DNA from: a virus
Virus record (IMG/VR): IMGVR_UViG_3300046660_000513
Location: 1 to 64,000 of that record
Direction: 5' to 3' (one strand)
Length of the DNA stretch: 64,000 nucleotides
Shown here: positions 1-64,000 of the stretch, piece after piece
Layout of the letters: each line of letters starts with the position of its first letter
Numbering within the stretch: position 1 is the first letter of the stretch
Notes under the pieces: generated by a model
Database searches by the model: none
Told to the model about the DNA's origin: nothing
What the model saw: only the letters and a program-made list of their open reading frames with translations
Made by a program: the position numbers and the translations under genes

Positions 1-2
1 CC

Positions 3-197
3 GGGCTGCCCACCAAACGGATCGGATACGCCTCCCTGGCGGATCACAAGAAGGAGCGCCGCGCTCTGGTGCTGTGCGGGTGGTCGGAGTCGCACGTGCC
101 GTTGAAGGACGCTAGGGCGTGGCAGGAGGAGTTGCCGGAGGACCGGGAGGCACTGGGGGTTCCGGAGCAGCGGATAGAGCGGCTGCCGTTGTTCTGA
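3..197 (+). CDS. 3' end of hypothetical protein (partial)
   Basis: Open frame from window edge ending ...ERLPLF-TGA, followed by a promoter motif. Confidence 0.55.
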   Translation, partial: GLPTKRIGYASLADHKKERRALVLCGWSESHVPLKDARAWQEELPEDREALGVPEQRIERLPLF

Positions 198-202
198 CGG
201 GG

Positions 203-237
203 TTGTATCCCGCCTACTCGACATGCTAGGGTAGATA
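203..237 (+). promoter_or_regulatory. Representative sigma70/HrdB-type promoter TTGTAT-N18-TAGGGT with extended TG
   Basis: TTGTAT 203-208, TAGGGT 227-232; same 18-bp spacing at 1372/1396, 2075/2099, 5017/5041, 6447/6471, 42564/42588. Confidence 0.8.
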
Positions 238-275
238 TATCAGGACAGGGAAACACCACACCGAGGAGACTCCCA

Positions 276-422
276 ATGAACGCCAAGCAGCTCACCCAGA
301 ACACCGCCACCCTGATCATCGCGGCAATCCTTTTCCTTCCCCTCCTGATCGTAGGAATCCCCCTCCTGAAGCTGTGGCTCTGGGCCGTCAAGACCTTCGG
401 CCCGAAGAACCCCCAGATCTGA
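276..422 (+). CDS. Small membrane protein, 48 aa (not in ORF track)
   Basis: GAGGAG RBS after motif; MNAKQLTQNTATLIIAAILFLPLLIVGIPLLKLWLWAV... one TM helix. Confidence 0.75.
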   Translation: MNAKQLTQNTATLIIAAILFLPLLIVGIPLLKLWLWAVKTFGPKNPQI

Positions 423-493
423 TCCCGCACCCTCACCGCCCGCCTCCTGGAACACTCCAGGAGGCGCCCCTATACCCCCAAGGAGCCTTCCAG

Positions 494-961
494 ATGAACG
501 CCCTGATCTACCTCCGCACCGAAACGCCCGTTATCACCGGGGAAGACCTGGAACGCCTCGATCTGATGCGTCCGTACGCCCTGGCCGCCGGGTACACCGT
601 TACCGAGGTGTGGCCGGTGTACGCCCCGTTCGAGTCGCCGACGGACATCAAGCACTGGACGAACGCCCGCCAGGACCTGGAAGAGGGGCGGTTCGATGCA
701 ATCGTGTTCTGGCATGAGGGGCAGGGCACACCGCGTCCTCGCCATCAGACCCGGGAAGATCTCGGCTACGACCGGGGTACTTCTGACTCCGCGTCTCCGG
801 AGGGTTTCCAGCCGGGTGCCCGGGTGAAGTACGACGACGCGGCGGGGGAGGTGCTGGAGCGGGTTTATTCGACGGCTCGGGGGGCCTGGGACTGCCAGGT
901 GCAGTTCGATGGTGTGGAGGGCACGGGGACGGTGTGGGAGTCGGATCTCGTGCCGGAGTGA
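494..961 (+). CDS. Hypothetical protein
   Basis: AGGAG RBS, ATG at 494 (MNALIYLRT...). Confidence 0.65.
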   Translation: MNALIYLRTETPVITGEDLERLDLMRPYALAAGYTVTEVWPVYAPFESPTDIKHWTNARQDLEEGRFDAIVFWHEGQGTPRPRHQTREDLGYDRGTSDSASPEGFQPGARVKYDDAAGEVLERVYSTARGAWDCQVQFDGVEGTGTVWESDLVPE

Positions 962-1014
962 TCATGGGGTACACCGAGGGGGATCGGGAAACCGGTCCCC
1001 TTTAGTGTTGCGCC

Positions 1015-1368
1015 ATGAGCCCTGTACCGGATCGTCGTCCCCTGTATCTGCAAGTAGCGGAGGAGCTGCGCCGCGATGTTGTGCAGGGGCGGAAGCCCGG
1101 GGATCCGCTGCCGTCGATCCGGGCGCTCCAGGAGCGGTTCCAGGTGGCGAACATGACCTTGCGGGCTGCTCTGGGGGTGCTGAGGGATGAGGGTTTGATC
1201 TATACGGTCCAGGGGCGCGGCAGCTATGTCACGGGCGGCGCTGAGGAACCGGTGACGGGGGAGGGAATCTCGTGGGCTGCTCTGGTGGGGATGGTGGTGG
1301 AGCTGCGGGAAGAGGTCGGGGAGTTGCGGCGGTTGGTGGAGGAGCTGAGGGCGGGCCGGGGCGTGTAG
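1015..1368 (+). CDS. GntR-family transcriptional regulator with C-terminal coiled coil
   Basis: PLYLQVAEELR...LPSIRALQERFQVANMTLRAALGVLRDEGLIYTVQGRGSYV wHTH. Confidence 0.92.
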   Translation: MSPVPDRRPLYLQVAEELRRDVVQGRKPGDPLPSIRALQERFQVANMTLRAALGVLRDEGLIYTVQGRGSYVTGGAEEPVTGEGISWAALVGMVVELREEVGELRRLVEELRAGRGV

Positions 1369-1438
1369 GGGTTGTGCCTCCTATCTCGAATCTGCTAGGG
1401 TAGATACATCAGAGACACCGTGACAGAGGAGACTCCCC

Positions 1439-1645
1439 GTGCGCCACATCCACCGCCGCAACATCTGTGACCACGGCTACGAGGGAACGCCCTGCCACCC
1501 CGGCAACCACAAGGCCGTAGGCCACGCCGAGTGCTCCGAAACCGCCTGCCCCACCAACACCCTGGAACGCCACGCCTACAACCCCCACAAGTCCGGCATC
1601 GGCTGCACGTGCGGATTCGGCCCCTACGACAAAGTCCACTTCTGA
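1439..1645 (+). CDS. Small Cys/His-rich protein
   Basis: Follows motif at 1393 and GAGGAG RBS. Confidence 0.65.
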   Translation: MRHIHRRNICDHGYEGTPCHPGNHKAVGHAECSETACPTNTLERHAYNPHKSGIGCTCGFGPYDKVHF

Positions 1646-1658
1646 GGAAAGTCTGACC

Positions 1659-2027
1659 ATGACCGAGAACGTCACCCATCGTTGCCGTAGCTGCGGAGTC
1701 ACCGTGTACATAGGCGACGAGTGGACGTATTGCAGCGGCGGTTCCCAGTTCTGCTACAACAGCGGCCCTAACCCGAGCAAGATGCTGCGCTGGGCCAAGG
1801 ACGCCGGTCTGAAGATCGTGTGCTCTGTGGCCCCGTACGAGGGCCGGGAGGTGGTGTACGACTCGGGCTATTCCGGCACGCATCCGCGCCCTTGGGTGCT
1901 TCTGGGGACGGGGCTGCGGTTCTCGGGTAAGGAGTGTCTCGCCCTGCCTCTCCCTCCGGTGCTCCAGCCGTCTCCGCCGTCTTCCCGGGGGTTCCTGTCG
2001 CGCATCACGGGGCGCTGGGCCCGTTAG
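1659..2027 (+). CDS. Hypothetical protein with N-terminal CxxC
   Basis: RBS, operon position. Confidence 0.65.
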   Translation: MTENVTHRCRSCGVTVYIGDEWTYCSGGSQFCYNSGPNPSKMLRWAKDAGLKIVCSVAPYEGREVVYDSGYSGTHPRPWVLLGTGLRFSGKECLALPLPPVLQPSPPSSRGFLSRITGRWAR

Positions 2028-2141
2028 TTCTGATCTTCGTTGCAAGGCCCCTGCCTTCGGGTGGGGGTTTCTTGTTGTGCGCTCTCAGCTCTGTATGCTA
2101 GGGTAGATACATCAGGACACACCAAAACCGAGGAGAGTCCC

Positions 2142-2315
2142 ATGGAGCAGAACCCCTTGTTCCTGATCGTTGCCTGCGACGACAGGTGGGGCCAGTACAA
2201 AGAGCTGCGCCTTCGGGCGGCCGACCTGGAAGACGCCCTGACCAGGATCAAACAGGACACTCGCTGGCGCCCCTCGTACAGGATCGTCGGCTGGCTGACA
2301 GAAGGAGAGTTCTGA
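2142..2315 (+). CDS. Hypothetical protein
   Basis: Motif 2096 + GAGGAG RBS. Confidence 0.7.
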   Translation: MEQNPLFLIVACDDRWGQYKELRLRAADLEDALTRIKQDTRWRPSYRIVGWLTEGEF

Positions 2316-2317
2316 CC

Positions 2318-2668
2318 ATGGCGAAGAAGGAATCCCTCAAGAAAGCCGTCGCCCTCCCTGAAGGCGGCCTGCAATGGTCCTGGAACGGCCTCGGGGAAGT
2401 CCGGCACACAGTCACCTGGGACGGGAAAACGGGCCAGTCAGTTTGGGTCGTCTGGCACGGCGAACTCCCCATGCGGGCCGAACTGCCCTGGTTCCTGGTC
2501 AAGGCGCGCGGCGAGGTGCAGGAGAACATTCGGCATTTTCGCAACGCGCATCTTGATCGAATCCACGCCAACAGGGCCCTGCACGCTGTAGGGATGCTGG
2601 CAGATCAACACTTCGACACGCCTGGATACTGCAACTGCTGGCGCTGCACCCCTGAGGAGACCTCGTGA
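2318..2668 (+). CDS. Hypothetical protein
   Basis: AGGAG RBS, ATG 2318. Confidence 0.7.
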   Translation: MAKKESLKKAVALPEGGLQWSWNGLGEVRHTVTWDGKTGQSVWVVWHGELPMRAELPWFLVKARGEVQENIRHFRNAHLDRIHANRALHAVGMLADQHFDTPGYCNCWRCTPEETS

Positions 2669-2895
2669 CGTCGCCTGAACAGTCCGATCTTGTGAAGATC
2701 GGCCGCGTCTACACCGGCCCGTACGGCTGGAAGTTCCGTATCGACGTGATCACCACCCACCCCGACCCTGCTGACGGGGAACCGATGGTTCTCGGCTGGA
2801 AGTTCTTCAACGGCTACTGGCAGGCTGCCTCTTACGGCCTGTCCGAGTGGCTGGGGATGGAAGACCACGAGTGGCTGCCTGAGGAGACCCCGTGA
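2665..2895 (+). CDS. Hypothetical protein
   Basis: GTGA overlap coupling. Confidence 0.7.
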   Translation: MTSPEQSDLVKIGRVYTGPYGWKFRIDVITTHPDPADGEPMVLGWKFFNGYWQAASYGLSEWLGMEDHEWLPEETP

Positions 2896-3296
2896 ACACC
2901 CCCAAGAAGCCCGGCGGCATCCACGTCACCGAGGAAACCGTCTACAAGCTGATCCCCGACGCGGACGCCCTGGCTCTGGCCTGGATCAAGGCGTGGGCCG
3001 ACAAGGTGCCCTCGGGCACTCAGATGATCTTGGCCAAGATGCGGTGCGCCCTGGCTGACGGGCCGTGTGGGTGCCCCGAGGACGCCTATACGTTCAAGTG
3101 CACGGGCCCGTACCCGCCGGTCCCTCTGGAGATCCTCATGGCCTGGGTTACCCCCCTGGAAAGCTCCCCGGGCCCTATCCCCGGTGTGGTGGAGGGCGTC
3201 ATGCTCCCTGCGCCACAGGCTGTTGTGTCGGGCGGTCACGTGCGTGAAGTCCAGTTCGTGGGGCCGGGGATGGCCCTGTATCTCAAGAAGATCTGA
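2892..3296 (+). CDS. Hypothetical protein
   Basis: GTGA overlap coupling. Confidence 0.7.
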   Translation: MNTPKKPGGIHVTEETVYKLIPDADALALAWIKAWADKVPSGTQMILAKMRCALADGPCGCPEDAYTFKCTGPYPPVPLEILMAWVTPLESSPGPIPGVVEGVMLPAPQAVVSGGHVREVQFVGPGMALYLKKI

Positions 3297-3306
3297 GGGG
3301 CGTCCC

Positions 3307-3561
3307 GTGCCTGACGAGAACACCCCTACCGGTAACCGGCCGGATTATCAGCATCCCGCCCACAAGGTCCCTCTGGGTTCCTGGACTGGGCAGCGTCACC
3401 AGAAACGGATCATCGGCTTCGAGCAGCGTGCTGAGATCCTGGAGAAGTTCCGGACCGCCCGCGAGGGCAACCCGGCTCTCTCCAAGGCGGCGTTCGCCCG
3501 TGCTACGGCCCTCGACTACGGGGTATCCGCTTCCACCATCCTCGCTATCCTTGCTGGTTGA
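3307..3561 (+). CDS. Putative HTH DNA-binding protein
   Basis: GTG 3307; ...FARATALDYGVSASTILAILAG HTH-like end. Confidence 0.55.
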   Translation: MPDENTPTGNRPDYQHPAHKVPLGSWTGQRHQKRIIGFEQRAEILEKFRTAREGNPALSKAAFARATALDYGVSASTILAILAG

Positions 3562-3574
3562 GACTGGAGACCCC

Positions 3575-3805
3575 GTGACTCCCGGGTGCGAGCTGTTTGC
3601 CGGGTCCCTTCACGACGCCGACCCGCCGCCTGCTGCCGTACAGGTCATCCTCGAATGGATCACCGGTGACGGCTCCATCAGGCACAGCACCAAGAACCTG
3701 TGCGCGGCCTGCTACGACGACAAGATGCGCGAGTTCACCGACACCGCCACCGAGGGCCGTTACAGCCTTATCACCGTTATCCAGCGCTACCAGGAGACCC
3801 CGTGA
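3575..3805 (+). CDS. Hypothetical protein
   Basis: GGAGACCCC-GTG start. Confidence 0.65.
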   Translation: MTPGCELFAGSLHDADPPPAAVQVILEWITGDGSIRHSTKNLCAACYDDKMREFTDTATEGRYSLITVIQRYQETP

Positions 3806-3987
3806 TCACGGAACAGCAGCTCGCCGAGTACAACGAGGCGATCATGACCTACCAGCACCACGTCCCTGTCGGATTCAACTGCTGCTCCGCACACCCTGCC
3901 GCAGAGGCCAGCATCCGCCTGTACGCCGAAGTCCTCCGGCTCCGCGCCGCTGTTACCGCCTACGAGACTGCCCGGGAGACCCCGTGA
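3802..3987 (+). CDS. Hypothetical protein
   Basis: GTGA overlap. Confidence 0.65.
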   Translation: MITEQQLAEYNEAIMTYQHHVPVGFNCCSAHPAAEASIRLYAEVLRLRAAVTAYETARETP

Positions 3988-4307
3988 ACCCCGTCGAGAA
4001 CCCCCGTGACCGCATCCATTTCAGGTTCTGCCCTGACGACATGTGCAGGGTCCAGCACAACGCGCCCGGCGACCGCTGCAAGGATCTGGACGAGCTGCTC
4101 GATCAGGTCGCCGACCCCAACACCTCCCTTGTAGCCGCCTACCGGCAGCTCTTGGACATGCACATGGACACGCTGCTCACTCACGGCCCCCAGGTAGCTC
4201 AGGGGCTTGCCCTGGCTATCACGAAGCTGGCTCCCCTGTTGCCTGCCGAAGGGGCCCCGTGGGTCGTGGCCTCTCCGTACCCCGACCCGATTCAGGAGAC
4301 CCTGTGA
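3984..4307 (+). CDS. Hypothetical protein
   Basis: GTGA overlap. Confidence 0.65.
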   Translation: MNPVENPRDRIHFRFCPDDMCRVQHNAPGDRCKDLDELLDQVADPNTSLVAAYRQLLDMHMDTLLTHGPQVAQGLALAITKLAPLLPAEGAPWVVASPYPDPIQETL

Positions 4308-4501
4308 CGTCGCGTTGGCTCGTCTTCCACGTAGAGATCGAAACCGACACTGATGATCCGGCAGCTATCGCCGCGATCATCGACCACATCGACAGCCAGG
4401 TTTCCGGCCTACCACAGATGATCAAGGCCGACTGTGCCGACGGGATCGACACCGTGGCCTACCAGGCTGTTTCCATGCACGGCCAGGAAAGGGACGACTG
4501 A
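4304..4501 (+). CDS. Hypothetical protein
   Basis: GTGA overlap. Confidence 0.65.
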   Translation: MTSRWLVFHVEIETDTDDPAAIAAIIDHIDSQVSGLPQMIKADCADGIDTVAYQAVSMHGQERDD

Positions 4502-4503
4502 TC

Positions 4504-4641
4504 ATGGACGGCAACACACTGGAAGACGCCCGTGAACTGTTGGCGCGGTTCCAGGAGGTGATAACGGCTGCCGAGGCGGGCGGGAAGCCGGGTTGGGGTC
4601 CGTTCGCGGACATCGTGATCATGAAAGTAGAGGGGGAGTAA
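4504..4641 (+). CDS. Hypothetical protein, 45 aa (not in ORF track)
   Basis: MDGNTLEDARELLARF...; TAATG overlap with next gene. Confidence 0.6.
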   Translation: MDGNTLEDARELLARFQEVITAAEAGGKPGWGPFADIVIMKVEGE

Positions 4642-4928
4642 TGAGCTGGGGAGGGCCGGGCGGGCTCACAGGAGACGCCGCCGTGCTGGAGGGGCAGGAA
4701 CTCCAGGCTTATCTGGACGTCTGGATCGAGCAGGGGATTTTCCGGGAAGGGAAGGTCATCTGGGATCCGCAGGAGGGTCGCCACTGGGTGGAGGTCAGCC
4801 TCACTTCCGGGTTCTCCCGTCGGGAGTGGTCGGCAGAGGAGTTCCGCGCTTACATCCAGGGCGTGAAGGACGCTACCCGGCATCACCGCAGGGAAAAGCC
4901 TGGGGTGGGCGACGGTGCCGGAGGGTAG
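4641..4928 (+). CDS. Hypothetical protein
   Basis: GGAG RBS, TAATG overlap. Confidence 0.65.
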   Translation: MSWGGPGGLTGDAAVLEGQELQAYLDVWIEQGIFREGKVIWDPQEGRHWVEVSLTSGFSRREWSAEEFRAYIQGVKDATRHHRREKPGVGDGAGG

Positions 4929-5088
4929 GCTATTTGGCGGACCCTTCGGGGTTCGTGACGGAGACAGGGACGGCCGGACGTGTGGAAGCGTCCGGCCGTT
5001 TCGTTGTGTCTGGGTGTTGTGCCTCCTTCAATCCATGTGCTAGGGTAGATATATTGAAGCACAGGGACACCAAACCGAGGAGACCCTC

Positions 5089-5229
5089 ATGTCGTACGCC
5101 ACGATCCTCCGATTCGCCGCCGTCCTCGCCCTTATGGGCACGGGTCACTGGATCATCGCCCTGCTGGTCTGGGGAGTCGGCTACGGCGCCCAGAAGGCCC
5201 TGTACACCCACCTGATGAACAAGATCTGA
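5089..5229 (+). CDS. Small membrane protein, 46 aa (not in ORF track)
   Basis: Motif 5038 + RBS; MSYATILRFAAVLALMGTGHWIIALLVWGVG... Confidence 0.7.
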   Translation: MSYATILRFAAVLALMGTGHWIIALLVWGVGYGAQKALYTHLMNKI

Positions 5230-5241
5230 GAGGGGACCGTC

Positions 5242-5355
5242 ATGGAACCGCGCACACCCTGCGAGGAGTACGGCCACGACTACGAGACCGATCCTGAGGA
5301 CATCCTGCTCCACGTTTGCACTGAGCCTGGCTGCGGCGACTGGTACCGAGACTGA
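5242..5355 (+). CDS. 37-aa Cys/His peptide (not in ORF track)
   Basis: GAGGGG RBS; MEPRTPCEEYGHDYE...CTEPGCGDWYRD. Confidence 0.55.
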   Translation: MEPRTPCEEYGHDYETDPEDILLHVCTEPGCGDWYRD

Positions 5356-5365
5356 GGAGCATTCC

Positions 5366-5566
5366 GTGTCTACGCCCTCTTACAAGATCACCTGGACTGT
5401 CGGTCTGCTTTTTCGCCGCACCGTTCGCCGGACCCTCCTGCGGGACAGTGTCAGGTTCTCCGAGGACAAGAGCCTTGTGGACTCTCTGTTCATTATCCGG
5501 CCGACCTCCCGGGCGCAGTACGACGCCCTGATGGCCTGGATGCGCCGCGTATCCGAAACCAACTGA
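5366..5566 (+). CDS. Hypothetical protein, paralog of 10087..10284
   Basis: Shared YxITxTVGLxxRxxVRRxL...ExxSLxDSLxxIR. Confidence 0.7.
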   Translation: MSTPSYKITWTVGLLFRRTVRRTLLRDSVRFSEDKSLVDSLFIIRPTSRAQYDALMAWMRRVSETN

Positions 5567-5575
5567 GGAGCCCTG

Positions 5576-5803
5576 ATGAACGAGAGCCCCCTTTACTTCC
5601 AGAGCATCCACCCGGTGGGTGTGGTCTTGTTCCGCTCCAGCCGTCTTCACAGGCGCCGTATCCACACGCACCTCCAGGCTCTCGGCTTCATGTACATGAG
5701 TGCTCTTTGGTGGGTCCTGTGGGTCGATTTCATCGTGTGGCCCCCCACTCATGCCGAAGCTGTTGAACTTCAGGACTGGCTGCGGGGCCTCGGCGTCTCC
5801 TAA
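5576..5803 (+). CDS. Hypothetical protein
   Basis: GAGGAG RBS. Confidence 0.65.
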   Translation: MNESPLYFQSIHPVGVVLFRSSRLHRRRIHTHLQALGFMYMSALWWVLWVDFIVWPPTHAEAVELQDWLRGLGVS

Positions 5804-5907
5804 TCCTCTGCCCGAACCCCCTGTCGACACCGGCAGGGGGGTTTTTCATGTGCTAGGGTAGATAAATACCAGGCGCACCGTGTGCCTGGATACAAATGGG
5901 GTGCGGA

Positions 5908-6069
5908 ATGCGCGGTCTGTGGTGGGTTCTTGCTGTAGCGCTGTACATACTGGCGCTCGGAGGGGTAATGGCCGGACTGCACGGGGACTTGTTCTCTTTC
6001 CTCATCGCGGCCGGACTCGCCGGATGGGGCTGGGCCTGCCAGAAGAAGGCCACCCGGACACCCAAGTAG
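5908..6069 (+). CDS. Small two-TM membrane protein, 53 aa (not in ORF track)
   Basis: After motif 5851; MRGLWWVLAVALYILALGGVMAG...; followed by hairpin terminator. Confidence 0.6.
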   Translation: MRGLWWVLAVALYILALGGVMAGLHGDLFSFLIAAGLAGWGWACQKKATRTPK

Positions 6070-6171
6070 TCGCAGCGGCCAGTACCAGAGGAACCCCCGT
6101 CCGATCGGACGGGGGTTTTCTGTCGCACAGATAAGGGTCTATTTACCCAAAGTAGGACATAGGATTCATAT

Positions 6172-6441
6172 ATGAAGATCGGTATGGGATGGGGCTCCGA
6201 CCAGGTAGGCCACGCCTGGGGAGAATTCCCCACCGTAGAGGCGGCAGCACAGGTGTTCCAGGGTTTTCTGCGTCGCATCCGGACTCGCTGGGTCCCCGGC
6301 TTCATGGGGGACCCGTTGGTGCGGGACGGCAAGCGGCTGTTGATCCGCATGTGTACCGACGGCGTGCGTGCGGTGCAGCAAGGCAAGCCGTGGCGTGCGC
6401 AGATCGGCGATGTGTGGGTGTCGTTGTTTCCCCGACAGTAG
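6172..6441 (+). CDS. Hypothetical protein
   Basis: ORF between terminator and next motif. Confidence 0.6.
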   Translation: MKIGMGWGSDQVGHAWGEFPTVEAAAQVFQGFLRRIRTRWVPGFMGDPLVRDGKRLLIRMCTDGVRAVQQGKPWRAQIGDVWVSLFPRQ

Positions 6442-6518
6442 GGGTGTTGTGGGATCTACAGGGAACATGCTAGGGTAGATACATCAGCTCAGGGGAACAC
6501 CAAACCAAGGAGACTCCC

Positions 6519-6707
6519 ATGGAAGCCGTCAACAAGATCGCCACGCACCTGCTGTTCGTCGACAACGACCCCGAGATGATGGACCACGGCAAGCAGCGCG
6601 TAGCTGAGCAGTTCGCCCGGAAGGCCGGTCTCCAGGGCCTGGGCATCGAATACCCCGAGCTGGTGGCTCGCGCCCGCGCTCACGTCCGTGAGAACCTGAT
6701 GGGCTGA
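6519..6707 (+). CDS. Hypothetical protein
   Basis: Motif 6468 + AAGGAG RBS. Confidence 0.75.
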   Translation: MEAVNKIATHLLFVDNDPEMMDHGKQRVAEQFARKAGLQGLGIEYPELVARARAHVRENLMG

Positions 6708-6835
6708 TTGTCAGATGTACCGAGGGGGCCGGGAAACCGGCCCTTTCGGCGTTTCCGGGGGTGTTGTGGGCCCTCACCTCATGTGCTAGGGTAGATATAT
6801 CAGCAGGGAACACCACACCAGGGGAGATCTCAAAA

Positions 6836-7264
6836 ATGACCGTCAAGGCCTTTTACTCCGGCACCTACACCCCCGACACCCAGGTCTACTACTGGCTGGT
6901 CAACAAGGACGGACGGGATCTCATGATCACCCGTCGCCGGGCCGCTGAAATCCAGAACGACCCCTCCCTCCCGTACGGCTGGACGGTCGAACGCCGCATG
7001 GTCACCAAGATGGTCGCGGCCTGCCCCTGGTGTGGCGCACGTCCCGTCCAGTGGGAAATGGACTGCGACGGGTGGGCCAGCACGGGCACGTGCGGAAGCA
7101 AGCAATGTAACCGACTCCGCCGATGTGAGGGCTGCGGAACGGACGGCACCGCCCGCATCGGCAGTGTCCGGGGCCATCTCTGCCTGAGCTGCAACGAGAC
7201 GGCCCGTCAGAACAACCTGGAAGCCGCCCGCGACCGGTACGAGCTGGTCCCGAGTACCTGGTAG
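6836..7264 (+). CDS. Zn-finger-rich hypothetical protein
   Basis: Motif 6784 + RBS; multiple CxxC. Confidence 0.7.
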   Translation: MTVKAFYSGTYTPDTQVYYWLVNKDGRDLMITRRRAAEIQNDPSLPYGWTVERRMVTKMVAACPWCGARPVQWEMDCDGWASTGTCGSKQCNRLRRCEGCGTDGTARIGSVRGHLCLSCNETARQNNLEAARDRYELVPSTW

Positions 7265-7280
7265 GCCCTTGAGCACACAG

Positions 7281-7315
7281 AAAAGCCCCGACTCCTCCAG
7301 GGAGCCGGGGCTTTC
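7281..7315. terminator. Bidirectional intrinsic terminator between convergent blocks
   Basis: AAAAGCCCCG...CGGGGCTTTC hairpin. Confidence 0.75.
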
Positions 7316-7324
7316 TCGTATGCC

Positions 7325-7870
7325 CTACTCGGGGCCTGTAGAGCCGCCTGCGCGGCTCTGTCCCCACTCGACGACCTCCGGGGACTCCGGAATGGATCCG
7401 ATGCGCATCACGGGTGGAACGAACGGGTACAGCTTGCCGGTCACGTTTTGCCGGACAGCCATGTGCATCGCCTGGAGGGCCGTCCGCAGCGACGAATCCA
7501 TCTTCTGTCCGTGCATCCGCTCCCAGACCGTCACAGCCCGCTTGAACAGGGCCGCCCACCTGCCGGTGCTGATGTGGGCGGCGCACGCCTTGCACGCCGA
7601 CCAGTCTTCCCCGGACATGTGCTGTGACTGTCCGGGGAGGGGGAAGTCCTTCACGGGCAGGATGAACGATGCTTCGTCGTCCTGGTTGCAGAAGTCGCAC
7701 CGGTACAGCGGCTTCACTTCGTCCTGCTCCACGGGTACAGGCGCGTGTCCTCCGGCGTCCTGGAGGCCGTGTACCCATTCCTGCCGGGTGCCGTCGTCGC
7801 TTTCGAGCAGGGAGAGGATGCGGCGGCATACAGCGCATACTTTTGCCCGGCCGGGTCGGGTGTCGCCCAT
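7325..7870 (-). CDS. Hypothetical protein with CxxC motifs
   Basis: GAGGAG RBS. Confidence 0.7.
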   Translation of the reverse strand: MGDTRPGRAKVCAVCRRILSLLESDDGTRQEWVHGLQDAGGHAPVPVEQDEVKPLYRCDFCNQDDEASFILPVKDFPLPGQSQHMSGEDWSACKACAAHISTGRWAALFKRAVTVWERMHGQKMDSSLRTALQAMHMAVRQNVTGKLYPFVPPVMRIGSIPESPEVVEWGQSRAGGSTGPE

Positions 7871-8123
7871 GAGATCTCCTCGGGTGGTTGGTCCCTGTTG
7901 CCATCGTAACAGGGTAGATAATTCTTCGTTTGCGCCGTTCGTGCACCAGATCTACGGTGAAATCACAAGACTCCGGGCTAACCCGGACGACATACCTCGT
8001 AACCACCACAGGGAAGGCCCGTACACGCCTCACATTGCCGCCGTACGGGCCTTCCCACTGTCAGCCGCTGCCTCGGTGAACGCGACAGGGCGCAGCCGAA
8101 GCTACGCCCTGTCTGGGGGTTGA

Positions 8124-8369
8124 TCAGTAGTCGTACCTGGATCCGATCTTGACGACGGACCCGTTGGAGTTGACGTGGCGCTGGAACACGCGCTCCGCCT
8201 CGTTCTTCTCGTGCTCGAAGAGGGCGAGGAGTTCGATGACGGTCAGGTCCGGGTTCTTTTCGAGCGCCGCCCGGGTGGTGTTGGTCGCGTAGGTGCGGGA
8301 CATCACCCAGGAGTCTTCGAAGGTGCGCTGGGGGGACTTGAAGCCTTTTCCGTCCATGCCGTCTTCCAC
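8124..8369 (-). CDS. Hypothetical protein
   Basis: Motif 8403 + AAGGAG RBS. Confidence 0.7.
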   Translation of the reverse strand: MEDGMDGKGFKSPQRTFEDSWVMSRTYATNTTRAALEKNPDLTVIELLALFEHEKNEAERVFQRHVNSNGSVVKIGSRYDY

Positions 8370-8516
8370 GGGAGTCTCCTTGATGTTGGTGTCTCACTGA
8401 TATATCTACCCTAGCACGTTCCTTGAAGGTTAGGCAACCATCTCCTCGGGTGGGGAGCAGCAAAGAGGGGGATCGGGCTGGAGACAGCAGCCCGATCCCC
8501 CGTCGCGGTACCGCGT

Positions 8517-9287
8517 CTAGTTCACGCGGAAACCACCCTGGTTCATGGCGTACTGAAGAAAGCCCAGCCACTTCAGCCAGTAGTCGCGGCCCTGCTCGCT
8601 GATTCCCGCCTTTTCCAGGGCGGCCTTAACGGTTTCGCCGGTGTGGGTGCGGTAGGTGGTGAGGGCCGCGTCGATTTGAGCGGGCGAGACAACCCACCCG
8701 TCGTTACTGCTGAAGCATTCACTGTAGATGCCGGTGACGGGGGTGGGAGTCCAGGTCAGCTTGCGAATCATCGCGTCCGCATAGTCCGAGATGGTCTTGC
8801 GGACGGGGAGGGTGGTGTCGGTGGCCTGCTGTCCACCGGAGAGGGCGATCAGACGGTTGTCGATCTCCGCGTAAACGGCTTCCCAGTCGTCGTCTCCGAT
8901 GGTGTCGGACTCGGGCCACTCGGGCGGAGTCTGATCGATGCTGCGGGTCTGGAGCATCCCCAGCAGGCCCATGGCGGTGTGGTAGCGGCCCATGCCGCCG
9001 ATGTTGAGCCGGAAGGTGGTCCGGTCTGCGGCAATCAGGGCTTCGTACGCATCATTTACGGCGTCCTGGGCTTCGATGTAGCGCTGGGTACGGCCGGGGT
9101 ACAGCTCGTGAGCCTCCCAGTCGAGTCCCTTTTCTTCCTGGGCGCGCTTGACGTCGAACTGTCCGGACTCTTCCTTGGGCAGGCTGTCCCGGACCTTGAC
9201 GGCGGCGAAGAACGTCTTGCTGGTCTCGTTGTAGGCGGCCGTCTCGACTGCGGTCATCGGCTGGACGGTGCGGAAGTCGTAGCCCAC
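8517..9287 (-). CDS. Hypothetical protein
   Basis: GAGGAG RBS before GTG 9287. Confidence 0.75.
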   Translation of the reverse strand: MGYDFRTVQPMTAVETAAYNETSKTFFAAVKVRDSLPKEESGQFDVKRAQEEKGLDWEAHELYPGRTQRYIEAQDAVNDAYEALIAADRTTFRLNIGGMGRYHTAMGLLGMLQTRSIDQTPPEWPESDTIGDDDWEAVYAEIDNRLIALSGGQQATDTTLPVRKTISDYADAMIRKLTWTPTPVTGIYSECFSSNDGWVVSPAQIDAALTTYRTHTGETVKAALEKAGISEQGRDYWLKWLGFLQYAMNQGGFRVN

Positions 9288-9394
9288 GGGGTCTCCTCGG
9301 TGTTGGGTTGGTAGGGCAGAGCATATCAACATTCTAGGGTAGATACAACAAATGAGGGGTAGCTGTTACGGCTACCCCTCATCCTGCAACCCCT

Positions 9395-9673
9395 TCAGTC
9401 CTCCCGGAGGATCTCCCCAGGCTCAAGCCGGTAGATGAAGCCCTTGGAGACGGCGTAAACGAGGCCGTCCCGGTATTCCTGCACCCGCCCTGTGATGCGG
9501 ACCCCTTCGTACATGAAGGCCACGGTGTGTCCGATCTTCCGCAGGCAGTAGATCTTGGTGGTCAGGGCGTCCAGGGCGCGGACGGCGACAGGATCGAGGA
9601 TCGGGCCCTCGGCCAGGTCGCGGTATCCGGCGATGGCGTCGTCCAGCATTTCCAGCTCTTGGGGAGTGAACAC
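9395..9673 (-). CDS. Hypothetical protein
   Basis: Motif 9705 + RBS. Confidence 0.7.
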   Translation of the reverse strand: MFTPQELEMLDDAIAGYRDLAEGPILDPVAVRALDALTTKIYCLRKIGHTVAFMYEGVRITGRVQEYRDGLVYAVSKGFIYRLEPGEILRED

Positions 9674-9779
9674 GGGAGTCTCCTCGGTTCGGTGTCTCTT
9701 GATGTATCTACCCTAGCACATAAGGAAGGAAAGGGGAACCCCGCCTGATCGGATCAGACGGGGTCAGGAGACCTTTCGG

Positions 9780-9998
9780 TCACTTTCTCCACTCGTACCC
9801 GGCTCTTTTCATATCCTGCCGGAAATTCTTCAGGGCATAGTGGCAACTGGGGCTCAGGGCCATCGTGGCGACGCGTACACCGTCCTTTCGGATGGTGTAG
9901 TGGCTCGTTCGGGGGTTTTTGATGACCTCTATGCCCTGGTTTCGTCCCCAAGATCCCTCCAGCTCGCGGAGGATCACACGGACTTCTTTGCTCGACAT
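9780..9998 (-). CDS. HicA-like mRNA interferase toxin
   Basis: 72 aa, MSSKEVRVILREL...TSHYTIR...ATMALSPS...KNFRQDMKRAG, dsRBD-like HicA pattern with His. Confidence 0.65.
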   Translation of the reverse strand: MSSKEVRVILRELEGSWGRNQGIEVIKNPRTSHYTIRKDGVRVATMALSPSCHYALKNFRQDMKRAGYEWRK

Positions 9999-10086
9999 GA
10001 CAGTCTCCTCTGTGGTGCAGGTATATCTACCCTAGCACTCATGGTAGGATCCGACTACCACTTTCACACAACAAGGAGTTTCCGTC

Positions 10087-10284
10087 ATGTACGAGATCAC
10101 TTTTACAGTCGGCCTCCGCTACCGGGGAGGCGTCCGGCGGCAGCTGCGCGACCTCGGCTTGGACTACACCGAGGCCCGGAGCCTGCTGGACTCACTGATC
10201 ACGATACGCACGGACTGCCGGGAGCTGTACGAGATCCTGGCAGACGAGATCCACGAGACCGCTGCGAGCAGGGCCCTCAGATAA
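10087..10284 (+). CDS. Hypothetical protein, paralog of 5366..5566
   Basis: AAGGAG RBS; sequence similarity. Confidence 0.7.
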   Translation: MYEITFTVGLRYRGGVRRQLRDLGLDYTEARSLLDSLITIRTDCRELYEILADEIHETAASRALR

Positions 10285-10549
10285 CCCTGAACGCAAACGG
10301 CCCGATCACAGGAATTGTGATCGGGCCGTTTTTCTGTTCCTGCAACAAATCCTGCACACCCTCCAGAACAGACAGAACGGCCCTCAGGAGCGCCTGGAAC
10401 CCCCGGGCAGGTCCCGATACCCCGGAGAGATCCCGGGAGCCCTGTAAAACGCCGTCCAGAGCGGCTACGGTGAGGCCTGCCCTCGGAGGGCACAAACCGC
10501 TGACACCGTCGCCGGAACTAGGGTGTCGCGGGCCCTTCCGAGGGCACCC

Positions 10550-10984
10550 TCATGTCTGCGGGCTGTCGGCGGGTACCGGGTCGGTCGGGCAGCCGCAGCC
10601 CCAGTTGTGGGTCTCCGGGGTCGGACAGTGGACGTCGTGCTCGATCCCGGCGTCGCAAGCGGGGCAGTCGGTGGCCACCGGTTTCTCCGGGGTGAGCTGC
10701 ACGGAGGCCCCGCAGTCGCAACGCTGGTCCCCATGCCAGGGGTCGCCGTCGCACTCCGGCACCCATTCCAGGGTCACCGGGATGGCTTCCATGGTCACGA
10801 GGTCGTGCCAGTCGCCCCACGAGCTGGGAGGCTGCTTGCCGCAGGCGGCGTGAACCAACTGGGCCTGCCCCTCCTCGATCTCCAGCTGGTAGCGGTTGTC
10901 TCCGGGAGGGCACGTGCAGCCGGTCTCTTCGTACTCCGGTTCGTCGGAGGGGTCGACGGGTTCGAAGAAGTTCAGGGTGTCCAT
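10550..10984 (-). CDS. Cys-rich hypothetical protein
   Basis: Operon position, RBS. Confidence 0.65.
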   Translation of the reverse strand: MDTLNFFEPVDPSDEPEYEETGCTCPPGDNRYQLEIEEGQAQLVHAACGKQPPSSWGDWHDLVTMEAIPVTLEWVPECDGDPWHGDQRCDCGASVQLTPEKPVATDCPACDAGIEHDVHCPTPETHNWGCGCPTDPVPADSPQT

Positions 10985-11193
10985 GGGGTGATCTCCGGAT
11001 CGATCTCGTCGGCGGCCTCATTGCAGTCGTCCATGTGGTCATCGGTGTAGTCGCGGAGCCGTTCCGAGTTACGGATTGTCTCCGCCAGCTCGTGGGCGAA
11101 GGCGTCGATACGGGCACTCGCTTTCTCGGAACGTTCGGGGGAGTGAGGGCCGCCAGCCATCAGGGCCGCGTACAGGTCTGCCCTAGCGCTCAC
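10972..11193 (-). CDS. Hypothetical protein
   Basis: GTGA overlap with upstream gene. Confidence 0.65.
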   Translation of the reverse strand: MSARADLYAALMAGGPHSPERSEKASARIDAFAHELAETIRNSERLRDYTDDHMDDCNEAADEIDPEITPWTP

Positions 11194-12314
11194 GGGGTTT
11201 CCTCCGGGTCGGGCCGGTCCGTCTCACAGATCAGGCAGACGCGTCGGTGGTTTTCCTTGCTGCACACCGGGCAGATCCACGCCGGGCCGATCCCGAGTTC
11301 CGCTTCCAGTACCTTCACGCGGGCTTCCGCGTTGTTCGCGCGCTGGAGAACCTTGCTGTAGACCGACCAGAGGACCGGCCGCTCCTTGCCGTCGGCGTAC
11401 CGCTGCACTTCTTCCATCAGCGCGTTGTTTTTCTCATCAGCCCGCCGCAGCCCTTCCTTGTAGCGGGTGCGGTGGTTCTCCAGGGCGGCCACGGCGTTTG
11501 CGCTTGCCCGCCGCTCCAGTTCCTTGAGCATGTTCCGAGAGCCGTCGATGGCGCGGGCGAGGATCGCGTTCCTCAGCTGGTCCGACGTGTACGAGACTTC
11601 GCAGGTGACCTCCTGCTCACAGAGGCTGTGATCGCCTTCCTCGTGCGCCCACTCCCTCTCGTGCCGATCACACGGTTCTCCGCCGTCCTCGCACGGGAAT
11701 TCATCGCAAGGGGTCGGCTTCGGTGCCCCCTCGGCCTCTGTATCCGCCTGTTCGGCGTCTGCGACCGCTATCACGGCGGAAACCAGATCAGCGGGGCAGG
11801 TGCCACCCGTAACGGCGTCCATGGCCGCTGCGTACCGCTGCCACCGGGTGGTAGGCGTCTGAGCCCGGTTGGCCTCACTGAGGACGTCGATACCACAGCC
11901 CCGGTAGGAGCAGGTACACCGCAGGGCCGACGCTTCCACGTCCGAGACGGTGACCCGCTTCCAGTCAAAGGGGGATTGCAGGCCCTCGGGGGCGTGCTTC
12001 AGGCACCGGAGCATGTGAGGCGACACCCAAGAGCGGTAGCCCACCAGGCGGCTTCCGTCCCCGGTCAGGAGAGACGGCGTGTAGATCTTTCCGCCGTCTC
12101 CGTACACGGTCCGCCCCTGCTGAAGGTGCCAGACGTCCGCGAAGCCGAGCGGCCCTCCCTGGCAGTCCATCAGTGGAGGGCAAACCTTGTCCGCTCCGGG
12201 CTTGTTCAGGCAGAGGCAGCGGTGCCAGCACTTTGACTTGTGGCTGACGGCTCCGTCGCATTCGGCGCCGGGGGCGTGCTGTGGGTGCTGGCAGTTCGGG
12301 CAGAGGTCTTTCAT
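11190..12314 (-). CDS. Multi-domain Cys-rich protein with C-terminal coiled coil and RanBP2-like zinc finger
   Basis: C-terminal WICPVCSKENHRRVCLIC. Confidence 0.7.
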   Translation of the reverse strand: MKDLCPNCQHPQHAPGAECDGAVSHKSKCWHRCLCLNKPGADKVCPPLMDCQGGPLGFADVWHLQQGRTVYGDGGKIYTPSLLTGDGSRLVGYRSWVSPHMLRCLKHAPEGLQSPFDWKRVTVSDVEASALRCTCSYRGCGIDVLSEANRAQTPTTRWQRYAAAMDAVTGGTCPADLVSAVIAVADAEQADTEAEGAPKPTPCDEFPCEDGGEPCDRHEREWAHEEGDHSLCEQEVTCEVSYTSDQLRNAILARAIDGSRNMLKELERRASANAVAALENHRTRYKEGLRRADEKNNALMEEVQRYADGKERPVLWSVYSKVLQRANNAEARVKVLEAELGIGPAWICPVCSKENHRRVCLICETDRPDPEETP

Positions 12315-12754
12315 GCCGGGTCTCCTCCGGAGTCAGCGCGGACGGCGTCGATGATGATCTTCCGCATTTTCGGTGTCATCTTGGGGTGGAAGGCGAAGAG
12401 GATCCGTACGCCGATTTCCCCGTTCTCGGTGGGGATGTCAACGGTGTCGGCATGGGGTTCCAGACCGTCGGCTCCGAGGTTGACGGCCCAGTCGGATACG
12501 TCGGCTGCCCTCGTGAGTAGGGTGTCGATGCTGCGCTGCGCCGCCTCGAAGTCTTCTTGGGGGAGATGGCTCCAAGCACGGCTCATCTCCAGCGGTTCGC
12601 CGGTCTCCGGCTCCAAGTCGACGACTGTGGAAGGGATCGGCGTACCGTCCATCTGCTCTCCGATGCCCATGAAGTCCGGGTCTTCCGTGAGCGTGATGTG
12701 CTGCCGGGCGGCTTCGGCGCGGAGGTCGGCGTCGGTGTACGGCTGTTCAGTCAT
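12311..12754 (-). CDS. Hypothetical phage protein
   Basis: AGGAG RBS. Confidence 0.7.
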   Translation of the reverse strand: MTEQPYTDADLRAEAARQHITLTEDPDFMGIGEQMDGTPIPSTVVDLEPETGEPLEMSRAWSHLPQEDFEAAQRSIDTLLTRAADVSDWAVNLGADGLEPHADTVDIPTENGEIGVRILFAFHPKMTPKMRKIIIDAVRADSGGDPA

Positions 12755-12830
12755 CGTTTATCTCCTGGTGGTATGAGGACGGCCGTCCCGCCACTGGACG
12801 AGACGGCCGTTTTGCCGGGTGCGGTGGGTG

Positions 12831-13295
12831 TCAGAGGGACCCTGCGATCAGGTCCAGAGCGCTGTTCGCTGCCGCCCGCCGTTCGGTGGGGGTCATAGGC
12901 ACGATGACCCCCAGCATTTTTGCGGCGGTGAGGTCTTCGGTGTCCTGGTTGACTCCGGCGTTGGCGATTTTCCGGAATTCTTGCGAGGCGAACCCTGGGG
13001 TGTCGGGGTTCAGCAGTGACGACGGGAGCCCGCCACCTGTTACCTCGGCCACGGCGATGCATGCCACGCTCACCATCCGGGCTGTGGTTACGGGGTCTTC
13101 TGCCAGAAGGGTCAGCAGCGGGTCTTGACAGGTGGTGCATCCGTCGAGGGCGGCCCCGATGAGGTCCGCGAGGAGTCCGCCGTTTACCGGCAGTCCTCCG
13201 AAGTCGTTGGTGTCGTGGTCGAATCCGGTGCTGTGGTCGTGCGTGACGGGTTCGGGGCGTTCCCGGCGGGGCTTGCTCGGCTTCTGCCGTCCCAT
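12831..13295 (-). CDS. Hypothetical protein
   Basis: GGAG RBS; CxxC. Confidence 0.7.
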   Translation of the reverse strand: MGRQKPSKPRRERPEPVTHDHSTGFDHDTNDFGGLPVNGGLLADLIGAALDGCTTCQDPLLTLLAEDPVTTARMVSVACIAVAEVTGGGLPSSLLNPDTPGFASQEFRKIANAGVNQDTEDLTAAKMLGVIVPMTPTERRAAANSALDLIAGSL

Positions 13296-13403
13296 GGGTT
13301 TCTCCAGGTTTCTGGGGGTTGTTGGGGCGGTCTGAGGCTATCGGGCGGGTCTGACACGCCCCGAACCCGCCGCGTGCTGCGACGGGTTCGGTGTGGGGGA
13401 GGG

Positions 13404-13742
13404 TCAGCGTGCGTTTTGGTAGCGCGCGGCGTCCTGCTGCATGCCCTGCCAGACAACTTCGAACATCTGGGCGAGGATCATTTCCCGGGCGCCGAGGTTG
13501 CGCTTGTTCTGCGTGTTCGCCTGCACGAAATGCAGCTTGGCGGCGCGCTTCCGGCGGAGTATGGCGTTGGCGATGGCTTCGTCGGTGGCGTTGCGGAGGC
13601 GCCAGTTGCCGATGGTCTGGAGAACGATCCGGAATCCCCAGTTGAAGAGGCGTTCCGAGTCGGCGGCGGTCATTACGCCCTGTTCGACCTTTTCGGCGAG
13701 CATGTTGCGGGCAGCGGTTTCGGTGTTGGCGATGACACGCAT
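13404..13742 (-). CDS. Hypothetical protein
   Basis: Motif variant 13772 + RBS. Confidence 0.7.
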   Translation of the reverse strand: MRVIANTETAARNMLAEKVEQGVMTAADSERLFNWGFRIVLQTIGNWRLRNATDEAIANAILRRKRAAKLHFVQANTQNKRNLGAREMILAQMFEVVWQGMQQDAARYQNAR

Positions 13743-13877
13743 GACGATCCCCTCGGGTGGTCGAGCTGATGTATCTACTCTAGCAGCTACGGGTTCGCTT
13801 GCCTAGCATCATGCAGCCTTTGATGCAGGGATAGCAAACGGGGGCACAGCCGAAGCCGTACCCCCGTCTCTCGCCGG

Positions 13878-14153
13878 TCACTCCGGCAACAGTCCCAACT
13901 CCCGGCACACCCGCACCGCTACCTCTGCGATGGCCGTCGTGGAACCGTCCAGATGCACCACGCCGTTGCTGGTAGCAGTCCAACGGATGTCGTGGGCATC
14001 CCAGCACTCTTGTTCGGTCATCTCACAGTCGATGCCGTTGCACTCGTACGCCTCAGCCGTCAGGTTCTGTACCAGCCGCTCCCTGAACGCCTCTACAGAC
14101 ACCGGCCGCATCTCCTCGGGCGTAGGCCCGTGGCGCTCCCCGAACCATCCCAT
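13878..14153 (-). CDS. Hypothetical protein
   Basis: TGATG overlap. Confidence 0.6.
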   Translation of the reverse strand: MGWFGERHGPTPEEMRPVSVEAFRERLVQNLTAEAYECNGIDCEMTEQECWDAHDIRWTATSNGVVHLDGSTTAIAEVAVRVCRELGLLPE

Positions 14154-14302
14154 CAGTCCCACCCTTCCTCGCTGCGCTGCATCCGGGACGTGGACTCCGG
14201 CCGCTCCCATAGCTGTTGGTCCAGCTCCCACAACTCCCGCCAGCCCTCCTGTTCGTTCCAGTCGGGTATCTCCGGGTCCTCATCCGGGTGTCTGCGCCTC
14301 AC
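14153..14302 (-). CDS. Acidic Trp-rich 49-aa protein (not in ORF track)
   Basis: GTGA and TGATG overlaps on both sides; ...DWNEQEGWRELWELDQQLW... Confidence 0.55.
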   Translation of the reverse strand: MRRRHPDEDPEIPDWNEQEGWRELWELDQQLWERPESTSRMQRSEEGWD

Positions 14303-14724
14303 TGCTGCTCACTCCCACGCTTGACAACGAACATTCCGCCGCCGATGTTGACGACCGTGTCCCCGGGGTGGGCGTACACCACACCACCCCGTGGGCCCCA
14401 GCCGACCAGCTCGTACGCTCCGCCAGCACGCCAGCCGCCAACCCATGCGGCGATCTCGTCCGCGTTGTCCCGGGTCAGCGTGCGGGTGTCCGGCGGGCAG
14501 TCGTAGCCGTGCTGGCCGCAGAAGTTGTGACCGCGAGTGCACGGGTTGACGGGCTCCCGGTGCGCCGTGTCGTCGCCTGTGTGCCCCGCGACAGCTGCCC
14601 CGGCAGTGGCCTCCCGGGCACATTCCTGCGCGTACACGTCCAGGATGTCGGCGAGCTTCTCCGGGTCCATACCGAGCCGTTCGGCTGCTGCCAGTGTCGC
14701 CGGGGTGATCCGGTTCTCTTCCAT
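14299..14724 (-). CDS. Hypothetical protein
   Basis: AGGAGG RBS. Confidence 0.7.
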   Translation of the reverse strand: MEENRITPATLAAAERLGMDPEKLADILDVYAQECAREATAGAAVAGHTGDDTAHREPVNPCTRGHNFCGQHGYDCPPDTRTLTRDNADEIAAWVGGWRAGGAYELVGWGPRGGVVYAHPGDTVVNIGGGMFVVKRGSEQQ

Positions 14725-14775
14725 GGTTCCTCCTAGGAAAGAAGCCGCCCACGAGCTGGACGGCTTCTTACGGGT

Positions 14776-14907
14776 TTATCCGTTCACGGCTACGGCGGCG
14801 GCCATACCTCCAAGAAAGCCGATGATGAGTAGCGCCGCGTAGAGAATCAGTGCGACAGGTATGGCGAGTGTGATCAGGATTGCGCGGCGGACGGTTCGGG
14901 CTTTCAC
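14776..14907 (-). CDS. Single-TM peptide, 43 aa (not in ORF track)
   Basis: MKARTVRRAILITLAIPVALILYAALLIIGFLGG... Confidence 0.55.
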   Translation of the reverse strand: MKARTVRRAILITLAIPVALILYAALLIIGFLGGMAAAVAVNG

Positions 14908-14927
14908 GGCCTCTTCTTCGGTGTCGG

Positions 14928-15029
14928 TCAGTTGTGCCAGAGGCCGATGGCGAAGCCTGTGGCGATGATCAGGGCTACGGCGCTTCCTGCGATGAGCAGG
15001 AGTAGGCAGCCGATTCCTTTGGGGATCAT
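14928..15029 (-). CDS. Single-TM peptide, 33 aa (not in ORF track)
   Basis: GGAG RBS; MIPKGIGCLLLLIAGSAVALIIATGFAIGLWHN. Confidence 0.55.
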   Translation of the reverse strand: MIPKGIGCLLLLIAGSAVALIIATGFAIGLWHN

Positions 15030-15031
15030 GG

Positions 15032-15163
15032 TCAGTGTGCTCCCGGTGCGAGCTTGGCGAGGAGACGGCCCAGGCGGGCCGATCCGGCGGGGGAAAGACG
15101 CTCGAACTTGATCTTCTGCGTCTTGGGCTGCTGAGGGTTGCGATTGTACGTCTGGTTAGGCAT
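15032..15163 (-). CDS. 43-aa peptide (not in ORF track)
   Basis: Motif 15185 + AGGAGG RBS; MPNQTYNRNPQQPKTQKIKFERLS... Confidence 0.6.
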   Translation of the reverse strand: MPNQTYNRNPQQPKTQKIKFERLSPAGSARLGRLLAKLAPGAH

Positions 15164-15241
15164 GTGAACGCCTCCTAGGGAATGTATCTACCCTAACAGA
15201 AGAGGGACGGGAGATCTAGTAGTCTCCCGTCCCCCAGACGC

Positions 15242-15745
15242 TCAGATCGTCGTCCGTCCCGCGTACTTCCACGTCGCATCGAGAGGGATCCCACCAGGGC
15301 AGCGCCCCGGACGGTGTTGGGGGATCTCATCTCCCTTGTCCGAGTAGCCGTAGCGCGTGAACGGGCACTTGAGGCGGTCGCACTTGCCCTCGGCCGTGAA
15401 CACGTACCAGGTATCACCCTGGTGAGCGACGACGTCCGAGAGGCTGCTCCCTGTGGACCACGGATACCAGGCGCCCCAAGACACGTACACCAGCACCGAC
15501 TTACCGTCTACGTCCAGGCGCCACCTGTACAGGCTCGGGGAGATGCCCGGGTTACCGGGGTTGTCCCCCTCGCCTGCCGGAACTGCCTCCGCCATGCTGA
15601 ATGTGCGGGCGTCCGTTCCTACCAGGGACTGGGGGACGTACACCTTCCAGGTCTCCGCGCGGCGCTCGTCGTACCAGTAGGGGCGTCGTAGCCTGATCTG
15701 GGTACCGGCCTTACGGGTCTTGCACAGTGGCTTGTTCCGCTTCAT
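15242..15745 (-). CDS. Hypothetical protein
   Basis: Motif 15764. Confidence 0.7.
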   Translation of the reverse strand: MKRNKPLCKTRKAGTQIRLRRPYWYDERRAETWKVYVPQSLVGTDARTFSMAEAVPAGEGDNPGNPGISPSLYRWRLDVDGKSVLVYVSWGAWYPWSTGSSLSDVVAHQGDTWYVFTAEGKCDRLKCPFTRYGYSDKGDEIPQHRPGRCPGGIPLDATWKYAGRTTI

Positions 15746-15825
15746 CGTTTACCCCCTTTGATATATCTACCCTAGCACACGGAAGGGGCGGAAGGCCAGT
15801 AGCCCCCGCCCCTTCCGTGCAACGC

Positions 15826-16758
15826 TTACGCGCTCGCCAGCTCCGCCGTCTCCAGCTCCGGCGACTCGATGGCCTTTACGTACGTCCGGAACATGGAGAG
15901 AACCTGCTTACCGACCTGCTGTACGGCCTTCATGACGTCCTCAGGGTCCTTGCCCGCCCAGGTGGCGATGTAAGGGGCGGAATAAGAGGCCGTCTCCAGT
16001 CCGTAGTACTGAGAGACCATGTAGGCGAAACTCTCGGCCACAGTCTCCGCGATACCCCGGTGCTCCCGGTACTCCGCCAGGTCCGAGACGTGGTCCGCCA
16101 GAATGTGACCGAGTTCGTGAACCAAGGTCTTGGTCTGCTGTGCAGGTGACACCCTGTCGCTCACACGCACGACCATCGCCTTGGGGTCGGTGTAGCCGTT
16201 CGCGCTGCCCGTGTTGCCGTGCTCGATGGTGTAACCGAGCTTCTCGATCTGTCCGGCGACGTCGTCCCACATTTCGGCAGGGGCCTCGCCCTGAAGGTGC
16301 TTGACAACCTTGGGACGGCTGACCGTGGGCGTGATGAAGTAGGTGGCCGCGCCCTCGTGCTGCCAAATCGGCTCCGTTTGTGAGACATCGAACTCGGCCT
16401 GGAGGCGGAAGCCGACGATCTTTGTTTTGTCTGGATTGCGCTCGTCCTTGGCCGTGATGGGGGAGGAGACGCGCAGGGACTTGGTGCCCTTCATGGGGAA
16501 TCTGCCGCGAGCCGCCCAGGCTTTCGAGGTGATCACGGCCGTTGCGTCCGGGCACTGCGAAAGGATCCAGAGCATGTTGTTGAAGGAGAACCGCGACAGC
16601 TCGGTCCCGTTCTTCTCCGTCATGGCCTTGAGGAGCTTGGGCCAGGCGTCGGAGGTGACGAGTTCCTGCACGGTGTCGGCGAGCTTCTCGTGCAGCTCGT
16701 TAGCGAGCTGCTTGGTCTTGCTGGGGGACTTGCTCGCGTAGCGCTTGGCGTAGGCCAT
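15826..16758 (-). CDS. ArdC-like antirestriction ssDNA-binding protein with HExxH metallopeptidase-like domain
   Basis: FSFNNMLWILSQCPDATAV...W...GR..KG.K N-domain; TLVHELGH..H and ETVAESFAY C-domain. Confidence 0.85.
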   Translation of the reverse strand: MAYAKRYASKSPSKTKQLANELHEKLADTVQELVTSDAWPKLLKAMTEKNGTELSRFSFNNMLWILSQCPDATAVITSKAWAARGRFPMKGTKSLRVSSPITAKDERNPDKTKIVGFRLQAEFDVSQTEPIWQHEGAATYFITPTVSRPKVVKHLQGEAPAEMWDDVAGQIEKLGYTIEHGNTGSANGYTDPKAMVVRVSDRVSPAQQTKTLVHELGHILADHVSDLAEYREHRGIAETVAESFAYMVSQYYGLETASYSAPYIATWAGKDPEDVMKAVQQVGKQVLSMFRTYVKAIESPELETAELASA

Positions 16759-16927
16759 CAGGATCTCCTCGGTTCGGTGTTCCGTCTTGATATATCTACA
16801 CTAGCACACTACTAGGGTAGATGCGCAAGAGGGATTCACAGCCAAACCGGGAAGGGACACACCCTCGGTGTGCGAATCGGCTAGAGTTCACACATCAATC
16901 CGGTGAATCCGTGGAGAGGGGACACCC

Positions 16928-17416
16928 ATGTCCGATTCTGCAACACCCGCTGTAAAACCCCGCAACAAGTGGTTTTGGCTGCGCGGGGTACCCGCTACCA
17001 TCGTGGTCGGCATTCCGGCCGGTACCGGTGTCCAGTACTTCACCGGACTGCATGACTCGACCCTGCGCGACCGTATCCAGGGCGGGGTGGCCTGGATCTT
17101 CGTATCGGTTGTCACCGGACTCACGGCCTACGCCCTGTACCGGATCAAGGTCAACATGGCGTACAACCGGCGGCCTTTCACCCCGAAGGACCGGGCGTAC
17201 TGCAACGGGGCCGCGTGTACTGCACTTCTCGGGGCCGTGGCCATCGCAATCAGTCAGCTGATCTGGAAGACCCCCACAGGCCACAGCATCGGTTTGGTCG
17301 ATGTGCTCTCCGCACAGGTGCTCACCTGCATCATCGTGTCCTGGGTCTTGTTCCTGCTGGCCGAGGTTCACAAGCGGGGTGCCGAGCTGTTCGACGAGCT
17401 GGAGCAGGGCGTATGA
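16928..17416 (+). CDS. DUF2975-like four-TM membrane protein
   Basis: Four hydrophobic segments, C-terminal LAEVHKRGAELFDELEQGV; coupled to HTH gene. Confidence 0.65.
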   Translation: MSDSATPAVKPRNKWFWLRGVPATIVVGIPAGTGVQYFTGLHDSTLRDRIQGGVAWIFVSVVTGLTAYALYRIKVNMAYNRRPFTPKDRAYCNGAACTALLGAVAIAISQLIWKTPTGHSIGLVDVLSAQVLTCIIVSWVLFLLAEVHKRGAELFDELEQGV

Positions 17417-17649
17417 CCGAGGCCCTGGAAGAAACAGAGTCGGGGATCACGATCCGCCTGGACATTCTGCTGGTGCAACGGAAAATGACGTTGACTCAGC
17501 TGGCCGCAGAGGTCGGGATGCACATCAACGCCTTGTCTCGGCTGAAGAACGGGGACGTCTCGTTCATCAGAATCGAGACTCTGCGGAAGCTCTGCAAGGT
17601 GCTGGACTGCCAGCCGGGGGACCTGCTCGTCTACACCGATCACCCGTAG
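17413..17649 (+). CDS. Cro/C1 (YozG-like) HTH regulator
   Basis: IRLDILLVQRKMTLTQLAAEVGMHINALSRLKNG...IRIETLRKLCKVLDCQPGDLL. Confidence 0.9.
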   Translation: MTEALEETESGITIRLDILLVQRKMTLTQLAAEVGMHINALSRLKNGDVSFIRIETLRKLCKVLDCQPGDLLVYTDHP

Positions 17650-17707
17650 CTCAGACAGCAAAAACGGCCGGTACGGGAGAGATCCCGTACCGGCCGTTTG
17701 CGTCCTG

Positions 17708-18115
17708 CTAGTCCGGCGCCTTTACCAGCGTCGGTTCGGTCCCCTTGTTCATGGCGGCCCGCACCTTCAGGATCAGCTCTCCGATCCGGCCCTCTACCCG
17801 GGCGATGTCCTCCGCCGTGTGGGAGTAGGTGTCCTTCTTCATCTGGCCGAGCCGGTTGCCGGTGTAGTCGATGAACCCCTGAAGGGTGAGCGGCTTGAGC
17901 GGCGGGGTGAGAACGTCCCGGCTGGTCAGCATCTCAAACGGCGACGGGCAGGAACAGCCGCTGTCACTGGCGTAGAACAGCTCACCGGTGGTGATGTCCT
18001 GCCAGACGGTCGTCATATCGAACTGATAAGCGTCATCGTCCCAGGAGAGGTTTCCGATGATCTTCAGGCCGAACTTCTCCGGGCTGCTGAACAGGTCGGG
18101 ATCGTTGTAACCCAT
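17708..18115 (-). CDS. Conserved phage hypothetical protein
   Basis: DSGCSCPSPFE motif; AAGGAAG RBS. Confidence 0.7.
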   Translation of the reverse strand: MGYNDPDLFSSPEKFGLKIIGNLSWDDDAYQFDMTTVWQDITTGELFYASDSGCSCPSPFEMLTSRDVLTPPLKPLTLQGFIDYTGNRLGQMKKDTYSHTAEDIARVEGRIGELILKVRAAMNKGTEPTLVKAPD

Positions 18116-18128
18116 GGACGGCTTCCTT

Positions 18129-18338
18129 TCAGGGGCGGGCGGTGACGAAGGTTCCCAGGTGGTTGGTGTAGATCAGCCCATCACGCTTGACGAGACGGAA
18201 GGCTCGGGCGATGGATACTGTGCTGACGTTGTAGGCCCTCGCTAGCTCTGCCTGGGTGGGGAGCTGTTGGCCTGCAACATAGGTGTTGTCGGCTATGCAG
18301 CGTCGGATCTCGTTGGCGATCTCTACGTACCTTGCCAT
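18129..18338 (-). CDS. Minimal GntR-family wHTH regulator (leaderless)
   Basis: RYVEIANEIRRCI...LPTQAELARAYNVSTVSIARAFRLVKRDGLI...GTFV; ATG 6 nt after TAGGGT. Confidence 0.85.
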   Translation of the reverse strand: MARYVEIANEIRRCIADNTYVAGQQLPTQAELARAYNVSTVSIARAFRLVKRDGLIYTNHLGTFVTARP

Positions 18339-18425
18339 GTATCTACCCTATCACGAGAAAGCCGCCCCAGGGATCCCCCGAGGCGGCTCCTCACATCCGG
18401 CAACTAGCCTCCGTCAGGCCACTTG

Positions 18426-19937
18426 CTATCCCCTGACATCGAACCCCCGCCGCCTGCCGAGGGCCTTGAGAGACGTCGCTCCGGGGTCTCCAGTGGCATC
18501 GCTGCCGGTGAGGTGCAGTACCTCGCGGCGGAAGCGGTTATACGCGTCGTCGGTCTTGGTACCCCAGGAGCCGTCCGCGTACTTCTTGTCGAGGAAGCCC
18601 TCCGCAACCAGGGCGTTTTCGACGATCTTGACATCAGCGGGGTACGTCTTGTGCCCGGTGGCCGCCGGAAGATCCTTCTTGCGGGCCGCGATGATGTTGG
18701 ACAGGTCAACGACCGGCTTCACAGGCGGCTTCGGCTTCACCGGAGGCTTCGGAACAACCGGAGCAGACCAGCGGTACGACGCCACGGCCTTGCCGCCACG
18801 CGGGTCCTGCGGGTCAGCGGTAGGCGGGCACACGCCGTCTGCGAACTTGGGGGCGAAGTAGCCAATCACACGGGGCGAGCGGCGCGGGGTGCTGTGAGAC
18901 CAAACCCCGTTGCCCTGCCCGGCGTCCGTGGATCCGGCCTTGACGGAGTTGCCACCCTTGGTGAAGACGTTGTCCGCGTCGAACCCGACGACGACCTCCG
19001 TGTGCCCGTTGCCGAAGTTGCACCAGGCTCCGATGGACGGGTACTCCGACCACTGGCCGTGCTTCTTGGCCCAGTTGGTGAAGACGACCACGTTGTCGAC
19101 CTTGGGGACGATCCCCGATAAGCCGACCTCGTTGTACATGCACCAGTCCCAGATGACGCACCAGGCGACCTTGTTCTCCCCGTACTCCTTGCCCCACGGG
19201 TTGTCGTTGTTCCAGCCGACGGCCGACTCCCACGTCTCGTAGATCTTCTCCGGGACGCTCATGACGTGGTTCAGCAGAGTCAGCCACTGCGGTACAGCCG
19301 GAGTCGGCGGAGTCGGCGGAGTCGGCGCGGCGGGGGAGGGAACCGCGAGCTTTGCCCACGCGGTGGCATCACCGTTGAACAGGTTCCGGTCGAGGCCTCC
19401 GCTGATCGCGTACTGGTGGATCACCCACGTCTTCCAGCCTGCGATGCTGGGCTTCCCCGCAGCATGGTTGGGGTCGGCGATCCACAGCGGGTAGGACCGT
19501 AGCGTCTCCGCGTCCGTCTTGGAGGCCGCCGCAAGCAGGGCGTTGAGGTAGCTGGTGTAGGAGTACACCAGGGCCTTGACGCCGGTCTTCGCCTTGATCC
19601 GGGCGAGGAACTTGAGCGCGTAGGACATCCGCTGGGCCTGGGTGCCTTCGGACGCCTCTAAGTCGAGGGCTAACAGGTCACCGGGCTTGGCCTTGGCCTT
19701 GGACAGGAAGAAGTCGGCTTCCTTGACCGGGTCCTGTGTGGGGTGGCCGAAGTGGTAGTGACCGACCTTCTTTCCTGCGGTGCGGGCGATGGTCACGAAT
19801 GCATCGTGGTCGGCATCCGCTGTGTGCTCCCCTTCGGAAGCCTTGGCGATGACGAAGGCGGCGGTTACGGCTGCGAGGGCAGCGGAGACCGTGGGTATTC
19901 CGTTGTTGTTCGAGACGTCGATACCAGATAGAGACAT
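18426..19937 (-). CDS. Endolysin: GH25 muramidase + CHAP-like domain + peptidoglycan-binding domain
   Basis: GIDVS...IAKASEG...GHYHF...LALDLE...HQY...LDRN (GH25); AWC...GHTEVV...GGNS (CHAP); DGSWGTKT cell-wall binding; AAAGGA RBS before ATG 19937. Confidence 0.9.
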   Translation of the reverse strand: MSLSGIDVSNNNGIPTVSAALAAVTAAFVIAKASEGEHTADADHDAFVTIARTAGKKVGHYHFGHPTQDPVKEADFFLSKAKAKPGDLLALDLEASEGTQAQRMSYALKFLARIKAKTGVKALVYSYTSYLNALLAAASKTDAETLRSYPLWIADPNHAAGKPSIAGWKTWVIHQYAISGGLDRNLFNGDATAWAKLAVPSPAAPTPPTPPTPAVPQWLTLLNHVMSVPEKIYETWESAVGWNNDNPWGKEYGENKVAWCVIWDWCMYNEVGLSGIVPKVDNVVVFTNWAKKHGQWSEYPSIGAWCNFGNGHTEVVVGFDADNVFTKGGNSVKAGSTDAGQGNGVWSHSTPRRSPRVIGYFAPKFADGVCPPTADPQDPRGGKAVASYRWSAPVVPKPPVKPKPPVKPVVDLSNIIAARKKDLPAATGHKTYPADVKIVENALVAEGFLDKKYADGSWGTKTDDAYNRFRREVLHLTGSDATGDPGATSLKALGRRRGFDVRG

Positions 19938-20059
19938 GGAAATGTCCTTTCGCGCGAATTGGACAAGTGCCAGTCTCTCACGATGGAAATGGCCTATGGA
20001 ATTAGGATTGGGCATGAAAAAGGGGCCGACCTGTAGTAGGTCGGCCCCTTGTTCTAGTG

Positions 20060-20449
20060 CTACATCTCAGGCCAGACGATCTTCGGCTCGATGCGGCAGG
20101 CCTCTCCGTTTTTCACGTACACCCGCCAGATGTCGGTATTTTCCTCACCCTCGCACTCCAGGTATCCGACGAAGTCATGTCCCGGGGCGGAATTGACGAC
20201 GTTCTGAACGTGATCGATCAGGTTGTCGGCCCGGTACTCGTCGATCTCTCGCATGACCAAGGCAGTTGCCTTACGACGAAAAAGGGGGCCTTCCTCGGTA
20301 TCGACGGTTTCCTCTTCGATTCGCAAGATCACATCGGGGTCATATCTGCTGGTGACGTTGTGCGGGGCGTACTTGCTGTCCCTGATTTTGTTCCAGGGGA
20401 GCGGCGGCACGATGGTGAACTCGCCGGTCACGTGTGTGCGGTAACCCAT
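20060..20449 (-). CDS. Hypothetical phage protein
   Basis: AAGGAGG RBS. Confidence 0.75.
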   Translation of the reverse strand: MGYRTHVTGEFTIVPPLPWNKIRDSKYAPHNVTSRYDPDVILRIEEETVDTEEGPLFRRKATALVMREIDEYRADNLIDHVQNVVNSAPGHDFVGYLECEGEENTDIWRVYVKNGEACRIEPKIVWPEM

Positions 20450-20470
20450 GGGGCCCTCCTTATCGCCTTT

Positions 20471-20767
20471 TTAGCGGGATTCGTTGCGCCGGAGCAGAAC
20501 GGATTGCGGAACGGTGTAGGTGCCGATCCAGTGCATTACTTCTGTCGCGGATTGCAGGGTGTCCAGGTGCAGGGTGATCCGGTTAGCATCCCATTCCGCG
20601 ATCTCCTGGAAGGTTTCCGGGAGGAGGCCCCAGAGTTCGATGAGATACGCGATGAGGCGGCTGCATTCGTCCTGGGGGAAAGCCAGTTCCGGGTCGGTCT
20701 TCTCCTGTACGGCCAGGTCATCGAAGTGGATGGTGAGGGCCCAGCAGTCGGGTTCGGGTTGGGTCAT
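20471..20767 (-). CDS. Hypothetical protein
   Basis: AGGAG RBS; motif pair 20786/20815. Confidence 0.65.
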   Translation of the reverse strand: MTQPEPDCWALTIHFDDLAVQEKTDPELAFPQDECSRLIAYLIELWGLLPETFQEIAEWDANRITLHLDTLQSATEVMHWIGTYTVPQSVLLRRNESR

Positions 20768-20829
20768 GAGGGGCTCCTACGGGTGAGGGTAGATAAGCCA
20801 TCGTCGTGACGACTTATCTACCCTATCAG

Positions 20830-21216
20830 CTAGTCGGCGATTTTTCCGTGAAACGTCATCCCCTTGACCCGCTCGTACCGGTCATCGGCGAACGGCAGAT
20901 ACGGGACGTACAAACCCGTGCGCTTGATCCTCTGCGCAAACGCCGCATCCGTGCTCTCCGGGTACACCCGCTTGTCCGGGATCAAATCCGGCACAAACGC
21001 CTTCTCCTGAGCAGCGTGCCTGATGGGAGAGTGGTCCAGCGTGCTGGCGTACACGTAACGGTGGATCAGACCGTCCTTCAGGTACACGTGCCAGGACTCC
21101 CGGTCGCAGGTGTACCCGTACAACAGAGTCCGGTCGGGCCCCAGGAAGCTGTGAGCCCAGATCACACGGTCATCCGGCGGCGTCTGGTGCAGCTGCTTGA
21201 ACTGTTCGCGATTCAC
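20830..21216 (-). CDS. Hypothetical protein
   Basis: GTGA overlap. Confidence 0.7.
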   Translation of the reverse strand: MNREQFKQLHQTPPDDRVIWAHSFLGPDRTLLYGYTCDRESWHVYLKDGLIHRYVYASTLDHSPIRHAAQEKAFVPDLIPDKRVYPESTDAAFAQRIKRTGLYVPYLPFADDRYERVKGMTFHGKIAD

Positions 21217-21434
21217 TTCGTCCCCTCCGCCAGGTCCCACAGGCGCCGCACAGACTCCTCCGCGCGCTTCACGCACTGCTCTTTTTCGACGTACACGTGC
21301 CCTCCGGGGCGCGTGTACGTGTTCTTGATCGTGTGGACGTGCACGCCCAGGAAGTAGACCTGGATATCCTCGTCCTCGCCGGTACGGTCCGGCACCTCAC
21401 GAAACTCGATGTACGGGTTACTTTCCATGATCAC
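21213..21434 (-). CDS. Hypothetical protein
   Basis: GTGA overlap. Confidence 0.65.
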   Translation of the reverse strand: MIMESNPYIEFREVPDRTGEDEDIQVYFLGVHVHTIKNTYTRPGGHVYVEKEQCVKRAEESVRRLWDLAEGTK

Positions 21435-22147
21435 GCCACCTTCTTGATGTGAGTGAAGATCACGGTCCCGGCAGCGTGGCGGTCAAAGCCCTTCTCGCCC
21501 CCGTGATAGGTGAACTCGTAGACACCGGCCGGGATCCGCACGATCTCAGCGTCCTCATCGAGGTTCTTGACGTCGCCGCCGCGAGCCACCCAGTCCCCGA
21601 AGTCAGCGATCGAGTAGGACCATACGGCGCCGTCCACGCCCGCCAGCCGAGTCCAGCCCTCAGGGGTGCGAGGACCGTCCAGCTCCTCATCCCAGCCGCA
21701 GTTCGCGAGGACATACTCACCGTCGCCGGTCTGGAAGAGGTCCGGCCAGGCGTCCCCGACGAAGCCGAACGCGCAACCCTGCTTGGCGAACTCTTCGACG
21801 ACCTGTGCCACCCCGAGGTTGCTGGTGTAGTCGGCGAAGCCCTCGCGGCCGTAGCCGTCGTAGACGGGCCGCAAGTCGTCGTTGATGACGAGCTTTCCGG
21901 AGGGCACGTTCAGCCGGATCGTGGTGGTGATGCCGTCGGAGTACTTGCACGGGTTGTCCACGTGGACGGCATCGTCAGTGATCGTGTAGTGCACGTAGTC
22001 GCCGCAGTAGGCGCAGCTGAACAGGTGGCTTACGAGCATGGGGGTGTCTGGATTGTCGCCGCCGGTCGGGATCATGGCGACCTTTACGGTGTCTTCGCGA
22101 AGAAGTCGGTGGCCGTTGGCCTTGAGGGGGAGAGTTCGAATCGTCAT
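21431..22147 (-). CDS. Hypothetical protein (leaderless)
   Basis: ATG directly after TAGGGTAGATAC. Confidence 0.75.
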   Translation of the reverse strand: MTIRTLPLKANGHRLLREDTVKVAMIPTGGDNPDTPMLVSHLFSCAYCGDYVHYTITDDAVHVDNPCKYSDGITTTIRLNVPSGKLVINDDLRPVYDGYGREGFADYTSNLGVAQVVEEFAKQGCAFGFVGDAWPDLFQTGDGEYVLANCGWDEELDGPRTPEGWTRLAGVDGAVWSYSIADFGDWVARGGDVKNLDEDAEIVRIPAGVYEFTYHGGEKGFDRHAAGTVIFTHIKKVA

Positions 22148-22399
22148 GTATCTACCCTAGCATATTGACGGCCAAAAGGAAACGGCCCGCCCCTGTTAGG
22201 ACGAGCCGCCGTAACCGAGGCCGCTACGCGGGAACAGGCTTGCCCTGGGACGGGCCAGGCGTCGGCTCCGGTACCTCAGAACAGCCCGAAGCCCCCACGC
22301 CCTACGGGGGGTTAAGGGCATGGGGGCTTCGGGAAAGGGCTGGTGAGCGGGGAGACCTCCCCAGGTTCCCTCTGCACCAGCCGGGCGCTATCTACCGTA

Positions 22400-22687
22400 C
22401 TACTGTTTGAGCAGCGGGGGTAGTACACCCTCTGCCCGCAGCTTTTTCCGCAGCGTCTTCATACGACCCAGACTCGGGATGAAGATGTGCCAGATCTCGG
22501 AGTTGTTCCCGCTGGTCTCGGTGCACTTCTGGGCGTTGGCCAGGCTGCGCGGTGTACCAGGGTGGGACTCTGCCCGCATCATCTGGGCGTCCCATATGGC
22601 GTTCAGCTTGTCGTATTTCAGCAGGCCATGCACCGCACAGACGCTTGGGTCATCTGTGGTCGTGCCCTTCAAGCGTTGATAGGTCAT
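22400..22687 (-). CDS. Hypothetical protein (leaderless)
   Basis: ATG directly after TAGGGTAGATAC. Confidence 0.7.
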   Translation of the reverse strand: MTYQRLKGTTTDDPSVCAVHGLLKYDKLNAIWDAQMMRAESHPGTPRSLANAQKCTETSGNNSEIWHIFIPSLGRMKTLRKKLRAEGVLPPLLKQ

Positions 22688-22897
22688 GTATCTACCCTAC
22701 TCTTTTGGTTCACGAACGATCCAGTACCCTGCGCCAGCTTGCACCTACTAGTCTCCCCGGCCTACCGTGGTTCACGTAACACGGTTCTACTCCCTGGTGT
22801 TCCAACCATCGGGCTGCAACAACGAGAGGCCCGTACGACTGCAACCCTGTTGGCGCAGGAGTCGTACAGGTCTCTCGTTGTGTTCGGGATCCAGGCG

Positions 22898-23242
22898 TCA
22901 GCAGCCCATGCAGCGGTCCCAATCGCCCTTCAGGACGCGCGGACAATGCTCGTTACAGTGCACACGGATGCGCTCCCCGTCCGGCTCCTCGTGCACGGTG
23001 CAGGTACACAGACCCCGGTCGTGGATCCGGATCAACTGTTCCGTGACCTGGTCGGCAACTCTCCTGGCCCTGTCCGCGTCGCCTCCGAACGTCTCCTGGA
23101 TGACCTTGGCGGACCGGTGGCTCATCCAGGTATCGACGGGTACGAGACGGTGAATCAGGGCCGCCAGTTCGCTCTGTGACAGATCGAACCGCATGCGGGG
23201 TTCGGTGACGATACGCGGGAGGTACTCGGGGTCTGATGTCAT
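22898..23242 (-). CDS. Hypothetical protein (leaderless)
   Basis: ATG directly after TAGGGTAGAGAC. Confidence 0.7.
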   Translation of the reverse strand: MTSDPEYLPRIVTEPRMRFDLSQSELAALIHRLVPVDTWMSHRSAKVIQETFGGDADRARRVADQVTEQLIRIHDRGLCTCTVHEEPDGERIRVHCNEHCPRVLKGDWDRCMGC

Positions 23243-23676
23243 GTCTCTACCCTAGCACGTTGAGTAGCCAGCCCCGAGAACATGGCTTGGATCAGGTCAC
23301 CTGTCTCATCGGAGCTGCGGTCCAGCAACACCAGGGGATCCACCGGACCGAATAGATCGTGATAGATCACCTGCAAGCCAAGCATTGTCGCCGGGTTCTG
23401 GGTGCGGTACCCGCTGATTCGAGGATCCGAGTTCCGACCGGCCTTCCCTTCGCGCACGTTGCAGCCCTGACACAACAAGCCTCGAACCAGGGTCGTCCGG
23501 TGACAGTGGTCCATTACCAACCGGTCTCTCCGGTACCCGCAGAGAGCACACCGGTTGTCTTGCCAAACCGTCAGCAGCTCGCGGGCTTCTGGAAAGCCGT
23601 CCTCGGCCAGCGCTGCGACTTGTATCCGGTGATCCTCAGTGACTGCCCAGTCCCAGCAGGCCGGTTTGCCGTCCAT
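23239..23676 (-). CDS. Endonuclease VII domain protein
   Basis: QDNRCALCG...LVMDHCHRTTLVRGLLCQGCN. Confidence 0.9.
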   Translation of the reverse strand: MDGKPACWDWAVTEDHRIQVAALAEDGFPEARELLTVWQDNRCALCGYRRDRLVMDHCHRTTLVRGLLCQGCNVREGKAGRNSDPRISGYRTQNPATMLGLQVIYHDLFGPVDPLVLLDRSSDETGDLIQAMFSGLATQRARVET

Positions 23677-23688
23677 CGGTAGTCCCTT

Positions 23689-24438
23689 CTAAGCGGTGAG
23701 TTTCAGGGCGTCTTGCCCCAGAGCGACCTTGCGAGCGGTAGCGGGCCACCAGCACCGTCCGCCGTGGGCGGTGGGGACCTGGTCGGCATTCAAGCCCGCT
23801 GCGATCGAGGCCCAGGTTTTTTCCCCGCCGACACGTTCTCCGATAATGCGAGCGACGACCTCGTGCGGCAGCACGGAGGGTCTGCCCAGACGAACACCGC
23901 GTGCCTTGAGAGCGGCCAGAGCCTCCCGGGTGCGGGCCTTGATGAGGTTGCGCTCCATCTCGGCGAACACGGCTTGGATCTGAAACAACGCGATGCCTCC
24001 GGGGGTGGTGAGGTCCACTTCGCCATCGGCGGTGGCCATGGACCAACCCTCTTCCTGGCACTGGGCAGCCAGGTTGAGCAGATCCTTGGCGCTGCGGGCA
24101 AGCCGGTCCACGCGCATGAACAGGAGGACCGATGAAGGACCCTGCTGCATACGCTGCAAACAGTTACTAAGCGCCTCTCGGTGCAGGGGAGGGATGGACC
24201 CGGAGACACCGTCGTCCACGAACCAACCGTCGTCGGGGATGTACAGGTTCTGTTTGGCGGCACGTTCTTCAATGCCTGCCTTCTGAGCTTCGAGTCCGGC
24301 ACCGGATTCGACCTGTTCCTCGGTGGACACTCTCAGGTAACCCAAGGCCATAGCTTTGTCTCGATGGATGGCTGTAAGGGCTCGTCGTCTGCGTCGGGGC
24401 TTACCTGGAGGTTTGTTCGATTCGGGGTGGGTGATCAT
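23689..24438 (-). CDS. Serine recombinase (resolvase/invertase family)
   Basis: GYLRVSTEEQ...DDGVSGS...RVDRLARS...AEMERNLIKARTREAL...G.RLGRP; C-terminal DNA-binding domain. Confidence 0.93.
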   Translation of the reverse strand: MITHPESNKPPGKPRRRRRALTAIHRDKAMALGYLRVSTEEQVESGAGLEAQKAGIEERAAKQNLYIPDDGWFVDDGVSGSIPPLHREALSNCLQRMQQGPSSVLLFMRVDRLARSAKDLLNLAAQCQEEGWSMATADGEVDLTTPGGIALFQIQAVFAEMERNLIKARTREALAALKARGVRLGRPSVLPHEVVARIIGERVGGEKTWASIAAGLNADQVPTAHGGRCWWPATARKVALGQDALKLTA

Positions 24439-24669
24439 GCGTAAACTATACGCCCCTTTGGTATACGTGACTCGTCGTCAACTTGTACCTAATTAGGGCA
24501 GTTGTCCGAATGAGCCGACAGCTAGCTCCACCCGCTAGCACTTCCTGTACTAACGCAACTACTAACTACCCACTAGTAACTTCCAAACTAGTACTTGCGC
24601 ACGCGGGTAGTTGCGGACAACAAACAGCCCCTCCCGAGTCATCGGGAGGGGCTGTCAGTTCTTCGGCTG

Positions 24670-24963
24670 CTACCCGATCACTTCGACCGTGGGGCAACCC
24701 TTGATGATCTCGGTCAACTCGGCCCGGGTGACGGGGGTTCGGGCCCGGCGGCCGGTCAGTCCGGCGTGCAACGCTATGGCCGGGGCTTCCAGGACGGTCG
24801 GCATGCGGTACCTCCGGGCGCGTACTACCAAGAAGTAGTCCCCGAAGCAGAGTTCGTCTCCGATCTGGGGGCAGGGGGCACTGAACAGGTTCCAGTTGAA
24901 GGTGAGGTATTCCACGTCCTGCGGGGTACTTTGCAGCTTGACGACGACTCGTACGACGCTCAT
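24670..24963 (-). CDS. Hypothetical protein
   Basis: GGAG RBS. Confidence 0.6.
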   Translation of the reverse strand: MSVVRVVVKLQSTPQDVEYLTFNWNLFSAPCPQIGDELCFGDYFLVVRARRYRMPTVLEAPAIALHAGLTGRRARTPVTRAELTEIIKGCPTVEVIG

Positions 24964-24987
24964 AGAGAACTCCAGGTCAGAGGGCGG

Positions 24988-25338
24988 TTACTTGAGCCAG
25001 GACAGTCGGAGGATGACGCGGAGGTGCATCCGGCCGTACATCAGCTTGAGCCGGTTCGGTACGTACAGCTGGACCCAGTAGTGCTCCATGAGGACGGCCG
25101 CGCACTTCTCCAGTCCGGCGCGCATCTCGGCGGTTGCGGCCTCTTCGTCTTTTGTGAAGACGTGCCAGATGATCTTGGTTTCGCCTTCGTTGTCTTCGGC
25201 GTGCCAGACTTCGAAGCCTGCGCGCTGTTCTTTCCAGGAGTACTCCGGGATCCCGAAGCGACGCAGGTAGATGCGGTAGTTGTCCTGCATCATCTTCGAG
25301 GTCTTCAGGGTGTGGACCTGGACGGCAATGATCGGCAT
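24988..25338 (-). CDS. Hypothetical protein
   Basis: Motif 25366 + GAGGAG RBS. Confidence 0.7.
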   Translation of the reverse strand: MPIIAVQVHTLKTSKMMQDNYRIYLRRFGIPEYSWKEQRAGFEVWHAEDNEGETKIIWHVFTKDEEAATAEMRAGLEKCAAVLMEHYWVQLYVPNRLKLMYGRMHLRVILRLSWLK

Positions 25339-25404
25339 GGGGGCTCCTCGGGCTATTCGGCGATGTATCTACCCTATCACACACTCCGGGTATACTGGAA
25401 GTCT

Positions 25405-25554
25405 CCTCAGTTCGTACAACGGCCCGCTCCGGCGGGGACTGCTGACACCTCGCCCGGGGGCGCCCAAGTATTACCCGGCATGAGATGAATGAAGGCGGTC
25501 AGGACACCCCCTGAGGTGGGGGAGACGGGGGTTCGACTCCCCCACTGGGGACCG
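25405..25554 (+). ncRNA. tRNA-like RNA with 76-nt D-loop insertion and 6-nt anticodon loop
   Basis: Acceptor CCTCAGT/ACTGGGG, D stem GTAC/GGAC, CCCCC-TGAGGT-GGGGG, T arm GGGGG-TTCGACT-CCCCC, TATACT -10 at 25391. Confidence 0.65.
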
Positions 25555-25715
25555 CGTTTCACTCTTACCGAACCTCGGCTAGCACAGCTCAGTGCGCTTG
25601 TTCGCATTTTCCCCAACCAGCAAGCAAGTGACGGCATATGACGTACCGTCATGCCAGAGGGACGGAACATCCTGTCTTTCGCACACCGTTTTACGACACT
25701 GGAGGAGTACCCCCT

Positions 25716-26225
25716 ATGACCACCTCTCAGACGGGGCTCATGTCGTCTGCTCTCGGTCTGCTCAACAACGACGATGCCGAGCGTGTTGCCGCTTTGGTCG
25801 TACGTGACAACGAGGGCGTCACCGACCAGGCCCAGGCTCTCGCCATCGTCGACGAGGCGCTGAAGTTCCTCAGCGCCGCCACCACGAGCAAGCCCGGCGA
25901 CGGCCGCAGGCTGCGCCCCTCGCGCGTCGTCGATATGGGCTGGCACGCCCTCATCCTGCACACCGAGCTGTACATGACGCTCTGCCACAAGATCGGGCGC
26001 TACATCCACCACCGCCCCGAGGGCCCCGAGACGCTGCGTCGTGAGGCCACCACCCTCGACATCACCCAGGCCGCGATCCGCGAGGCCGGATACGAGCCCG
26101 TCGAATACTTCTGGGGCACCAAGGGCGACACCGAGATCAAGGGTGGCGACTGCCAACACACCGAGTGCCACCAGGACCCCGGCTGCACCGCGCCTCCCGT
26201 GGCCCAGATCGCCGTCGGCGGCTAG
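25716..26225 (+). CDS. Glycine-rich-domain-containing (GRDP/DUF1399-like) protein with Cys-containing tail
   Basis: PSRVVDMGWHALILHTELY...C...GRYIHHRP motif; GGAGGAG RBS. Confidence 0.7.
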   Translation: MTTSQTGLMSSALGLLNNDDAERVAALVVRDNEGVTDQAQALAIVDEALKFLSAATTSKPGDGRRLRPSRVVDMGWHALILHTELYMTLCHKIGRYIHHRPEGPETLRREATTLDITQAAIREAGYEPVEYFWGTKGDTEIKGGDCQHTECHQDPGCTAPPVAQIAVGG

Positions 26226-26278
26226 TCACGCCGCGTGGGAACAACGGTACAGTGAGTCACGGTTCCTAGGAGGGGTAC

Positions 26279-26479
26279 ATGAGTGAGACCAGGTGGGTTG
26301 ATCCCCGGTACGCCGAACTGGTGGACATGTTCGACAAGCTGGTTGCCCGTCGCCGCCGTCAGGGACCGGTGATGCGATGCCGCGCCTGCACTCACGGCCT
26401 CGGGGCCATAGTGATGGTCGACCTCGCAACCAAGAAGCCGATCACCCCGATTCGCTGTGCCCGCTGTTCATCCCTGTAG
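26279..26479 (+). CDS. Small Zn-ribbon protein
   Basis: AGGAGG RBS; two CxxC. Confidence 0.6.
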   Translation: MSETRWVDPRYAELVDMFDKLVARRRRQGPVMRCRACTHGLGAIVMVDLATKKPITPIRCARCSSL

Positions 26480-26501
26480 GTGGCCTTACGCCCTCTACAT
26501 C

Positions 26502-26542
26502 AAAAAGACCCCTCCCGCCGGATGGTCGGGAGGGGTCTTTTT
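26502..26542. terminator. Bidirectional intrinsic terminator
   Basis: AAAAAGACCCCTCCCG...CGGGAGGGGTCTTTTT. Confidence 0.85.
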
Positions 26543-26543
26543 G

Positions 26544-26717
26544 TCACACGCCCGCAGGCGTCGGGGAGAACAGACGGCAGTTCAGGCAGAGCCGTCCTTC
26601 CACCCAACACTCAGGTATACAGGGCCCGTTGTGCTTGCTTGGCGGCTTGGTGGTGTAGGCCTTGGTGTTGGTCGAGCGGCAGTTACGACACTGGTGTGGG
26701 GTGGCGGGAGTACTCAT
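26544..26717 (-). CDS. 57-aa Zn-ribbon protein (not in ORF track)
   Basis: MSTPATPHQCRNC...CLNCRLF. Confidence 0.55.
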   Translation of the reverse strand: MSTPATPHQCRNCRSTNTKAYTTKPPSKHNGPCIPECWVEGRLCLNCRLFSPTPAGV

Positions 26718-26732
26718 GACAGGTAGTTTCCC

Positions 26733-27467
26733 CTATGACGTGGGTGGCAGGAACTGGATAATGTCGATGTCCTGGGGGAGGAACTCGGCGTTGTCGGGGA
26801 ACCGTTCGCGCCACTTTGGCGGGATAGTCCCCTGGCACCACAGGTTGTTCGTGGTGACCGTGCGGCCGTCGAAAAACGTGATGCACCAGCGCCGCCCGCC
26901 AAAGCCCTTGAAGCCGTGAGACGACGTGTCGAGGCTGATGATGTAGTGCGTGTGGTCCACGACAACCCGCTGCGTCGGATCATCACCGTCGCGCACCCCG
27001 CCGGGTCCCCAGAACCAGTCGGCATGGTCCTCAGAGTCTTCGATCTGTACGAGGGTTTGTCCATTCGGCGGCAAAGTGGCGGTGATCAGGTGGTTTGTGT
27101 TGGTTCCGTCTGCGTTTCCCTGGCTGTACATGCACCGGGCGACCGCTGTGCCGTCATCGTGATGGGTGAACAGGGGAGCCCCGCGTGAGCTGCCGTGACG
27201 CCCTTGGGGCATACGGTCTATGGTTTTCTGGACGGCTTTCCAGAGGGTGTCTTCCTCCTGCTTCTTGCTGGCGACGAACTCCAGGGTCTGGGTGCCGAGT
27301 TCTGTCATGGCGCCTTGGTTGGGGCCGGTGAGTTCCACAAGGCCTTGTGCTGCGAGGGTAGTCAGGGCTTTCTGCTCGGATGCGTTGTAGGCCGTGATCT
27401 TCCCGTGGCTGCGCTGGGCTACTTCTAGCTTCCAGCGTTCATCATGGGTGAGGTTGATGATGGTCAT
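26733..27467 (-). CDS. Conserved phage hypothetical protein
   Basis: Motif 27494; C-terminal GFGGR..F.DGR...T.NLW.QG.IP..W..RFPDNA.F. Confidence 0.75.
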   Translation of the reverse strand: MTIINLTHDERWKLEVAQRSHGKITAYNASEQKALTTLAAQGLVELTGPNQGAMTELGTQTLEFVASKKQEEDTLWKAVQKTIDRMPQGRHGSSRGAPLFTHHDDGTAVARCMYSQGNADGTNTNHLITATLPPNGQTLVQIEDSEDHADWFWGPGGVRDGDDPTQRVVVDHTHYIISLDTSSHGFKGFGGRRWCITFFDGRTVTTNNLWCQGTIPPKWRERFPDNAEFLPQDIDIIQFLPPTS

Positions 27468-27553
27468 GTAGTCCCCCAAGATTACAGATGATGTATCTAC
27501 CCTAACACTAAGGGGGAGGGCCGTCAAACCCTCCCCCTAGCTCTGACCTGGGA

Positions 27554-27814
27554 TTAGTCCTCCAGGCCCGTCGCCCACGCGAACAGGGTGGCGAGGTTGA
27601 CGGCGGCGACCGGCTCCCCGTCTTTCTTGAGGATGACGTGCTGTTCCACGGTGACGGAACGGGTCGCGTCGGCGGGCCAGAATCCCGCGTTGTCGAACGA
27701 GGTGCCGTGGGTGAGGGCCGTGACCTCCTGCTCATCCGGCTCGTGCCAGTCGGGGCGGACGCCAAGGGTGTTGGCGAGGGCAACCAGCTGGGCCTTTGTG
27801 GTGATGCGCTGCAT
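27554..27814 (-). CDS. Hypothetical protein
   Basis: Motif 27840 + GAGGAG RBS. Confidence 0.75.
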   Translation of the reverse strand: MQRITTKAQLVALANTLGVRPDWHEPDEQEVTALTHGTSFDNAGFWPADATRSVTVEQHVILKKDGEPVAAVNLATLFAWATGLED

Positions 27815-27855
27815 GGGAATCTCCTCGGTGGTGGGTATATATCTACCCTAGCACA

Positions 27856-28050
27856 TCAGTCGGGGACACGTCGAGACGCCGCCAACAACCAGATACGCAC
27901 ATCCCCCAACTGCGCCGCTGTCATCCGGTCATCCTTCAACACGCCCCGCTCCTCCAGACGCTCGGCCACCTCCCGGACATTCTCCTCAGCCGTCCGCAAC
28001 AGAGCGGCCAGCGGGAAACTCCCCAACGGGACAGCAGGCTCCTCGGCCAT
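27856..28050 (-). CDS. Hypothetical protein
   Basis: GGAGG RBS before ATG 28050. Confidence 0.6.
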   Translation of the reverse strand: MAEEPAVPLGSFPLAALLRTAEENVREVAERLEERGVLKDDRMTAAQLGDVRIWLLAASRRVPD

Positions 28051-28220
28051 GCGACACCTCCAGTCGATATGGCCCACACGCTAGGGGACCCCACTGACAA
28101 ATGCCGTCCACTGCCGCGTCCGGGTACAAAAATCCACCCCTGACGGCCGTCAACGTCCTCGCGAGACTCGGGCTGTCAGGGGTGGATCTGGGCAATCGTC
28201 TTACACCAGGGGCGAGCCTA

Positions 28221-28493
28221 TCAGGCCCTCCCGTCGATCTGAACGAAGGCCGTCTCACCGTTGACGGTGAACTCGTAGGGGAGGTAATCGCTCTCGGTCA
28301 TCTCCCGGCGCTGGATCCTTACAGCGTGAACCGTGGGCGGCTTCACTCCGTCCCAGGCCAGCAGTTCCCGGGTGAGGTCACTGTCTCCGGCGTAGTAGTC
28401 GCCTTCCCACATCTTGGCGTAGTCGCGGAGGGTTCCGGCGACGAGGAGCCCGTCTCGAATCCACGCGTAGCGCTTCGGTTCGGTGTCGCTCAC
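28221..28493 (-). CDS. Hypothetical protein
   Basis: GTGA overlap. Confidence 0.65.
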   Translation of the reverse strand: MSDTEPKRYAWIRDGLLVAGTLRDYAKMWEGDYYAGDSDLTRELLAWDGVKPPTVHAVRIQRREMTESDYLPYEFTVNGETAFVQIDGRA

Positions 28494-28630
28494 TTGCCGT
28501 CTCCGCTCTCAATGTCCCGGTCAAGGTAGGGGTCGTGGCCCATGGGCAGGTAGCCGTTCTGGTGGCGCCAACTGGCCAGAGTGTCCGGGTGTTCGGCGAA
28601 CCATTGTTCCCAGATTTCGTCGAAGGTCAT
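28490..28630 (-). CDS. 46-aa protein (not in ORF track)
   Basis: ATGA/GTGA overlaps; MTFDEIWEQWFAEHPDTL... Confidence 0.55.
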   Translation of the reverse strand: MTFDEIWEQWFAEHPDTLASWRHQNGYLPMGHDPYLDRDIESGDGK

Positions 28631-29010
28631 GCGTCGTCTCCTTCATCGGTGGGCCGGTAGGGCGGGAAGAGGGCTCCTCCGTCGTCTTCCCAGACGCGGA
28701 CAGGCAGCTTCATGCGTTCCCTCCGCCGGTACTCTTTGGCCCGCTTTCTCTGGCGATCCTGTTCCTTGCGCAGGAGCTGCCCGGGTGGGGGTTCCCCGGT
28801 TTTGGAACGCCGTCTGCGGGCTGTGCGGGGTTCTGCGAGGTTGTCCTTGCGGCGCTTCTTGAGCCGGTCGTAGGTGTGCCACCAACCGCAGACGCACTTG
28901 TAGGATTTGAACAGGGTTCCAAGGTGTTCGCCCTGGTTGGTGGCCGTGATGTCGGCCCATTCCTTGTTGAAGTGCTTCAGTTTGCCGGTGGGGCAGTGTC
29001 TGCGCTTCAT
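28627..29010 (-). CDS. Basic protein with Zn-ribbon
   Basis: CPTGK...YKCVCGWWH; ATGA overlap. Confidence 0.65.
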   Translation of the reverse strand: MKRRHCPTGKLKHFNKEWADITATNQGEHLGTLFKSYKCVCGWWHTYDRLKKRRKDNLAEPRTARRRRSKTGEPPPGQLLRKEQDRQRKRAKEYRRRERMKLPVRVWEDDGGALFPPYRPTDEGDDA

Positions 29011-29375
29011 GGATTAGTCGTTGGGAGTCCGTTGCAGGGTCCGGAGCCGGGTGTGCCGCAGGCGTGATCAGGGCGGGTGCACTTCTGGGGGTCGTTGCGG
29101 TGGATGATGGCTTCAGCTGCGATTAGGGCCAGGTTGTAGTGACCCCCCTCGTACGCCGCGCAGAAGGCATTTTCGATCAGCGTTGCCAGTTCGGGCACGG
29201 TGTAGGTGTCGCTGCCGATCGATGGGTATCCGTCGGTGTCTTGGTAAACGACGGCCATGCTGACGGTCGGTTCAGGGCGTGCGGATTCTGGGGCGAGGTC
29301 ACAGTCTCCCCAGGTGTAGGTGTGCTGTTCGGAGCAGGTACGTTTGCAGCCGCGTTCATACCAGTCGGTGGGCAT
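29007..29375 (-). CDS. Hypothetical protein
   Basis: Motif 29405 + GGAGG RBS. Confidence 0.7.
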   Translation of the reverse strand: MPTDWYERGCKRTCSEQHTYTWGDCDLAPESARPEPTVSMAVVYQDTDGYPSIGSDTYTVPELATLIENAFCAAYEGGHYNLALIAAEAIIHRNDPQKCTRPDHACGTPGSGPCNGLPTTNP

Positions 29376-29552
29376 AATCCCTCCAAGATCAACTCGGCAA
29401 GTTATATCTACCCTACCAGAAATTCTGTTGTAAGGGCTAGCAAAAGAGACGCCCTAGCCCCTGCCTGAAACAGAGTGGACTAGGGCGTGCGCCGGAAATA
29501 CGTCCCCGACGAAAAGGGAAGTTAAGTTACTTACAAGTAACTGAGCGGAACC

Positions 29553-29789
29553 TTACCGGGACGGCTTCCGCAGCTCGTAGAAGTCATTGCCGAGGCGGAT
29601 CATGTAGATGGTCCGGTCGTCGTTCTCGATGAGCCGGGCGCTCTTATCGCCGTCCAGGAGAGCCCAGGCATCGGCGCACTTGGCGGGCTTGGTGGTTCCG
29701 GAGGCTGAGTCGTACTTGCGGCAATCGGTGTATGCGTCCCGGATGTTGATCACGTACTGGCGCCTGTTGCGGCCAATGGTCGTAGGCAT
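29553..29789 (-). CDS. Hypothetical protein
   Basis: Motif variant 29826 + GGAG RBS. Confidence 0.65.
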   Translation of the reverse strand: MPTTIGRNRRQYVINIRDAYTDCRKYDSASGTTKPAKCADAWALLDGDKSARLIENDDRTIYMIRLGNDFYELRKPSR

Positions 29790-29888
29790 GGGTACATTCT
29801 CCCAGGTCAAAGCGTTCGATTGTTGTCTCTACCCTATCGCAAAGCCCCGCCGACCTGCAAGATCGACGGGGCTTCTGCTACATATGTC

Positions 29889-30080
29889 TCACACGTTCTC
29901 CATGTCGGGCGGAAACTGCTTCTCCCACTCCTCCATGGCACGGGATGCGGCCTCGTGCTTCGTGCAGAACCCGTCATCACTCTCCGGGTCCGACTCCAGC
30001 TCGCACTGTTCCGGAGGGGTATCCGGGTAGCTTCCCCCAACCTGCCAGGTACAACCCTCTTCTTCCGGTGCAGTCGTCAT
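29889..30080 (-). CDS. Small acidic protein
   Basis: ATGA overlap. Confidence 0.6.
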   Translation of the reverse strand: MTTAPEEEGCTWQVGGSYPDTPPEQCELESDPESDDGFCTKHEAASRAMEEWEKQFPPDMENV

Positions 30081-30559
30081 ACGGCGCTCTGACCAGAGGG
30101 CCGGGACTGCCCGTCCTGCACGGATACAAAGCCAGCTTCCTCGGCCTCCTGAAGGTCCCTCTCGAACGCGCGGCCGAGAGTCCACGCGTCGTCGTACTTA
30201 CCTTCGAACAGCAGCTTCGCGACCTGACCGGCGATGTGGACCTGCGAGAGGGTCCCGCTGATCCAGTTGAACAGCCAGACGTTACCCGCCTGGTACGTGT
30301 GCAGCGGATCCGTCTCATAGCCGCGCATGCAGAAGGTCACGAAGAACTTTTCCAGCTGGTCCCGCTCGCCCCGGAACGCTTCGATCAAGGAGAGCGACTC
30401 CGGGAAGTTCTGGTCTGCGGGCCAGGCAACCATGGAGCCCCCGGCGCTCATGCCCATCTTCCAGGAGCCGGAGGTCTTCGCGGTCTTCGGCAGGGTGTCG
30501 TAGGGCCACGCGGTGGGGTTCGCGACGTTGGCCGGGATCTGTGGGTTCCGGTGTGCCAT
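30077..30559 (-). CDS. Hypothetical protein
   Basis: Operon position. Confidence 0.7.
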   Translation of the reverse strand: MAHRNPQIPANVANPTAWPYDTLPKTAKTSGSWKMGMSAGGSMVAWPADQNFPESLSLIEAFRGERDQLEKFFVTFCMRGYETDPLHTYQAGNVWLFNWISGTLSQVHIAGQVAKLLFEGKYDDAWTLGRAFERDLQEAEEAGFVSVQDGQSRPSGQSAV

Positions 30560-30647
30560 GCCGTGTCCTGTCTCTTGGGTGGTGGGTTGAAACGCTACCG
30601 GTACGGTCTGACATCCAGACCGTACCGGCGGGTTTTACACGAGGGCC

Positions 30648-31193
30648 TCAGGCGCTCTGTACGGGTGCCGCCAGGGCCTTGCGGACCGCCTCGACGACCG
30701 GAGCCCCCGCGATGTCCCCGATGGCCTTGAGAGCGGCATCCTGGGCCTGCTTGACGGCCTTGGCGACCTCACCGTGCAGCTCCTTGCGGACGGCCTCGGC
30801 GATGACCTGATCGATCGACTTGGTGTTGCTGTGGTGAGAGTTCCGGTTGGGCGTCCAAGCCTTCTGCGCTTCGTCCATGATGACGTCCCGCAGCGTAGTA
30901 GGCTCCCCGCTCGACTCACCCCAACTGTTCGTCTTCCGGATCGGGTTCTGGAGAGCCTCCATGATGATCGGGTCCAGCTTCTCCCGGATCATCTCGGTGC
31001 GGATCTCGGTGACCCGGGCCTTGAGGCCGGTGTACTCCGGCGCCCGGAACACCGCCTCCGCGATGCGCTTGGCAACCTTGTCACCGACGGTCTCCACCCC
31101 GTCCGGGTACGACTCCCCGTCCTCATCGACGGAGATGACGTCCGCGACCACGGTTGCAAGGGTGATCTCCGGGACAGTTACTACGATTTCCAC
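30648..31193 (-). CDS. Hypothetical helical protein
   Basis: AAGGAAG RBS. Confidence 0.7.
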   Translation of the reverse strand: MEIVVTVPEITLATVVADVISVDEDGESYPDGVETVGDKVAKRIAEAVFRAPEYTGLKARVTEIRTEMIREKLDPIIMEALQNPIRKTNSWGESSGEPTTLRDVIMDEAQKAWTPNRNSHHSNTKSIDQVIAEAVRKELHGEVAKAVKQAQDAALKAIGDIAGAPVVEAVRKALAAPVQSA

Positions 31194-31251
31194 AGTGCTT
31201 CCTTTTCAGGATGAGACAGGGGCGGCCGGTTGACCGCCCCTTGAGGGTGGA

Positions 31252-31665
31252 TCAGGCAGCCAACGCGTACTTCGCGGCCAGCACCGCCTTCGCGGCGGCG
31301 TACGAGGCCTTACGCGGCTTGTAGGTGTTCAGCAGGGTCTGCACCTGGAGGGCAGTGAAGTGATACACGATGTGGGACTTGGCCTCCCGTCGCGCCGGAT
31401 CCCCTGCCCGCCCCGACAGACGAGCCATACGGCCGCCCTTCCCGTCCACGGTGTTCCGGGTGCGCGTGATCTTCGCGGGCTTCATGCCGGTTCGCTTGGC
31501 GACACCTCGCAGGGCGATCACCATGCCCTTGGCGGTCTCGGGGTCGATCTCCGCCGCGATCATGTGCGTCGCGAGTGAACGGCCGCGCTTGAGGGAGGCG
31601 TTGAAGCGCGTGGCGGCGGAACGCTGGCGAAGGGTGCGGCGGTTCTGGCGGGTGTTGGCAAGCAT
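31252..31665 (-). CDS. Basic hypothetical protein
   Basis: Motif palindrome 31698-31732 + RBS. Confidence 0.75.
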   Translation of the reverse strand: MLANTRQNRRTLRQRSAATRFNASLKRGRSLATHMIAAEIDPETAKGMVIALRGVAKRTGMKPAKITRTRNTVDGKGGRMARLSGRAGDPARREAKSHIVYHFTALQVQTLLNTYKPRKASYAAAKAVLAAKYALAA

Positions 31666-31749
31666 TTGGGTCTCCCTCGGGTGGTGTCCCTTGCTGATGT
31701 ATCTACCCTAGCGTACTGCGAGGGTAGATACAAGCGAGACCCCGAGTTT

Positions 31750-32295
31750 CTAGTCCCAAGACCTGTCGTCCCACTGCACCGTGAGATGCAGCCCCCGGTC
31801 GTCCCCGTAGCCCTTGATCTCCGTGCGTACCTTCTGACCGATCGGGCAGACCTGCCCTCCCGGCAGATTGACGTACACCAGGCGAGCCCCGTTGTTGAGG
31901 TCAACGGTCCGGTCGAACGGTTCCCGCAGCCAGCCCGTGATGCTCCGGCACCCGGTACGTCCAACAGGCCAGTTCGAGTGCACGTTCCAGGTCCACCCGT
32001 GGATGCGGAGTTCGCACACCGCATCGCCCTTACCGATCCGGAGCGTGGCATCGGGGGCTGCCGGGCACTCGTACCGGTCGTGCCCGAAGTCGGGGCCCTG
32101 GGACACCATCACATCCCACGACATACCGCACGCACACGTCACCTGCGGGTCTTCCTTGAGCACACCCCACAGGAAGTCTTCATGCATCGTGTCGTAGGCG
32201 TTGGCCAGGTAGAACCGGGCGTCGTCCCGGCAGCCGGGGGAGGCCCCGGTCATCGCGGCGTCGATCCAAGTCAGCGGAACATCCTTCTTGTCCAT
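31750..32295 (-). CDS. Hypothetical protein
   Basis: Operon position. Confidence 0.6.
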   Translation of the reverse strand: MDKKDVPLTWIDAAMTGASPGCRDDARFYLANAYDTMHEDFLWGVLKEDPQVTCACGMSWDVMVSQGPDFGHDRYECPAAPDATLRIGKGDAVCELRIHGWTWNVHSNWPVGRTGCRSITGWLREPFDRTVDLNNGARLVYVNLPGGQVCPIGQKVRTEIKGYGDDRGLHLTVQWDDRSWD

Positions 32296-32473
32296 GCTCA
32301 CCACCCCATAGTGTTCAGTTTGTTCATGAGATCTGCTGTTTCTTCCGGGGTCAGACATGCAGGCCACCGGCAGGGATGGGTACAGGGGTGGGGCAGTGTC
32401 GTACACCCCCGATGGCAGCCGCACTCTTCCCGCTTGTCCGCTGGTTCATCGGTCGGCTGGGTCACAACCCCTC

Positions 32474-32626
32474 CTAAACGTACTTCCAGTTACGGCGGGT
32501 GATGATGTGGCCAATGGTTGTCCGGGACACCTTGTACTTATCGGCCAACTCCCGCTCCAACACCCCACCTTGGGCGTATTCCTTACGTATCGCCCATACA
32601 TCCTGCCTGGTGAGCTTTGCGGTCAT
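32474..32626 (-). CDS. Small HTH DNA-binding protein
   Basis: AKLTRQDVWAIRKEY...ERELADKYKVSRTTIGHII. Confidence 0.7.
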   Translation of the reverse strand: MTAKLTRQDVWAIRKEYAQGGVLERELADKYKVSRTTIGHIITRRNWKYV

Positions 32627-33168
32627 GCCGTCACCACCGTGTAGTTCGGCCGGAGCCAGAGAACGCTTTCGCAATCCCAGCCGTACATGCTGAGACTCCG
32701 GTCTCCCGGGATCCGTGTTGCTGCCTGCCCGTGATCGGTCAGGTAGAGCGCGGCATACCCGTCGTCGGCCAGCTGTTCCCAGTTGAAGACCGCCCAGAAC
32801 CCCCCGAGAAAGTCCGGCTCAGCGGCTACCCGGTAGGTCCCGAGGATCGCCTCCACGTCTGGAAGGCTGTCGATGACCAGGCCCTTGAAGTCAGGGGCTG
32901 GGGCGATCTCCAGGAAGCGCGTGTAGTCGTTCTGACCGAAGTCCTCGGACTGGTAGTACTCAGTCCACGTGGTGGAGATGATCTCCCCGGTGTAATCCAC
33001 GTCGGTGATAGTTGCCGTCCACAGCCCCCCGGCCAGGGGCTTGGGATCGTACGTCGAGTTGATGACGGGCCGAAACTTCTGAGGCTGTGTCAGGGCGAGG
33101 TCGTGTTCCATCCCGTGGGCGTAGGCCTGTCGGGGCAGGTCGGCGGCTGTGATCGTCGGCAGGGTCAC
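32623..33168 (-). CDS. Conserved phage protein (possible ADP-ribosyltransferase-like fold)
   Basis: H...KPLAGGLWTA...YGWDCESVLW. Confidence 0.6.
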   Translation of the reverse strand: MTLPTITAADLPRQAYAHGMEHDLALTQPQKFRPVINSTYDPKPLAGGLWTATITDVDYTGEIISTTWTEYYQSEDFGQNDYTRFLEIAPAPDFKGLVIDSLPDVEAILGTYRVAAEPDFLGGFWAVFNWEQLADDGYAALYLTDHGQAATRIPGDRSLSMYGWDCESVLWLRPNYTVVTA

Positions 33169-33389
33169 TTCGAGCCCTTCTCTGCCAGCAGCTCGATCAG
33201 CCGGTCCCGGACAATCTCCGCCTGCGCCCTGCTCAGGGACAGGTAACTCCCTTCACTGCTGTACTCCGGGTCATCCGGGTCGTGCAGGAACAGGGCGTCG
33301 TAGTGACGGTTGCCGTGGATGTTCTCGATGTGCACCTCCCCGCTGTAGAGAGTTACAACGGGAGTGACGGTGGTGGGCTCTGCTGTCAT
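33165..33389 (-). CDS. Hypothetical protein
   Basis: Motif 33414 + AGGAG RBS. Confidence 0.7.
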   Translation of the reverse strand: MTAEPTTVTPVVTLYSGEVHIENIHGNRHYDALFLHDPDDPEYSSEGSYLSLSRAQAEIVRDRLIELLAEKGSK

Positions 33390-33485
33390 GACCGGCTCCT
33401 GGGGTGTGGGATGTATCTACCCTAACAGAAACGCGGGAGGGGTGTCGAGCCTCAACAGCCCAACACCCCTCCCGCGAACAGGCGC

Positions 33486-34412
33486 TTACAGGATCTCAGG
33501 GATCGGCTCACCCAGCGGGTGGACCATCCGAGACAACGGCTTACCCCGCCGATGTGCGTTCCAGGCCCTCACGATGTACCCGATAGCCCGCACATCCTTG
33601 ACCCGGATGCCCTGGTCACGGTCGCTGCGAACACGCTCCCGCAACGTCAGCACCGGACTGCTCTCATCCAGCTTCGCACCCGTCTCGATGGCACCGAAGA
33701 ACCAGGGAGTGTCCTCCGCGCTGACCTGGTGCAGCAGGAAGTGCGACGTACCCAGCACCGACGGGGACAAGGGCTTGAAGGAACGGTGCACCCGCTCCCC
33801 GATCTCCGCTGAACGTCGCAGCTCCGGGTACTTCTCCATCGTTTCCGACAGCTCACCGAACGAAACAGCCTCGCGGAACGACCGGTCTCCGCGTTCCCAC
33901 AGAGTCACACGGCGCGCAATAGCAGCGAGAGCCTTGGAGTGCGTCTCACCCCGCAAGGTCAGGTTGTCGGTGTGGGTGCGCTTCTTACCCGCATCCATCG
34001 TCTCCTGGGTCTTCAGGGGCAGGTTGAAGATGACCAGCATCTTGACGGGGATACCGGCCCTGACGATGGCCCACAGACGGTGCTGGCCGTTCAGGAGGGT
34101 CCCGTCGACAGCGATTTGGATGGCTTCGCCGTTCAGCATCCACCTGCCTTCCGTCATGTCCCGGGCGTACAGCGCAACGGCGCTTTCGGTGAGCCTGCGG
34201 TTGCAGACGTTCTTCTTGAGCCACTCCGCAGCTTGTTCCGGTGTGACGTCGAGAATCTCCGTCAGGATCTCGGGAACGATCAGGGCCTTCTTCGTCTGGA
34301 GGCGGGGTGTGCGGGTGGATCCGGTGGTGGCTGCGGCGCGAGTCGGTGCGGGAATCTTCTTTGCGGCGCTTTTTTGCGATGCAGCAGAAGCTGTCTTGCG
34401 GGTGGATGCCAT
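33486..34412 (-). CDS. ParB/Srx-like N-terminal domain protein with basic N-terminal tail
   Basis: VTPEQAAEWL..N..NR.L....V..YARDM..GRW..NGEAI.....G.LLNGQHRL.AI. Confidence 0.8.
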   Translation of the reverse strand: MASTRKTASAASQKSAAKKIPAPTRAAATTGSTRTPRLQTKKALIVPEILTEILDVTPEQAAEWLKKNVCNRRLTESAVALYARDMTEGRWMLNGEAIQIAVDGTLLNGQHRLWAIVRAGIPVKMLVIFNLPLKTQETMDAGKKRTHTDNLTLRGETHSKALAAIARRVTLWERGDRSFREAVSFGELSETMEKYPELRRSAEIGERVHRSFKPLSPSVLGTSHFLLHQVSAEDTPWFFGAIETGAKLDESSPVLTLRERVRSDRDQGIRVKDVRAIGYIVRAWNAHRRGKPLSRMVHPLGEPIPEIL

Positions 34413-34499
34413 AGCTGGCGCGCCTTCCTACTGGGGTTGGGATGTATCTACCCTAGATCATACGGAGGGACGGGAGCAAGCACCCCCGTTGATTCGGTC

Positions 34500-34800
34500 G
34501 TAAGCCTTCCACGGTGAGGGCGGCTTGGTTACCCCGCGAGGGGTAGAGGCGAAAGTAACCAGGGGGTCTATCGTTAGCCTGCCTAACGTTTTCAAGATCA
34601 TCTTTTACCAAACGAATAGACGTTACTCGGACGGTACCCCAAAATTACTCGGCAAAAAGTAACCCAACTACCCTATCTGACCTGCATGTTTAAAGATCAT
34701 TACCTGGTTACCCCTGATGTATGCCTGCATGCGCGCGCACGTCATGCGCGCGGAACACAACACGTCCTTATCTGGATTTGGGGTAACCGGGAAACCGGGG
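34500..34800. other. Non-coding iteron-rich divergent gap; candidate replication origin or centromere
   Basis: Relatively AT-rich; repeated GGTTAC/GTAACC and TTACTCGG; two TTT(C/A)AAGATCAT; strand-switch point. Confidence 0.5.
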
Positions 34801-34895
34801 GGTTGGGCCAGGATGGGGCGGGCGTCGTGAACATGATCGCAATGTGCTAGGGTAGATACGTACTGAAGAGGACACCAGCACTCCGAGGAGACCTC

Positions 34896-35084
34896 ATGAA
34901 CGAGCAGCGCGATCAGACCGCAGACAAGACGGTCATCGACTCGTATCCGACCGAAGACGCGGCGTGGGCTCAGGCGCACAAGTTCGCCGCGACGCTCAAG
35001 TCCCGTGGCCTGGCAGCCAAGATGGGTGTCACCGTAAAGAAGGCATCCGGAGTCTGGTTGATCGTCCTGGTCAAGCGAGGCTAG
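34896..35084 (+). CDS. Hypothetical protein
   Basis: Motif 34845 + GAGGAG RBS. Confidence 0.7.
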   Translation: MNEQRDQTADKTVIDSYPTEDAAWAQAHKFAATLKSRGLAAKMGVTVKKASGVWLIVLVKRG

Positions 35085-35164
35085 GCCCCCGGGGTTGTAT
35101 CTACCCCCGAGACCTGCTAGTGTAGAGACATCGCAAACGGACACCGAAAACATAGGAGACCGTC

Positions 35165-35521
35165 ATGAGTGACCAGAAGCCTGCTGCTGTTGCCGCCGTC
35201 ATCGTTCCTGCTGCCGCCATCCGCGCCGGGTACAAGGTCGCGTATCCCGTGGACGTCAACGGCAAGGAGATCATCAGCCGTGGCGAAGTCTTCTCGTTCC
35301 GTCGCGTCGGCCACAACCGCGCGGAGATCACTCTCCTGCACGCCAAGACCGGCTCGTTCTTCACGAACGTGATCAAGGGCGGCGACCCCGTGCAGGTGCA
35401 CTCCGACGCTCTCGTTGCTGAGCCCACGGACGCGCTCTCCGTCGCCCTCATGGAGCACGTGAAGGAGCTGCTGAAGAGCCAGGCGAGCGACTTTTATTCG
35501 ATCTTCCCCATCGAGGACTGA
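35165..35521 (+). CDS. Hypothetical protein
   Basis: Motif 35115 + RBS. Confidence 0.75.
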   Translation: MSDQKPAAVAAVIVPAAAIRAGYKVAYPVDVNGKEIISRGEVFSFRRVGHNRAEITLLHAKTGSFFTNVIKGGDPVQVHSDALVAEPTDALSVALMEHVKELLKSQASDFYSIFPIED

Positions 35522-35605
35522 CCCCCAGACTCCCCCGCCGTCCGTGACCGTGCCGGACGGCGGGGTGTTCCTCCTCCCTGCCGCCCTTCAAGAGATAGAG
35601 AAATC

Positions 35606-35797
35606 ATGAGACTGTTCCTGCTTCGCCTCGTGCTGCCCATGTCCCTGTTCGCGGTGGCGCTGACAGTGACCGCGTGTGAGCCGTCCGGGCACTCCCACCC
35701 CCACACCACCACGGTCCGGCAGCCCGGCGAGACTCCCAAGACTCCCAAGCCGTCCAAGCGGGTCACGGTACGCAAGGTGCCGGGCAAGCGCCGGTAA
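35606..35797 (+). CDS. Small putative lipoprotein
   Basis: Signal peptide with lipobox-like VTAC. Confidence 0.55.
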   Translation: MRLFLLRLVLPMSLFAVALTVTACEPSGHSHPHTTTVRQPGETPKTPKPSKRVTVRKVPGKRR

Positions 35798-35900
35798 TTC
35801 CGGACGGATCGGGGGCAAAAGGCGGGGGAGCACAAGCTCTTCCGCCTTTTCGGCTAGGGTAGATACCCAAAAACTGAACACCACCCCAAGGAGATCAGTC

Positions 35901-36203
35901 ATGGCCCAGTACCCGTATTTGGTCGTTTTCGCGACCGCGACCGACCGCTACCCCTACGTTGTGCGTGCCAACGATGCGGTGCAGGCCGCCCGCCGGGGTC
36001 GGAGGATGTACGAAGCAGACCAGGGCGAGAACGCCACAGGTGAACTGCTGGGGCGGGTCCTGGATCTGAATCCGAAGCAGGTGGACGGCAAGTTTCTTCC
36101 TCGCCTCAACGGCAAGGTGGTGTCGTCGGATCCTTACGAGACCCCACAACAGGCTATCGATGCCACGCTGGCGTTCCTCAACACCCGGAGGTCCATCGCA
36201 TGA
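35901..36203 (+). CDS. Hypothetical protein
   Basis: Motif 35852 + AAGGAG RBS. Confidence 0.7.
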   Translation: MAQYPYLVVFATATDRYPYVVRANDAVQAARRGRRMYEADQGENATGELLGRVLDLNPKQVDGKFLPRLNGKVVSSDPYETPQQAIDATLAFLNTRRSIA

Positions 36204-36436
36204 CTGAACTGGAGCGGGCCGTACTCCCGTACTTGGGGCATGTGCACGTAGAACGTACGAAGGCGTGTACGTGCCCTGAGGACAGCTGGGCCCCGTGCGG
36301 GGGTCAGTATGCGGGCCGGTACGACGTGGCTTGTCCTCATCACAGGAGGTTGGGCCCTTGGGGGTCGTCGCACGATCCGTCGGGTTGCCCTAACCAGGAT
36401 GACCGGGCGCAGCCCCTCACCGTGGAGGGCAACTGA
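36200..36436 (+). CDS. Cys/His-rich hypothetical protein
   Basis: ATGA overlap, GGAGG RBS. Confidence 0.6.
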   Translation: MTELERAVLPYLGHVHVERTKACTCPEDSWAPCGGQYAGRYDVACPHHRRLGPWGSSHDPSGCPNQDDRAQPLTVEGN

Positions 36437-36545
36437 CGTGCCGTTAGGGATATTAGGGGGGTTAGGCGGATGGAATCCGATGCTTCCCCGATCCCATTTA
36501 TGGTAGGGTAGATACATCGTACGAAACACCGTCAAGGAGATCGCT

Positions 36546-37049
36546 ATGCCCAAGATCGTTGTAAGCGCCGAAGTCGAGAGCCGGATCACCCGGCACGCCG
36601 ACCCCGACGACATCTGGGATGCAGGCGACACGGCAGGCGAGGTCAGCAACGTAGAGGCTTTCATCGATCGCCACGACGGCCGTTACTACGGTGAGTCCGT
36701 CGCCCGTGAGCTGGACGTGAAGATCGGCGACACCGTGTACGCGGTCGTCGCGGACTACGAGAGCGGCAGCACCTTCGGCCGCAGCGGCGGGCATGCGACC
36801 GTCCTTGATGTCTTCACCACCCTGCTGGAAGCAGAGGGTCTCCTCGAAGCCGCTCAGGCGCCTCCGGCGAGTGACGACTACAGCGACCGGTACTCGTTCA
36901 CGCACAACGGCGTGGATTACCACCGGTCTTGGGTCGGTCACTTCGAGAGTCTCAACAGCCTGGACATCTGGGACATACAGGTCAAGCAGAACCCCCACGA
37001 CCCGATCAAGAAGGGTCCTGGCCGCTACAGCCTCAAGCGGGGGCATTGA
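36546..37049 (+). CDS. Hypothetical phage protein
   Basis: Motif 36501 + AAGGAG RBS. Confidence 0.75.
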   Translation: MPKIVVSAEVESRITRHADPDDIWDAGDTAGEVSNVEAFIDRHDGRYYGESVARELDVKIGDTVYAVVADYESGSTFGRSGGHATVLDVFTTLLEAEGLLEAAQAPPASDDYSDRYSFTHNGVDYHRSWVGHFESLNSLDIWDIQVKQNPHDPIKKGPGRYSLKRGH

Positions 37050-37112
37050 ATCGCCGCATAGATCCCGGGTGTTGCTCACCCGGGATCTATGCTAGGGTAG
37101 ATACATCAACAA

Positions 37113-37264
37113 GGGCGGAATGGCGAGCGTAGGCCGGTTCGAGTCCGGCCGTCCCGCAGGTCGCGGGTGTGAGGTTCAATTCCTCTTAACCACGGTGGCA
37201 AAAAGTGAGGGGCGCGCCCCCGATGACCGCGCAGAGAGGTTCGAGTCCTCTCCCGCCCGCGCAA
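37113..37264 (+). ncRNA. Structured RNA with three tRNA-type T-loop hairpins in terD leader
   Basis: GGCCGG-TTCGAGT-CCGGCC, GAGG-TTCAATT-CCTC, GAGAGG-TTCGAGT-CCTCTC; closing stem CGCGGGTG/CGCCCGCG. Confidence 0.6.
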
Positions 37265-37297
37265 GACTCTCCCCAACTGACCACGGAGGTCACATCC

Positions 37298-37894
37298 ATG
37301 AGCACTCCCATGATCACCCTCACCAAGGACAGCGGCCCCGCCGACCTCGACGGCGTCACCCACATGGCCATCGGCGTCTCCTGGGACACCACCGCCGGAA
37401 GCAGCGGCGGCCCCCTGGGCGCTCTTCGTCGCAAGGTCGGCACTGACCTCGACCTGATTGCCGTCGCCATGCAGGGCCCGGACCCGGTGCGTCTCGCAGG
37501 CCTCGACTCCCTGGACCCTCTGGGCAACAGCTCCCTGGTGCACAGCGGCGACAACCAGACGGGCAAGGGCGAGGGCGACGACGAGATCGTCACGGTCGAT
37601 TTCGCCAAGGTCCCCGCGAACGTCACCGCGATCGTGTTCATCGCCGCTGCCTACAAGAAGGGCAGTTCCTTCCAGAAGGCCCGCAACATCAGCTTCAAGG
37701 TGTACGACGCCACAGGGGGCAGCAGCACGCAGGTCGCCGACATCTGGCCGTCCCTTCTCAGTTCGGACAACGGGTGCGCGGTCGCCAAGGCCTTCCGCGT
37801 CGGCTCCGGCTGGAAGCTCCAGGTGGTCAACGAGACCGGGAAGATCAAGCAGGGTGACGAGTTCGCTCTGATGCGGTTCGCCATCAGCAAGTGA
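37298..37894 (+). CDS. terD: TerD-family protein
   Basis: IGVSWD...DLDL.A...HSGDNQTGKGEGDDEIVTVD...W. Confidence 0.9.
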   Translation: MSTPMITLTKDSGPADLDGVTHMAIGVSWDTTAGSSGGPLGALRRKVGTDLDLIAVAMQGPDPVRLAGLDSLDPLGNSSLVHSGDNQTGKGEGDDEIVTVDFAKVPANVTAIVFIAAAYKKGSSFQKARNISFKVYDATGGSSTQVADIWPSLLSSDNGCAVAKAFRVGSGWKLQVVNETGKIKQGDEFALMRFAISK

Positions 37895-38144
37895 CCGTTT
37901 ACGACTACGAGCCGGGCGCGGGCCCGGTTGTACCGGTTTGCCCTGACGAGAACTGCACGAACACGGAAGACCTCTGGGTTCAGGAGTGCGCCCCCGGCCG
38001 TACGTGGGCGTTCTCCAGCAGTGTCTGCGGTCACTGGGGCTTCATCCACAAAAAGTCCGACGACGCGTGATTCCATAACCCCCGGGGCTTCCGAGCCTCG
38101 GGGGTTCGTGCTAGGGTAGATACATCGACTAACAAGGAGACATC

Positions 38145-38453
38145 ATGGCTCGCTGGGACATCCTCGCAACCCCCGCCAATCTCCCCCTCACCCGTGACCG
38201 CCTCGTAAATGCCGTCCAGCACACGGACGGTGTGGACGTCGGTGAGATCGTCTGGGAGTACGACGGAATGCCCGGCTTCGGCTTCACCGTCGTCGGCAAC
38301 GAGACCGCCGCGTTCGGCCGGTTCCTCCTGGCGGTCACCCGGATGTTCGAGGACGACCCGCTGACTCAGATCTTCGTGGACCGCGTGGTCGTGGGGCGCT
38401 CTGGGGGCTACAAGAAGGTTGTGTTCTTCCCGGTTCAGCTCCTCAACGACTGA
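38145..38453 (+). CDS. Hypothetical protein
   Basis: Motif 38109 + AAGGAG RBS. Confidence 0.7.
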   Translation: MARWDILATPANLPLTRDRLVNAVQHTDGVDVGEIVWEYDGMPGFGFTVVGNETAAFGRFLLAVTRMFEDDPLTQIFVDRVVVGRSGGYKKVVFFPVQLLND

Positions 38454-38535
38454 CCCCATCCCTACCGGCGCCGCCTCTCGAACCAGAGGGGCGGCGCCTA
38501 GTACGTTCTACCCTGCAAGAGATAGGCTTGATCCT

Positions 38536-39468
38536 GTGTCCGAAAAACTTGAGGCAGCGCTCGAATGGCTGGCAGACGGCTACGTCCTGACCAAGCTGCA
38601 CGGCGTGACGCGTCGTGGAAACTGCTCCTGTGGCGGGGGCTGCGGCAAGCGTGTAGGCAAGCATCCTGTTTTTAAGGACCCGCACGGGGAGCACGCGATC
38701 CGCACCCCCGAGCAAGCTGAGGATGCCTTCGGAAGCGGGCTCTATAACCCTGGCCTCGTGACAGGCAGTCCCACCGGCGTCGTCGTGTTGGACGTGGACA
38801 CCGACGACGGCAAGGTGGGCCGGGAGTCCCTGGAGAGGCTGGCGGCGGCGCACGGCTGGGACGATCTGGAGGCCACCCGGCAGCACCGGACTGGCGGGGG
38901 CGGGACGCAATACCTCTTCACGTATAAGGGCCCTGCGTTGAAGACAACGCTGTCGGTTCTCGGGCCGGATCTGGACTTCAAGGCGGGGGACGGCGGGGCG
39001 TTCATCGTGCTTCCTCCGTCGCGCAGTGCTAAGGGCTTGTACGAGGTGCTGTCGGACGACCCTATCCAGAAGGCCCCCAGCTGGCTCCTGAAGCTCTGTG
39101 AGAGACAGAGTGATCCGACGGGCCGTGAAGGTACCGTGCAGGCCTCCAGCGTGGCGTACACGGCTCCTCCAGACGCTGCGACGGCCCAACGCTGGGACTA
39201 CTACGCGGAGCGGGTCATCTGGGAGGCCCGGGACAAGCTCCGGGATCTCCAGACCGCCCGGAGCGGGTGGACGATGGGGATCTTTTCCGCCTGCTGCACG
39301 ATCTTCGAAATAGCTAACTCCCCCTGGAACACGGTCAGCGTCCGGGAAGCGGAGCGGCTGATCAGGCAGGTACTGCCGACCGTGACGGACGGATCTGACT
39401 TCAATCCGTGGGACGTGGTTGAGCAGGCAAAGCGCAGAACAGCGGGCAGGGGACGGCCCGCCCCCTGA
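38536..39468 (+). CDS. Bifunctional DNA primase/polymerase (Prim-Pol) domain protein
   Basis: CSCG..C...GKHP...NPGLVTG...VVLDVD...RTGGGG.QYLF...DFKA..GAFIVLPPS. Confidence 0.9.
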   Translation: MSEKLEAALEWLADGYVLTKLHGVTRRGNCSCGGGCGKRVGKHPVFKDPHGEHAIRTPEQAEDAFGSGLYNPGLVTGSPTGVVVLDVDTDDGKVGRESLERLAAAHGWDDLEATRQHRTGGGGTQYLFTYKGPALKTTLSVLGPDLDFKAGDGGAFIVLPPSRSAKGLYEVLSDDPIQKAPSWLLKLCERQSDPTGREGTVQASSVAYTAPPDAATAQRWDYYAERVIWEARDKLRDLQTARSGWTMGIFSACCTIFEIANSPWNTVSVREAERLIRQVLPTVTDGSDFNPWDVVEQAKRRTAGRGRPAP

Positions 39469-39492
39469 CCCTGGATGGCTTGGGAGGGTGTA

Positions 39493-39861
39493 ATGGATTT
39501 TACGGCGGATCAAATTGCGCACGTAGTACACGAGGCGAACCGGGTGTTACAGCGGATCACGGGGGATGCGGTGCTGTCGCGGTCCTGGTGGGAGGCCCCG
39601 CAGGTTCAGCGGGAGGGTCTTGTACACGGGGTGCAGAAGGCCCTTGAAGGGGCGACTCCTGAGGAGCTGCATGAGGAGTGGGTGCGGTATCGGGCGGCTC
39701 GGGGGTGGAAGTACGGTCGTTTGAAGGATGAGCATGCCCGGACTCATCCGTGCATGGTTCCTTTTGATCAGCTTCCTCCGGAACAGCAGATGAAAGACCG
39801 GTTGTTCCACGCGATTGTGCATACGTTGGCTGGTCATCTGGTTTCGGTTGAAAAAGCCTAG
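39493..39861 (+). CDS. RyR (ryanodine receptor repeat) domain protein
   Basis: HEANR...PEELHEEW...GWKYG..KD...RTHPCMVPFDQLP.EQQ.KD.LF. Confidence 0.88.
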   Translation: MDFTADQIAHVVHEANRVLQRITGDAVLSRSWWEAPQVQREGLVHGVQKALEGATPEELHEEWVRYRAARGWKYGRLKDEHARTHPCMVPFDQLPPEQQMKDRLFHAIVHTLAGHLVSVEKA

Positions 39862-39933
39862 TTGCTACCCCCTAGTACACTGTGCTAGGGTAGATATATC
39901 GCAAGGAGGAATACCTACCCCAAGGAGATCCCC

Positions 39934-40443
39934 GTGTCCTCACCTCTGCTGCTTCTCGATGTCGATGGTGTTTTGTCCCCCACCTTCGCGACGCACAAGC
40001 CCCAGGGCTACAACGCGTTCCAGGTCATGCGTGCGGAGCTGGGGGTTTTCCGGCCGCAGCTCCGACGGATATGGCTGAACAAGAACCACGGGACGTGGCT
40101 CAAGGCGCTCGACGTCGACATGGTCTGGGCCACAGCGTGGGAGGCTGCCGCGAACTGGGAGATCGGACCCCGTATCGGCCTGGGCCCCATGGATCACATC
40201 ACCTTCAGCAACAGGACATTTCAGCGCAATCTGGATGGGTCGCACTGGAAGCTGGATGACTTGATGCTGAACGCGGACGGGCGCCCTTTCGTATGGGTAG
40301 ACGATGGCATCTCAGGCGCCGACACGGTGCGCGTGGCCCTGGAGTACCCGGCGCCTGCGCTTCTGTACCGTGTCGACCCGCGATGGGGGCTCACCTTGGA
40401 CGATATGACGAGTATCTGGCAGTGGATCGATGTCGTGTCGTGA
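39934..40443 (+). CDS. HAD-domain protein (Swiss-army-knife RNA-repair-like HAD)
   Basis: LLLDVDGVL...VWATAW...RPFVWVDD...VDPRWGLT. Confidence 0.85.
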   Translation: MSSPLLLLDVDGVLSPTFATHKPQGYNAFQVMRAELGVFRPQLRRIWLNKNHGTWLKALDVDMVWATAWEAAANWEIGPRIGLGPMDHITFSNRTFQRNLDGSHWKLDDLMLNADGRPFVWVDDGISGADTVRVALEYPAPALLYRVDPRWGLTLDDMTSIWQWIDVVS

Positions 40444-40558
40444 CGGGGGATGCACAGTCCGTAGCAGGGAAGCCTGTCAGCTCCAGCTGACGGGCTTTTT
40501 TGCGCGTAAGATCTGTTTTTAACTAGGGTAGATAAACTTATTTAGCGAGGGGCGCAAC

Positions 40559-40792
40559 ATGGATCTGTCAAGGCTTGAGGCGGTTGACCCGGTGAACGCG
40601 GTGGATCCGAATGAGTTGCTGCGCAGGCTGAGGGAGGCCTGTCAGCAGACAATGACGGACCTGGACGACCCGGTGACTGCGGAGGATGTACCAGCCAACG
40701 AGGCGGGTATGGCGACACTTTTCTTGCAGCTTGACGACTGGGTTGCCCGGGGAGGTTTTCTCCCGCAGGCGTGGCAGGACTCAGCCGAATAA
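40559..40792 (+). CDS. Hypothetical phage protein
   Basis: Motif 40521; LDDWVARGGFLPQAW. Confidence 0.7.
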   Translation: MDLSRLEAVDPVNAVDPNELLRRLREACQQTMTDLDDPVTAEDVPANEAGMATLFLQLDDWVARGGFLPQAWQDSAE

Positions 40793-40958
40793 ATGTGCTA
40801 GGGTAGATCTATCCGCGTGAGGCAGGTTGGCGGTCGAATCGAAGCACCCTATCGCACAAACGAGGGATAGCTCACAAGTTCGACCCAAATCACCCATAAA
40901 CAGGCCTGACCCCGGTGTAATACCGGGGTCAAGTTGTGTTCCGAACAAGGAGCTACCC

Positions 40959-41435
40959 ATGCGCAAAATCGCTGGCACCGCTGTGTCCCTCTCCCTGGCG
41001 GGAGGGCTGGTCCTCTCCGCCGCAGCAGACTCTCAGGCAGCCCCCTCGCTACGGTCCAGAGCTGAGGCCATAGCCGAAAAACAGATCGGCGACCCCTATC
41101 GATGGGGCGCCACAGGCCCTAACGCCTTCGACTGCTCCGGCCTGGTGAAGTACTCGTTCAGCAAGGCCGGAAAAACGATTCCCCGCACTGCCCAGCAGCA
41201 GTACAACGCCTCGCATCACGAGTCCTGGCGGTCCCGCACGAAGGGAGACATCGTGGCCATCGGCACCTCGGCCCGCCGCATCACGCACATCGGGATCTAC
41301 GTGGGGTACTGGAAGGGCAAGAGCTGGATGGTGAACGCCAGCTCCGGCCGGACGACCAAGCACGAGGTCATGATCGCCCCGATCAATTGGTACCTCGGCG
41401 GCGGTCGTCACACGTACTACGGGCGGATCAGCTGA
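40959..41435 (+). CDS. Secreted NlpC/P60 cell-wall endopeptidase
   Basis: Signal peptide; GDPYRWGATGPNAFDCSGL...PRTA..Q...HIGIY. Confidence 0.92.
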   Translation: MRKIAGTAVSLSLAGGLVLSAAADSQAAPSLRSRAEAIAEKQIGDPYRWGATGPNAFDCSGLVKYSFSKAGKTIPRTAQQQYNASHHESWRSRTKGDIVAIGTSARRITHIGIYVGYWKGKSWMVNASSGRTTKHEVMIAPINWYLGGGRHTYYGRIS

Positions 41436-41584
41436 GCAGGGTTTGATGCAGTAGACTCGCAGCGTTCCTACACCGCGCAGGACGCTACAAACCTGACGTG
41501 ACCAGCGGAAAGACGGGCGGAACATCTCAGGATGTTCCGCCCGTTGCTGTTCTCCCCTACTAGGCCATGAGATAGGGTAGATAT

Positions 41585-42133
41585 ATGACTGACTCGTCCC
41601 CACTGTCTCCGCAGGAAACCAAGGTAGTCCGGCTCCTGGCTGAAGGACTGACGCCGACTGCGATAGCCGCTTATCTGGGTCTTCGGTCCAGCGGAACCGC
41701 GTCTCACTACATGGGCCGCATCCGCACGAAGCTGGGGGTACAGACGAACGAACAGGCCGTAGCGTATCTGGCCTGGTACCACCCGAAAGTCCTCGCAGGC
41801 TGCATGATCAAGCACGGCACGCTGCAAGCCCTGGACTGGCACGATGAGCACGAGATCCCGTTGTGCCGGATGTGCCAGGCACTCACGGACATCCGGGCGG
41901 CCCGCGTGAAGATGCCCGGGAAGCGGCCTGGTCCGAAGCGAGGCACGACGTACCAGCGTCTGAAGCCGGTGGATTCGCTCGTGCCGTCCGGGGCTCCGAT
42001 GGAGCACGGGACCATCGAGATGGCCCGCAGGCATATCCGCAGTAAAGACCGGATCAACGATCTGACGTGCGGGTGCCGGGAGGCGTATCAGGAGTGGTGG
42101 CGGGAGTATCAGCGGGCCCGCAACGCGAGTTGA
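41585..42133 (+). CDS. LuxR-like HTH protein with two HGT-Cys zinc-like repeats (leaderless)
   Basis: LSPQETKVVRLLAEGLT...IAAYLGL...IRTKLGV; ATG 6 nt after TAGGGT. Confidence 0.8.
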   Translation: MTDSSPLSPQETKVVRLLAEGLTPTAIAAYLGLRSSGTASHYMGRIRTKLGVQTNEQAVAYLAWYHPKVLAGCMIKHGTLQALDWHDEHEIPLCRMCQALTDIRAARVKMPGKRPGPKRGTTYQRLKPVDSLVPSGAPMEHGTIEMARRHIRSKDRINDLTCGCREAYQEWWREYQRARNAS

Positions 42134-42243
42134 CGGACGACCCCCGGACAGGCAGGCAGTGGCCCTTGTCCGGGGGTTTTGCGTTTCCTTCACGTCGTAT
42201 GCTAGGGTAGATATATCAGTCGGGCACCAGAACCGAGGAGACC

Positions 42244-42543
42244 GTGATGACTGTCAAGCTGCTGGCGATCGACCCCTACGACTGCGGGTGCAACGAGTGC
42301 ATGACCGGCGAGTACAAGCCTCTGATGAGTGCGACGGATGACGACATCGCGGATCTGCTGGCGGGGCGTCTGCGGGACAACACCTATGGCGGGTCGCTGG
42401 ACGTCTCGGTGAACTACCGGACCAGCAAGGGCAGCCACTCCCGGATGACGCTGGAAATCGACAGCGTCACGGTGACGTACACGGACTACGACGGCTCCGA
42501 GAGGACGTGGAGCCCCGACCCGTACCGCGCGGGTCTGGCGTAG
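42244..42543 (+). CDS. Hypothetical protein
   Basis: Motif 42200 + RBS; CGCNEC. Confidence 0.7.
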   Translation: MMTVKLLAIDPYDCGCNECMTGEYKPLMSATDDDIADLLAGRLRDNTYGGSLDVSVNYRTSKGSHSRMTLEIDSVTVTYTDYDGSERTWSPDPYRAGLA

Positions 42544-42630
42544 TAGTTCGGTAAGGGGGCGGGTTGTGTACTCGCTTCCCTTGCTGTTAGGGTAGATATA
42601 ACGCAGGACACCGAAACCGAGGAGACCGCG

Positions 42631-42870
42631 ATGGACGCCACCGAGATGTTCGCCTTCCAGTACCGCGAGGAAAACGGCTACCTGCCGGACGAGGTCTACA
42701 TTCCCACCGACGAAGACGACTTCTCGGACCCCGACCAGCGCGAGATCATCACCATGGTCATGGAGCAGTACCGCCTGACCAACGAGGCCCGCCGTGCCGA
42801 TCGCGACCGGCAGCGCATCGCGTCCCTTGAGCAGCTCCTCACCGACCACGGAATCGAGATTCCCGAATGA
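42631..42870 (+). CDS. Acidic hypothetical protein
   Basis: Motif 42585 + RBS. Confidence 0.7.
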   Translation: MDATEMFAFQYREENGYLPDEVYIPTDEDDFSDPDQREIITMVMEQYRLTNEARRADRDRQRIASLEQLLTDHGIEIPE

Positions 42871-43115
42871 GCACCCTGGAGTTCCGAGACACCCAGCGCG
42901 CGGACGAAATCAGCCTCCGCGACTACATCCAAATCCGGGACGATCACGGCGAGTGGATCCAAGGCAAGGTCACCGAACTCGCCCTGCATGGCGAGACGTA
43001 CGAAACCATTCTCATCACGCTCCTGGTGACAGATCCTCCGCGTCTCGTCCGGATCCGCCGTTTGCCCGGCGACTCCATCAGCTACTCCCTCTACGGCCCC
43101 GAGGACACCCTGTGA
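42867..43115 (+). CDS. Hypothetical protein
   Basis: ATGA overlap. Confidence 0.65.
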   Translation: MSTLEFRDTQRADEISLRDYIQIRDDHGEWIQGKVTELALHGETYETILITLLVTDPPRLVRIRRLPGDSISYSLYGPEDTL

Positions 43116-43645
43116 CTGATCAGCCGTCCCGTTTCCACGCCTCCCCCGCCCAGATCGACGCGTTCCTCCGTCAGAATTTTGCCGAGGACGTTCTCCTGAA
43201 CTTCTACCGCGCCGCCGGGGATGAGGTGCTGGACGAAGTACGGACCAGCGCCCAGACGTTCAAGAGTCTCAAGGCGCAAGGGCAGGCCAAGCACGCGTAC
43301 CTGGCGGCGATCGACGACACCATGGACTACGTCTGGGATGACCGGTACTTCCCGGCCAAGCTACCGAACCTGGCCACCTACGACCGGCCGTTCAACCTGC
43401 CCCGGACCGTGCAGGACTGGGGTCGCGAGTTCCTTCCTTGCACAAAGTGCGGTGGTCCTCCTGAGGACCACATCGGATGGGACCGGCGTCACCTGTACAC
43501 CACGGCCTCCCCGGACCCCGCCCCGACGGCAGACGTACCCTCTCCCTGCTACCGCAAGAAGGTGCACGAGCCTCACAAGTGGCTGAAGGGCCGTCGCGCG
43601 GTCCAGTGCCCCGGACATCCGATTGAGGAGAACCCTGATGTCTGA
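43112..43645 (+). CDS. Hypothetical protein
   Basis: GTGA overlap. Confidence 0.65.
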   Translation: MTDQPSRFHASPAQIDAFLRQNFAEDVLLNFYRAAGDEVLDEVRTSAQTFKSLKAQGQAKHAYLAAIDDTMDYVWDDRYFPAKLPNLATYDRPFNLPRTVQDWGREFLPCTKCGGPPEDHIGWDRRHLYTTASPDPAPTADVPSPCYRKKVHEPHKWLKGRRAVQCPGHPIEENPDV

Positions 43646-43997
43646 GCCCACCGCCGCACAGCAGCTAATCGAGTACATCGACAGCGCTCACCTGGACCCC
43701 GAGTACGTGGAAACCCTGATCGACAAGATCGCCTCAAAGGCCATTGAGGGGGCCCGGGACCGCATGGTGAAGTCCGTGTGGAAGCAGATGTGGCCGAACG
43801 CGCAGAAGGACCGCCAGGGCCTCAGCCAGGCCTATGTTGGTGGCTGGGACGACGCGACAGCGACCGCCGTGGACAACATCAAGAACGCCTGGCTTCACAC
43901 CTGCGGCGAGTGCGAGCAGCCCATCGGCTACACCGGATCCCGGTGGGCGCACGAAACCCACCCTGACGACAACCACGACGCCCGCCCCGTCCGATAG
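43638..43997 (+). CDS. Hypothetical protein
   Basis: GAGGAG RBS. Confidence 0.7.
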   Translation: MSEPTAAQQLIEYIDSAHLDPEYVETLIDKIASKAIEGARDRMVKSVWKQMWPNAQKDRQGLSQAYVGGWDDATATAVDNIKNAWLHTCGECEQPIGYTGSRWAHETHPDDNHDARPVR

Positions 43998-44104
43998 GAA
44001 TGCGGCTGTGTGCGGAAAGCAGTAAGCAAGCTAGACTGGTACCACCCACCCGTCCTCTTTCCGAGGGCGGGTTTTTTCTTGCCCAGAGGAGAACCACTGT
44101 GACT

Positions 44105-44314
44105 ATGGAAGAAGCAATGCGCAGGGTCACCGGTGTCATCCTCCACCCTGTCTTCGAAAAAGCCCGCCCCGATATCGTCGTAGCGCCCGGCCCTAACCGC
44201 ACGGTCTCCGTGAACGGCCCGAGAGACCACCTGGACGGCATTTCACGGGCCCTAACCCGCACCGGCTTAGAGATAGTCCGTCCCGCCCCTGCGACACTCG
44301 TAGTCGTATTCTGA
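44105..44314 (+). CDS. Hypothetical protein (contains TTA)
   Basis: GAGGAG RBS. Confidence 0.6.
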   Translation: MEEAMRRVTGVILHPVFEKARPDIVVAPGPNRTVSVNGPRDHLDGISRALTRTGLEIVRPAPATLVVVF

Positions 44315-44393
44315 AGGCTTCGGAAAGATGCCTTCCACTGTCCCGCCTCCCGCCCACGAACAGAAAATTCTGCTACGCGCCCGGGAGGTCGCT

Positions 44394-44894
44394 TTGATCG
44401 TCAATACACCGCAGCCGGGGGATATCGGCTTAACGTCCATTACCGGATTCGTCGGCGGACTCATACGGGTGGGTCAGTTATGTAACGGCGACGGATGGTC
44501 CCATTACGAGCACGCATTCATCGTCCTGGAAGACGGAATGCTGATCGAAGCCATGCCCGGCGGAGCGCAGATCGTTTCCCTGAACGAATACGACGACCGC
44601 GACGTCCTTTACGTGCGCCCCGCCGGTCTCACCGACGCCGACCGGAAGCGGGTATGCGAGGTGGCCCGGAAGTTCGAAGGCGTCGAATACTCATTCGTCG
44701 ACTATGCGGCTATCGCGGCTCATCGGTTGCATCTCCCGATTCCCGGACTGCGGGATTTCGTGGCCGATACGGGTCATATGATTTGCTCGCAGTTGGTCGA
44801 CCGCGCTTACGCCCAGGCTGGAATCAAGCTGTTCTCAGACTCGCGTTGGGACGGCTGGGTGACCCCCGGCGCGCTGTACAAGCGCCTCGCCTGA
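44394..44894 (+). CDS. Permuted papain-like NlpC/P60 (YiiX/YebB-type) amidase
   Basis: PQPGDIGL...HYEHAFI...IEAMPGG...ICSQLVDRAY...VTPG; GGGAGG RBS before TTG 44394. Confidence 0.8.
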   Translation: MIVNTPQPGDIGLTSITGFVGGLIRVGQLCNGDGWSHYEHAFIVLEDGMLIEAMPGGAQIVSLNEYDDRDVLYVRPAGLTDADRKRVCEVARKFEGVEYSFVDYAAIAAHRLHLPIPGLRDFVADTGHMICSQLVDRAYAQAGIKLFSDSRWDGWVTPGALYKRLA

Positions 44895-44952
44895 CGGCAG
44901 TACGCTGACACGACGAAGCCCGCTCCTCGTTCCAGGGGGAGCGGGCTTCGTC

Positions 44953-44984
44953 GGTTCGGAACGGGTTCGGAACTGGTTCGGAAC
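44953..44984. repeat. Three tandem GGTTCGGAAC copies (11-bp period)
   Basis: 44953, 44964, 44975; palindromic core GTTC-G-GAAC. Confidence 0.85.
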
Positions 44985-45017
44985 TGGGGCACCGTTCAGG
45001 TTCGGGCGTCCCGCTGT

Positions 45018-46235
45018 TCAGGTTCCCGTTCCGGTGCTCGGTTCCAGTTCCAGATCGAAGAGGTCTGACGCGTTCGGAACGCGGGCCTTGTTCCGGTTCC
45101 ACTCGGCCTTGGCCTCCTTGAGCCGGTGGTGCGCGGTGGTCCGGGGGATCTCCGGGTGGTGGGTCTTGATCACCTTGAGGTCCACGCCGTCGATTCCGAA
45201 CTGTTCCAGAAGTTCCATCACCTGCCTGACCTGCGCTTTCTTCTTGGTCGCCCGATCCGTGATGTTCGCGGTTCCAGTTCGCGGTTCCGGTTCAGGTTGT
45301 TCCGGTTCAGGTTCCGGTTCCAGTTCAGACGGCAGTTCAGGTTCCGGTTCAGGTTCGACCCGTTCCGGTTCAGGTTCGAAGTTCCAGTTCCGATTCAACA
45401 GTTCCAGTTCCCGTTCCAGTTCCATCGGGATCCCTACGGGTTCCTCCAGGTACGGTTCCGGTTCAAGTTCAAGTTCCGGTTCGGGATCCGGCACTATGTC
45501 CGCCCCCGCCACCTGTTCCAGTTCCAACGCTTCCTGAACGGGGCCAGGCGCCGCCATCAGTTCCGGAACACCTGCCGGTGCCGTCTCTCCCATCCGCAGC
45601 CGCACCCGCTGGACCATCGTTGTCTTCCGGCGCCATCCTCGCCCGTGCTTGTCCTTCAGTTCCGCCCTGGCCATGAGCCGCTGGCTTTCCAGCCGCAGCC
45701 CTGTCCGGTAGGAGGTGACCTCCCACAGGACCATCCGCCTCCACAGGCGGGCCGTGGAGAACGGGTCCAGGATCCACCGGGACTTTCTCACTCGTTCCAT
45801 GCGGCGCCCGGTAACGGCTCCGATGAGTGCCCGGTATACGTGTGCGGCAATTTCTGAACAGACCACCCACAGCAGTGGGAGGGATCCGTGTCCAATCTGC
45901 GGTGCGAGACCGTCCCGGGCGGCGGAAATGTTCAGGTATACGGTCACCGCTGTGAGGGCCCACGGAACAGCCCGGACCCATCCGAGCGGCATATCGGCTC
46001 GAATCAGCAGGAGGTGGGCGAGGGAGAATACGGGGATGGCTATGTCAACGGCTACGGGGAGAATCCAGAAGGGATGAAATCCCCATTCCTGTGCTTGTTG
46101 TCCGACCGTATCGAAGGATGCGAGGAGGCCGAGTGTGCCGACGCCGAAAGCGCCAATGATCACCGTTACCAGTAGCTTGCGTTCGAAGGGCAACAAGTCG
46201 GGGATCTTGTTGTCGGGGGGCGGATCTGACGTCAT
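45018..46235 (-). CDS. DUF2637 (Spd-like plasmid spread) membrane protein with EP-repeat linker and C-terminal HTH
   Basis: Four TM segments, PVAVD motif, ERVRKSRWILDPFST.RLWRRM.LWE..SY motif. Confidence 0.8.
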   Translation of the reverse strand: MTSDPPPDNKIPDLLPFERKLLVTVIIGAFGVGTLGLLASFDTVGQQAQEWGFHPFWILPVAVDIAIPVFSLAHLLLIRADMPLGWVRAVPWALTAVTVYLNISAARDGLAPQIGHGSLPLLWVVCSEIAAHVYRALIGAVTGRRMERVRKSRWILDPFSTARLWRRMVLWEVTSYRTGLRLESQRLMARAELKDKHGRGWRRKTTMVQRVRLRMGETAPAGVPELMAAPGPVQEALELEQVAGADIVPDPEPELELEPEPYLEEPVGIPMELERELELLNRNWNFEPEPERVEPEPEPELPSELEPEPEPEQPEPEPRTGTANITDRATKKKAQVRQVMELLEQFGIDGVDLKVIKTHHPEIPRTTAHHRLKEAKAEWNRNKARVPNASDLFDLELEPSTGTGT

Positions 46236-46345
46236 TTCGCATATCCTTTCGGGTAGATCAAGTGGTGGTAGTCTAGCACTTTTATGCAGGTCAGAGACGG
46301 CTATAGCCGCCCACTGCTGGACGGCTATAGACCCTGATTCACCAG

Positions 46346-47029
46346 TCAGGAACGGTGCTTTTTCCGAGGAAGATCAGGAAGCCACCAGTCCAGTACCGCA
46401 TCAAGGAAATCCGACCGGGACGGGAACTCATACCCCTTCCAGAGGGTGTCAATGACAGCCAGCTCCTGCCGGGAGGGCCGGAAAGGCTGCTGTGCCGTCT
46501 GTTTGATCCTCCCGCGCGCAGACCGACGGCCCTCCACCTCCCCGAACAGACTGCCTGAATCGTCTTCATCGGGCTGGAGCCGCGCGAGGGCCCTTTCCCG
46601 GATTTTGAAGAAGGCCCCGGCGTTGTTCGCGGCATTCACAGCCCGGCGGACCACCACAGCGTTAGTGGGGGTCCGGCCCGTCTCCTGACTCTTGGCCGCC
46701 TGATACGCGTCAAACCGTTCCTGTACGTCCAAGGAGATGTTGACCGCGCACTGCATGGTCAGTTTTCCCGTCGTCCCGAGGTCCGGGAACGGGAGGGTGA
46801 TCGGGTCCGGCTGTCGGGCGCTCTCCGCCGGGACGGGTTGCGCGGGTACCAGAACGGCTTCAGGCGTCTCCGGATCGGGTACGACAGCCGGTTCCTCAGG
46901 GACGACCGGCGGAGGCGCTACAGGGGTCTCTGGAGGCTGTGCAACGCGGGGTTTCTCCCGCTGGGGCCGACGGGCGAAAGCTGCCGCCAGATCCGGATCA
47001 TCCGGGAGCCCGCCAATTCGGTCGGTCAT
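46346..47029 (-). CDS. ParA partner (putative centromere-binding protein)
   Basis: ATGA-coupled downstream of parA; disordered N-terminus, RHH-like C-terminus (SRSDFLDAVLD). Confidence 0.6.
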   Translation of the reverse strand: MTDRIGGLPDDPDLAAAFARRPQREKPRVAQPPETPVAPPPVVPEEPAVVPDPETPEAVLVPAQPVPAESARQPDPITLPFPDLGTTGKLTMQCAVNISLDVQERFDAYQAAKSQETGRTPTNAVVVRRAVNAANNAGAFFKIRERALARLQPDEDDSGSLFGEVEGRRSARGRIKQTAQQPFRPSRQELAVIDTLWKGYEFPSRSDFLDAVLDWWLPDLPRKKHRS

Positions 47030-47997
47030 GCCGCGTCCGCCTCATCGTCCAGGGCGAACCACGTCTGCACGACTTCCATCGCAAGTGACTGGTAGTCCCC
47101 GGCGAGCGCCCGGATCGACGGCAGCAGCTTGGGGTCCACATCCTTGGAGTTCCTCAGCTCCTGCGGCACCTTGCCCAGCTCACGGCACTTCACGGCCGCA
47201 GCCTCTACATGGCGGATGGCCTGATCGAACACTGGAGCGGTGCCCTGGAGATCCCGTTCCAACTGCTCCTTGATGTTCTTCTGCACCTTGGTAGCCGACG
47301 TGTTCGTGGAGAACAGGACGACACCCAGCAGCCGCAGAAGCGGGTTCAAATCCAGTGCGGTGACGAACCGTCGGGCCACGACCCGGAGCCCCTTACGGGA
47401 CGAAGGATCCGACTTGGAGGGGATGAGAACCATGTCCCCGGACGTGAGCGCCTGTAGCTGGAGAACGTCCGAGCCGGGTGCCACGTCGAGGATGATGCAG
47501 TCGAACTCCTCGCGCAGCGGGTCGATCGCAGCCGCGTACATGCCCATCCACGCGGTGCGGTCCTCGGACTCGCCCTGGGCTCCGGCGATACGCCGCTGTA
47601 CGTACAGCTCTTCAACCACGTTCTCCAGTTCGGTGCCACCCGGGACGACGTACAGGTTCGGGCGTGCGGTGCCGGTGGGGACCAGGGGCTTGCCCTCCAG
47701 GATGGCGGCAGCTTGAGCGGCGCCGTTGTCGTCGAGGGCTGATTTGGTGATGCCGAGGTCTTCGCAGTTGTTGCCCTGTTCGTCCATCTCGATGAGCAGG
47801 GTCTTTTTGCCGATGGCGGCGAGGGCTACAGCGAGAGCGGCGGCTGTGGATGATTTGCCGACGCCTCCCTTGCCGTTGACGATGACGATGATCTTGCGGA
47901 GCAGGTCGCCGTTTTCGATGAGCTGGAGTCGGCGGCGGAGCGCCTTCTTCACCGTGTCGAGCTGGACCAGCGTGATGCTGGCTTGGATGGTTGGCAT
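47026..47997 (-). CDS. parA: ParA-family partition ATPase
   Basis: VNGKGGVGKSS deviant Walker A, IEMDEQGN, IILDVAPG. Confidence 0.93.
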   Translation of the reverse strand: MPTIQASITLVQLDTVKKALRRRLQLIENGDLLRKIIVIVNGKGGVGKSSTAAALAVALAAIGKKTLLIEMDEQGNNCEDLGITKSALDDNGAAQAAAILEGKPLVPTGTARPNLYVVPGGTELENVVEELYVQRRIAGAQGESEDRTAWMGMYAAAIDPLREEFDCIILDVAPGSDVLQLQALTSGDMVLIPSKSDPSSRKGLRVVARRFVTALDLNPLLRLLGVVLFSTNTSATKVQKNIKEQLERDLQGTAPVFDQAIRHVEAAAVKCRELGKVPQELRNSKDVDPKLLPSIRALAGDYQSLAMEVVQTWFALDDEADAA

Positions 47998-48225
47998 GGG
48001 GATGACTTCCTGTGACGGGTTGGGGTCGGGCCAGTCCCAGAGGCTACACAGGATGAGGGGAGATACAACGGTGACGGGTCGTTATGTACTCGTATGGGAG
48101 ATCCCACGCACAAAAAAGGCCCGGCACGGGGCCGGGCCTTCGGTGTTCGGTACGGGGTCGGCGCTTAGCACGCTAGTGGACACAGCCATTAGCACGGGTA
48201 TTAGCAGTCTGGCGGGTGTCTACGC

Positions 48226-48873
48226 CTACGGCTTGAGGGGCTCCCAGCAGCCGCAACCAGTACGACAGTGGGTGTGCTGGCGAGTATTCGGGTCCCAGTG
48301 ACTGGCGAGGACGTGCCCGCACCCGCGACGCTCACAAACCGGTGGATCGTCTACCGGGTAAAGGTTTTTGTTGTGCTCGACGTGCTTCGGATCCCGGTCG
48401 TCCCCGTATTCCTCCATAAGCCGCTGCCGGGTGACAACCTGTATTCCCAGGGAGTCAAGTAGAACGGCGCATTGCATACAGGGTTCATCCGTACAGAAAG
48501 ATGTGGCCCCCCGCAGGGCCGCCTTCCCCACTGCCTCGATGGCCTGAAGGACGGCGTTGTGTTCTGCGTGTATCCCGCTACACCTCCAGCCCGGCTGGTT
48601 GTAGTCCCCGCCGGGCGGGACCTCTTCCTTCGTGCGTAGACCGCGCTCACAGCCCTTTTCCTCGAAGGAGCAGTGGGGCTTTCCGGGGCCGGTGCCGTTG
48701 TAGCCGGTACCGAGGATGCGGGGCGGGGTTCCTCCGACGATCACCGCGCCGACGTGGCGCCGAACGCAGATGGCCATCTCGGCTTCGGCGTAGGCGTGCC
48801 CCAGGTTGATCCGGTCCCGGAGTTCCTTGCGCTGCCGCTTGTATTCCGGGCCGCGCTCGACAGGGGGTTCCAT
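48226..48873 (-). CDS. dCMP deaminase
   Basis: CVRRHVGAVIV...GYNG...HAEHNA...EPCMQC. Confidence 0.9.
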   Translation of the reverse strand: MEPPVERGPEYKRQRKELRDRINLGHAYAEAEMAICVRRHVGAVIVGGTPPRILGTGYNGTGPGKPHCSFEEKGCERGLRTKEEVPPGGDYNQPGWRCSGIHAEHNAVLQAIEAVGKAALRGATSFCTDEPCMQCAVLLDSLGIQVVTRQRLMEEYGDDRDPKHVEHNKNLYPVDDPPVCERRGCGHVLASHWDPNTRQHTHCRTGCGCWEPLKP

Positions 48874-48935
48874 GGCTTTCTCCGTTTCACGAAGAGGGGC
48901 CGCACGGTTTCCCGTACAGCCCTCTCAGGGTTGTC

Positions 48936-49973
48936 TTACAGCCCCTCAGCGATCTTGTGCAGTTCCTGCACGGGACCGGTCTCCAGCTGGTCCGTCCACT
49001 CGGTCGGCCACTCGACTCCGGCAGCGCCACGGATGTTGCCCGCGATCGCCGCGAGGGAGTCGCTGTCCCCGTTCGAGACGGCCGCCCGCTGGAGAACCTG
49101 AACCGGCTCGTCCCAGAGACCGACGGTGCACAGCATCGCCCCGGCAAGCGCCTCGGGAGCCGTCCAGCCCTCGCCCGTGATCTGGCAGGGGTCGGAGTCT
49201 CCGGCCCATCCGTGGTTCAGGGCGTCCCTCGCGGACAGCAGGTAGCCCTTGCACAGCTCGTATCCGGCCCGCAGGTATGCCTTGCTGGAGCCGTACTCGG
49301 ACTGCCCCCACAGATCCCCGAGAACGCGGGTGGGGTAGGTGCCCGGTGCCCGGCAGATCTCGATCAACAGGTCCAGGATCTCCCGGCCTTCCATGCCATC
49401 GTAGGCGCCGAGGATTGCAGCCACCGTGAGCGCGGCCGAGGCCAGTGCTGCCGGGTGAGCGTGCGTGATGGCAGCCGACAGGTAGGCCAGGTGGATGGGG
49501 GACTCGTACAGGTCGTTGGACAGTGCGATCGGTGCGACGCGCATGTTGGCGCCGCATCCCATGGTGTTGATGTCCGTGGCGTCCTGCCAGGTGTAGCCGT
49601 CGCGCAGCATGTCGCAGGCACGCATGCAGGCGTTGCCGGGCGCCCGGTGGTTGTCAGGGTGCTGCGACCAGTAGACGTACTTACTGACCAGCTCGTCCGC
49701 GAAGCTCTCCGTGTACGTCCCGAGGTTGCTGGGTCGCATCTGAAGGAGGGCCCGGCCGGTGGCGATGGTCATCTGGGTGTCGTCGGAGATGAGTACCTTG
49801 CCGTCGGCGTCGCGGTAGCACTTGGCGTGGGGGGCGTTGTCAAAGTCGGCGGTCTGCCAGTTCCGGCCGGGAAGGAAGTTCAGGATGTCGCTGGTGCGGT
49901 TGAACTCGCGGCTGTAGCCGAGGGCGTCTCCGAGGGCGCCTCCGATAAGCGAGGAAAGGGCCTTGTCATTCAA
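48936..49973 (-). CDS. ADP-ribosylglycohydrolase (DraG/ARH family)
   Basis: GALGDALG...E, SDDTQMT, GCGANMRVAP, SNGDSDSLAAIAG; motif 50006 + AGGAG RBS before TTG. Confidence 0.93.
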   Translation of the reverse strand: MNDKALSSLIGGALGDALGYSREFNRTSDILNFLPGRNWQTADFDNAPHAKCYRDADGKVLISDDTQMTIATGRALLQMRPSNLGTYTESFADELVSKYVYWSQHPDNHRAPGNACMRACDMLRDGYTWQDATDINTMGCGANMRVAPIALSNDLYESPIHLAYLSAAITHAHPAALASAALTVAAILGAYDGMEGREILDLLIEICRAPGTYPTRVLGDLWGQSEYGSSKAYLRAGYELCKGYLLSARDALNHGWAGDSDPCQITGEGWTAPEALAGAMLCTVGLWDEPVQVLQRAAVSNGDSDSLAAIAGNIRGAAGVEWPTEWTDQLETGPVQELHKIAEGL

Positions 49974-50046
49974 GGGTGCTCCTAGGGCGGGTGGCTGGGT
50001 TGATGTATCTACCCTAGCACACTTGTGAAATGATGCGCAAGCGTGG

Positions 50047-50262
50047 TCAGTCCGACTGCCGGGCAATCGCCGCGTTTGCCCACATCATGACGCCCTCCAG
50101 ATGTGTCATCGCAAGCGCCTTCTCCCGCCCATCCGGCACGAGGAGGTTGAGCGCCACAGCAAGCGTCAGACATTGAGCCCTCACCTGCTCGTGCTGCTCC
50201 CTCCGGTCTTGCGTCGCCGTTGGGTGAAACGCGAACCTGTTCTCCAGCTCAACGGGATCCAT
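50047..50262 (-). CDS. Acb2/Tad1-like hairpin protein (putative immune-signal sponge)
   Basis: RFAFH...VPDGREKALAMTHLEGVMMWANAAIAR resembles Tad1 C-terminal RExxxAxTHxExxxMW. Confidence 0.7.
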   Translation of the reverse strand: MDPVELENRFAFHPTATQDRREQHEQVRAQCLTLAVALNLLVPDGREKALAMTHLEGVMMWANAAIARQSD

Positions 50263-50264
50263 GA

Positions 50265-50816
50265 TCAATTTCCTCTCTTCGCTTCCAGGTACATCAGGTA
50301 CTCGTGCACCCGACGGTTCCACCGGGCGTCTTCCAGCGCGTTGTGCTCCCCAGCCAGCTGCCCCGGCAGCTTCGGATTCCCGAGGCGTACGGCCTCCTGC
50401 TTGAGGTCACCCGTGTACATCGGAACACCCTCCGGCAGGTCGATCATCCGGCCCCACAGCTGAGCCAGCGCTACATGGTCATACGCGCTGTACCAACCGA
50501 ACAGCTGCGGAGAGGCGAACTGAGTGATGAACTTCCGGACGCCCTCCGCCAGATCCTTCTTGGACCCCAGGAACCCGCTGTCCGGGTGCTCCTCATCCCA
50601 CTCCAGCCCCCACATGAACACCCCGTTCCACCGCTTCAGCGGGAGCGAAGGCACCACATGCTCAAGCAGCCAGTCGTGCTTAGCTATTCGGTGCAGCGGG
50701 GCCTCTCGGTTGATGCCATAGAAGTGATGCCCGCCCTCGGAAACCAGGCCGATGCTGATCAGTTCGATGGTGGCCCCGTCCTCCAGGAACTCCGTGTCGA
50801 TGTAGAGGCGTGTCAT
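50265..50816 (-). CDS. DEDD 3'-5' exoribonuclease (RNase AS-like)
   Basis: YIDTEFLEDG..IELISIGLV...AYDHVAL.QLWG.M..LP...HNALEDARW. Confidence 0.88.
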   Translation of the reverse strand: MTRLYIDTEFLEDGATIELISIGLVSEGGHHFYGINREAPLHRIAKHDWLLEHVVPSLPLKRWNGVFMWGLEWDEEHPDSGFLGSKKDLAEGVRKFITQFASPQLFGWYSAYDHVALAQLWGRMIDLPEGVPMYTGDLKQEAVRLGNPKLPGQLAGEHNALEDARWNRRVHEYLMYLEAKRGN

Positions 50817-51004
50817 CAGATCCCCTCCAGATACGCGTCAAGGGCCTGCTCGCCTCCGCTGCGGAGAACGTGCAGACCCTGCTCTATGTCGGTCGGATAG
50901 GTGGCGGCGTACGCGGCGAACCAGACGTCATCGGCGGCCGGGCCCAGGTACCAGAGTGCCGCCGTGAGAATGGCATCCCGGAGAGCTGTCCGGGTGTTAT
51001 TCAT
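50816..51004 (-). CDS. Hypothetical protein
   Basis: Overlaps with neighbours. Confidence 0.55.
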   Translation of the reverse strand: MNNTRTALRDAILTAALWYLGPAADDVWFAAYAATYPTDIEQGLHVLRSGGEQALDAYLEGI

Positions 51005-51428
51005 CGGTCTTCTTGCGGGGTCCATAGCCGCCCGGCTTGCGTCGCAGCGCATTTCGGGTCTCCCGCCAAGCCGCCTTGTGCTCCTGACAGGGGGAGCAAG
51101 GGCACTTGTACCGCATCCATCCGGTGGTCGTACCGTGCGTGAAACCGGTCATCTCGTCACCGGTCTTGCGCTCATGGCACGGCTTGCAGAGCAGTTGGCA
51201 CTTAGCCAGCTCCGCAAGAACATCACCGCGCTTCAACGACATGTTGTCGCTGATCTCCATGGTCTTTTGCGCACGGTCAATGTGATCCACCTGAAGACGT
51301 TCGGTAGCACCGCAGCGCACGCACTTACCGCCCAGGTGGTCATATATCGCCTGACGACGCTTGTGGTAGTAGTCCCGGTGGTACCCCTGCGGGTCCGCCA
51401 GGTAGCGGGGGAGGGGATTGGTAGTCAC
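50997..51428 (-). CDS. HNH endonuclease with HGT-Cys C-terminal zinc motif
   Basis: GGKCVRCG...LQVDHID...KCQLLCKPCH..K. Confidence 0.9.
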   Translation of the reverse strand: MTTNPLPRYLADPQGYHRDYYHKRRQAIYDHLGGKCVRCGATERLQVDHIDRAQKTMEISDNMSLKRGDVLAELAKCQLLCKPCHERKTGDEMTGFTHGTTTGWMRYKCPCSPCQEHKAAWRETRNALRRKPGGYGPRKKTDE

Positions 51429-51429
51429 G

Positions 51430-51504
51430 TGCCGCCGGTGGGATTCGAACCCACACTGACCGGGACTTGAATCCGGTGCCTTCTGCCAATTGGGCTACGG
51501 CGGC
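51430..51504 (-). tRNA. tRNA-Leu(CAA), actinobacterial short-variable-arm type
   Basis: GCCGCCG TA GCCCAATTGGCAGAAGGC A CCGGA TTCAAGT CCCGG TCAGT GTGGG TTCGAAT CCCAC CGGCGGC A; no encoded CCA. Confidence 0.9.
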
Positions 51505-51615
51505 TGGTCCTGCAACAAACGTTGTGAGGTGGTGATTATGCCGGTCAGAGTACGGCTGAGGGGGACCGCCGTCAACAGTCCCCCTCTAGCACCCGAACCC
51601 GAGAAGATCCTAGCA

Positions 51616-52437
51616 CTACTCCAGTTCAAGCCGCCCACCGGGGACCTCGGTCTGACCTACCATCGCCTGCCGACCGGCAACGGTTCCGTGGTCCCAGCCG
51701 TCGGTACTCCACTGACCGCCTGAACGGGCACTCCGGAGTTTGAGATCTTCGAACATCCGGGCAATCCGGGCTGCGGTGTCGACAAGAACGACCTGGTATC
51801 CCCGGCCTGCCTCCTGGACGGCATCCGCCCGCTTGAGCCGGATCCGCTCGGCTGCTTCTACGTAGAACGCCAGGCAGAACGACCTACGCCGCGCGCGGAT
51901 CTCGGAGTTGAGGTGCCGCACGAAGTCCTTGGGGTCTGCCCCGTCGTTCTTCATGGCTGTGATGAGGCGTTGGATGTGGGTGATGGACGGGTCTTGCCGG
52001 GTCTCCGCGATGTACTTGATGTTCGCGTTGACTTCTTGCAGCATCAGGGACGGGAGCAGCACCTTGAGAATTTCCATGGTCGACTCGGTGGCGTAGGCGA
52101 CGAGTTCCTCTTGCTCTCCCTTCTTTCCGTATGGGATGCGACGGGCGTATCCTCGGCCGCCCATGGCCTCCAGTACTTCGATGACGCCGTAGCCCCGGGT
52201 CGTGTTGAGGCCGTAGGACGTCGGGTAGGTGAAGGTGTGGATGACGATGTCTTCCCGCTGGTATTGCCCGTTGTGCGGGTTCAGCTTCGTGGCGTCGACC
52301 CGGTGTTTGTTCGCGAGCCGGTACACCCGGTCCATGGCGAGATCGCGCTCATCCTGCGACGTACCGGGGTCTTCGGCGAGACGGAGCAGGGATTCGATCT
52401 GTTCCCGGATGCGCTCGGGGCTCGTGTTCTTGGCCAT
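51616..52437 (-). CDS. DUF2786-domain protein
   Basis: IESLLRLAEDPGTSQDERDLAMDRVYRLANKHRVD N-terminus; RRRSFCLAF; G...GRQA.VGQ C-terminus. Confidence 0.75.
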   Translation of the reverse strand: MAKNTSPERIREQIESLLRLAEDPGTSQDERDLAMDRVYRLANKHRVDATKLNPHNGQYQREDIVIHTFTYPTSYGLNTTRGYGVIEVLEAMGGRGYARRIPYGKKGEQEELVAYATESTMEILKVLLPSLMLQEVNANIKYIAETRQDPSITHIQRLITAMKNDGADPKDFVRHLNSEIRARRRSFCLAFYVEAAERIRLKRADAVQEAGRGYQVVLVDTAARIARMFEDLKLRSARSGGQWSTDGWDHGTVAGRQAMVGQTEVPGGRLELE

Positions 52438-52576
52438 GGTTCCTCGGAAGTGATGGGGGTTAGTTACCCCAGAGTACCAGGATAGATAGATCTTGAAATA
52501 GGTGTTGTAGATCTTCCCGGGGGCGTGCTAGTGTAGATACATCGCAAGACGGAGACACCAAACCGAGGAGACTTCC

Positions 52577-53071
52577 GTGGCCACCACCTTCGCCCCCAAG
52601 ATGATCAGCCCCAAGCAGTCCGCCTACATCGCCTCCCTCATCGAGTCGCGCACGGCGCCCCAGGGTCTGATCGGGCGATTCACGGAGGACATGACCGCGA
52701 CGTCGGCGTCGGACCTGATCGAGAAGCTCCTCAAGTGCCCGTGGAAGAACGACAAGCCCCAGGTCAAGAAGTCGCCGAAGGTCACGGAGATCGTTCCCGA
52801 GGGCTTCTACTGCCACGACGAGAAGTACTACAAGGTCCAGACCTCCAAGACCTCGGGCAAGCGCTACGCGAAGATCTGGACCGGCAAGAGCTGGAGCTAC
52901 AACGCGGGCGGGATCTACCAGCTGACCTTGGCCGACAAGATGACGGCTGAGCAGGCCAAGAAGTTCGGCAAGAAGACAGGCAACTGCATTTGCTGCGGCC
53001 GACTCCTTACCGTCAAGGCTTCGGTTGAAGCGGGAATTGGGCCCGTATGCGCTGAAAAGTACGGATTCTAA
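52577..53071 (+). CDS. DUF6011 zinc-finger protein
   Basis: SPKQ.AYI..L N-terminus; C..CGRLLT...S...GIGPVC. Confidence 0.8.
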   Translation: MATTFAPKMISPKQSAYIASLIESRTAPQGLIGRFTEDMTATSASDLIEKLLKCPWKNDKPQVKKSPKVTEIVPEGFYCHDEKYYKVQTSKTSGKRYAKIWTGKSWSYNAGGIYQLTLADKMTAEQAKKFGKKTGNCICCGRLLTVKASVEAGIGPVCAEKYGF

Positions 53072-53129
53072 CCTAGATGTTCTATTCGGGAAGGGCTCTC
53101 GGGCCCTTCCCACCTTCATAGGAGACACC

Positions 53130-53405
53130 ATGCGTAAGCGCCTGTATGGGACCCGATTCACCACCGGCTGCGGCCACTCCTGGCGCCGCCGCTACCCGAA
53201 GTGGACGGTCCGCGACCTGGGTGGGGCCTCCACCGACTGCGCGGCCTGCGGAGAGCTGCTGATGATCCCGGCCGAACAGTTCGAGGGCCAGAACCCCGCC
53301 GCGTTCCCGGTAAACGTACACATGCCCCTGTTCCACCTGTACCTCCACCAGCAGGACGCGCGGTGGCCTGCCGACGGCGGGGGAACCGGCTTCGCGGAGT
53401 TCTGA
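53130..53405 (+). CDS. Hypothetical protein
   Basis: AGGAG RBS. Confidence 0.65.
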   Translation: MRKRLYGTRFTTGCGHSWRRRYPKWTVRDLGGASTDCAACGELLMIPAEQFEGQNPAAFPVNVHMPLFHLYLHQQDARWPADGGGTGFAEF

Positions 53406-53457
53406 TCCCAACTGGGGGCCTTCGGGCCCCCCTTTCACCCATTTGAGAGGAAACCCC

Positions 53458-54003
53458 ATGGAAGACATGATCAACTGGCCAGGCACTCTGGACTACGAGG
53501 ACTCAGGGGAGGGCGGCCTGTTCGCCTGGATGATCGTGCCTGAGTTCATCAGTTCCGGCGAGGCGTACGGCGCCAACGTCTACGGCAACAACTGCCACGT
53601 GGACGTGGACGCGTACCTGTCCCGGCCCCGGGTCATGCTCAAGTCCCCCGACGTGTGCGTGAGTCCCGAGGGGCGCAAGGTATTCGAGCCGTACAACCAC
53701 CGGGACAGCTGGTTCAACCAGTCCATGAGGCTGGACCGAATGGTTCGGGAGTATCTGGGGGAGGACCGGGAGCGCGGGTTGCGGCAGGGTCTGATTCAGT
53801 CGCTCGGCGCGGACGACATCAGTGTTCCGATGCTGGCGTCCGTGTTCCTCGGGTCGACGGGCCAGAGCCTCTACAGCCACCGTCAGGGCGGTTACTTCGC
53901 GGTGACGAAGAACGATCTGACCCTGAACGGGAAGACGCTGTATAACGCGTTCCAGCAGGCGTTCGGCGTCGATCCGATCATCCTGACGTTTTTGGACACA
54001 TGA
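53458..54003 (+). CDS. Hypothetical protein
   Basis: GAGG RBS. Confidence 0.7.
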   Translation: MEDMINWPGTLDYEDSGEGGLFAWMIVPEFISSGEAYGANVYGNNCHVDVDAYLSRPRVMLKSPDVCVSPEGRKVFEPYNHRDSWFNQSMRLDRMVREYLGEDRERGLRQGLIQSLGADDISVPMLASVFLGSTGQSLYSHRQGGYFAVTKNDLTLNGKTLYNAFQQAFGVDPIILTFLDT

Positions 54004-54073
54004 CCGTACCGGGGAGGGGGCCATTTGCGGTTCCCCTCCCCGTTCGCTAGGGTAGATATAACCCAACCCGGAG

Positions 54074-55309
54074 ATGATCATGGCCGACTTTTCTAAGCAC
54101 CAAACCGAATCGGACATCAGGCAGGAGATGCGACGGCTCCAGTCGGACCGGATCCGGACGAAGAGGGCTCTCAAGGACGCGGCCCAGGGGATGCGAGCCC
54201 GTCCGGGCCTGGCTCCCCCGCAAAGCATGATGGACATGTTCCCCCACGCCACACACCCGTGGACGGCTGCCAAGTTTGTATCCGAGCTGGAACGCCGACA
54301 CTTCGGAGCGGTCGAGTGGCTCGAAAATGCCGGATGGGAGCCGGTCGCTGATGCCTTGCTCGGGGATGACGGGAAGATGCCCGAGGTTCCCATGACGGTG
54401 AGTTCCGTCCTCCAGTATCACCTTCAGATGACCGCGCAGGAGGTCGCAGTACACCGCCTGTGGGGGCGATACAAGGTCGTGTTCGATGTCCACCCCGGGC
54501 TCACCCGTCATCTGCGGTCGTCCAGCAGCGACAAGTTCCCGCCGATGGTGCTCCAGAGCCTGACCCACATCAACCCGGTGGTGTTCCTGGAAGAGCCGGT
54601 AAGCCTGCGGGACTCGGCAGGCAAACCGGTCCGGTTGATCGGCTGGTACGTCGCGGGCATGAGTGCGCGTAAGGGGTATATCGACACCACTGATCCGCGC
54701 GCGCAGTCGTTTCATCTGACCACCATCTCTGAGGTGCTGAGCCAGGACGAAAAGGAAGTGATCGACTGGGACCACTGCCGGATCACGCTGCCCGTCACGG
54801 GATCTGACGCCACGGTGGGCGAACTCATTGAGCAGGCCCTCGATGCGTTCCAGTGGGACCCCACAGTGTCCGGGCAGACCCAGGAATTGCAGCGACAGTT
54901 CATCTCGGACTTGCTGTACGTGGCCGTGCCGCACATGTTGTACCTCGTGTCCCAGGGGCTGGAGACCCAGCCGAAGCCGTTCCACACCCCGGCGGCACCG
55001 AAGAAAAACAGCTGGGAAAAGAAGCGAGGTGGCGGAAAGGTGATCCGGCAGCTGGTGGGGTTCCGTACGGGACCCGCGCTGGCGGCCATGGACCGTTGGG
55101 GGGACGACGTTTCAGAGAGCCGTGAACCCCGGGGGCTTCAGGGGCTGCGGAGGTCTCCTGTGGCGCATATGAGGCGGGCGCACTTTCACACGTTCCTGGC
55201 GGGTCCCCGGGATGCGCCGGAGCGCGAGAAGCGGGTGAAGTGGCTTCCTCCGATTCCGGTCAACGCGGAGGGTTCGCCTACGGAGACCGTGGCGGTGAAG
55301 ATCAAGTAG
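54074..55309 (+). CDS. Protein with AcrVA2/FinQ-like C-terminal motif
   Basis: SPVAHMRRAHFHTFLAG...KWLPPIPVN; motif 54045 upstream. Confidence 0.6.
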   Translation: MIMADFSKHQTESDIRQEMRRLQSDRIRTKRALKDAAQGMRARPGLAPPQSMMDMFPHATHPWTAAKFVSELERRHFGAVEWLENAGWEPVADALLGDDGKMPEVPMTVSSVLQYHLQMTAQEVAVHRLWGRYKVVFDVHPGLTRHLRSSSSDKFPPMVLQSLTHINPVVFLEEPVSLRDSAGKPVRLIGWYVAGMSARKGYIDTTDPRAQSFHLTTISEVLSQDEKEVIDWDHCRITLPVTGSDATVGELIEQALDAFQWDPTVSGQTQELQRQFISDLLYVAVPHMLYLVSQGLETQPKPFHTPAAPKKNSWEKKRGGGKVIRQLVGFRTGPALAAMDRWGDDVSESREPRGLQGLRRSPVAHMRRAHFHTFLAGPRDAPEREKRVKWLPPIPVNAEGSPTETVAVKIK

Positions 55310-55389
55310 GACTGGGGGAGGGGACACTTGATGTCCCCTCCCCCTAGTGTTAGGGTAGATACAACGTAATCGACCGAGGAGACGGCCCC

Positions 55390-55635
55390 ATGACCGCACG
55401 TAAGACGGACTACTCCACCACCCGCCCGGACGGCATGGAGTTCATCTGTAACCGGTGGGTATTCGCTGGTGACAAGGGCTACCGCGTCAAGCCCAACGAC
55501 GACGGTCACGGCGACGACGGCACGTTCAACGTGTACTCGTACGCGCACACGCAGGAGCGAGTGGTCGGCACCTTCGGCATGAACTTGACAGAGGACGCGG
55601 CGCACGAACTGGCCGCGTCCCTCGCAAAGCGTTAG
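55390..55635 (+). CDS. Hypothetical protein
   Basis: Motif 55348 + GAGGAG RBS. Confidence 0.7.
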   Translation: MTARKTDYSTTRPDGMEFICNRWVFAGDKGYRVKPNDDGHGDDGTFNVYSYAHTQERVVGTFGMNLTEDAAHELAASLAKR

Positions 55636-55698
55636 AGCCCGGATACGCCGAAGGGGCGGAGAGTCGGAAGACTCCCGCCCCTTCGGCGTGCATACGGC

Positions 55699-56232
55699 TT
55701 AGTAGTTGCCGTTGCTGAGGATCTCGCCGGTCTTGTCATACACCGTGACGAGACCGTTCTTGCTGTCCTTGCCCCGGCTGGTCTGCCAGTCGGTGAACGC
55801 ACTGGCAAGCAGCTTGCCGTCACTCCCGTGCGGGCCCATCAGACCGCCGCTGTAGTCGGTGTAAATGTCGGCGGTGTCCAGGATGTCGTTCTTCTTGTCG
55901 GCACCCTGGATCTTGGTGACGTGCTTCACGGCGGCCTGCTCGGTGGCGGTCCCGTTCTTGTTCACGTACGCCTTGAACGCCTGCACCGGGGTTTGTGCGG
56001 GCGCCGCGTCCTTGCCAGCGGTCAGGGTCGGCCGGGCGTTGTGGGAGGGAGCGGAGTCGTCTGACGTGCCCTTGCTGCCGTTGGAAGAAGCGGCGACCGC
56101 GACAACCCCGACTGCGACAAAGCCGATGAAGGCGTACAGGCAGCCCTTGCCCTTGCGCTTCTTCGGCTCCGGCTGCGGCGCGTACTGCGGCGCGGGGTAC
56201 TGGGGCGGCTGCTGCGGTTCCTGCTGAGACAT
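55699..56232 (-). CDS. Membrane-anchored exported protein
   Basis: PQ-rich N-terminus, KKRKGKGC + TM helix, extracellular domain. Confidence 0.75.
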   Translation of the reverse strand: MSQQEPQQPPQYPAPQYAPQPEPKKRKGKGCLYAFIGFVAVGVVAVAASSNGSKGTSDDSAPSHNARPTLTAGKDAAPAQTPVQAFKAYVNKNGTATEQAAVKHVTKIQGADKKNDILDTADIYTDYSGGLMGPHGSDGKLLASAFTDWQTSRGKDSKNGLVTVYDKTGEILSNGNY

Positions 56233-56467
56233 GCGGGGTTCCCCCTGAGGTGAGTTGGGGCCTGCGGGCGCATGGCGGCACAACAGGCGGAGAGCAGCAT
56301 ACGGTATTGACCGAGGCCGTTCAATCTACCCTCTCACCCCGAGCCATTTGCAGGCCTATTTGCAGGACTTGTTGTAGGCTCCCGTAAACGTGATCGGTAA
56401 GCTACCGTGAACATCACCGAACACAATCAGGCCTCATATGCCGGACCTGTAGCACCTGTAGGGGATC

Positions 56468-56734
56468 ATGAGCCTCATAGACGATCTGGTGAGCATCGAA
56501 TCCCGGCGCGGTACCTATCCCGGGCCGCAGTGCACCGTCGCAAAGATCATGGGACAGATCAGCGAAGACGACCGCGCCCAGTTGTGCCGGGTCCTGGACA
56601 ACCCCGACGTCCCCGGGTCTGTCATCGCCGGGGCTCTTACCCGCAACGGGTATCCCGTCGCCGACAAAACGGTTCTGCGCCATCGCAAGCGTGGTACGTC
56701 CTCCGGCTGCCACTGCCCCAAGGAAGACGCGTGA
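56468..56734 (+). CDS. Small HTH protein typical upstream of actinophage metallophosphoesterase
   Basis: CTVAKI...IAGAL...G..V...TVLRHR...CHC. Confidence 0.7.
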   Translation: MSLIDDLVSIESRRGTYPGPQCTVAKIMGQISEDDRAQLCRVLDNPDVPGSVIAGALTRNGYPVADKTVLRHRKRGTSSGCHCPKEDA

Positions 56735-57981
56735 GCAGCGGTCTCTCCGGCGACCTGGAGGCCTTACTGCGCCTCCCCGTCGGTCAAGCGGGACCCTCCA
56801 GCACCGGACACGTCCCCACAGCCGCTGTCGGCCGGGAATGGCAGCCCGGAGTCGCATTCAACGCTGACGGGGCCATGACCGTCGTCACCGCCCCCACCAC
56901 GACCAGCCCGCAAGACCCCCAGGCCTGGAAAGCTGCCGTCGAAGAACTCGGCCTCGCAGTCCCCGAAGGCTGGACCGTCCAGCTTGCCGAAGCCAAGTAC
57001 GATCCAGCCGCCTGGCACCGGGACGCCCAGGGCGAAGAAGCCGTCACCCGGCCGGTATGGCGGCTGAAGTTCCGGGTTGCTCCGTCCTCTCTGGCCGGGT
57101 ACGGCGCGGAGGATGTCGCGACGATGGTTCGGGACGCCATGCGCATCAAACGCACCCCACGGCCCCCTGTAGCCCCGTCTCGGGGCCTTGTAGTCGCCTA
57201 CTCCGACCCCCAGACGGGCAAAGTCGACCGCAGGGGCGGCACGCCAGAGCTGATCGCCCGCATCGCGGAGAAGTTCGACCGGCTCCAGGACCACGTCAGA
57301 GACCTCAAGACCCTCGGCCGTCCGGTGGACTCCGCCTACTGGATGGATGCCGGGGACTGCGTCGAAGGTCAGCAGAACGTCGCCTCGCAGCTTGCCACGA
57401 ACGATCTGACCATGACGGAAATGGTCCGGCTGCACCGCAGGCTGACGTTCGATGGACTGTCTCGGCTGGCCCGGCAGTTCGACTCCGTAACGGCTGCGGT
57501 GTGCGCGTCCAACCACGCCCAGCACCGCATCAACGGCAAGGTCGTCGGACCGCCGTCCGACGACTGGGGCATCGAGACGATGCAGCAGGTTGCCGACGCC
57601 TTCAACTGCAACCCGGACTCCTTCGGTCACGTCAAGTTCATCCTGCCTGAGAAATGGGAGGAGACCGTGAGCGTGGACGTCGCCGGAACAGTCGTAGGTC
57701 TTTCCCACGGTCACCAGGTGCGTGGTCCCGGCAAGGTTGTGGACTGGTGGCGCGGCCAGACGTTCGGAGAGCAGCCGGTAGCCGCCGCGAAAATCCTTCT
57801 GACCGGGCATTTCCACCACTTCCGGGCGGAAGAGGTCGGCTCCGGCAAGCTGTGGGTACAAGCCCCGGCCCTGGACAACGGGTCTTCCTGGTACGCCAAT
57901 CGCACCGGCGACGACTCCCGGGCGGGTCTGCTGGTGTTCTCCGTAGGTGCGGACGGCTGGTCCGACCTTGTCATTCTCTGA
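56731..57981 (+). CDS. Metallophosphoesterase (Mre11-like) family protein
   Basis: SDPQTGK, GDCVEG, SNH, HGH, GHFHH motifs; GTGA overlap start. Confidence 0.88.
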   Translation: MSSGLSGDLEALLRLPVGQAGPSSTGHVPTAAVGREWQPGVAFNADGAMTVVTAPTTTSPQDPQAWKAAVEELGLAVPEGWTVQLAEAKYDPAAWHRDAQGEEAVTRPVWRLKFRVAPSSLAGYGAEDVATMVRDAMRIKRTPRPPVAPSRGLVVAYSDPQTGKVDRRGGTPELIARIAEKFDRLQDHVRDLKTLGRPVDSAYWMDAGDCVEGQQNVASQLATNDLTMTEMVRLHRRLTFDGLSRLARQFDSVTAAVCASNHAQHRINGKVVGPPSDDWGIETMQQVADAFNCNPDSFGHVKFILPEKWEETVSVDVAGTVVGLSHGHQVRGPGKVVDWWRGQTFGEQPVAAAKILLTGHFHHFRAEEVGSGKLWVQAPALDNGSSWYANRTGDDSRAGLLVFSVGADGWSDLVIL

Positions 57982-57995
57982 GAGGGGTATCCGCT

Positions 57996-58325
57996 GTGTC
58001 TCATGACGACGCTGAATCCGAGGGCGAAGAGCTGGCGCTCCCTCCGGGGATGCTGCCCCTGATCCAGATCCAGGAACCGGAGGGCGACGCACTTCGGTGG
58101 ACCCCCACCACGTTCTTGATTGACCTGTTCATGGCGTTCGCCGGGGTGCTGGAAGCCATCGCCGGTTTCTACGGAGACCAGGCACGCTCCCTCGCCGCGC
58201 GGGCCTCCCTCAAGGAAGAGCTGAAGGACCGGGACATCCGGCAGCGCATCAAGACGGAGGAACGTCTCCGGATGCAGCTGCACACCCTGGAGGACATCTC
58301 GTACTTACCCGAGGCCCAAGAGTGA
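57996..58325 (+). CDS. Hypothetical protein upstream of terminase
   Basis: GAGGGG RBS, GTG 57996. Confidence 0.6.
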   Translation: MSHDDAESEGEELALPPGMLPLIQIQEPEGDALRWTPTTFLIDLFMAFAGVLEAIAGFYGDQARSLAARASLKEELKDRDIRQRIKTEERLRMQLHTLEDISYLPEAQE

Positions 58326-58499
58326 TAGCCTAGTTCTCCGCAGTCAGGATCGCACCCCATGGCGGTCAGGTCTGCTTCCACGAACCCCGGTCTCTTACGA
58401 GCAGACCGGGGTTTCGTCATTTCCGGCATTCCCCCAGCTCTTGACTGTTCCGTACAATGATCAGACAAGTGAGCATTGACCGGGGAAAGAGGATAAGGC

Positions 58500-60206
58500 G
58501 TGGCGCGTAACGCATGGGCGGACAGACTCGCCACGCTCTACGAATTACAGGCGAAAAAGGACTCCCACCGGAACCCCGCCGTATGGGTAAACGACATCCT
58601 CGGCGAAGACATGTGGTCCATGCAGACCGCCATTTGCGAGAGTGTCCGGGACCACCGATTCACAGCCGTCCAGTCCTGCCACGCCGCAGGCAAGTCCCAC
58701 CTTGCCTCCCGCCTCTCAGCCTGGTGGATCGCCACCACACCCATGGAAGAAGTCTTCCTCGTCACCACGGCGCCCACCGCCCGTCAGGTGGCCTCCATCC
58801 TCTGGCGCTATATCCAGCGCGCCCACAACCTCGCCAAAGAGCGCGGATTCACCATCCCCGGCCAGATCCTCTCCTCGCCGATCCCGTCCTGGAAAATCAA
58901 CGGTGAACTAGTCGGCATCGGGCAGAAGCCGCCGGACAAGGAAGACTCGGCCTTCCAGGGTTTCCACGCCGAAAAGATCCTCGTTGTCATCGACGAAGCG
59001 TGCGGCGTCGACCGGTCCATCTGGGACGCCGTGGACTCCCTCGTCACCAACGAGTCGTCCCGGGTCCTCGCCATCGGGAACCCCACCGACCCCGCGTCAC
59101 ACTTCCGGCAGGTGTGCTCCCCTGAGTCCCCGCTAGGCGAGAAATGGAACAAGATCCGCATCGACGCCCTGCGGTCCCCGCTGATGACCGAAGAGGCCTG
59201 CTCCCGGTACCCCCGCCTGGTGGAGTACATGAAGGAGGAAGGGATCCCCTTCGCCACCGAAGAGGTCTCCCCGACGCTCCAGAAGACGCTGGTGGGCCCG
59301 ACCTGGGTCTATGAATCCATGGTGGGCTGGGGCAAAGACTCCAGCCTGTTCAAGTCCAAAGTGCGGGCCGAGTTCCCCGAAACGTCCTCCGAGGGCGTTA
59401 TCCCGCTGGCCTGGGCAGAAGCCGCCATGGCCCGGTGGGAGAAATGGCGGGACGGGACCTACATCATCGACCCGGACACCGAAGAACCCGTGTGCCTGAT
59501 CGAACCGCGCGCCCAGCAGATCGGCGAGATCGTCATCGGTGCGGACATCTCCGACGGCGGCGAGGATGAGACAGTCGCCGCGATCCGGCAGGGCGAGGTG
59601 ATCCGTGAACTGATCGCGTTCCCCTCCAAGGACCCGCTGACCACCGCAGACGACCTCCAGGTGATCGCGGCCAAGCACGGGGCCCCGACGAACGCCAAGT
59701 ACATCGTGGACGGTATCGGCGTCGGCTCCGGTGTCGTGGCCAAGCTGCGCCGGGACTCCCAGGACACGTACGCGTTCATCGCGGCGGCCAACAGCGGTCG
59801 CAAGGACACCACCCAGAAAATGTCGTTCATCAACGACAGGGCGGCGGCCTGGTGGAACCTGCGCGAGATTCTGAACCCGGCCCGTAAGGGCGGCGCTGTT
59901 GCCGCGTTCCCCCGGGACGACAAGCTGCTTGCGGAACTGACCTGCCCCCGGTTCGACACACAGCCCGGTACCCCGAAGTACAAAATCGAGAAGAAGGAAG
60001 ACATCAGAACCCGGCTGGGGCGGTCGACCGACCGGGCAGACGCCGTGATTCAGGCGTTCTGGCTGCCTTCTGCGGTACCGGGCCCTGAGGAATTGAAGGA
60101 CAACGCCTGGAAGGCTTCCGAGGAACGCTACATCGGCAACGATGATTCAGAGGCCGTGGTGGAAAAGTGGGATACGGCCTCGGATATGGAACTCTCAGGC
60201 TGGTAA
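58500..60206 (+). CDS. Terminase large subunit
   Basis: SCHAAGKS Walker A, TAPTARQV, VIDEACG Walker B, IGNPT, GADIS..G.DET, RSTDRADAV. Confidence 0.93.
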   Translation: MARNAWADRLATLYELQAKKDSHRNPAVWVNDILGEDMWSMQTAICESVRDHRFTAVQSCHAAGKSHLASRLSAWWIATTPMEEVFLVTTAPTARQVASILWRYIQRAHNLAKERGFTIPGQILSSPIPSWKINGELVGIGQKPPDKEDSAFQGFHAEKILVVIDEACGVDRSIWDAVDSLVTNESSRVLAIGNPTDPASHFRQVCSPESPLGEKWNKIRIDALRSPLMTEEACSRYPRLVEYMKEEGIPFATEEVSPTLQKTLVGPTWVYESMVGWGKDSSLFKSKVRAEFPETSSEGVIPLAWAEAAMARWEKWRDGTYIIDPDTEEPVCLIEPRAQQIGEIVIGADISDGGEDETVAAIRQGEVIRELIAFPSKDPLTTADDLQVIAAKHGAPTNAKYIVDGIGVGSGVVAKLRRDSQDTYAFIAAANSGRKDTTQKMSFINDRAAAWWNLREILNPARKGGAVAAFPRDDKLLAELTCPRFDTQPGTPKYKIEKKEDIRTRLGRSTDRADAVIQAFWLPSAVPGPEELKDNAWKASEERYIGNDDSEAVVEKWDTASDMELSGW

Positions 60207-60263
60207 GGCGAAAATCCTGAATGTTAGCATAAGCCGGACAGATGCATAGACTAGGGGAGCACC

Positions 60264-61820
60264 GTGGCGGATGAGCAGTTAAATGGCAGCGACCTGCCTG
60301 CGGGCAGCGCGCTTGCCAATTATGCCTCGGACTACCTGAACAAACCCCTGACCAAGACCGTCAACGGCGCCCCTGATGTAATCCTGGACGCCGAAGAAGG
60401 CAGCCTCTACACCTGGGCCGACTCCCTCGCCGCATCGTGGTCCGGCATACCCGGACGCATCCTCCTCGACGAGAATGAATTCGAAAGCCTCTCGTTCGAT
60501 GAAATGCTCAGCCGGGACGGCAAGGCCCGCACCATTCAGCAGGTGCTCACCCTGCCCATCCGCTCCGCCCCGTGGAAAATCCTTCCGGGTCCCGGAGACA
60601 GCGGAGAGGCCGCCTTCGTACAGGCCGCGCTGACCAAGCCCGCCAACCAGGGGGGTATGAAGACCCCGATGCGGCTGCTCATCGCCCAGGCACTGTCCGC
60701 GCGCACGAACCGGAAAGCCTGTTTCGAGAAGGTCTTCACCGAACGGGACGGCAAGATCGTCTACGAGCGCCTCGCGTTCCGGCCCTCCCCGACGACAGCC
60801 ATCGCCCGCGACCCGAAGACAGGGGCTTTCCGGGGGTTCCGGCAGCGCCCCGTAGCTGTGGGCGGTGAGATCTGGCCGGACATCTGGATCGACATCCCCG
60901 CGCAGTACTCCTGGGTGCACCTGAACAACCAGCACATCAACGCCGCGCGCGGGCACTCCGACATGGAACTGATCTACTGGCTGCACGACAAGAAGCAGAA
61001 AGTGCTGTTCCTTTGGGCGACGTTCCTGGAGGCGAACGCGCTCGGCCGCTACGTGGTGCAGGCTGAGGATGAGACTCGGGCCAAGCAGTACGCACAGGCC
61101 CTGCGGTACGTCAAAAACGGCGGTGTCCTCGGCACTTCCAATGAGATCAAGGTAGAAACCCTGGAGCTGGGCACCGGTGCGGCCGGGCTGTTCAAGGACT
61201 TCATCGACTACCTGGACAACCAGATGGCGGCCTCGGTCCTCGCGGGGTTCACCAACCTCCCGGACAGTCCCGGCGGTTCCTACGCGCTGTCCAAAGACCA
61301 GTCCGACTTCTTCCTCCAGTCCCTCACAGGTACCGCCAAGGAGCTGGCAGAGTCCATCACGAACTACGTGATCGCCGACCTGGTGATGTACAACTACGGG
61401 CCGAAGGGCGTTTGCCCGACCTTTGAGTTCGGTCCGCTGTCTGAGGGCGACTTGGAGACGGTCAAGGCGCTGCTGCTCGGATTCGGCACAACGCCGACGG
61501 AACTCCGGGTGCCGCAGGCATTCATGACCGAGCTGACCAAGATGATGGGCACCTATCTTGACATGCCCATGGATGAGGTCAACAAGGAATTCCAGCAGCT
61601 GGAAGAGCGCATCGACCAGCGAATGGACCTGGAGCTGGAGACAAAGAAGGCCGGTCTCGATGCCCAGAAGCAGATGGCCGCGCAGGGTGGTCCTCAGGCC
61701 GGAGCTGCGGTAGGCGCCGCGAATCAGCAGAAAAAAGCTGAGATGGCGAAGGCCGGGGCCAAGATCAACAAGGCTGCACAGATGGTCAAGCAAAAGGCCG
61801 CAGCCGCCAAGGGCAAATAA
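60264..61820 (+). CDS. Portal protein (Mu gp29/DUF935-like)
   Basis: Position after terminase; FIDYLDNQMAASVLAG...GGSYALS. Confidence 0.85.
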   Translation: MADEQLNGSDLPAGSALANYASDYLNKPLTKTVNGAPDVILDAEEGSLYTWADSLAASWSGIPGRILLDENEFESLSFDEMLSRDGKARTIQQVLTLPIRSAPWKILPGPGDSGEAAFVQAALTKPANQGGMKTPMRLLIAQALSARTNRKACFEKVFTERDGKIVYERLAFRPSPTTAIARDPKTGAFRGFRQRPVAVGGEIWPDIWIDIPAQYSWVHLNNQHINAARGHSDMELIYWLHDKKQKVLFLWATFLEANALGRYVVQAEDETRAKQYAQALRYVKNGGVLGTSNEIKVETLELGTGAAGLFKDFIDYLDNQMAASVLAGFTNLPDSPGGSYALSKDQSDFFLQSLTGTAKELAESITNYVIADLVMYNYGPKGVCPTFEFGPLSEGDLETVKALLLGFGTTPTELRVPQAFMTELTKMMGTYLDMPMDEVNKEFQQLEERIDQRMDLELETKKAGLDAQKQMAAQGGPQAGAAVGAANQQKKAEMAKAGAKINKAAQMVKQKAAAAKGK

Positions 61821-61904
61821 AAAACCGAACCCCGCCAGGAGCCAAGCTCAACCGGCGGGGTTCGATCACCCAACCACCCAAAATGGATATTACTGGGAGG
61901 GTGC

Positions 61905-62534
61905 ATGTCGGAGCAAGCTCAGCAAAAGGCCCAAAGCGAATCTTCACAACAGGATGCCGAGATTGCTGCTGTCGTCGCCATTCTGGTAGCGGGTCCGCCC
62001 CTCATTACCGCAATGAAGGCCATTTCAGTTGCAGCGAAACTCCCCAAAAAGCTAGTACTAGCCCTACTAGCCATCATCAAGTACAAACCAGGCAAAAAGG
62101 CACAGGCCAAGGGATCCGGCCCCGTCACAGCCGCCCTGAAAAAGAACATGCGCTACCGGGCCGCCTACCTCATCAACGCCGCACAGAGACTGGCCGCAGC
62201 CCCCGACCTGGAAGCAGCCATCGCCCGGGAAAAAACGCTGTTTGCCGCCCACAAGGAGGCCTCAGCACGCCGCACCGCAGCAGCGAAAGCCTCCGTAGCC
62301 ATGGCCACCACCAGCCACAGCCCCGTCCTGGGATGGGGCGGCATCCTCGACAACCGCACCACCCCGGACTGCCGCTGGCTCATCGGGAAAAACTATTCCG
62401 TCGACAACCCGCCCGAAGGACTCCACCCCGGCGCCCGGCACCCGCGCTGCCGGTGCTACCCAACTCCGTCCTACCCCGGAAAACCGGTCGTCACAGAACT
62501 CCCGGCACACCTCAGCGGGAATTCTCCCCTATAG
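61905..62534 (+). CDS. MuF-like minor head protein
   Basis: W..ILDNRTTPDC..L.GK...PG.RHPRCRC. Confidence 0.85.
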   Translation: MSEQAQQKAQSESSQQDAEIAAVVAILVAGPPLITAMKAISVAAKLPKKLVLALLAIIKYKPGKKAQAKGSGPVTAALKKNMRYRAAYLINAAQRLAAAPDLEAAIAREKTLFAAHKEASARRTAAAKASVAMATTSHSPVLGWGGILDNRTTPDCRWLIGKNYSVDNPPEGLHPGARHPRCRCYPTPSYPGKPVVTELPAHLSGNSPL

Positions 62535-62619
62535 GTACTAGCCTCCCAGATTGACGAATAAACAGGTAGTTTGGTATCCGGCATGCCTGCTGAAAACACG
62601 CGCGCAAGGAGACCTCACT

Positions 62620-62943
62620 ATGGCTACCGCCTTAACTGTCCTTTCTGCCTCCAATGGTGGCCTGTCCACCTTTACCACCGTCGCAGCGGACACCACCGGG
62701 AACACGTTCTCGAATGACGGCCGCACCTGGCTGTTCATCGACGGGGGCGCCGCCGGTGGCACGCTCATCGTGAAGTCCAACGCCATTCTCCCCACGGGCC
62801 TGGTCGTTCCGGACAAGACGTACACCATCGCCGCGACCACCACGTACCTCCTCGACCCGTCGGACTTTCCGTACGTCGTCACCGGCGACACCGTGAAGGT
62901 CACCGCGTCCGTCACCACGATCAAGCTCGCCGCGTTCCACTAA
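62620..62943 (+). CDS. Putative virion (head decoration-like) beta protein
   Basis: AAGGAG RBS; G..F.NDGRT.L.I..G; Thr/Val-rich. Confidence 0.65.
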   Translation: MATALTVLSASNGGLSTFTTVAADTTGNTFSNDGRTWLFIDGGAAGGTLIVKSNAILPTGLVVPDKTYTIAATTTYLLDPSDFPYVVTGDTVKVTASVTTIKLAAFH

Positions 62944-62972
62944 ACACGCCGTAACTCCTTGGAGCGCAGGAC

Positions 62973-64000
62973 ATGAGTGCAGAGACTGGGGCGTTAGCGA
63001 CCACCCCGCATCCGTTAGGAAAGCCGAACGGACCGGGTCTTTTCGGAAACAAGTCGTTGAGCCTCCCGCCGTATGTGCAAAACGTGGCCCAGAGCCTTAT
63101 GGAGAAGCGCGGGATGGATCGCTCCCGGGCAATCGCCACGGCCATCGGAGTCATGAAGAACTGGGCATCCGGGCAGGGGAAGGTGCACCCCGAGGTCCGT
63201 GCTGCGGCAGGCGCGGCCCTGGCGGAGTGGGAAGCCGCAAAAATGAAGGCCCACGCCACCCCCAACAAGGGCGCTGTGAGCCTGTCCCAGCCGATGACTC
63301 TCCTGCGCTCCATCCTGGACGGCTCCACTGCGGTGGAACTGGCGCAGACCGCCACAGAGCCCTCAGGAGGCCCGAAGCCCGCCAAGGCCCCGGCCAAGCA
63401 GGACAAGAAGGCCCAGCAAGACCAGCAGCAGACCAAGCACCAGCTGCCTCCGGGCGCTACAGGCTGGAAGCATGGGTGGATTCCTGTCGATTCGTCCGGA
63501 AAAGCTGTCGGTCCATCGCAGATGAACAAGTCTGCGCAGGAGATCAAGGACATGACGGGCCACGACCAGGCCACCAAGGACGCGATCGCCTCCGCGTACC
63601 ACAACAAGTCAGTTGCTGACGGCAAGAAAGCCGCCACAAAGGCCAAGTCCGCCAAGAAGAAGGCGGACGCCGCCGCCAAGCATGCCGCAAAGGCCAAGAC
63701 CGCAGCCGCCAAGAAGGCGCTCCGGGCCAAGGTAGTCGCCGCGAAGAAGGCTGCGGTGGCTGCCAAGAGGAATGCCGCAGCTATCGCGAAAAACAAGGCT
63801 GCGAAGACGAAGGCCCGTCAGAAGCTGGTCACTCAGGCCACCCGGCAGGCGCTCGCGGACAAGAAGGCGGGCCGGTCGCTGACGCCGTCACAGGTCCGGC
63901 TGCTGGACGCGTACAACTCTCAGCAGGCCTCGCAGCTGGACAACCTGCGTAACAACGTGTCGCTGTCTCAGCCGGTTGGCGGGGAATCCCAGGTCACTGT
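62973..64000 (+). CDS. Head-associated protein with Lys/Ala-rich histone-like segment (3' partial; not in ORF track)
   Basis: Open to window end; LPPYVQNVAQSL...SRAIATAIG..KNWA, WKHGWIP, KKAATKAKSAKKK... Confidence 0.75.
   Translation, partial: MSAETGALATTPHPLGKPNGPGLFGNKSLSLPPYVQNVAQSLMEKRGMDRSRAIATAIGVMKNWASGQGKVHPEVRAAAGAALAEWEAAKMKAHATPNKGAVSLSQPMTLLRSILDGSTAVELAQTATEPSGGPKPAKAPAKQDKKAQQDQQQTKHQLPPGATGWKHGWIPVDSSGKAVGPSQMNKSAQEIKDMTGHDQATKDAIASAYHNKSVADGKKAATKAKSAKKKADAAAKHAAKAKTAAAKKALRAKVVAAKKAAVAAKRNAAAIAKNKAAKTKARQKLVTQATRQALADKKAGRSLTPSQVRLLDAYNSQQASQLDNLRNNVSLSQPVGGESQVT

Follow-up and report, generated by a model that had tools for sequence, protein, structure and literature searches.

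The uncultured phage studied here, a Streptomyces-type virus of 63% GC represented by an IMG/VR record, carries within a non-coding gap at 25405–25551 (plus strand) a complete tRNA-derived sequence of ~147 nt. This element, gene-sized and present as a single copy in the phage, combines a body closest to that of glutamate tRNAs with a two-hairpin insert of 78 nt in the D-loop and an anticodon loop devoid of a Glu anticodon. It is real and derived from a tRNA; the choice is between a working tRNA mimic and a dead tRNA gene. Our tentative preference, held at somewhat short of even confidence, is that it specifies a processed, non-decoding mimic of ~147 nt derived from a glutamate-type tRNA. As a possible but doubtful extension, we also propose that this mimic is functional, bears a two-hairpin arm at position 20 of the D-loop and exemplifies a more widespread practice by which soil phages, among them those of Streptomyces, turn tRNA genes into effector RNAs with the shape of a tRNA. 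The targets of such RNAs would be enzymes that handle tRNAs, or the defences of the host, and not the ribosome.

The window, that is, the whole stretch of DNA presented (64,000 nt), belongs to an analysed record of 76 kb which represents ~59% of the genome of a phage of ~130 kb in total. The region 25007–26300 is covered by contigs from three further rhizosphere runs with zero letter differences, and the element sequence is therefore not an assembly artefact. Among the contigs of the four DNA runs, none skips the insert and none has a variant inside the element, observations which carry no weight on the question of function. Antisense or direct copies of the element were sought in the phage genome and nothing was obtained above expectation.

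Architecture of the tRNA-like element

An acceptor stem, a discriminator A followed by CCG, an anticodon stem, an AGAC variable region and a T arm had been assigned in the original prediction, and a check of the sequence finds each of them exactly where it had been placed (Table 1). The acceptor stem (25405–11 with 25544–50) forms seven of seven pairs, one of them G.U. Both the anticodon stem (CCCCC at 25507–11 and GGGGG at 25518–22, enclosing TGAGGT) and the T arm are perfect. The proposed D stem, GTAC (25414–17) with GGAC (25502–05), is also present, but with only three of its four pairs, A12.G23 being a mismatch. As to the 6-nt anticodon loop claimed earlier, folding yields it, on a stem of 5 bp, as the stable register; because of the C5 and G5 runs, the arm can also slip to 4 bp with a canonical-looking 7-nt loop, CUGAGGU, that presents GAG and leaves an A.G. 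The minimum-free-energy fold of the 147-nt RNA includes the acceptor, anticodon and T helices, and imposing the D stem on it costs 4.8 kcal/mol. Once the 78-nt insert is set aside, the sequence has the U8, A14, G18G19, T-loop UUCRA and 7-bp acceptor of a cloverleaf.

Table 1. Features of the tRNA-like element and its surroundings (positions in the window)
Feature	Position	Strand	Remarks
Standard phage promoter motif TAGGGTAGATA	25366–25376	-	Drives divergent gene 24988–25338
-10-like hexamer TATACT (TAnnnT type)	25391–25396	+	From sequence; 8 nt 5′ of acceptor stem
tRNA 5′ part: acceptor CCTCAGT, U8 C9, D-stem GTAC, D-loop A14 A15 C16 G18 G19	25405–25422	+	
Insert hairpin A, CCCGC-UCCG-GCGGG	25423–25436	+	5 bp, UNCG-type tetraloop, right after G19
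Insert hairpin B, imperfect rod of 64 nt closed by GACUGCU/GGCGGUC	25437–25500	+	Abuts hairpin A and A21
A21, D-stem 3′ strand GGAC, A26	25501–25506	+	Equals CAGGAC of Streptomyces tRNA-Glu
Anticodon-like arm CCCCC-UGAGGU-GGGGG	25507–25522	+	6-nt loop; or slipped, 4 bp with 7-nt CUGAGGU (GAG)
Variable loop AGAC	25523–25526	+	4 nt, A46, no residue 47; tRNA-Glu-like
T arm GGGGG-UUCGACU-CCCCC	25527–25543	+	Local match to tmRNA/tRNA-clan T arm
Acceptor 3′ strand ACTGGGG, discriminator A73 (25551), then CCG	25544–25554	+	CCA not encoded
P0002, glycine-rich-domain protein (precomputed PF27765)	25716–26225	+	Starts 162 nt after the element
Small CxxC...CxxC (zinc-ribbon) ORF 3′ of P0002	26279–26479	+	Gene pair conserved in related phage G001
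Intrinsic terminator GACCCCTCCCG...CGGGAGGGGTC and T run	26507–26543	+	Closes rightward unit; by inspection, missed by simple scan

The D-loop insert was previously delimited as 76 nt (25423–25498). Its structured nature is upheld, the predicted hairpins being recovered on folding, but its boundary has to be redrawn: it is best represented as 78 nt (25423–25500) which fill exactly the gap between G19 and A21, hairpin A directly abutting hairpin B. The terminal loop of hairpin B is A/U-rich and includes 15 nt. This fold leaves zero exterior unpaired bases, a property shared by 1.1% of shuffles. The folding energy of the insert is ordinary with respect to shuffles (z = -0.85) and that of the whole region is likewise no better than that of shuffles. 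A 21-nt match of hairpin A occurs in the related phage G001 at an unrelated place (E = 0.04). An intron or self-cleaving ribozyme can be discarded as an identity for the insert: it has only 78 nt, and in the interval 25200–25800 no such family appears at E <= 10 among the listed Rfam matches, which are plastid UTR motifs, an miRNA, a Tymo tRNA-like structure and sX4.

Detection by tRNA models and departure from chance

Neither ARAGORN nor Rfam calls the native element, in agreement with the view that it is neither a normal tRNA nor a tmRNA. With RF00005 there is no match at the gathering score (29 bits) or at E <= 10; the true tRNA-Leu of the window scores 56.8 bits. When the 3′ part is taken alone, the clan match is limited to 18 nt of T arm. 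A tmRNA identity is dismissed on the lack of an ARAGORN or Rfam tmRNA call, this short T-arm match, the length of 147 nt and the presence of an anticodon arm. In-silico removal of the insert leads ARAGORN to read the anticodon GAG of the slipped loop, a call which is not evidence in itself, shuffled 5′ parts being called tRNA equally well.

When the upstream 154 nt were shuffled with their dinucleotide composition preserved, only three of 20,000 shuffles gave a 5′ half as tRNA-like, judged by 7/7 acceptor pairing, at least three of four D-stem pairs, U8, A14 and GG. Hairpins of the T-arm type are also scarce: the 76-kb record has only four, distributed among three elements, namely the true tRNA-Leu, the element described here and a second tRNA-like RNA, which includes two of them.

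Relationship to tRNA-Glu

A Glu-like scaffold had been suggested for the element, and comparison with complete tRNA sets sustains this. Without its insert, the body most resembles tRNA-Glu(UUC) and tRNA-Glu(CUC), which rank first and second among the 60 distinct tRNAs of a Streptomyces genome, and tRNA-Glu(ttc) is the closest in a phage panel of 34 tRNAs (33 of Streptomyces phage NootNoot and the phage's own tRNA-Leu). Canonical tRNA-Glu (RF00005; Streptomyces tRNA-Glu(UUC), L095:4089; NootNoot tRNA-Glu(ttc), L074:7825-7899) gives the highest alignment scores of all isotypes. It shares with the element the seven-pair acceptor, U8 C9, G10 U11, A14, G18G19 and CAGGAC, as well as a C-rich anticodon stem, a 4-nt variable loop, a UUCGA T-loop and A73. 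The element differs from it by the 78-nt two-hairpin insert, the A12.G23 mismatch, C1-G72 and the anticodon loop (6 nt, or a slipped GAG, in place of CUYUCAA) and, unlike canonical tRNA-Glu, falls below the Rfam and ARAGORN thresholds.

Relative to host tRNA-Glu, 20 of 21 stem pairs are kept, seven of them through changes on both sides, while the anticodon loop is wholly different. The combination of kept pairs and a replaced loop is more in keeping with selection for shape than with uniform decay. The compensatory changes may nevertheless all predate the insertion and have arisen in what was then an ordinary tRNA. The identity set recognized by E. coli GluRS, as reportedly defined by Sekine and co-workers in 1996, is said to include an augmented D-helix composed of U11-A24, A46 and the absence of residue 47. 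These features are all present in the element (A46 lies in AGAC). The Glu anticodon (YUC) is absent, the loop being UGAGGU. The acceptor is not Glu-like either, starting with C1-G72, C2-G71 compared to G1-C72, C2-G71 in Streptomyces tRNA-Glu.

Genomic context and transcription

The hexamer TATACT identified upstream of the element, and its back-to-back arrangement with a motif at 25366, were both recovered; the latter motif points leftwards, to the divergent gene. It belongs to the standard phage promoter, for which a consensus TTG..TGCTAGGGTAGATAcATCA was derived from 42 copies. TATACT differs from this standard (strong) motif, and a consensus scan for a sigma-70 promoter at the element gave no match. 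The distance between the hexamer and the acceptor stem reproduces the geometry observed for the second tRNA-like RNA in the related phage G008.

Downstream lies P0002, for which our own Pfam search gave no match and whose closest homologues are 64–75% identical. The proposal that the element could be a leader of this GRDP-like gene fails if a conserved leader is meant: none of 31 loci with P0002 homologues, in Streptomyces genomes, prophages and phage G001, has the element upstream, and a conserved 5′ leader of the PF27765 gene is hence rejected. Co-transcription of the element with P0002 in this one phage is possible.

Distribution of the element

Comparison by blastn with 50,697 phage records gave no match at E <= 1e-5 and, at E <= 10, only T-arm matches to tRNA-Val and other tRNAs. 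Viral contigs had no match to an exact 25-mer or to a pattern composed of the anticodon arm and T arm, and metagenome contigs had none to the same pattern. A 24-mer from the 3′ part has zero exact matches in 185,579 species genomes. Five Streptomyces genomes gave short matches only (E >= 0.07), none spanning the element, and the match in a plasmid collection is confined to the coding part of P0002. The element is also absent, by blastn and T-loop pattern, from six related phages (G001 and G007–G011); relatives with a terminase 86–91% identical lack it, as does G001, which has the same downstream gene pair. Searches anchored on proteins (P0001, and P0002 in metagenome contigs) gave no usable locus, and alignment of the intergenic region with that of G001 gave identity at the random level only.

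An identity of 11 nt, CGGCCCGCTCC, links the element to a mini tRNA-like element of G001 whose flanks are not syntenic; as a sign of relationship it is suggestive only. In the collections searched, the element thus appears as a single, unconserved example and therefore has limited weight.

Other tRNA-like RNAs in the phage and its relatives

The second tRNA-like RNA of this phage (37113–37260, ~148 nt) is located directly 5′ of terD. It is conserved in G008 (L071:1437-1590) with seven compensatory pairs and none broken. The G008 copy has its own terminator, which identifies it as a free-standing RNA gene there; from this conservation and terminator it follows that the phage group encodes non-canonical tRNA-like RNAs. 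Both RNAs of our phage are of ~148 nt, have an acceptor-like closing stem with a T arm adjoining its 3′ strand, start a few bases after a promoter -10 and are missed by tRNA finders. Unlike the element, the second RNA has three T-loop hairpins and lacks an anticodon arm and a Glu-type D arm; it is conserved, whereas the element is without known homologue, and by inspection the two have no evident sequence similarity. Several unannotated T-arm elements with long inserts are also found in the cultured Streptomyces phage NootNoot.

Comparison with known tRNA-like RNAs

In the older literature RNA C and RNA D of phage T4 are assigned to a size class of ~120–140 nt. These RNAs, small and stable, derive from the part of the T4 genome that encodes its tRNAs, and their roles are unknown (PMC3014915). 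Compared by description only, they resemble the element in being phage-encoded small RNAs associated with tRNA-type processing and without a known role, but they sit inside a tRNA cluster, whereas the element is solitary and precedes a protein gene in the genome of an actinophage. YrlA-type Y RNAs include a tRNA-mimicking domain, and both RNase P cleavage and CCA addition are documented for that of Mycobacterium smegmatis (PMC4201824). Like the element, YrlA is a non-coding RNA with a T arm, a D arm and an acceptor-like stem, and it occurs in actinobacteria (mycobacteria) and phages. It is encoded beside Ro60/Rsr and its ends form a Ro-binding stem, whereas the ends of the element form an acceptor stem. 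A bacterial Y RNA identity was rejected: Rfam gives no such match, and no TROVE (Ro60) gene occurs in the 76-kb record (59% of the genome) or in three relatives. The same record and phages G001, G007 and G008 are also without a GluRS (PF00749) gene.

Archaeal tRNA genes with D-loop introns have an insertion in the same loop as the element. Non-canonical introns of archaeal tRNAs are bounded by a bulge-helix-bulge motif and are removed by the EndA endonuclease. Inspection revealed no such motif at 25422/25423 or 25500/25501. In the part of the literature covered, no large D-loop insert is described for any tRNA-like RNA of bacteria or phages.

Alternative interpretations

Were the element a dead tRNA gene, a Glu-type phage tRNA would have been disabled by a 78-bp insertion into its D-loop together with changes of the anticodon loop, leaving a functionless and recent relic in one lineage. 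We judge this main rival unlikely, though well worth considering. In its favour, the element is restricted to one phage lineage, absent from relatives and all collections searched, is rejected by tRNA finders and Rfam, has a mismatched D stem, an abnormal anticodon loop and no standard promoter, and folds no better than shuffles. CGG, moreover, flanks the 76-nt cut (25420–22 and 25496–98, the latter inside the 78-nt insert) and could be a small target duplication. All 17 acceptor, anticodon and T pairs are nonetheless intact, as are the invariant U8, A14, G18G19, A21 and UUCGA; the anticodon loop bears hardly any resemblance to Glu loops, and uniform decay would be expected to have damaged the stems as well. 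Nor is the insert random-looking, with two abutting hairpins exactly filling the G19–A21 gap, and it does not recur in the genome as a mobile element would. In a compact phage genome, 150 useless nucleotides would be expected to disappear, and contigs of three further runs carry an identical sequence. A role confined to processing in cis, the tRNA shape recruiting RNase P or RNase Z and so setting the 5′ end and stability of the P0002/zinc-ribbon mRNA while the freed RNA is roleless, strikes us as improbable. The element does share its strand with the P0002 unit, 162 nt before the start codon, with no convincing promoter between and one terminator after, and the second tRNA-like RNA likewise directly precedes a gene, terD. 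This second RNA, however, has its own terminator in G008, the 31 P0002 loci (among them G001 with the same two-gene unit) do without the element, and a Glu-type core with a 78-nt D-loop arm is superfluous for a processing signal.

That the element is a working decoder, tolerating a giant D-loop arm or freed of its insert at the RNA level and reading CUC/CUU through the slipped CUGAGGU, is in our opinion very improbable. The slipped register does provide a canonical loop (C32, U33, GAG, G37), which ARAGORN recognizes once the insert has been deleted in silico. A73 is compatible with Leu identity in bacteria; the tRNA-Leu(CAA) encoded by this phage is likewise of a short-arm form, with 76 nt, and phage GC is ~9 points below that of likely hosts. 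The body, however, is Glu-type and not Leu-type, and the stable register is that of 5 bp and 6 nt, slippage leaving A.G at 27-43 and no residue 26. Removal of the insert would have to occur with no intron- or ribozyme-like Rfam match at E <= 10, in 78 nt, far below group I size, and with no bulge-helix-bulge motif seen; to our knowledge bacteria are without the archaeal splicing endonuclease. An unremoved 78-nt arm at the elbow would be expected to clash with ribosomal sites. The attP sites of phages frequently duplicate the 3′ portion of a tRNA gene, and the locus might in principle be an attP core or integration remnant of this kind with a coincidental 5′ half, a small serine recombinase gene being located 1 kb away. 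This attachment-site or scar reading is largely refuted and scarcely credible: the tRNA likeness of the 5′ half greatly exceeds chance (3/20,000), the 3′ 24-mer is absent from the 185,579 species genomes with nothing significant in the five Streptomyces genomes, and the recombinase is of the small, 249-aa resolvase type, not an integrase.

A proposed pathway for the putative tRNA-Glu mimic

If the element is indeed a processed tRNA-Glu mimic, transcription would start from the TATACT hexamer, 1–3 nt 5′ of the acceptor stem, and would probably continue into the P0002/zinc-ribbon unit as far as the terminator. RNase P, guided by the module of acceptor stem and T arm, would cut at 25405; trimming after A73 and addition of CCA would then free a stable RNA. 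In this RNA the two hairpins would project from position 20 of the D-loop, a pocket tolerating extra bases, and the anticodon stem would zip one pair further, leaving the 6-nt loop. We propose that, because of the projecting hairpins and this loop, the RNA would have no function on the ribosome. With its Glu-type core kept (U8, U11-A24, A46, no 47, A73), it might instead occupy a host or phage protein that handles tRNA-Glu or tRNA-shaped RNAs. The roles suggested in the original prediction, a decoy for anticodon nucleases or synthetases or a tRNA-scaffolded sRNA, are candidates as well. The GAG triplet might even base-pair with the CUC anticodon of a host tRNA-Glu. Counting against the mimic are the D-stem mismatch and the cost of imposing that stem, a promoter reduced to a -10-like hexamer, the ordinary folding energy, the non-Glu acceptor, the lack of a homologue in the collections searched, the absence of the element from relatives, and that of a GluRS or Ro60 gene from the 76-kb record and three relatives.

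Significance

The element escapes ARAGORN and Rfam, as do the conserved RNA with three T-loops in this phage and several elements of cultured Streptomyces phages; phage annotation therefore overlooks tRNA-like RNAs of this class. If the RNA is expressed, the position-20 pocket of the D-loop can carry a 78-nt domain, which would be relevant to the engineering of RNAs on tRNA scaffolds. The usual view of phage tRNA genes is that they help with codon usage or replace tRNAs that host defences have cleaved (PMC10264068). A non-decoding tRNA-Glu body which keeps its helices and tertiary bases would, if our interpretation is correct, point to another use of the tRNA shape, which might serve as a decoy or competitor or offer processing enzymes a handle.

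Anatomy of the tRNA-derived element

All of the tRNA parts named in the original prediction were found in the sequence, which confirms the observation itself. The minimum-free-energy fold of exactly 25405-25551 includes the acceptor, anticodon and T helices together with two hairpins which take up the interval from G19 to A21; forcing the D stem into this fold costs 4.8 kcal/mol. Since the hairpins fill this interval, we set the insert at 78 nt. A structured D-loop insert is thus present, with bounds that replace the 76-nt cut proposed earlier. Its folding energy is ordinary (z = -0.85). Zero unpaired bases outside the two hairpins occurred in 1.1% of shuffles, a result which provides modest support because the boundaries were picked after the fold had been seen.

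Features of the element and of its surroundings
Feature	Position	Strand	Details
P0001, divergent gene	24988-25338	-	
Promoter motif copy	25366-25376	-	Faces left, serves P0001
TATACT	25391-96		The element's only -10-like hexamer, 8 nt ahead of the acceptor stem
Element	25405-25551	+	
Acceptor stem	25405-11 / 25544-50		7/7 pairs, one G.U
U8 C9			After the acceptor 5' strand
D stem			GTAC / GGAC, 3/4 pairs
D-loop start			A14 A15 C16 G18 G19
D-loop insert	25423-25500		78 nt
Insert hairpin A			CCCGC-UCCG-GCGGG
Insert hairpin B			64-nt rod
Anticodon arm			CCCCC-UGAGGU-GGGGG
Variable loop			AGAC
T arm			GGGGG-UUCGACU-CCCCC
3' end			A73, then CCG
Imperfect palindrome	25630-25655	+	GACGGCATATGACGTACCGTCATGCC, past the element and ahead of the P0002 start
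P0002, GRDP-like gene	25716-26225	+	
Small CxxC ORF	26279-26479		After P0002
Terminator	26507-43		Strong hairpin and T run, after the CxxC ORF
Second tRNA-like RNA	37113-37260	+	Three T-loop hairpins, acceptor-like closing stem
tRNA-Leu(CAA)	51429-51504	-	76 nt long, variable loop of 5 nt

When the upstream 154 nt were shuffled 20,000 times with dinucleotides preserved, a 7/7 acceptor partner arose in 19% of shuffles, falling to 2.9% when the D stem also had to form 3/4 pairs or more at the correct distance, to 0.28% when U8 was required as well and to 3/20,000 when A14 and GG were added. The tRNA-like 5' half is therefore real, beyond chance. Hairpins of T-arm type whose loop is UUCRA number only four across the whole record: those of the true tRNA and the element, and two in the second tRNA-like RNA.

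The sole ARAGORN call was the tRNA-Leu(CAA), and Rfam returned nothing besides it, even at E <= 10; the element was detected by neither. In a related phage, G008, the tRNA-Leu (L070:1441-1523) is 83 nt long and has the customary long variable arm. With the 3' part of the element alone, Infernal recognised only the T arm. Deleting the insert in silico led ARAGORN to call a tRNA with anticodon GAG; a tRNA is called whichever shuffled 5' part is used, and this call thus depends on the 3' two-thirds alone. The element does not qualify as an Rfam tRNA, a tmRNA or a YrlA RNA, and it shows no intron or ribozyme signature.

Relationship to tRNA-Glu and the anticodon arm

We joined 25405-25422 to 25499-25551 in silico and compared the product with the full set of 60 distinct tRNAs from a complete Streptomyces chromosome (G003) and with 34 phage tRNAs (33 of Streptomyces phage NootNoot and the phage's own tRNA-Leu). 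tRNA-Glu(UUC) ranked first and tRNA-Glu(CUC) second in the host panel, and tRNA-Glu(ttc) first in the phage panel. Shared with tRNA-Glu are U8 C9 G10 U11, A14, G18G19, CAGGAC, a C-rich anticodon stem, the 4-nt variable loop and A73. Among 21 stem pairs compared with host tRNA-Glu, 11 are unchanged, 2 have changed on one side, 7 still pair after changes on both sides and 1 is unpaired. The tRNA-Glu anticodon loop, CUYUCAA, has nothing in common with that of the element. The proposed Glu/Asp-like scaffold can thus be narrowed to Glu, and the evidence for a probable tRNA-Glu origin is good but not overwhelming, given the small margins (the two tRNA-Glu score 10 and 8, the next isotype 7).

The runs of five C and five G permit two registers of the anticodon arm, a stable one of 5 bp with a 6-nt loop and a slipped one of 4 bp with an A.G pair and a canonical-looking loop, C-U-GAG-G-U (Y32, U33, R37), into which the RNA might breathe. 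This loop speaks for a decoding tRNA, which we nevertheless consider quite improbable: the Glu-type body, an elbow bearing a 78-nt arm and, in the slipped form, the lack of residue 26 would make ribosomal decoding unlikely.

Locus and transcription

The window covers the initial 64 kb of an IMG/VR record of 76,251 bases, which is 59% complete (CheckV) and has a GC content of 63%. Streptomyces genomes and plasmids contain homologues of several of its genes, making Streptomyces the most likely host. The element lies in a 377-nt non-coding gap separating P0001 from P0002, the latter forming with the CxxC ORF and terminator a rightward island inside a long leftward gene block. About 1 kb to the left, at 23239-24438 (minus strand), the gene for a small serine recombinase, 249 aa long and with a Resolvase N-terminal domain, adjoins an endonuclease VII gene. 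At 24949-24986 the contigs of three further rhizosphere runs depart from the window, with 7 substitutions and 9 additional bases inside 40 nt, and over 25007-26300 they are identical to it, marking a sharp mosaic boundary between strains; that they cross the element with no differing letters excludes an assembly artefact.

Near-copies of the phage promoter motif number 57 across the window, where chance alone would give about 6; the extended consensus is TTG..(17)..TGCTAGGGTAGATAcATCA, and its -10 is TAGGGT. The full promoter consists of TTG (-35), a spacer of about 17 nt, TGCTAGGGT (extended -10) and a conserved AGATAcATCA start region. Its exact core is present in 42 copies in the record (for example, 37092-37110), all oriented with the downstream gene. 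Related phages G007-G011 also have the motif, which is abundant in G007-G010. A consensus scan of 25250-26700 detected no sigma-70-type promoter. There is no convincing promoter between the element and P0002, so that the simplest model would be co-transcription with P0002 and subsequent release by tRNA-processing enzymes. The palindrome ahead of P0002, and a different one at the equivalent relative position in related phage G001 (L002:2908-2938), may be operators of the P0002 unit.

Distribution

Generic T-arm matches were all that turned up when viral, metagenome, genome, phage and plasmid collections were searched by pattern and by similarity. G001 has the P0002/zinc-ribbon/terminator unit (71% identity), preceded by a different, unalignable gap of 198 nt with no tRNA-like element. 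G007 (97% complete) and G008-G011, whose terminases are 86–91% identical, have neither the element nor either flanking gene. At 31 loci with P0002 homologues no tRNA-like element was found upstream, which speaks against a conserved leader of this gene. Outside these loci, the closest P0002 homologues in a large protein collection share 64–75% identity. As far as seen, the element appears limited to one phage lineage. In Streptomyces chromosomes, P0002 homologues are often found no more than a few kb from tRNA genes (L026, L021, L008, L031); in L026 the homologue is located between a tRNA-Lys (556-631) and a further copy of the T arm of this tRNA (~3225), like the ends of an integrated element.

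Other tRNA-like RNAs in related phages

The second tRNA-like RNA, missed by Rfam and ARAGORN, has a homologue in G008 (L071:1437-1590) in which 44/44 predicted pairs are kept, 7 through two-side changes, including in the acceptor-like stem. It starts directly after a promoter motif and in G008 has its own terminator, and is therefore a free-standing small RNA gene there. G001 carries a mini tRNA-like element between two genes without homologue in our phage (L004:1455-1526, contig ~66586-66657). It combines an acceptor stem of 7 bp (GCCCCGG/CCGGGGC) with a hairpin of 7 bp capped by a GCGA (GNRA) loop and a T arm of 6 bp whose loop is UUCGACU, and it has no D arm. The 11-mer CGGCCCGCTCC is common to this mini element and the 25405-25551 element.

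Several unannotated T-arm elements occur in the tRNA region of the cultured phage NootNoot. One, a stretch of about 130 nt between tRNA-Gly and tRNA-Arg (L074:9175-9310; MF347636.1 ~85174-85309), has T-arm hairpins at L074 9197, 9230 and 9284 and an acceptor-like closing stem GGTGAATA/TATTCACC, the same design as the three-T-loop RNA of our phage. Others lie at L074:8300-8420, 8830-8960, 22260-22390 and 22400-22530, several with a normal acceptor stem and D arm and with 50–75 nt replacing the anticodon/variable region.

Nature of the element

We tentatively favour a processed, non-decoding tRNA-Glu mimic. Several features count for a working RNA: the anticodon loop is remodelled while the helices and invariant bases are intact, the insert is an orderly pair of hairpins at the single position in the D-loop able to accommodate extra nucleotides, and the element starts a few bases past the -10 hexamer. 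The other tRNA-like RNAs in the phage group raise the prior for function. A dead tRNA gene would accord with the singleton occurrence, weak promoter, D-stem mismatch and unremarkable folding energy, and the compensatory changes could all be older than the insertion; we judge such a relic somewhat unlikely. A purely cis-acting processing module seems improbable. An attachment scar or chance resemblance is extremely improbable, being contradicted by the shuffling of the 5' half and by searches of the genome collection and of five Streptomyces genomes. The original interpretation is supported in part: we retain the reading as a mimic-like RNA derived from tRNA-Glu, and abandon that as a conserved leader.

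The closest parallel in way of working would be with bacterial Y RNAs, which have tRNA-mimicking domains (PMC4201824); the element also resembles the unexplained small RNAs encoded in the T4 tRNA region (PMC3014915), and is a member of neither group. No Ro60 was found in the phage's own 76,251-base record (59% complete), and no GluRS in this record or in three relatives. In the literature, which was incompletely covered, we found no account, for bacteria or phages, of a tRNA-like RNA whose D-loop carries a large insert.

Follow-up and report, generated by a model that had tools for sequence, protein, structure and literature searches.

The leucine codon TTA is very rare in the soil phage genome represented by record IMGVR_UViG_3300046660_000513 and is shunned by its early and replication genes, yet selection has made it a codon-level tag of the genes for packaging, virion and lysis, where it is in frame, N-terminal and conserved. 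We propose that these N-terminal UUA codons gate the late programme at translation, making it depend on the host tRNA-Leu(UAA), which in Streptomyces is bldA, and we put the probability of this reading at roughly one half. The genes so controlled would encode terminase, portal, several head-module proteins, a giant ADP-ribosyltransferase protein, tape measure, tailspikes and lysins.

TTA codons at the starts of late genes

The window studied here comprises the first 64,000 nucleotides of the record, and codon counts were made over the whole 76-kb record by comparing the late block with the other 115 genes. Within the first 20 codons of late-block genes, TTA accounts for 10 of 29 leucine codons, compared with 5 of 430 beyond codon 20 (Fisher odds ratio (OR) 44.7, p = 4.8e-10) and 1 of 197 in the first 20 codons of the other, early genes. 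Ten of the 15 late-block TTAs fall within the first 20 codons, and counts in the three frames of the 60-nt start stretches (10/1/1) show that the bias is confined to the reading frame. Early genes contain 6–7 TTAs in about 15,000 codons, and per-gene counts found none in DNA polymerase A, primase, helicase, ParA, ARH or TerD. This N-terminal excess far exceeds both chance and the bias of other AT-rich codons. The second most enriched codon at late starts is CAA (OR 12); enriched codons other than TTA span OR 2–12 against 45 for TTA, and neither CTA, CTT, TTG, AAA and ATA nor any other leucine codon is raised in the first 20 codons of late genes. The initial annotation had listed TTA sites in the window and had noted none in the long early genes; under independent gene calls every listed coordinate is in frame, the long replication and early genes do lack TTA, and the late-gene pattern is stronger than first stated.

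The clearest sites lie in the packaging and head genes. The large terminase gene (58500..60206, + strand) carries TTA at 58545–58547 (codon 16), and the gene for the Mu-type portal (60264..61820, + strand; Pfam Portal_Mu, 6e-41) carries it at 60279–60281 (codon 6). A 107-aa head-module protein (62620..62943, + strand), for which family searches gave no match, has TTA at 62632–62634 (codon 5), and a 388-aa head-module protein (62973..64000, + strand, continuing to 64139 past the window) has it at codons 8 (62994–62996) and 15 (63015–63017). Past the window, the gene at 64136–69655 contains TTA at codons 8, 14 and 36, and that at 72985–74613 at codons 6, 8, 115 and 189. Upstream of terminase, a 109-aa gene (57996..58325, + strand) has TTA at 58305–58307 (codon 104) in five of eight lineages. 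The gene for a 416-aa exonuclease-like protein (56731..57981, + strand; phrog_284 exonuclease, 1.5e-56), with TTA at 56764–56766 (codon 12), is a weak member of the tagged set because only two of seven lineages have the codon.

Lysis genes are tagged as well. The GH25 endolysin (18426..19937, − strand; Pfam Glyco_hydro_25, 5e-30) has TTA at codons 89 (19671–19673), 93 (19659–19661) and 273 (19119–19121), the last being new relative to the earlier listing. A 69-aa gene (44105–44314) with TTA at 44267 (codon 55) is followed by a YaeF/C92 permuted-papain amidase-like gene (the pair spanning 44105..44894, + strand; NCBIfam YaeF, 2.6e-11) with TTA at 44430 and 44478, a probable second lysin. In a 125-kb relative (G001, 97% complete), the endolysin orthologue has TTA at codons 93 and 279, and the amidase-like orthologue has four TTAs in 166 codons. 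Separately, an RyR-domain gene (39475..39861, + strand; Pfam RyR) contains one TTA, at 39547, and is the only TTA-bearing gene without a link to late function; its orthologue in the relative has TTA at codon 19.

The tag does not extend to every morphogenesis gene. The MuF-like head morphogenesis gene (61905..62534, + strand; Pfam Phage_Mu_F) is an untagged late gene with no TTA, as is the scaffold gene; the major capsid protein has its sole TTA at codon 47 and the major tail protein of the relative has its only one at codon 102, neither of them near the start. Several tail genes have internal TTAs only, or none. The original suggestion that the whole morphogenesis programme is gated was therefore too broad.

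Conservation, decoding and host

The pattern recurs in the 125-kb relative. Its late genes have TTA at 15 of 61 leucine codons in the first 20 codons and at 14 of 898 in the remainder, compared with 3 of 253 and 5 of 1575, respectively, in its early genes. Fifteen of the 29 late TTAs fall within the first 20 codons, with frame counts of 15/1/2, and its DNA polymerase A, SNF2 helicase and primase contain no TTA. Two tailspike genes about 20 kb away from the late block carry TTA as well, at codons 3 and 7. One functional class shares the mark over physically separate units, as expected of a regulon.

We next compared sites over 8–9 metagenomic lineages, a check that the initial annotation had proposed. 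Five core TTA sites (in terminase, portal and three neighbours) are retained in between 6/7 and 9/9 lineages, while flanking codons drift. At conserved amino acids TTA is kept in 76% of comparisons; for other AT3 codons the figure is 40% within these N-terminal stretches and 23% elsewhere. The terminase TTA is present in all eight lineages, some of which have a second at codon 10. In the portal gene, TTA lies within the first 11 codons in eight of nine lineages, including those with a diverged N-terminal peptide, its position shifting to codon 5 in lineage L003 and codon 11 in lineage L008, and extra TTAs arise near the portal and terminase sites in some lineages. TTA in the 107-aa gene is found in 9/9 lineages (12/12 loci), with neighbouring Ala and Thr codons varying synonymously; in the 388-aa gene it is found at codon 8 in eight of nine and at codon 15 in three of nine. 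Start codons ahead of the N-terminal TTAs are conserved across all relatives (GTG in 8/8 for terminase, ATG in 9/9 for the 388-aa gene), and changes between start and TTA are mostly at third positions (40 vs 12 + 8 elsewhere for terminase, 46 vs 10 + 10 for the 388-aa gene), indicating that the N-terminal TTAs are translated.

ARAGORN and Rfam identified a single phage tRNA (51429..51504, − strand), whose CAA anticodon reads UUG and not UUA, and relatives likewise carry only tRNA(CAA). No tRNA with a UAA anticodon was detected in this genome or in the 125-kb relative, including in relaxed ARAGORN scans, and decoding must therefore rely on the host. The phage thus supplies its own tRNA for one rare-codon problem and leaves UUA to the host.

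This uncultured phage probably infects Streptomyces. Its TerD (37298..37891, + strand), which serves solely to indicate host origin, shares 81–87% identity with the chromosomal TerD proteins of over 100 named Streptomyces, Kitasatospora and Streptacidiphilus; its ARH has its nearest named homologues exclusively in Streptomyces; its core genes are closest to those of S. griseus phages; and the closest cultured phages by terminase are Streptomyces phages, at 38% identity. The phage GC content is 63% versus about 72% for Streptomyces, and contigs of relatives in two metagenome-assembled genome bins labelled Bacillota/Firmicutes disagree weakly with this host. JackieB, the nearest cultured Streptomyces phage, has no TTA in 72 annotated genes (in the first 50 kb of its 54.9-kb genome), and UUA avoidance has been reported for Streptomyces phages (PMC10732093), such that late-gene TTA tagging would be an unusual strategy. 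A start-of-gene TTA bias has been described as particular to streptomycete genomes (PMC4255298).

A proposed translational gate and its alternatives

In the gate that we propose, tagged mRNAs, for want of a phage tRNA reading UUA, would need the single scarce tRNA-Leu(UAA) of the host, which in Streptomycetaceae, the probable host family, would be bldA. With UUA at codons 3–16, a stalled ribosome would cover the start site or queue back onto it, and output per mRNA would then be set by tRNA supply and not by initiation. Aborted products would be only a few residues long, and pairs of UUAs would sharpen the response. Particle production would then probably rely on one scarce host tRNA, and particle assembly and lysis would track whichever host state controls it, which in Streptomyces would be the onset of differentiation or stationary phase. 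The codon pattern, its confinement to one class of genes, its conservation and the missing phage decoder are observed; the identity of the host, a limiting tRNA and the dependence on bldA and on host development we infer. For some species and media it is disputed whether supply of the bldA tRNA really limits translation in early growth. A more specific version, in which a clade of soil Streptomyces phages with genomes of roughly 125 kb uses bldA as a licence for the late programme through a UUA regulon of around twelve genes for packaging, virion and lysis, tagged within their first 3–16 codons and spread over separate transcription units, with timing set by host differentiation and not only by the phage transcription cascade, is more tentative, with odds of about one in three.

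The strongest rival is that the N-terminal UUAs are fixed brakes that carry no host-state information. These would hold down proteins that are needed in low copy or do harm when overproduced (terminase, portal, tape measure, tailspikes, the ejected ADP-ribosyltransferase protein and lysins), setting their levels against those of the capsid, scaffold and tail-tube proteins, with which they share long late transcripts. Such a constitutive throttle fits the evidence for selection and conservation as well as the gate does, and it is consistent with the lack of N-terminal TTA in the high-copy capsid, scaffold and major tail genes while low-copy or enzymatic components have it. However, low-copy proteins of tail or baseplate size in the relative (442, 382 and 253 aa) also lack N-terminal TTA, and the separately transcribed endolysin and tailspikes could have been tuned by promoter or ribosome-binding site, yet share the rare codon. 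Dependence on one codon and one host tRNA would also be an odd choice if a trans-acting input were unwanted. We consider this explanation somewhat unlikely, although it is the main competitor of the gate.

The initial annotation had instead embedded the codon pattern in a ParA-partitioned plasmid prophage, silent in vegetative hyphae and lytic only after differentiation. The late-gene TTA evidence applies to this scenario too, and the genome does encode a ParA-type ATPase (47026–47994; AAA_31/CbiA/ParA domains), a DUF2637 protein, ArdC and a resolvase domain. Persistence as a plasmid nevertheless found no support: a portal homologue with at least 60% identity occurs in no named isolate among 5.8 billion proteins, no close portal homologue exists among the 72,556 plasmids of PLSDB, and relatives occur on metagenome contigs only. 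No repressor or immunity module was identified in the genome. About 47–60 copies of one promoter motif, together with its own DNA polymerase A, primase and SNF2 helicase, make it look like a large self-replicating phage, resembling large lytic phages, and we regard the plasmid scenario as improbable.

Still less probable is that TTA, as the most AT-rich leucine codon, merely keeps late start regions unstructured for initiation. GC3 does drop to 0.65–0.70 in the first 20 codons of late genes from 0.84 later, and CAA, GGT, CCT and GTT are mildly enriched there. However, the −20 to +40 regions of TTA-bearing late genes fold more strongly (−14.9 kcal/mol here and −15.1 kcal/mol in the relative) than the equivalent early-gene regions (−11.5 and −12.0 kcal/mol; p = 0.015 and 0.039, respectively), and in the relative late genes with and without TTA both average −15.1 kcal/mol. 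Nor do AT-rich codons behave alike: CTT, CTA, TTG, AAA and ATA are not enriched, and other AT3 codons are retained far less well than TTA (40% vs 76%). General AT-richness of 5′ ends, named at the outset as something that would refute the idea, is weakened as an explanation by these results. Finally, recoding, in which ribosomes would hop or shift frame at the TTAs, as proposed for the phiHau3 terminase, has a published precedent in UUA-led bypass in Streptomyces phage terminases (PMC10732093) but is very improbable here, as the tagged open reading frames run unbroken through TTA in one frame, with conserved protein on both sides and no 7–10 nt inserts at the tagged sites, and continuous frames argue against phiHau3-type bypass.

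Control by TTA and bldA is a classic feature of Streptomyces development that has hitherto been linked to host regulators; in phages, UUA has so far figured only in an unusual proposal of ribosome bypass for a handful of terminase genes. If the translational gate is correct, a conserved in-frame N-terminal TTA tag spanning a phage's late gene class would be a simple and general viral readout of host physiology at the ribosome, and would explain why this clade retains a codon that other Streptomyces phages purge. TTA-tagged starts offer a direct test of whether bldA supply limits translation in vivo, and the pattern could provide a cheap sequence signature to predict late genes, and perhaps hosts, of uncultured actinophages.

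Comparison with known systems

Chen and Inouye reportedly found in 1990 that minor codons within the first ~25 codons, namely AGA/AGG in host genes, modulate expression in E. coli. Start-proximal rare codons with an outsized effect on yield are common to that system and the gate proposed here, although the E. coli work involved no class-wide conserved tag on a viral late programme. The codon usage of the late L1 and L2 genes of papillomaviruses matches the tRNA pools of differentiated cells, a codon–tRNA match that, as in our proposal, couples capsid production to host differentiation; there, however, a eukaryotic virus shows a diffuse whole-gene bias, whereas here a single N-terminal codon is involved.

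Among phages, Streptomyces phage CW39 has nine listed TTA-containing genes, for which bldA dependence was speculated (PMC13350457), but these are HNH endonucleases and hypotheticals, and neither a relation to gene class or position nor an analysis of conservation is reported. In phiHau3 and StrepC.1 (Smith 2013; Antonov 2023, PMC10732093), as here, a terminase UUA is proposed to sense host state. The phiHau3 terminase has frame-breaking 10-nt inserts and its product is made when the tRNA is absent (PMC10732093), whereas frames are intact in the present phage, such that protein would be made when the tRNA is present, the opposite of the phiHau3 logic, and many genes are tagged.

The closest parallel is bldA/TTA control in Streptomyces itself (adpA and pathway-specific regulators), in which TTA is likewise rare, start-biased, conserved among orthologues and read by one host tRNA (PMC4255298), and is missing from growth-type genes, as it nearly is from the early and replication genes here. 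The phage differs in that TTA targets roughly a dozen of its own structural, packaging and lysis genes and not host regulators, in a host, and hence with a bldA, that we infer, and in that two TTAs are often found among the first 16 codons of a gene.

In-frame TTA codons at the starts of late genes

The 76,251-bp record (G000; 63% GC), the first 64 kb of which form the window, is a fragment of a phage genome in which our own codon-bias gene caller identified 129 genes. Its late block, from 56.7 kb to the end, encodes first an exonuclease-like protein and a 109-aa protein, then the large terminase, the portal (Mu-type) and MuF, and after them two proteins of unknown function. Next come genes for a 1839-aa protein with a terminal ADP-ribosyltransferase domain and, on the reverse strand, a primase/polymerase fragment, followed by those for an unknown protein of 542 aa, the scaffold and the major capsid protein. 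A relative of 124,939 bp (G001; 97% complete by CheckV) adds tail genes, two tailspikes, DNA polymerase A and an SNF2 helicase, none of which is found in the 76-kb record. As relatives we used 15 IMG/VR contigs and one contig from a metagenome-assembled genome (MAG), with portals 77–92% identical, which we grouped as nine lineages.

The initial annotation had pointed to TTA, a very rare leucine codon, near the starts of late genes, and every TTA it named was in frame at its coordinate in our gene calls. The record contains 22 in-frame TTAs, 20 of them in genes with packaging, virion or lysis functions or in direct partners of such genes; past the window they occur at codons 8, 14 and 36 of the 1839-aa gene and at codons 6, 8, 115 and 189 of the 542-aa gene. 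Over the first 20 codons of the late-block genes, 10 of 29 leucine codons are TTA, as are 5 of 430 further on; in the other 115 genes the corresponding counts are 1/197 and 5/1,034. TTA was by far the most position-skewed codon (odds ratio 44.7, p = 4.8e-10), followed by CAA (odds ratio 12), with other AT-rich leucine codons, AAA and ATA not raised. The glutamine codon CAA made up 5/14 at late-gene starts (first 20 codons) versus 11/249 later (p = 6e-4), and GC3 over the same codons falls to 0.65–0.70; a milder, non-specific AT shift accompanies the TTA effect.

We considered three ways in which this pattern might arise other than through the codon itself. Miscalled starts are contradicted by start codons conserved across all relatives and by differences between start and TTA that fall mainly at third codon positions; the N-terminal TTAs are therefore translated. 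No alternative downstream start was found within 37–45 codons in the terminase, portal, 1839-aa or 542-aa genes. A DNA motif does not fit, as out-of-frame TTA is not enriched (10 in frame versus 1 and 1 out of frame at late-gene starts; 1 versus 5 and 9 at early-gene starts) and the flanking bases have no common context. Import of an AT-rich late module fails on the GC3 of late genes past codon 20, which is 0.84 versus 0.82 for early genes.

The ADP-ribosyltransferase exoenzyme domain (PF03496) lies at the C terminus of the 1839-aa protein, which is encoded downstream of MuF (G000 64136–69655; L054:2136–7655). An ADP-ribosylglycohydrolase (ARH; PF03747, 1e-45) is encoded at window 48936–49973, and the two may possibly form a writer/eraser pair; only the transferase contains TTA.

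Conservation and distribution of the TTA codons

The codons proved to be conserved in homologous phages: TTA is present at terminase codon 16 in 8/8 lineages, portal codon 6 in 6/7, codon 5 of a 107-aa gene in 9/9, codon 8 of a 388-aa gene in 8/9 and codon 8 of the 1839-aa gene in 7/8. Where the amino acid was conserved, TTA was retained in 76% of comparisons, versus 40% for other A/T-ending codons within the N-terminal 40 codons and 23% elsewhere. Portals with a diverged N-terminal sequence still have TTA at codon 5 or 11, and some lineages carry extra TTAs nearby, either a second at terminase codon 10 or a third in the 1839-aa gene. Because TTA persists in diverged portals and is added to nearby, selection favours the presence of TTA near the start and not a particular peptide.

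G001 provided a replicate. We classed its genes as early or late by function, as classing by distance from the promoter motif GCTAGGGTAGATA proved too coarse: terminators lie in between, and one of its 60 copies, at 67861, heads the head–tail operon. In the 35 virion, packaging and tailspike genes, TTA made up 15/61 leucine codons in the first 20 codons and 14/898 later, with 3/253 and 5/1,575 in the corresponding parts of the other 156 genes; DNA polymerase A, the SNF2 helicase and the primase had none. Two adjacent depolymerase-like tailspike genes (L057:3085–8970), about 20 kb away from the late block and outside the 76-kb record, each contain TTA as codons 3 and 7; the first (G001 108085–110598) encodes a pectate-lyase β-helix domain and the second (110665–113970) a pectate-lyase β-helix with a K1-lyase C-terminal domain. 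A more distant relative, L016 (portal identity 37%), has scattered TTAs without N-terminal bias, and among cultured phages the nearest one, Streptomyces phage JackieB, lacks TTA in all 72 genes annotated within its first 50 kb, so that the N-terminal signature is specific to this clade. Together, our results demonstrate that the TTA pattern is real, selected and codon-level.

Decoding of UUA and possible functions

The phage and its relatives each encode a single tRNA; its anticodon, invariably CAA, reads UUG. ARAGORN (default, and relaxed with introns) and Rfam scans of the record, of G001–G003 and of window 25399–25560 and 37113–37261 returned no UAA anticodon, and a phage-encoded UUA decoder was accordingly rejected. 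Editing of tRNA(CAA) to UAA by a phage deaminase was likewise rejected, the enzyme at 48226–48873 being closer to dCMP deaminases (T4 Cd, ComEB) than to TadA. The phage thus provides its own tRNA(CAA) to read one rare leucine codon and leaves UUA to the host. The tRNA at window 51429–51504 (minus strand), as in L001, is 76 nt long and has a short variable arm, unusual in tRNA-Leu; other relatives have an 83-nt long-arm form (L003:775–857, L007:292–374, L008:2386–2468 and L012:1842–1924), and L018:175–257 has a body of yet another sequence. Judging from these sequences, the scaffold has been replaced between relatives with conservation of the anticodon. Two tRNA-like RNAs, at 25399–25560 and 37113–37261, lie directly downstream of promoter motifs. 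Both pair in an acceptor-like manner and have good T-arms (GGGGGTTCGACTCCCCC; GAGGTTCGAGTCCTC) but lack a canonical anticodon arm; Rfam gave only weak tmRNA/tRNA-Sec T-arm matches, and neither is an evident UUA decoder.

The most likely function of the TTAs is to gate, or to brake, the synthesis of late proteins through host tRNA-Leu(UAA). The explanation that competes best is a fixed brake, carrying no information on host state, that holds back low-copy or enzymatic components relative to capsid, scaffold and major tail proteins. Indeed, N-terminal TTA is found in low-copy and enzymatic components and is absent from capsid, scaffold and major tail proteins, but several other low-copy tail proteins lack it, and the lysis and tailspike genes, although transcribed separately, use the same codon, which looks more like a common trans-acting input. 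The use of TTA is not accounted for by an opening of the start region, because TTA-bearing late starts are not less structured: from −20 to +40 they fold more strongly than early starts and, in G001, equally to late starts without TTA. A ribosome bypass of the type proposed for the phiHau3 terminase is not the mechanism, as the reading frames are continuous.

The initial annotation had proposed a developmental gate in which late genes await bldA, the Streptomyces tRNA-Leu(UAA), in a ParA-partitioned plasmid prophage that lyses its host upon differentiation. The selected, conserved codon-level tag on late genes stands; its coupling to Streptomyces development via bldA is plausible but unproven. 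The plasmid-prophage part was unsupported: the phage encodes a ParA-type ATPase, DUF2637, ArdC and a resolvase domain, but neither PLSDB nor any named isolate yielded a close relative. The genome also encodes replication functions of its own, and GCTAGGGTAGATA (≤2 mismatches) occurs 47 times at window 225–55361, versus 0.45 expected by chance. These copies head most short operons on both strands and are absent from 55362–64000. At G000 71784–71858 (L054:9784–9858), a further copy (GCTAGGGGAGATA) has an 11-bp GC-rich hairpin and a T-tract no more than 35 nt downstream; this element, which may be a short RNA or attenuator, opens a 1.3-kb stretch where no gene was called, ahead of the gene for the 542-aa head protein.

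Host assignment and comparison with known systems

The sequence comes from rhizosphere metagenomes; the only runs that contain it are of DNA, with none on record as RNA. TerD (window 37298–37891) shares 81–87% identity with the chromosomal TerD proteins of over 100 named members of Streptomyces, Kitasatospora and Streptacidiphilus. The best matches are on 131–165-kb Streptomyces contigs, which may themselves be phage relatives, and the closest TerD is on contigs of Streptomyces sp. A1277 and A0958. The gene resembles a host stress gene captured recently and is a useful marker of the host. The nearest named ARH homologues are all from Streptomyces, the terminase, portal, capsid and DNA polymerase A are each closest to one group of S. 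griseus phages, and all but one of 244 capsid matches are actinophages. Against this, contigs of relatives lie in two soil MAG bins labelled Bacillota/Firmicutes (L018 = JAQBPS010000646.1; protein P0130). As TerD and ARH are Streptomyces-like and the core genes those of an actinophage, this placement probably reflects mistaken binning of contigs similar in GC content. The MAG examined (G004) is fragmented (>770 contigs) and heterogeneous, with sampled contigs of 57% to 71% GC, duplicated tRNA-Leu variants, TTA at 0.7% of leucine codons and no tRNA(UAA) among its 53 tRNAs; the phage was absent from relatives of this MAG. MAG binning is weak host evidence either way, and endolysin look-alikes in the ESM Atlas gave mixed hints at phylum level only. 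Overall, we consider a Streptomycetaceae host likely.

Avoidance of UUA is reported for Streptomyces phages, with frame-breaking UUA inserts in a few terminases as the known exception (PMC10732093). A 2026 paper on phage CW39 lists TTA genes and speculates on bldA (PMC13350457); we found no description in the literature of a conserved in-frame N-terminal TTA tag on a phage late-gene class. In contrast to the terminase inserts, which break the frame, the TTAs described here are in frame and follow the opposite logic. TTA is biased towards gene starts in streptomycetes, a feature that other actinobacteria do not show (reviewed in PMC4255298), and it is this streptomycete signature that the phage mimics.
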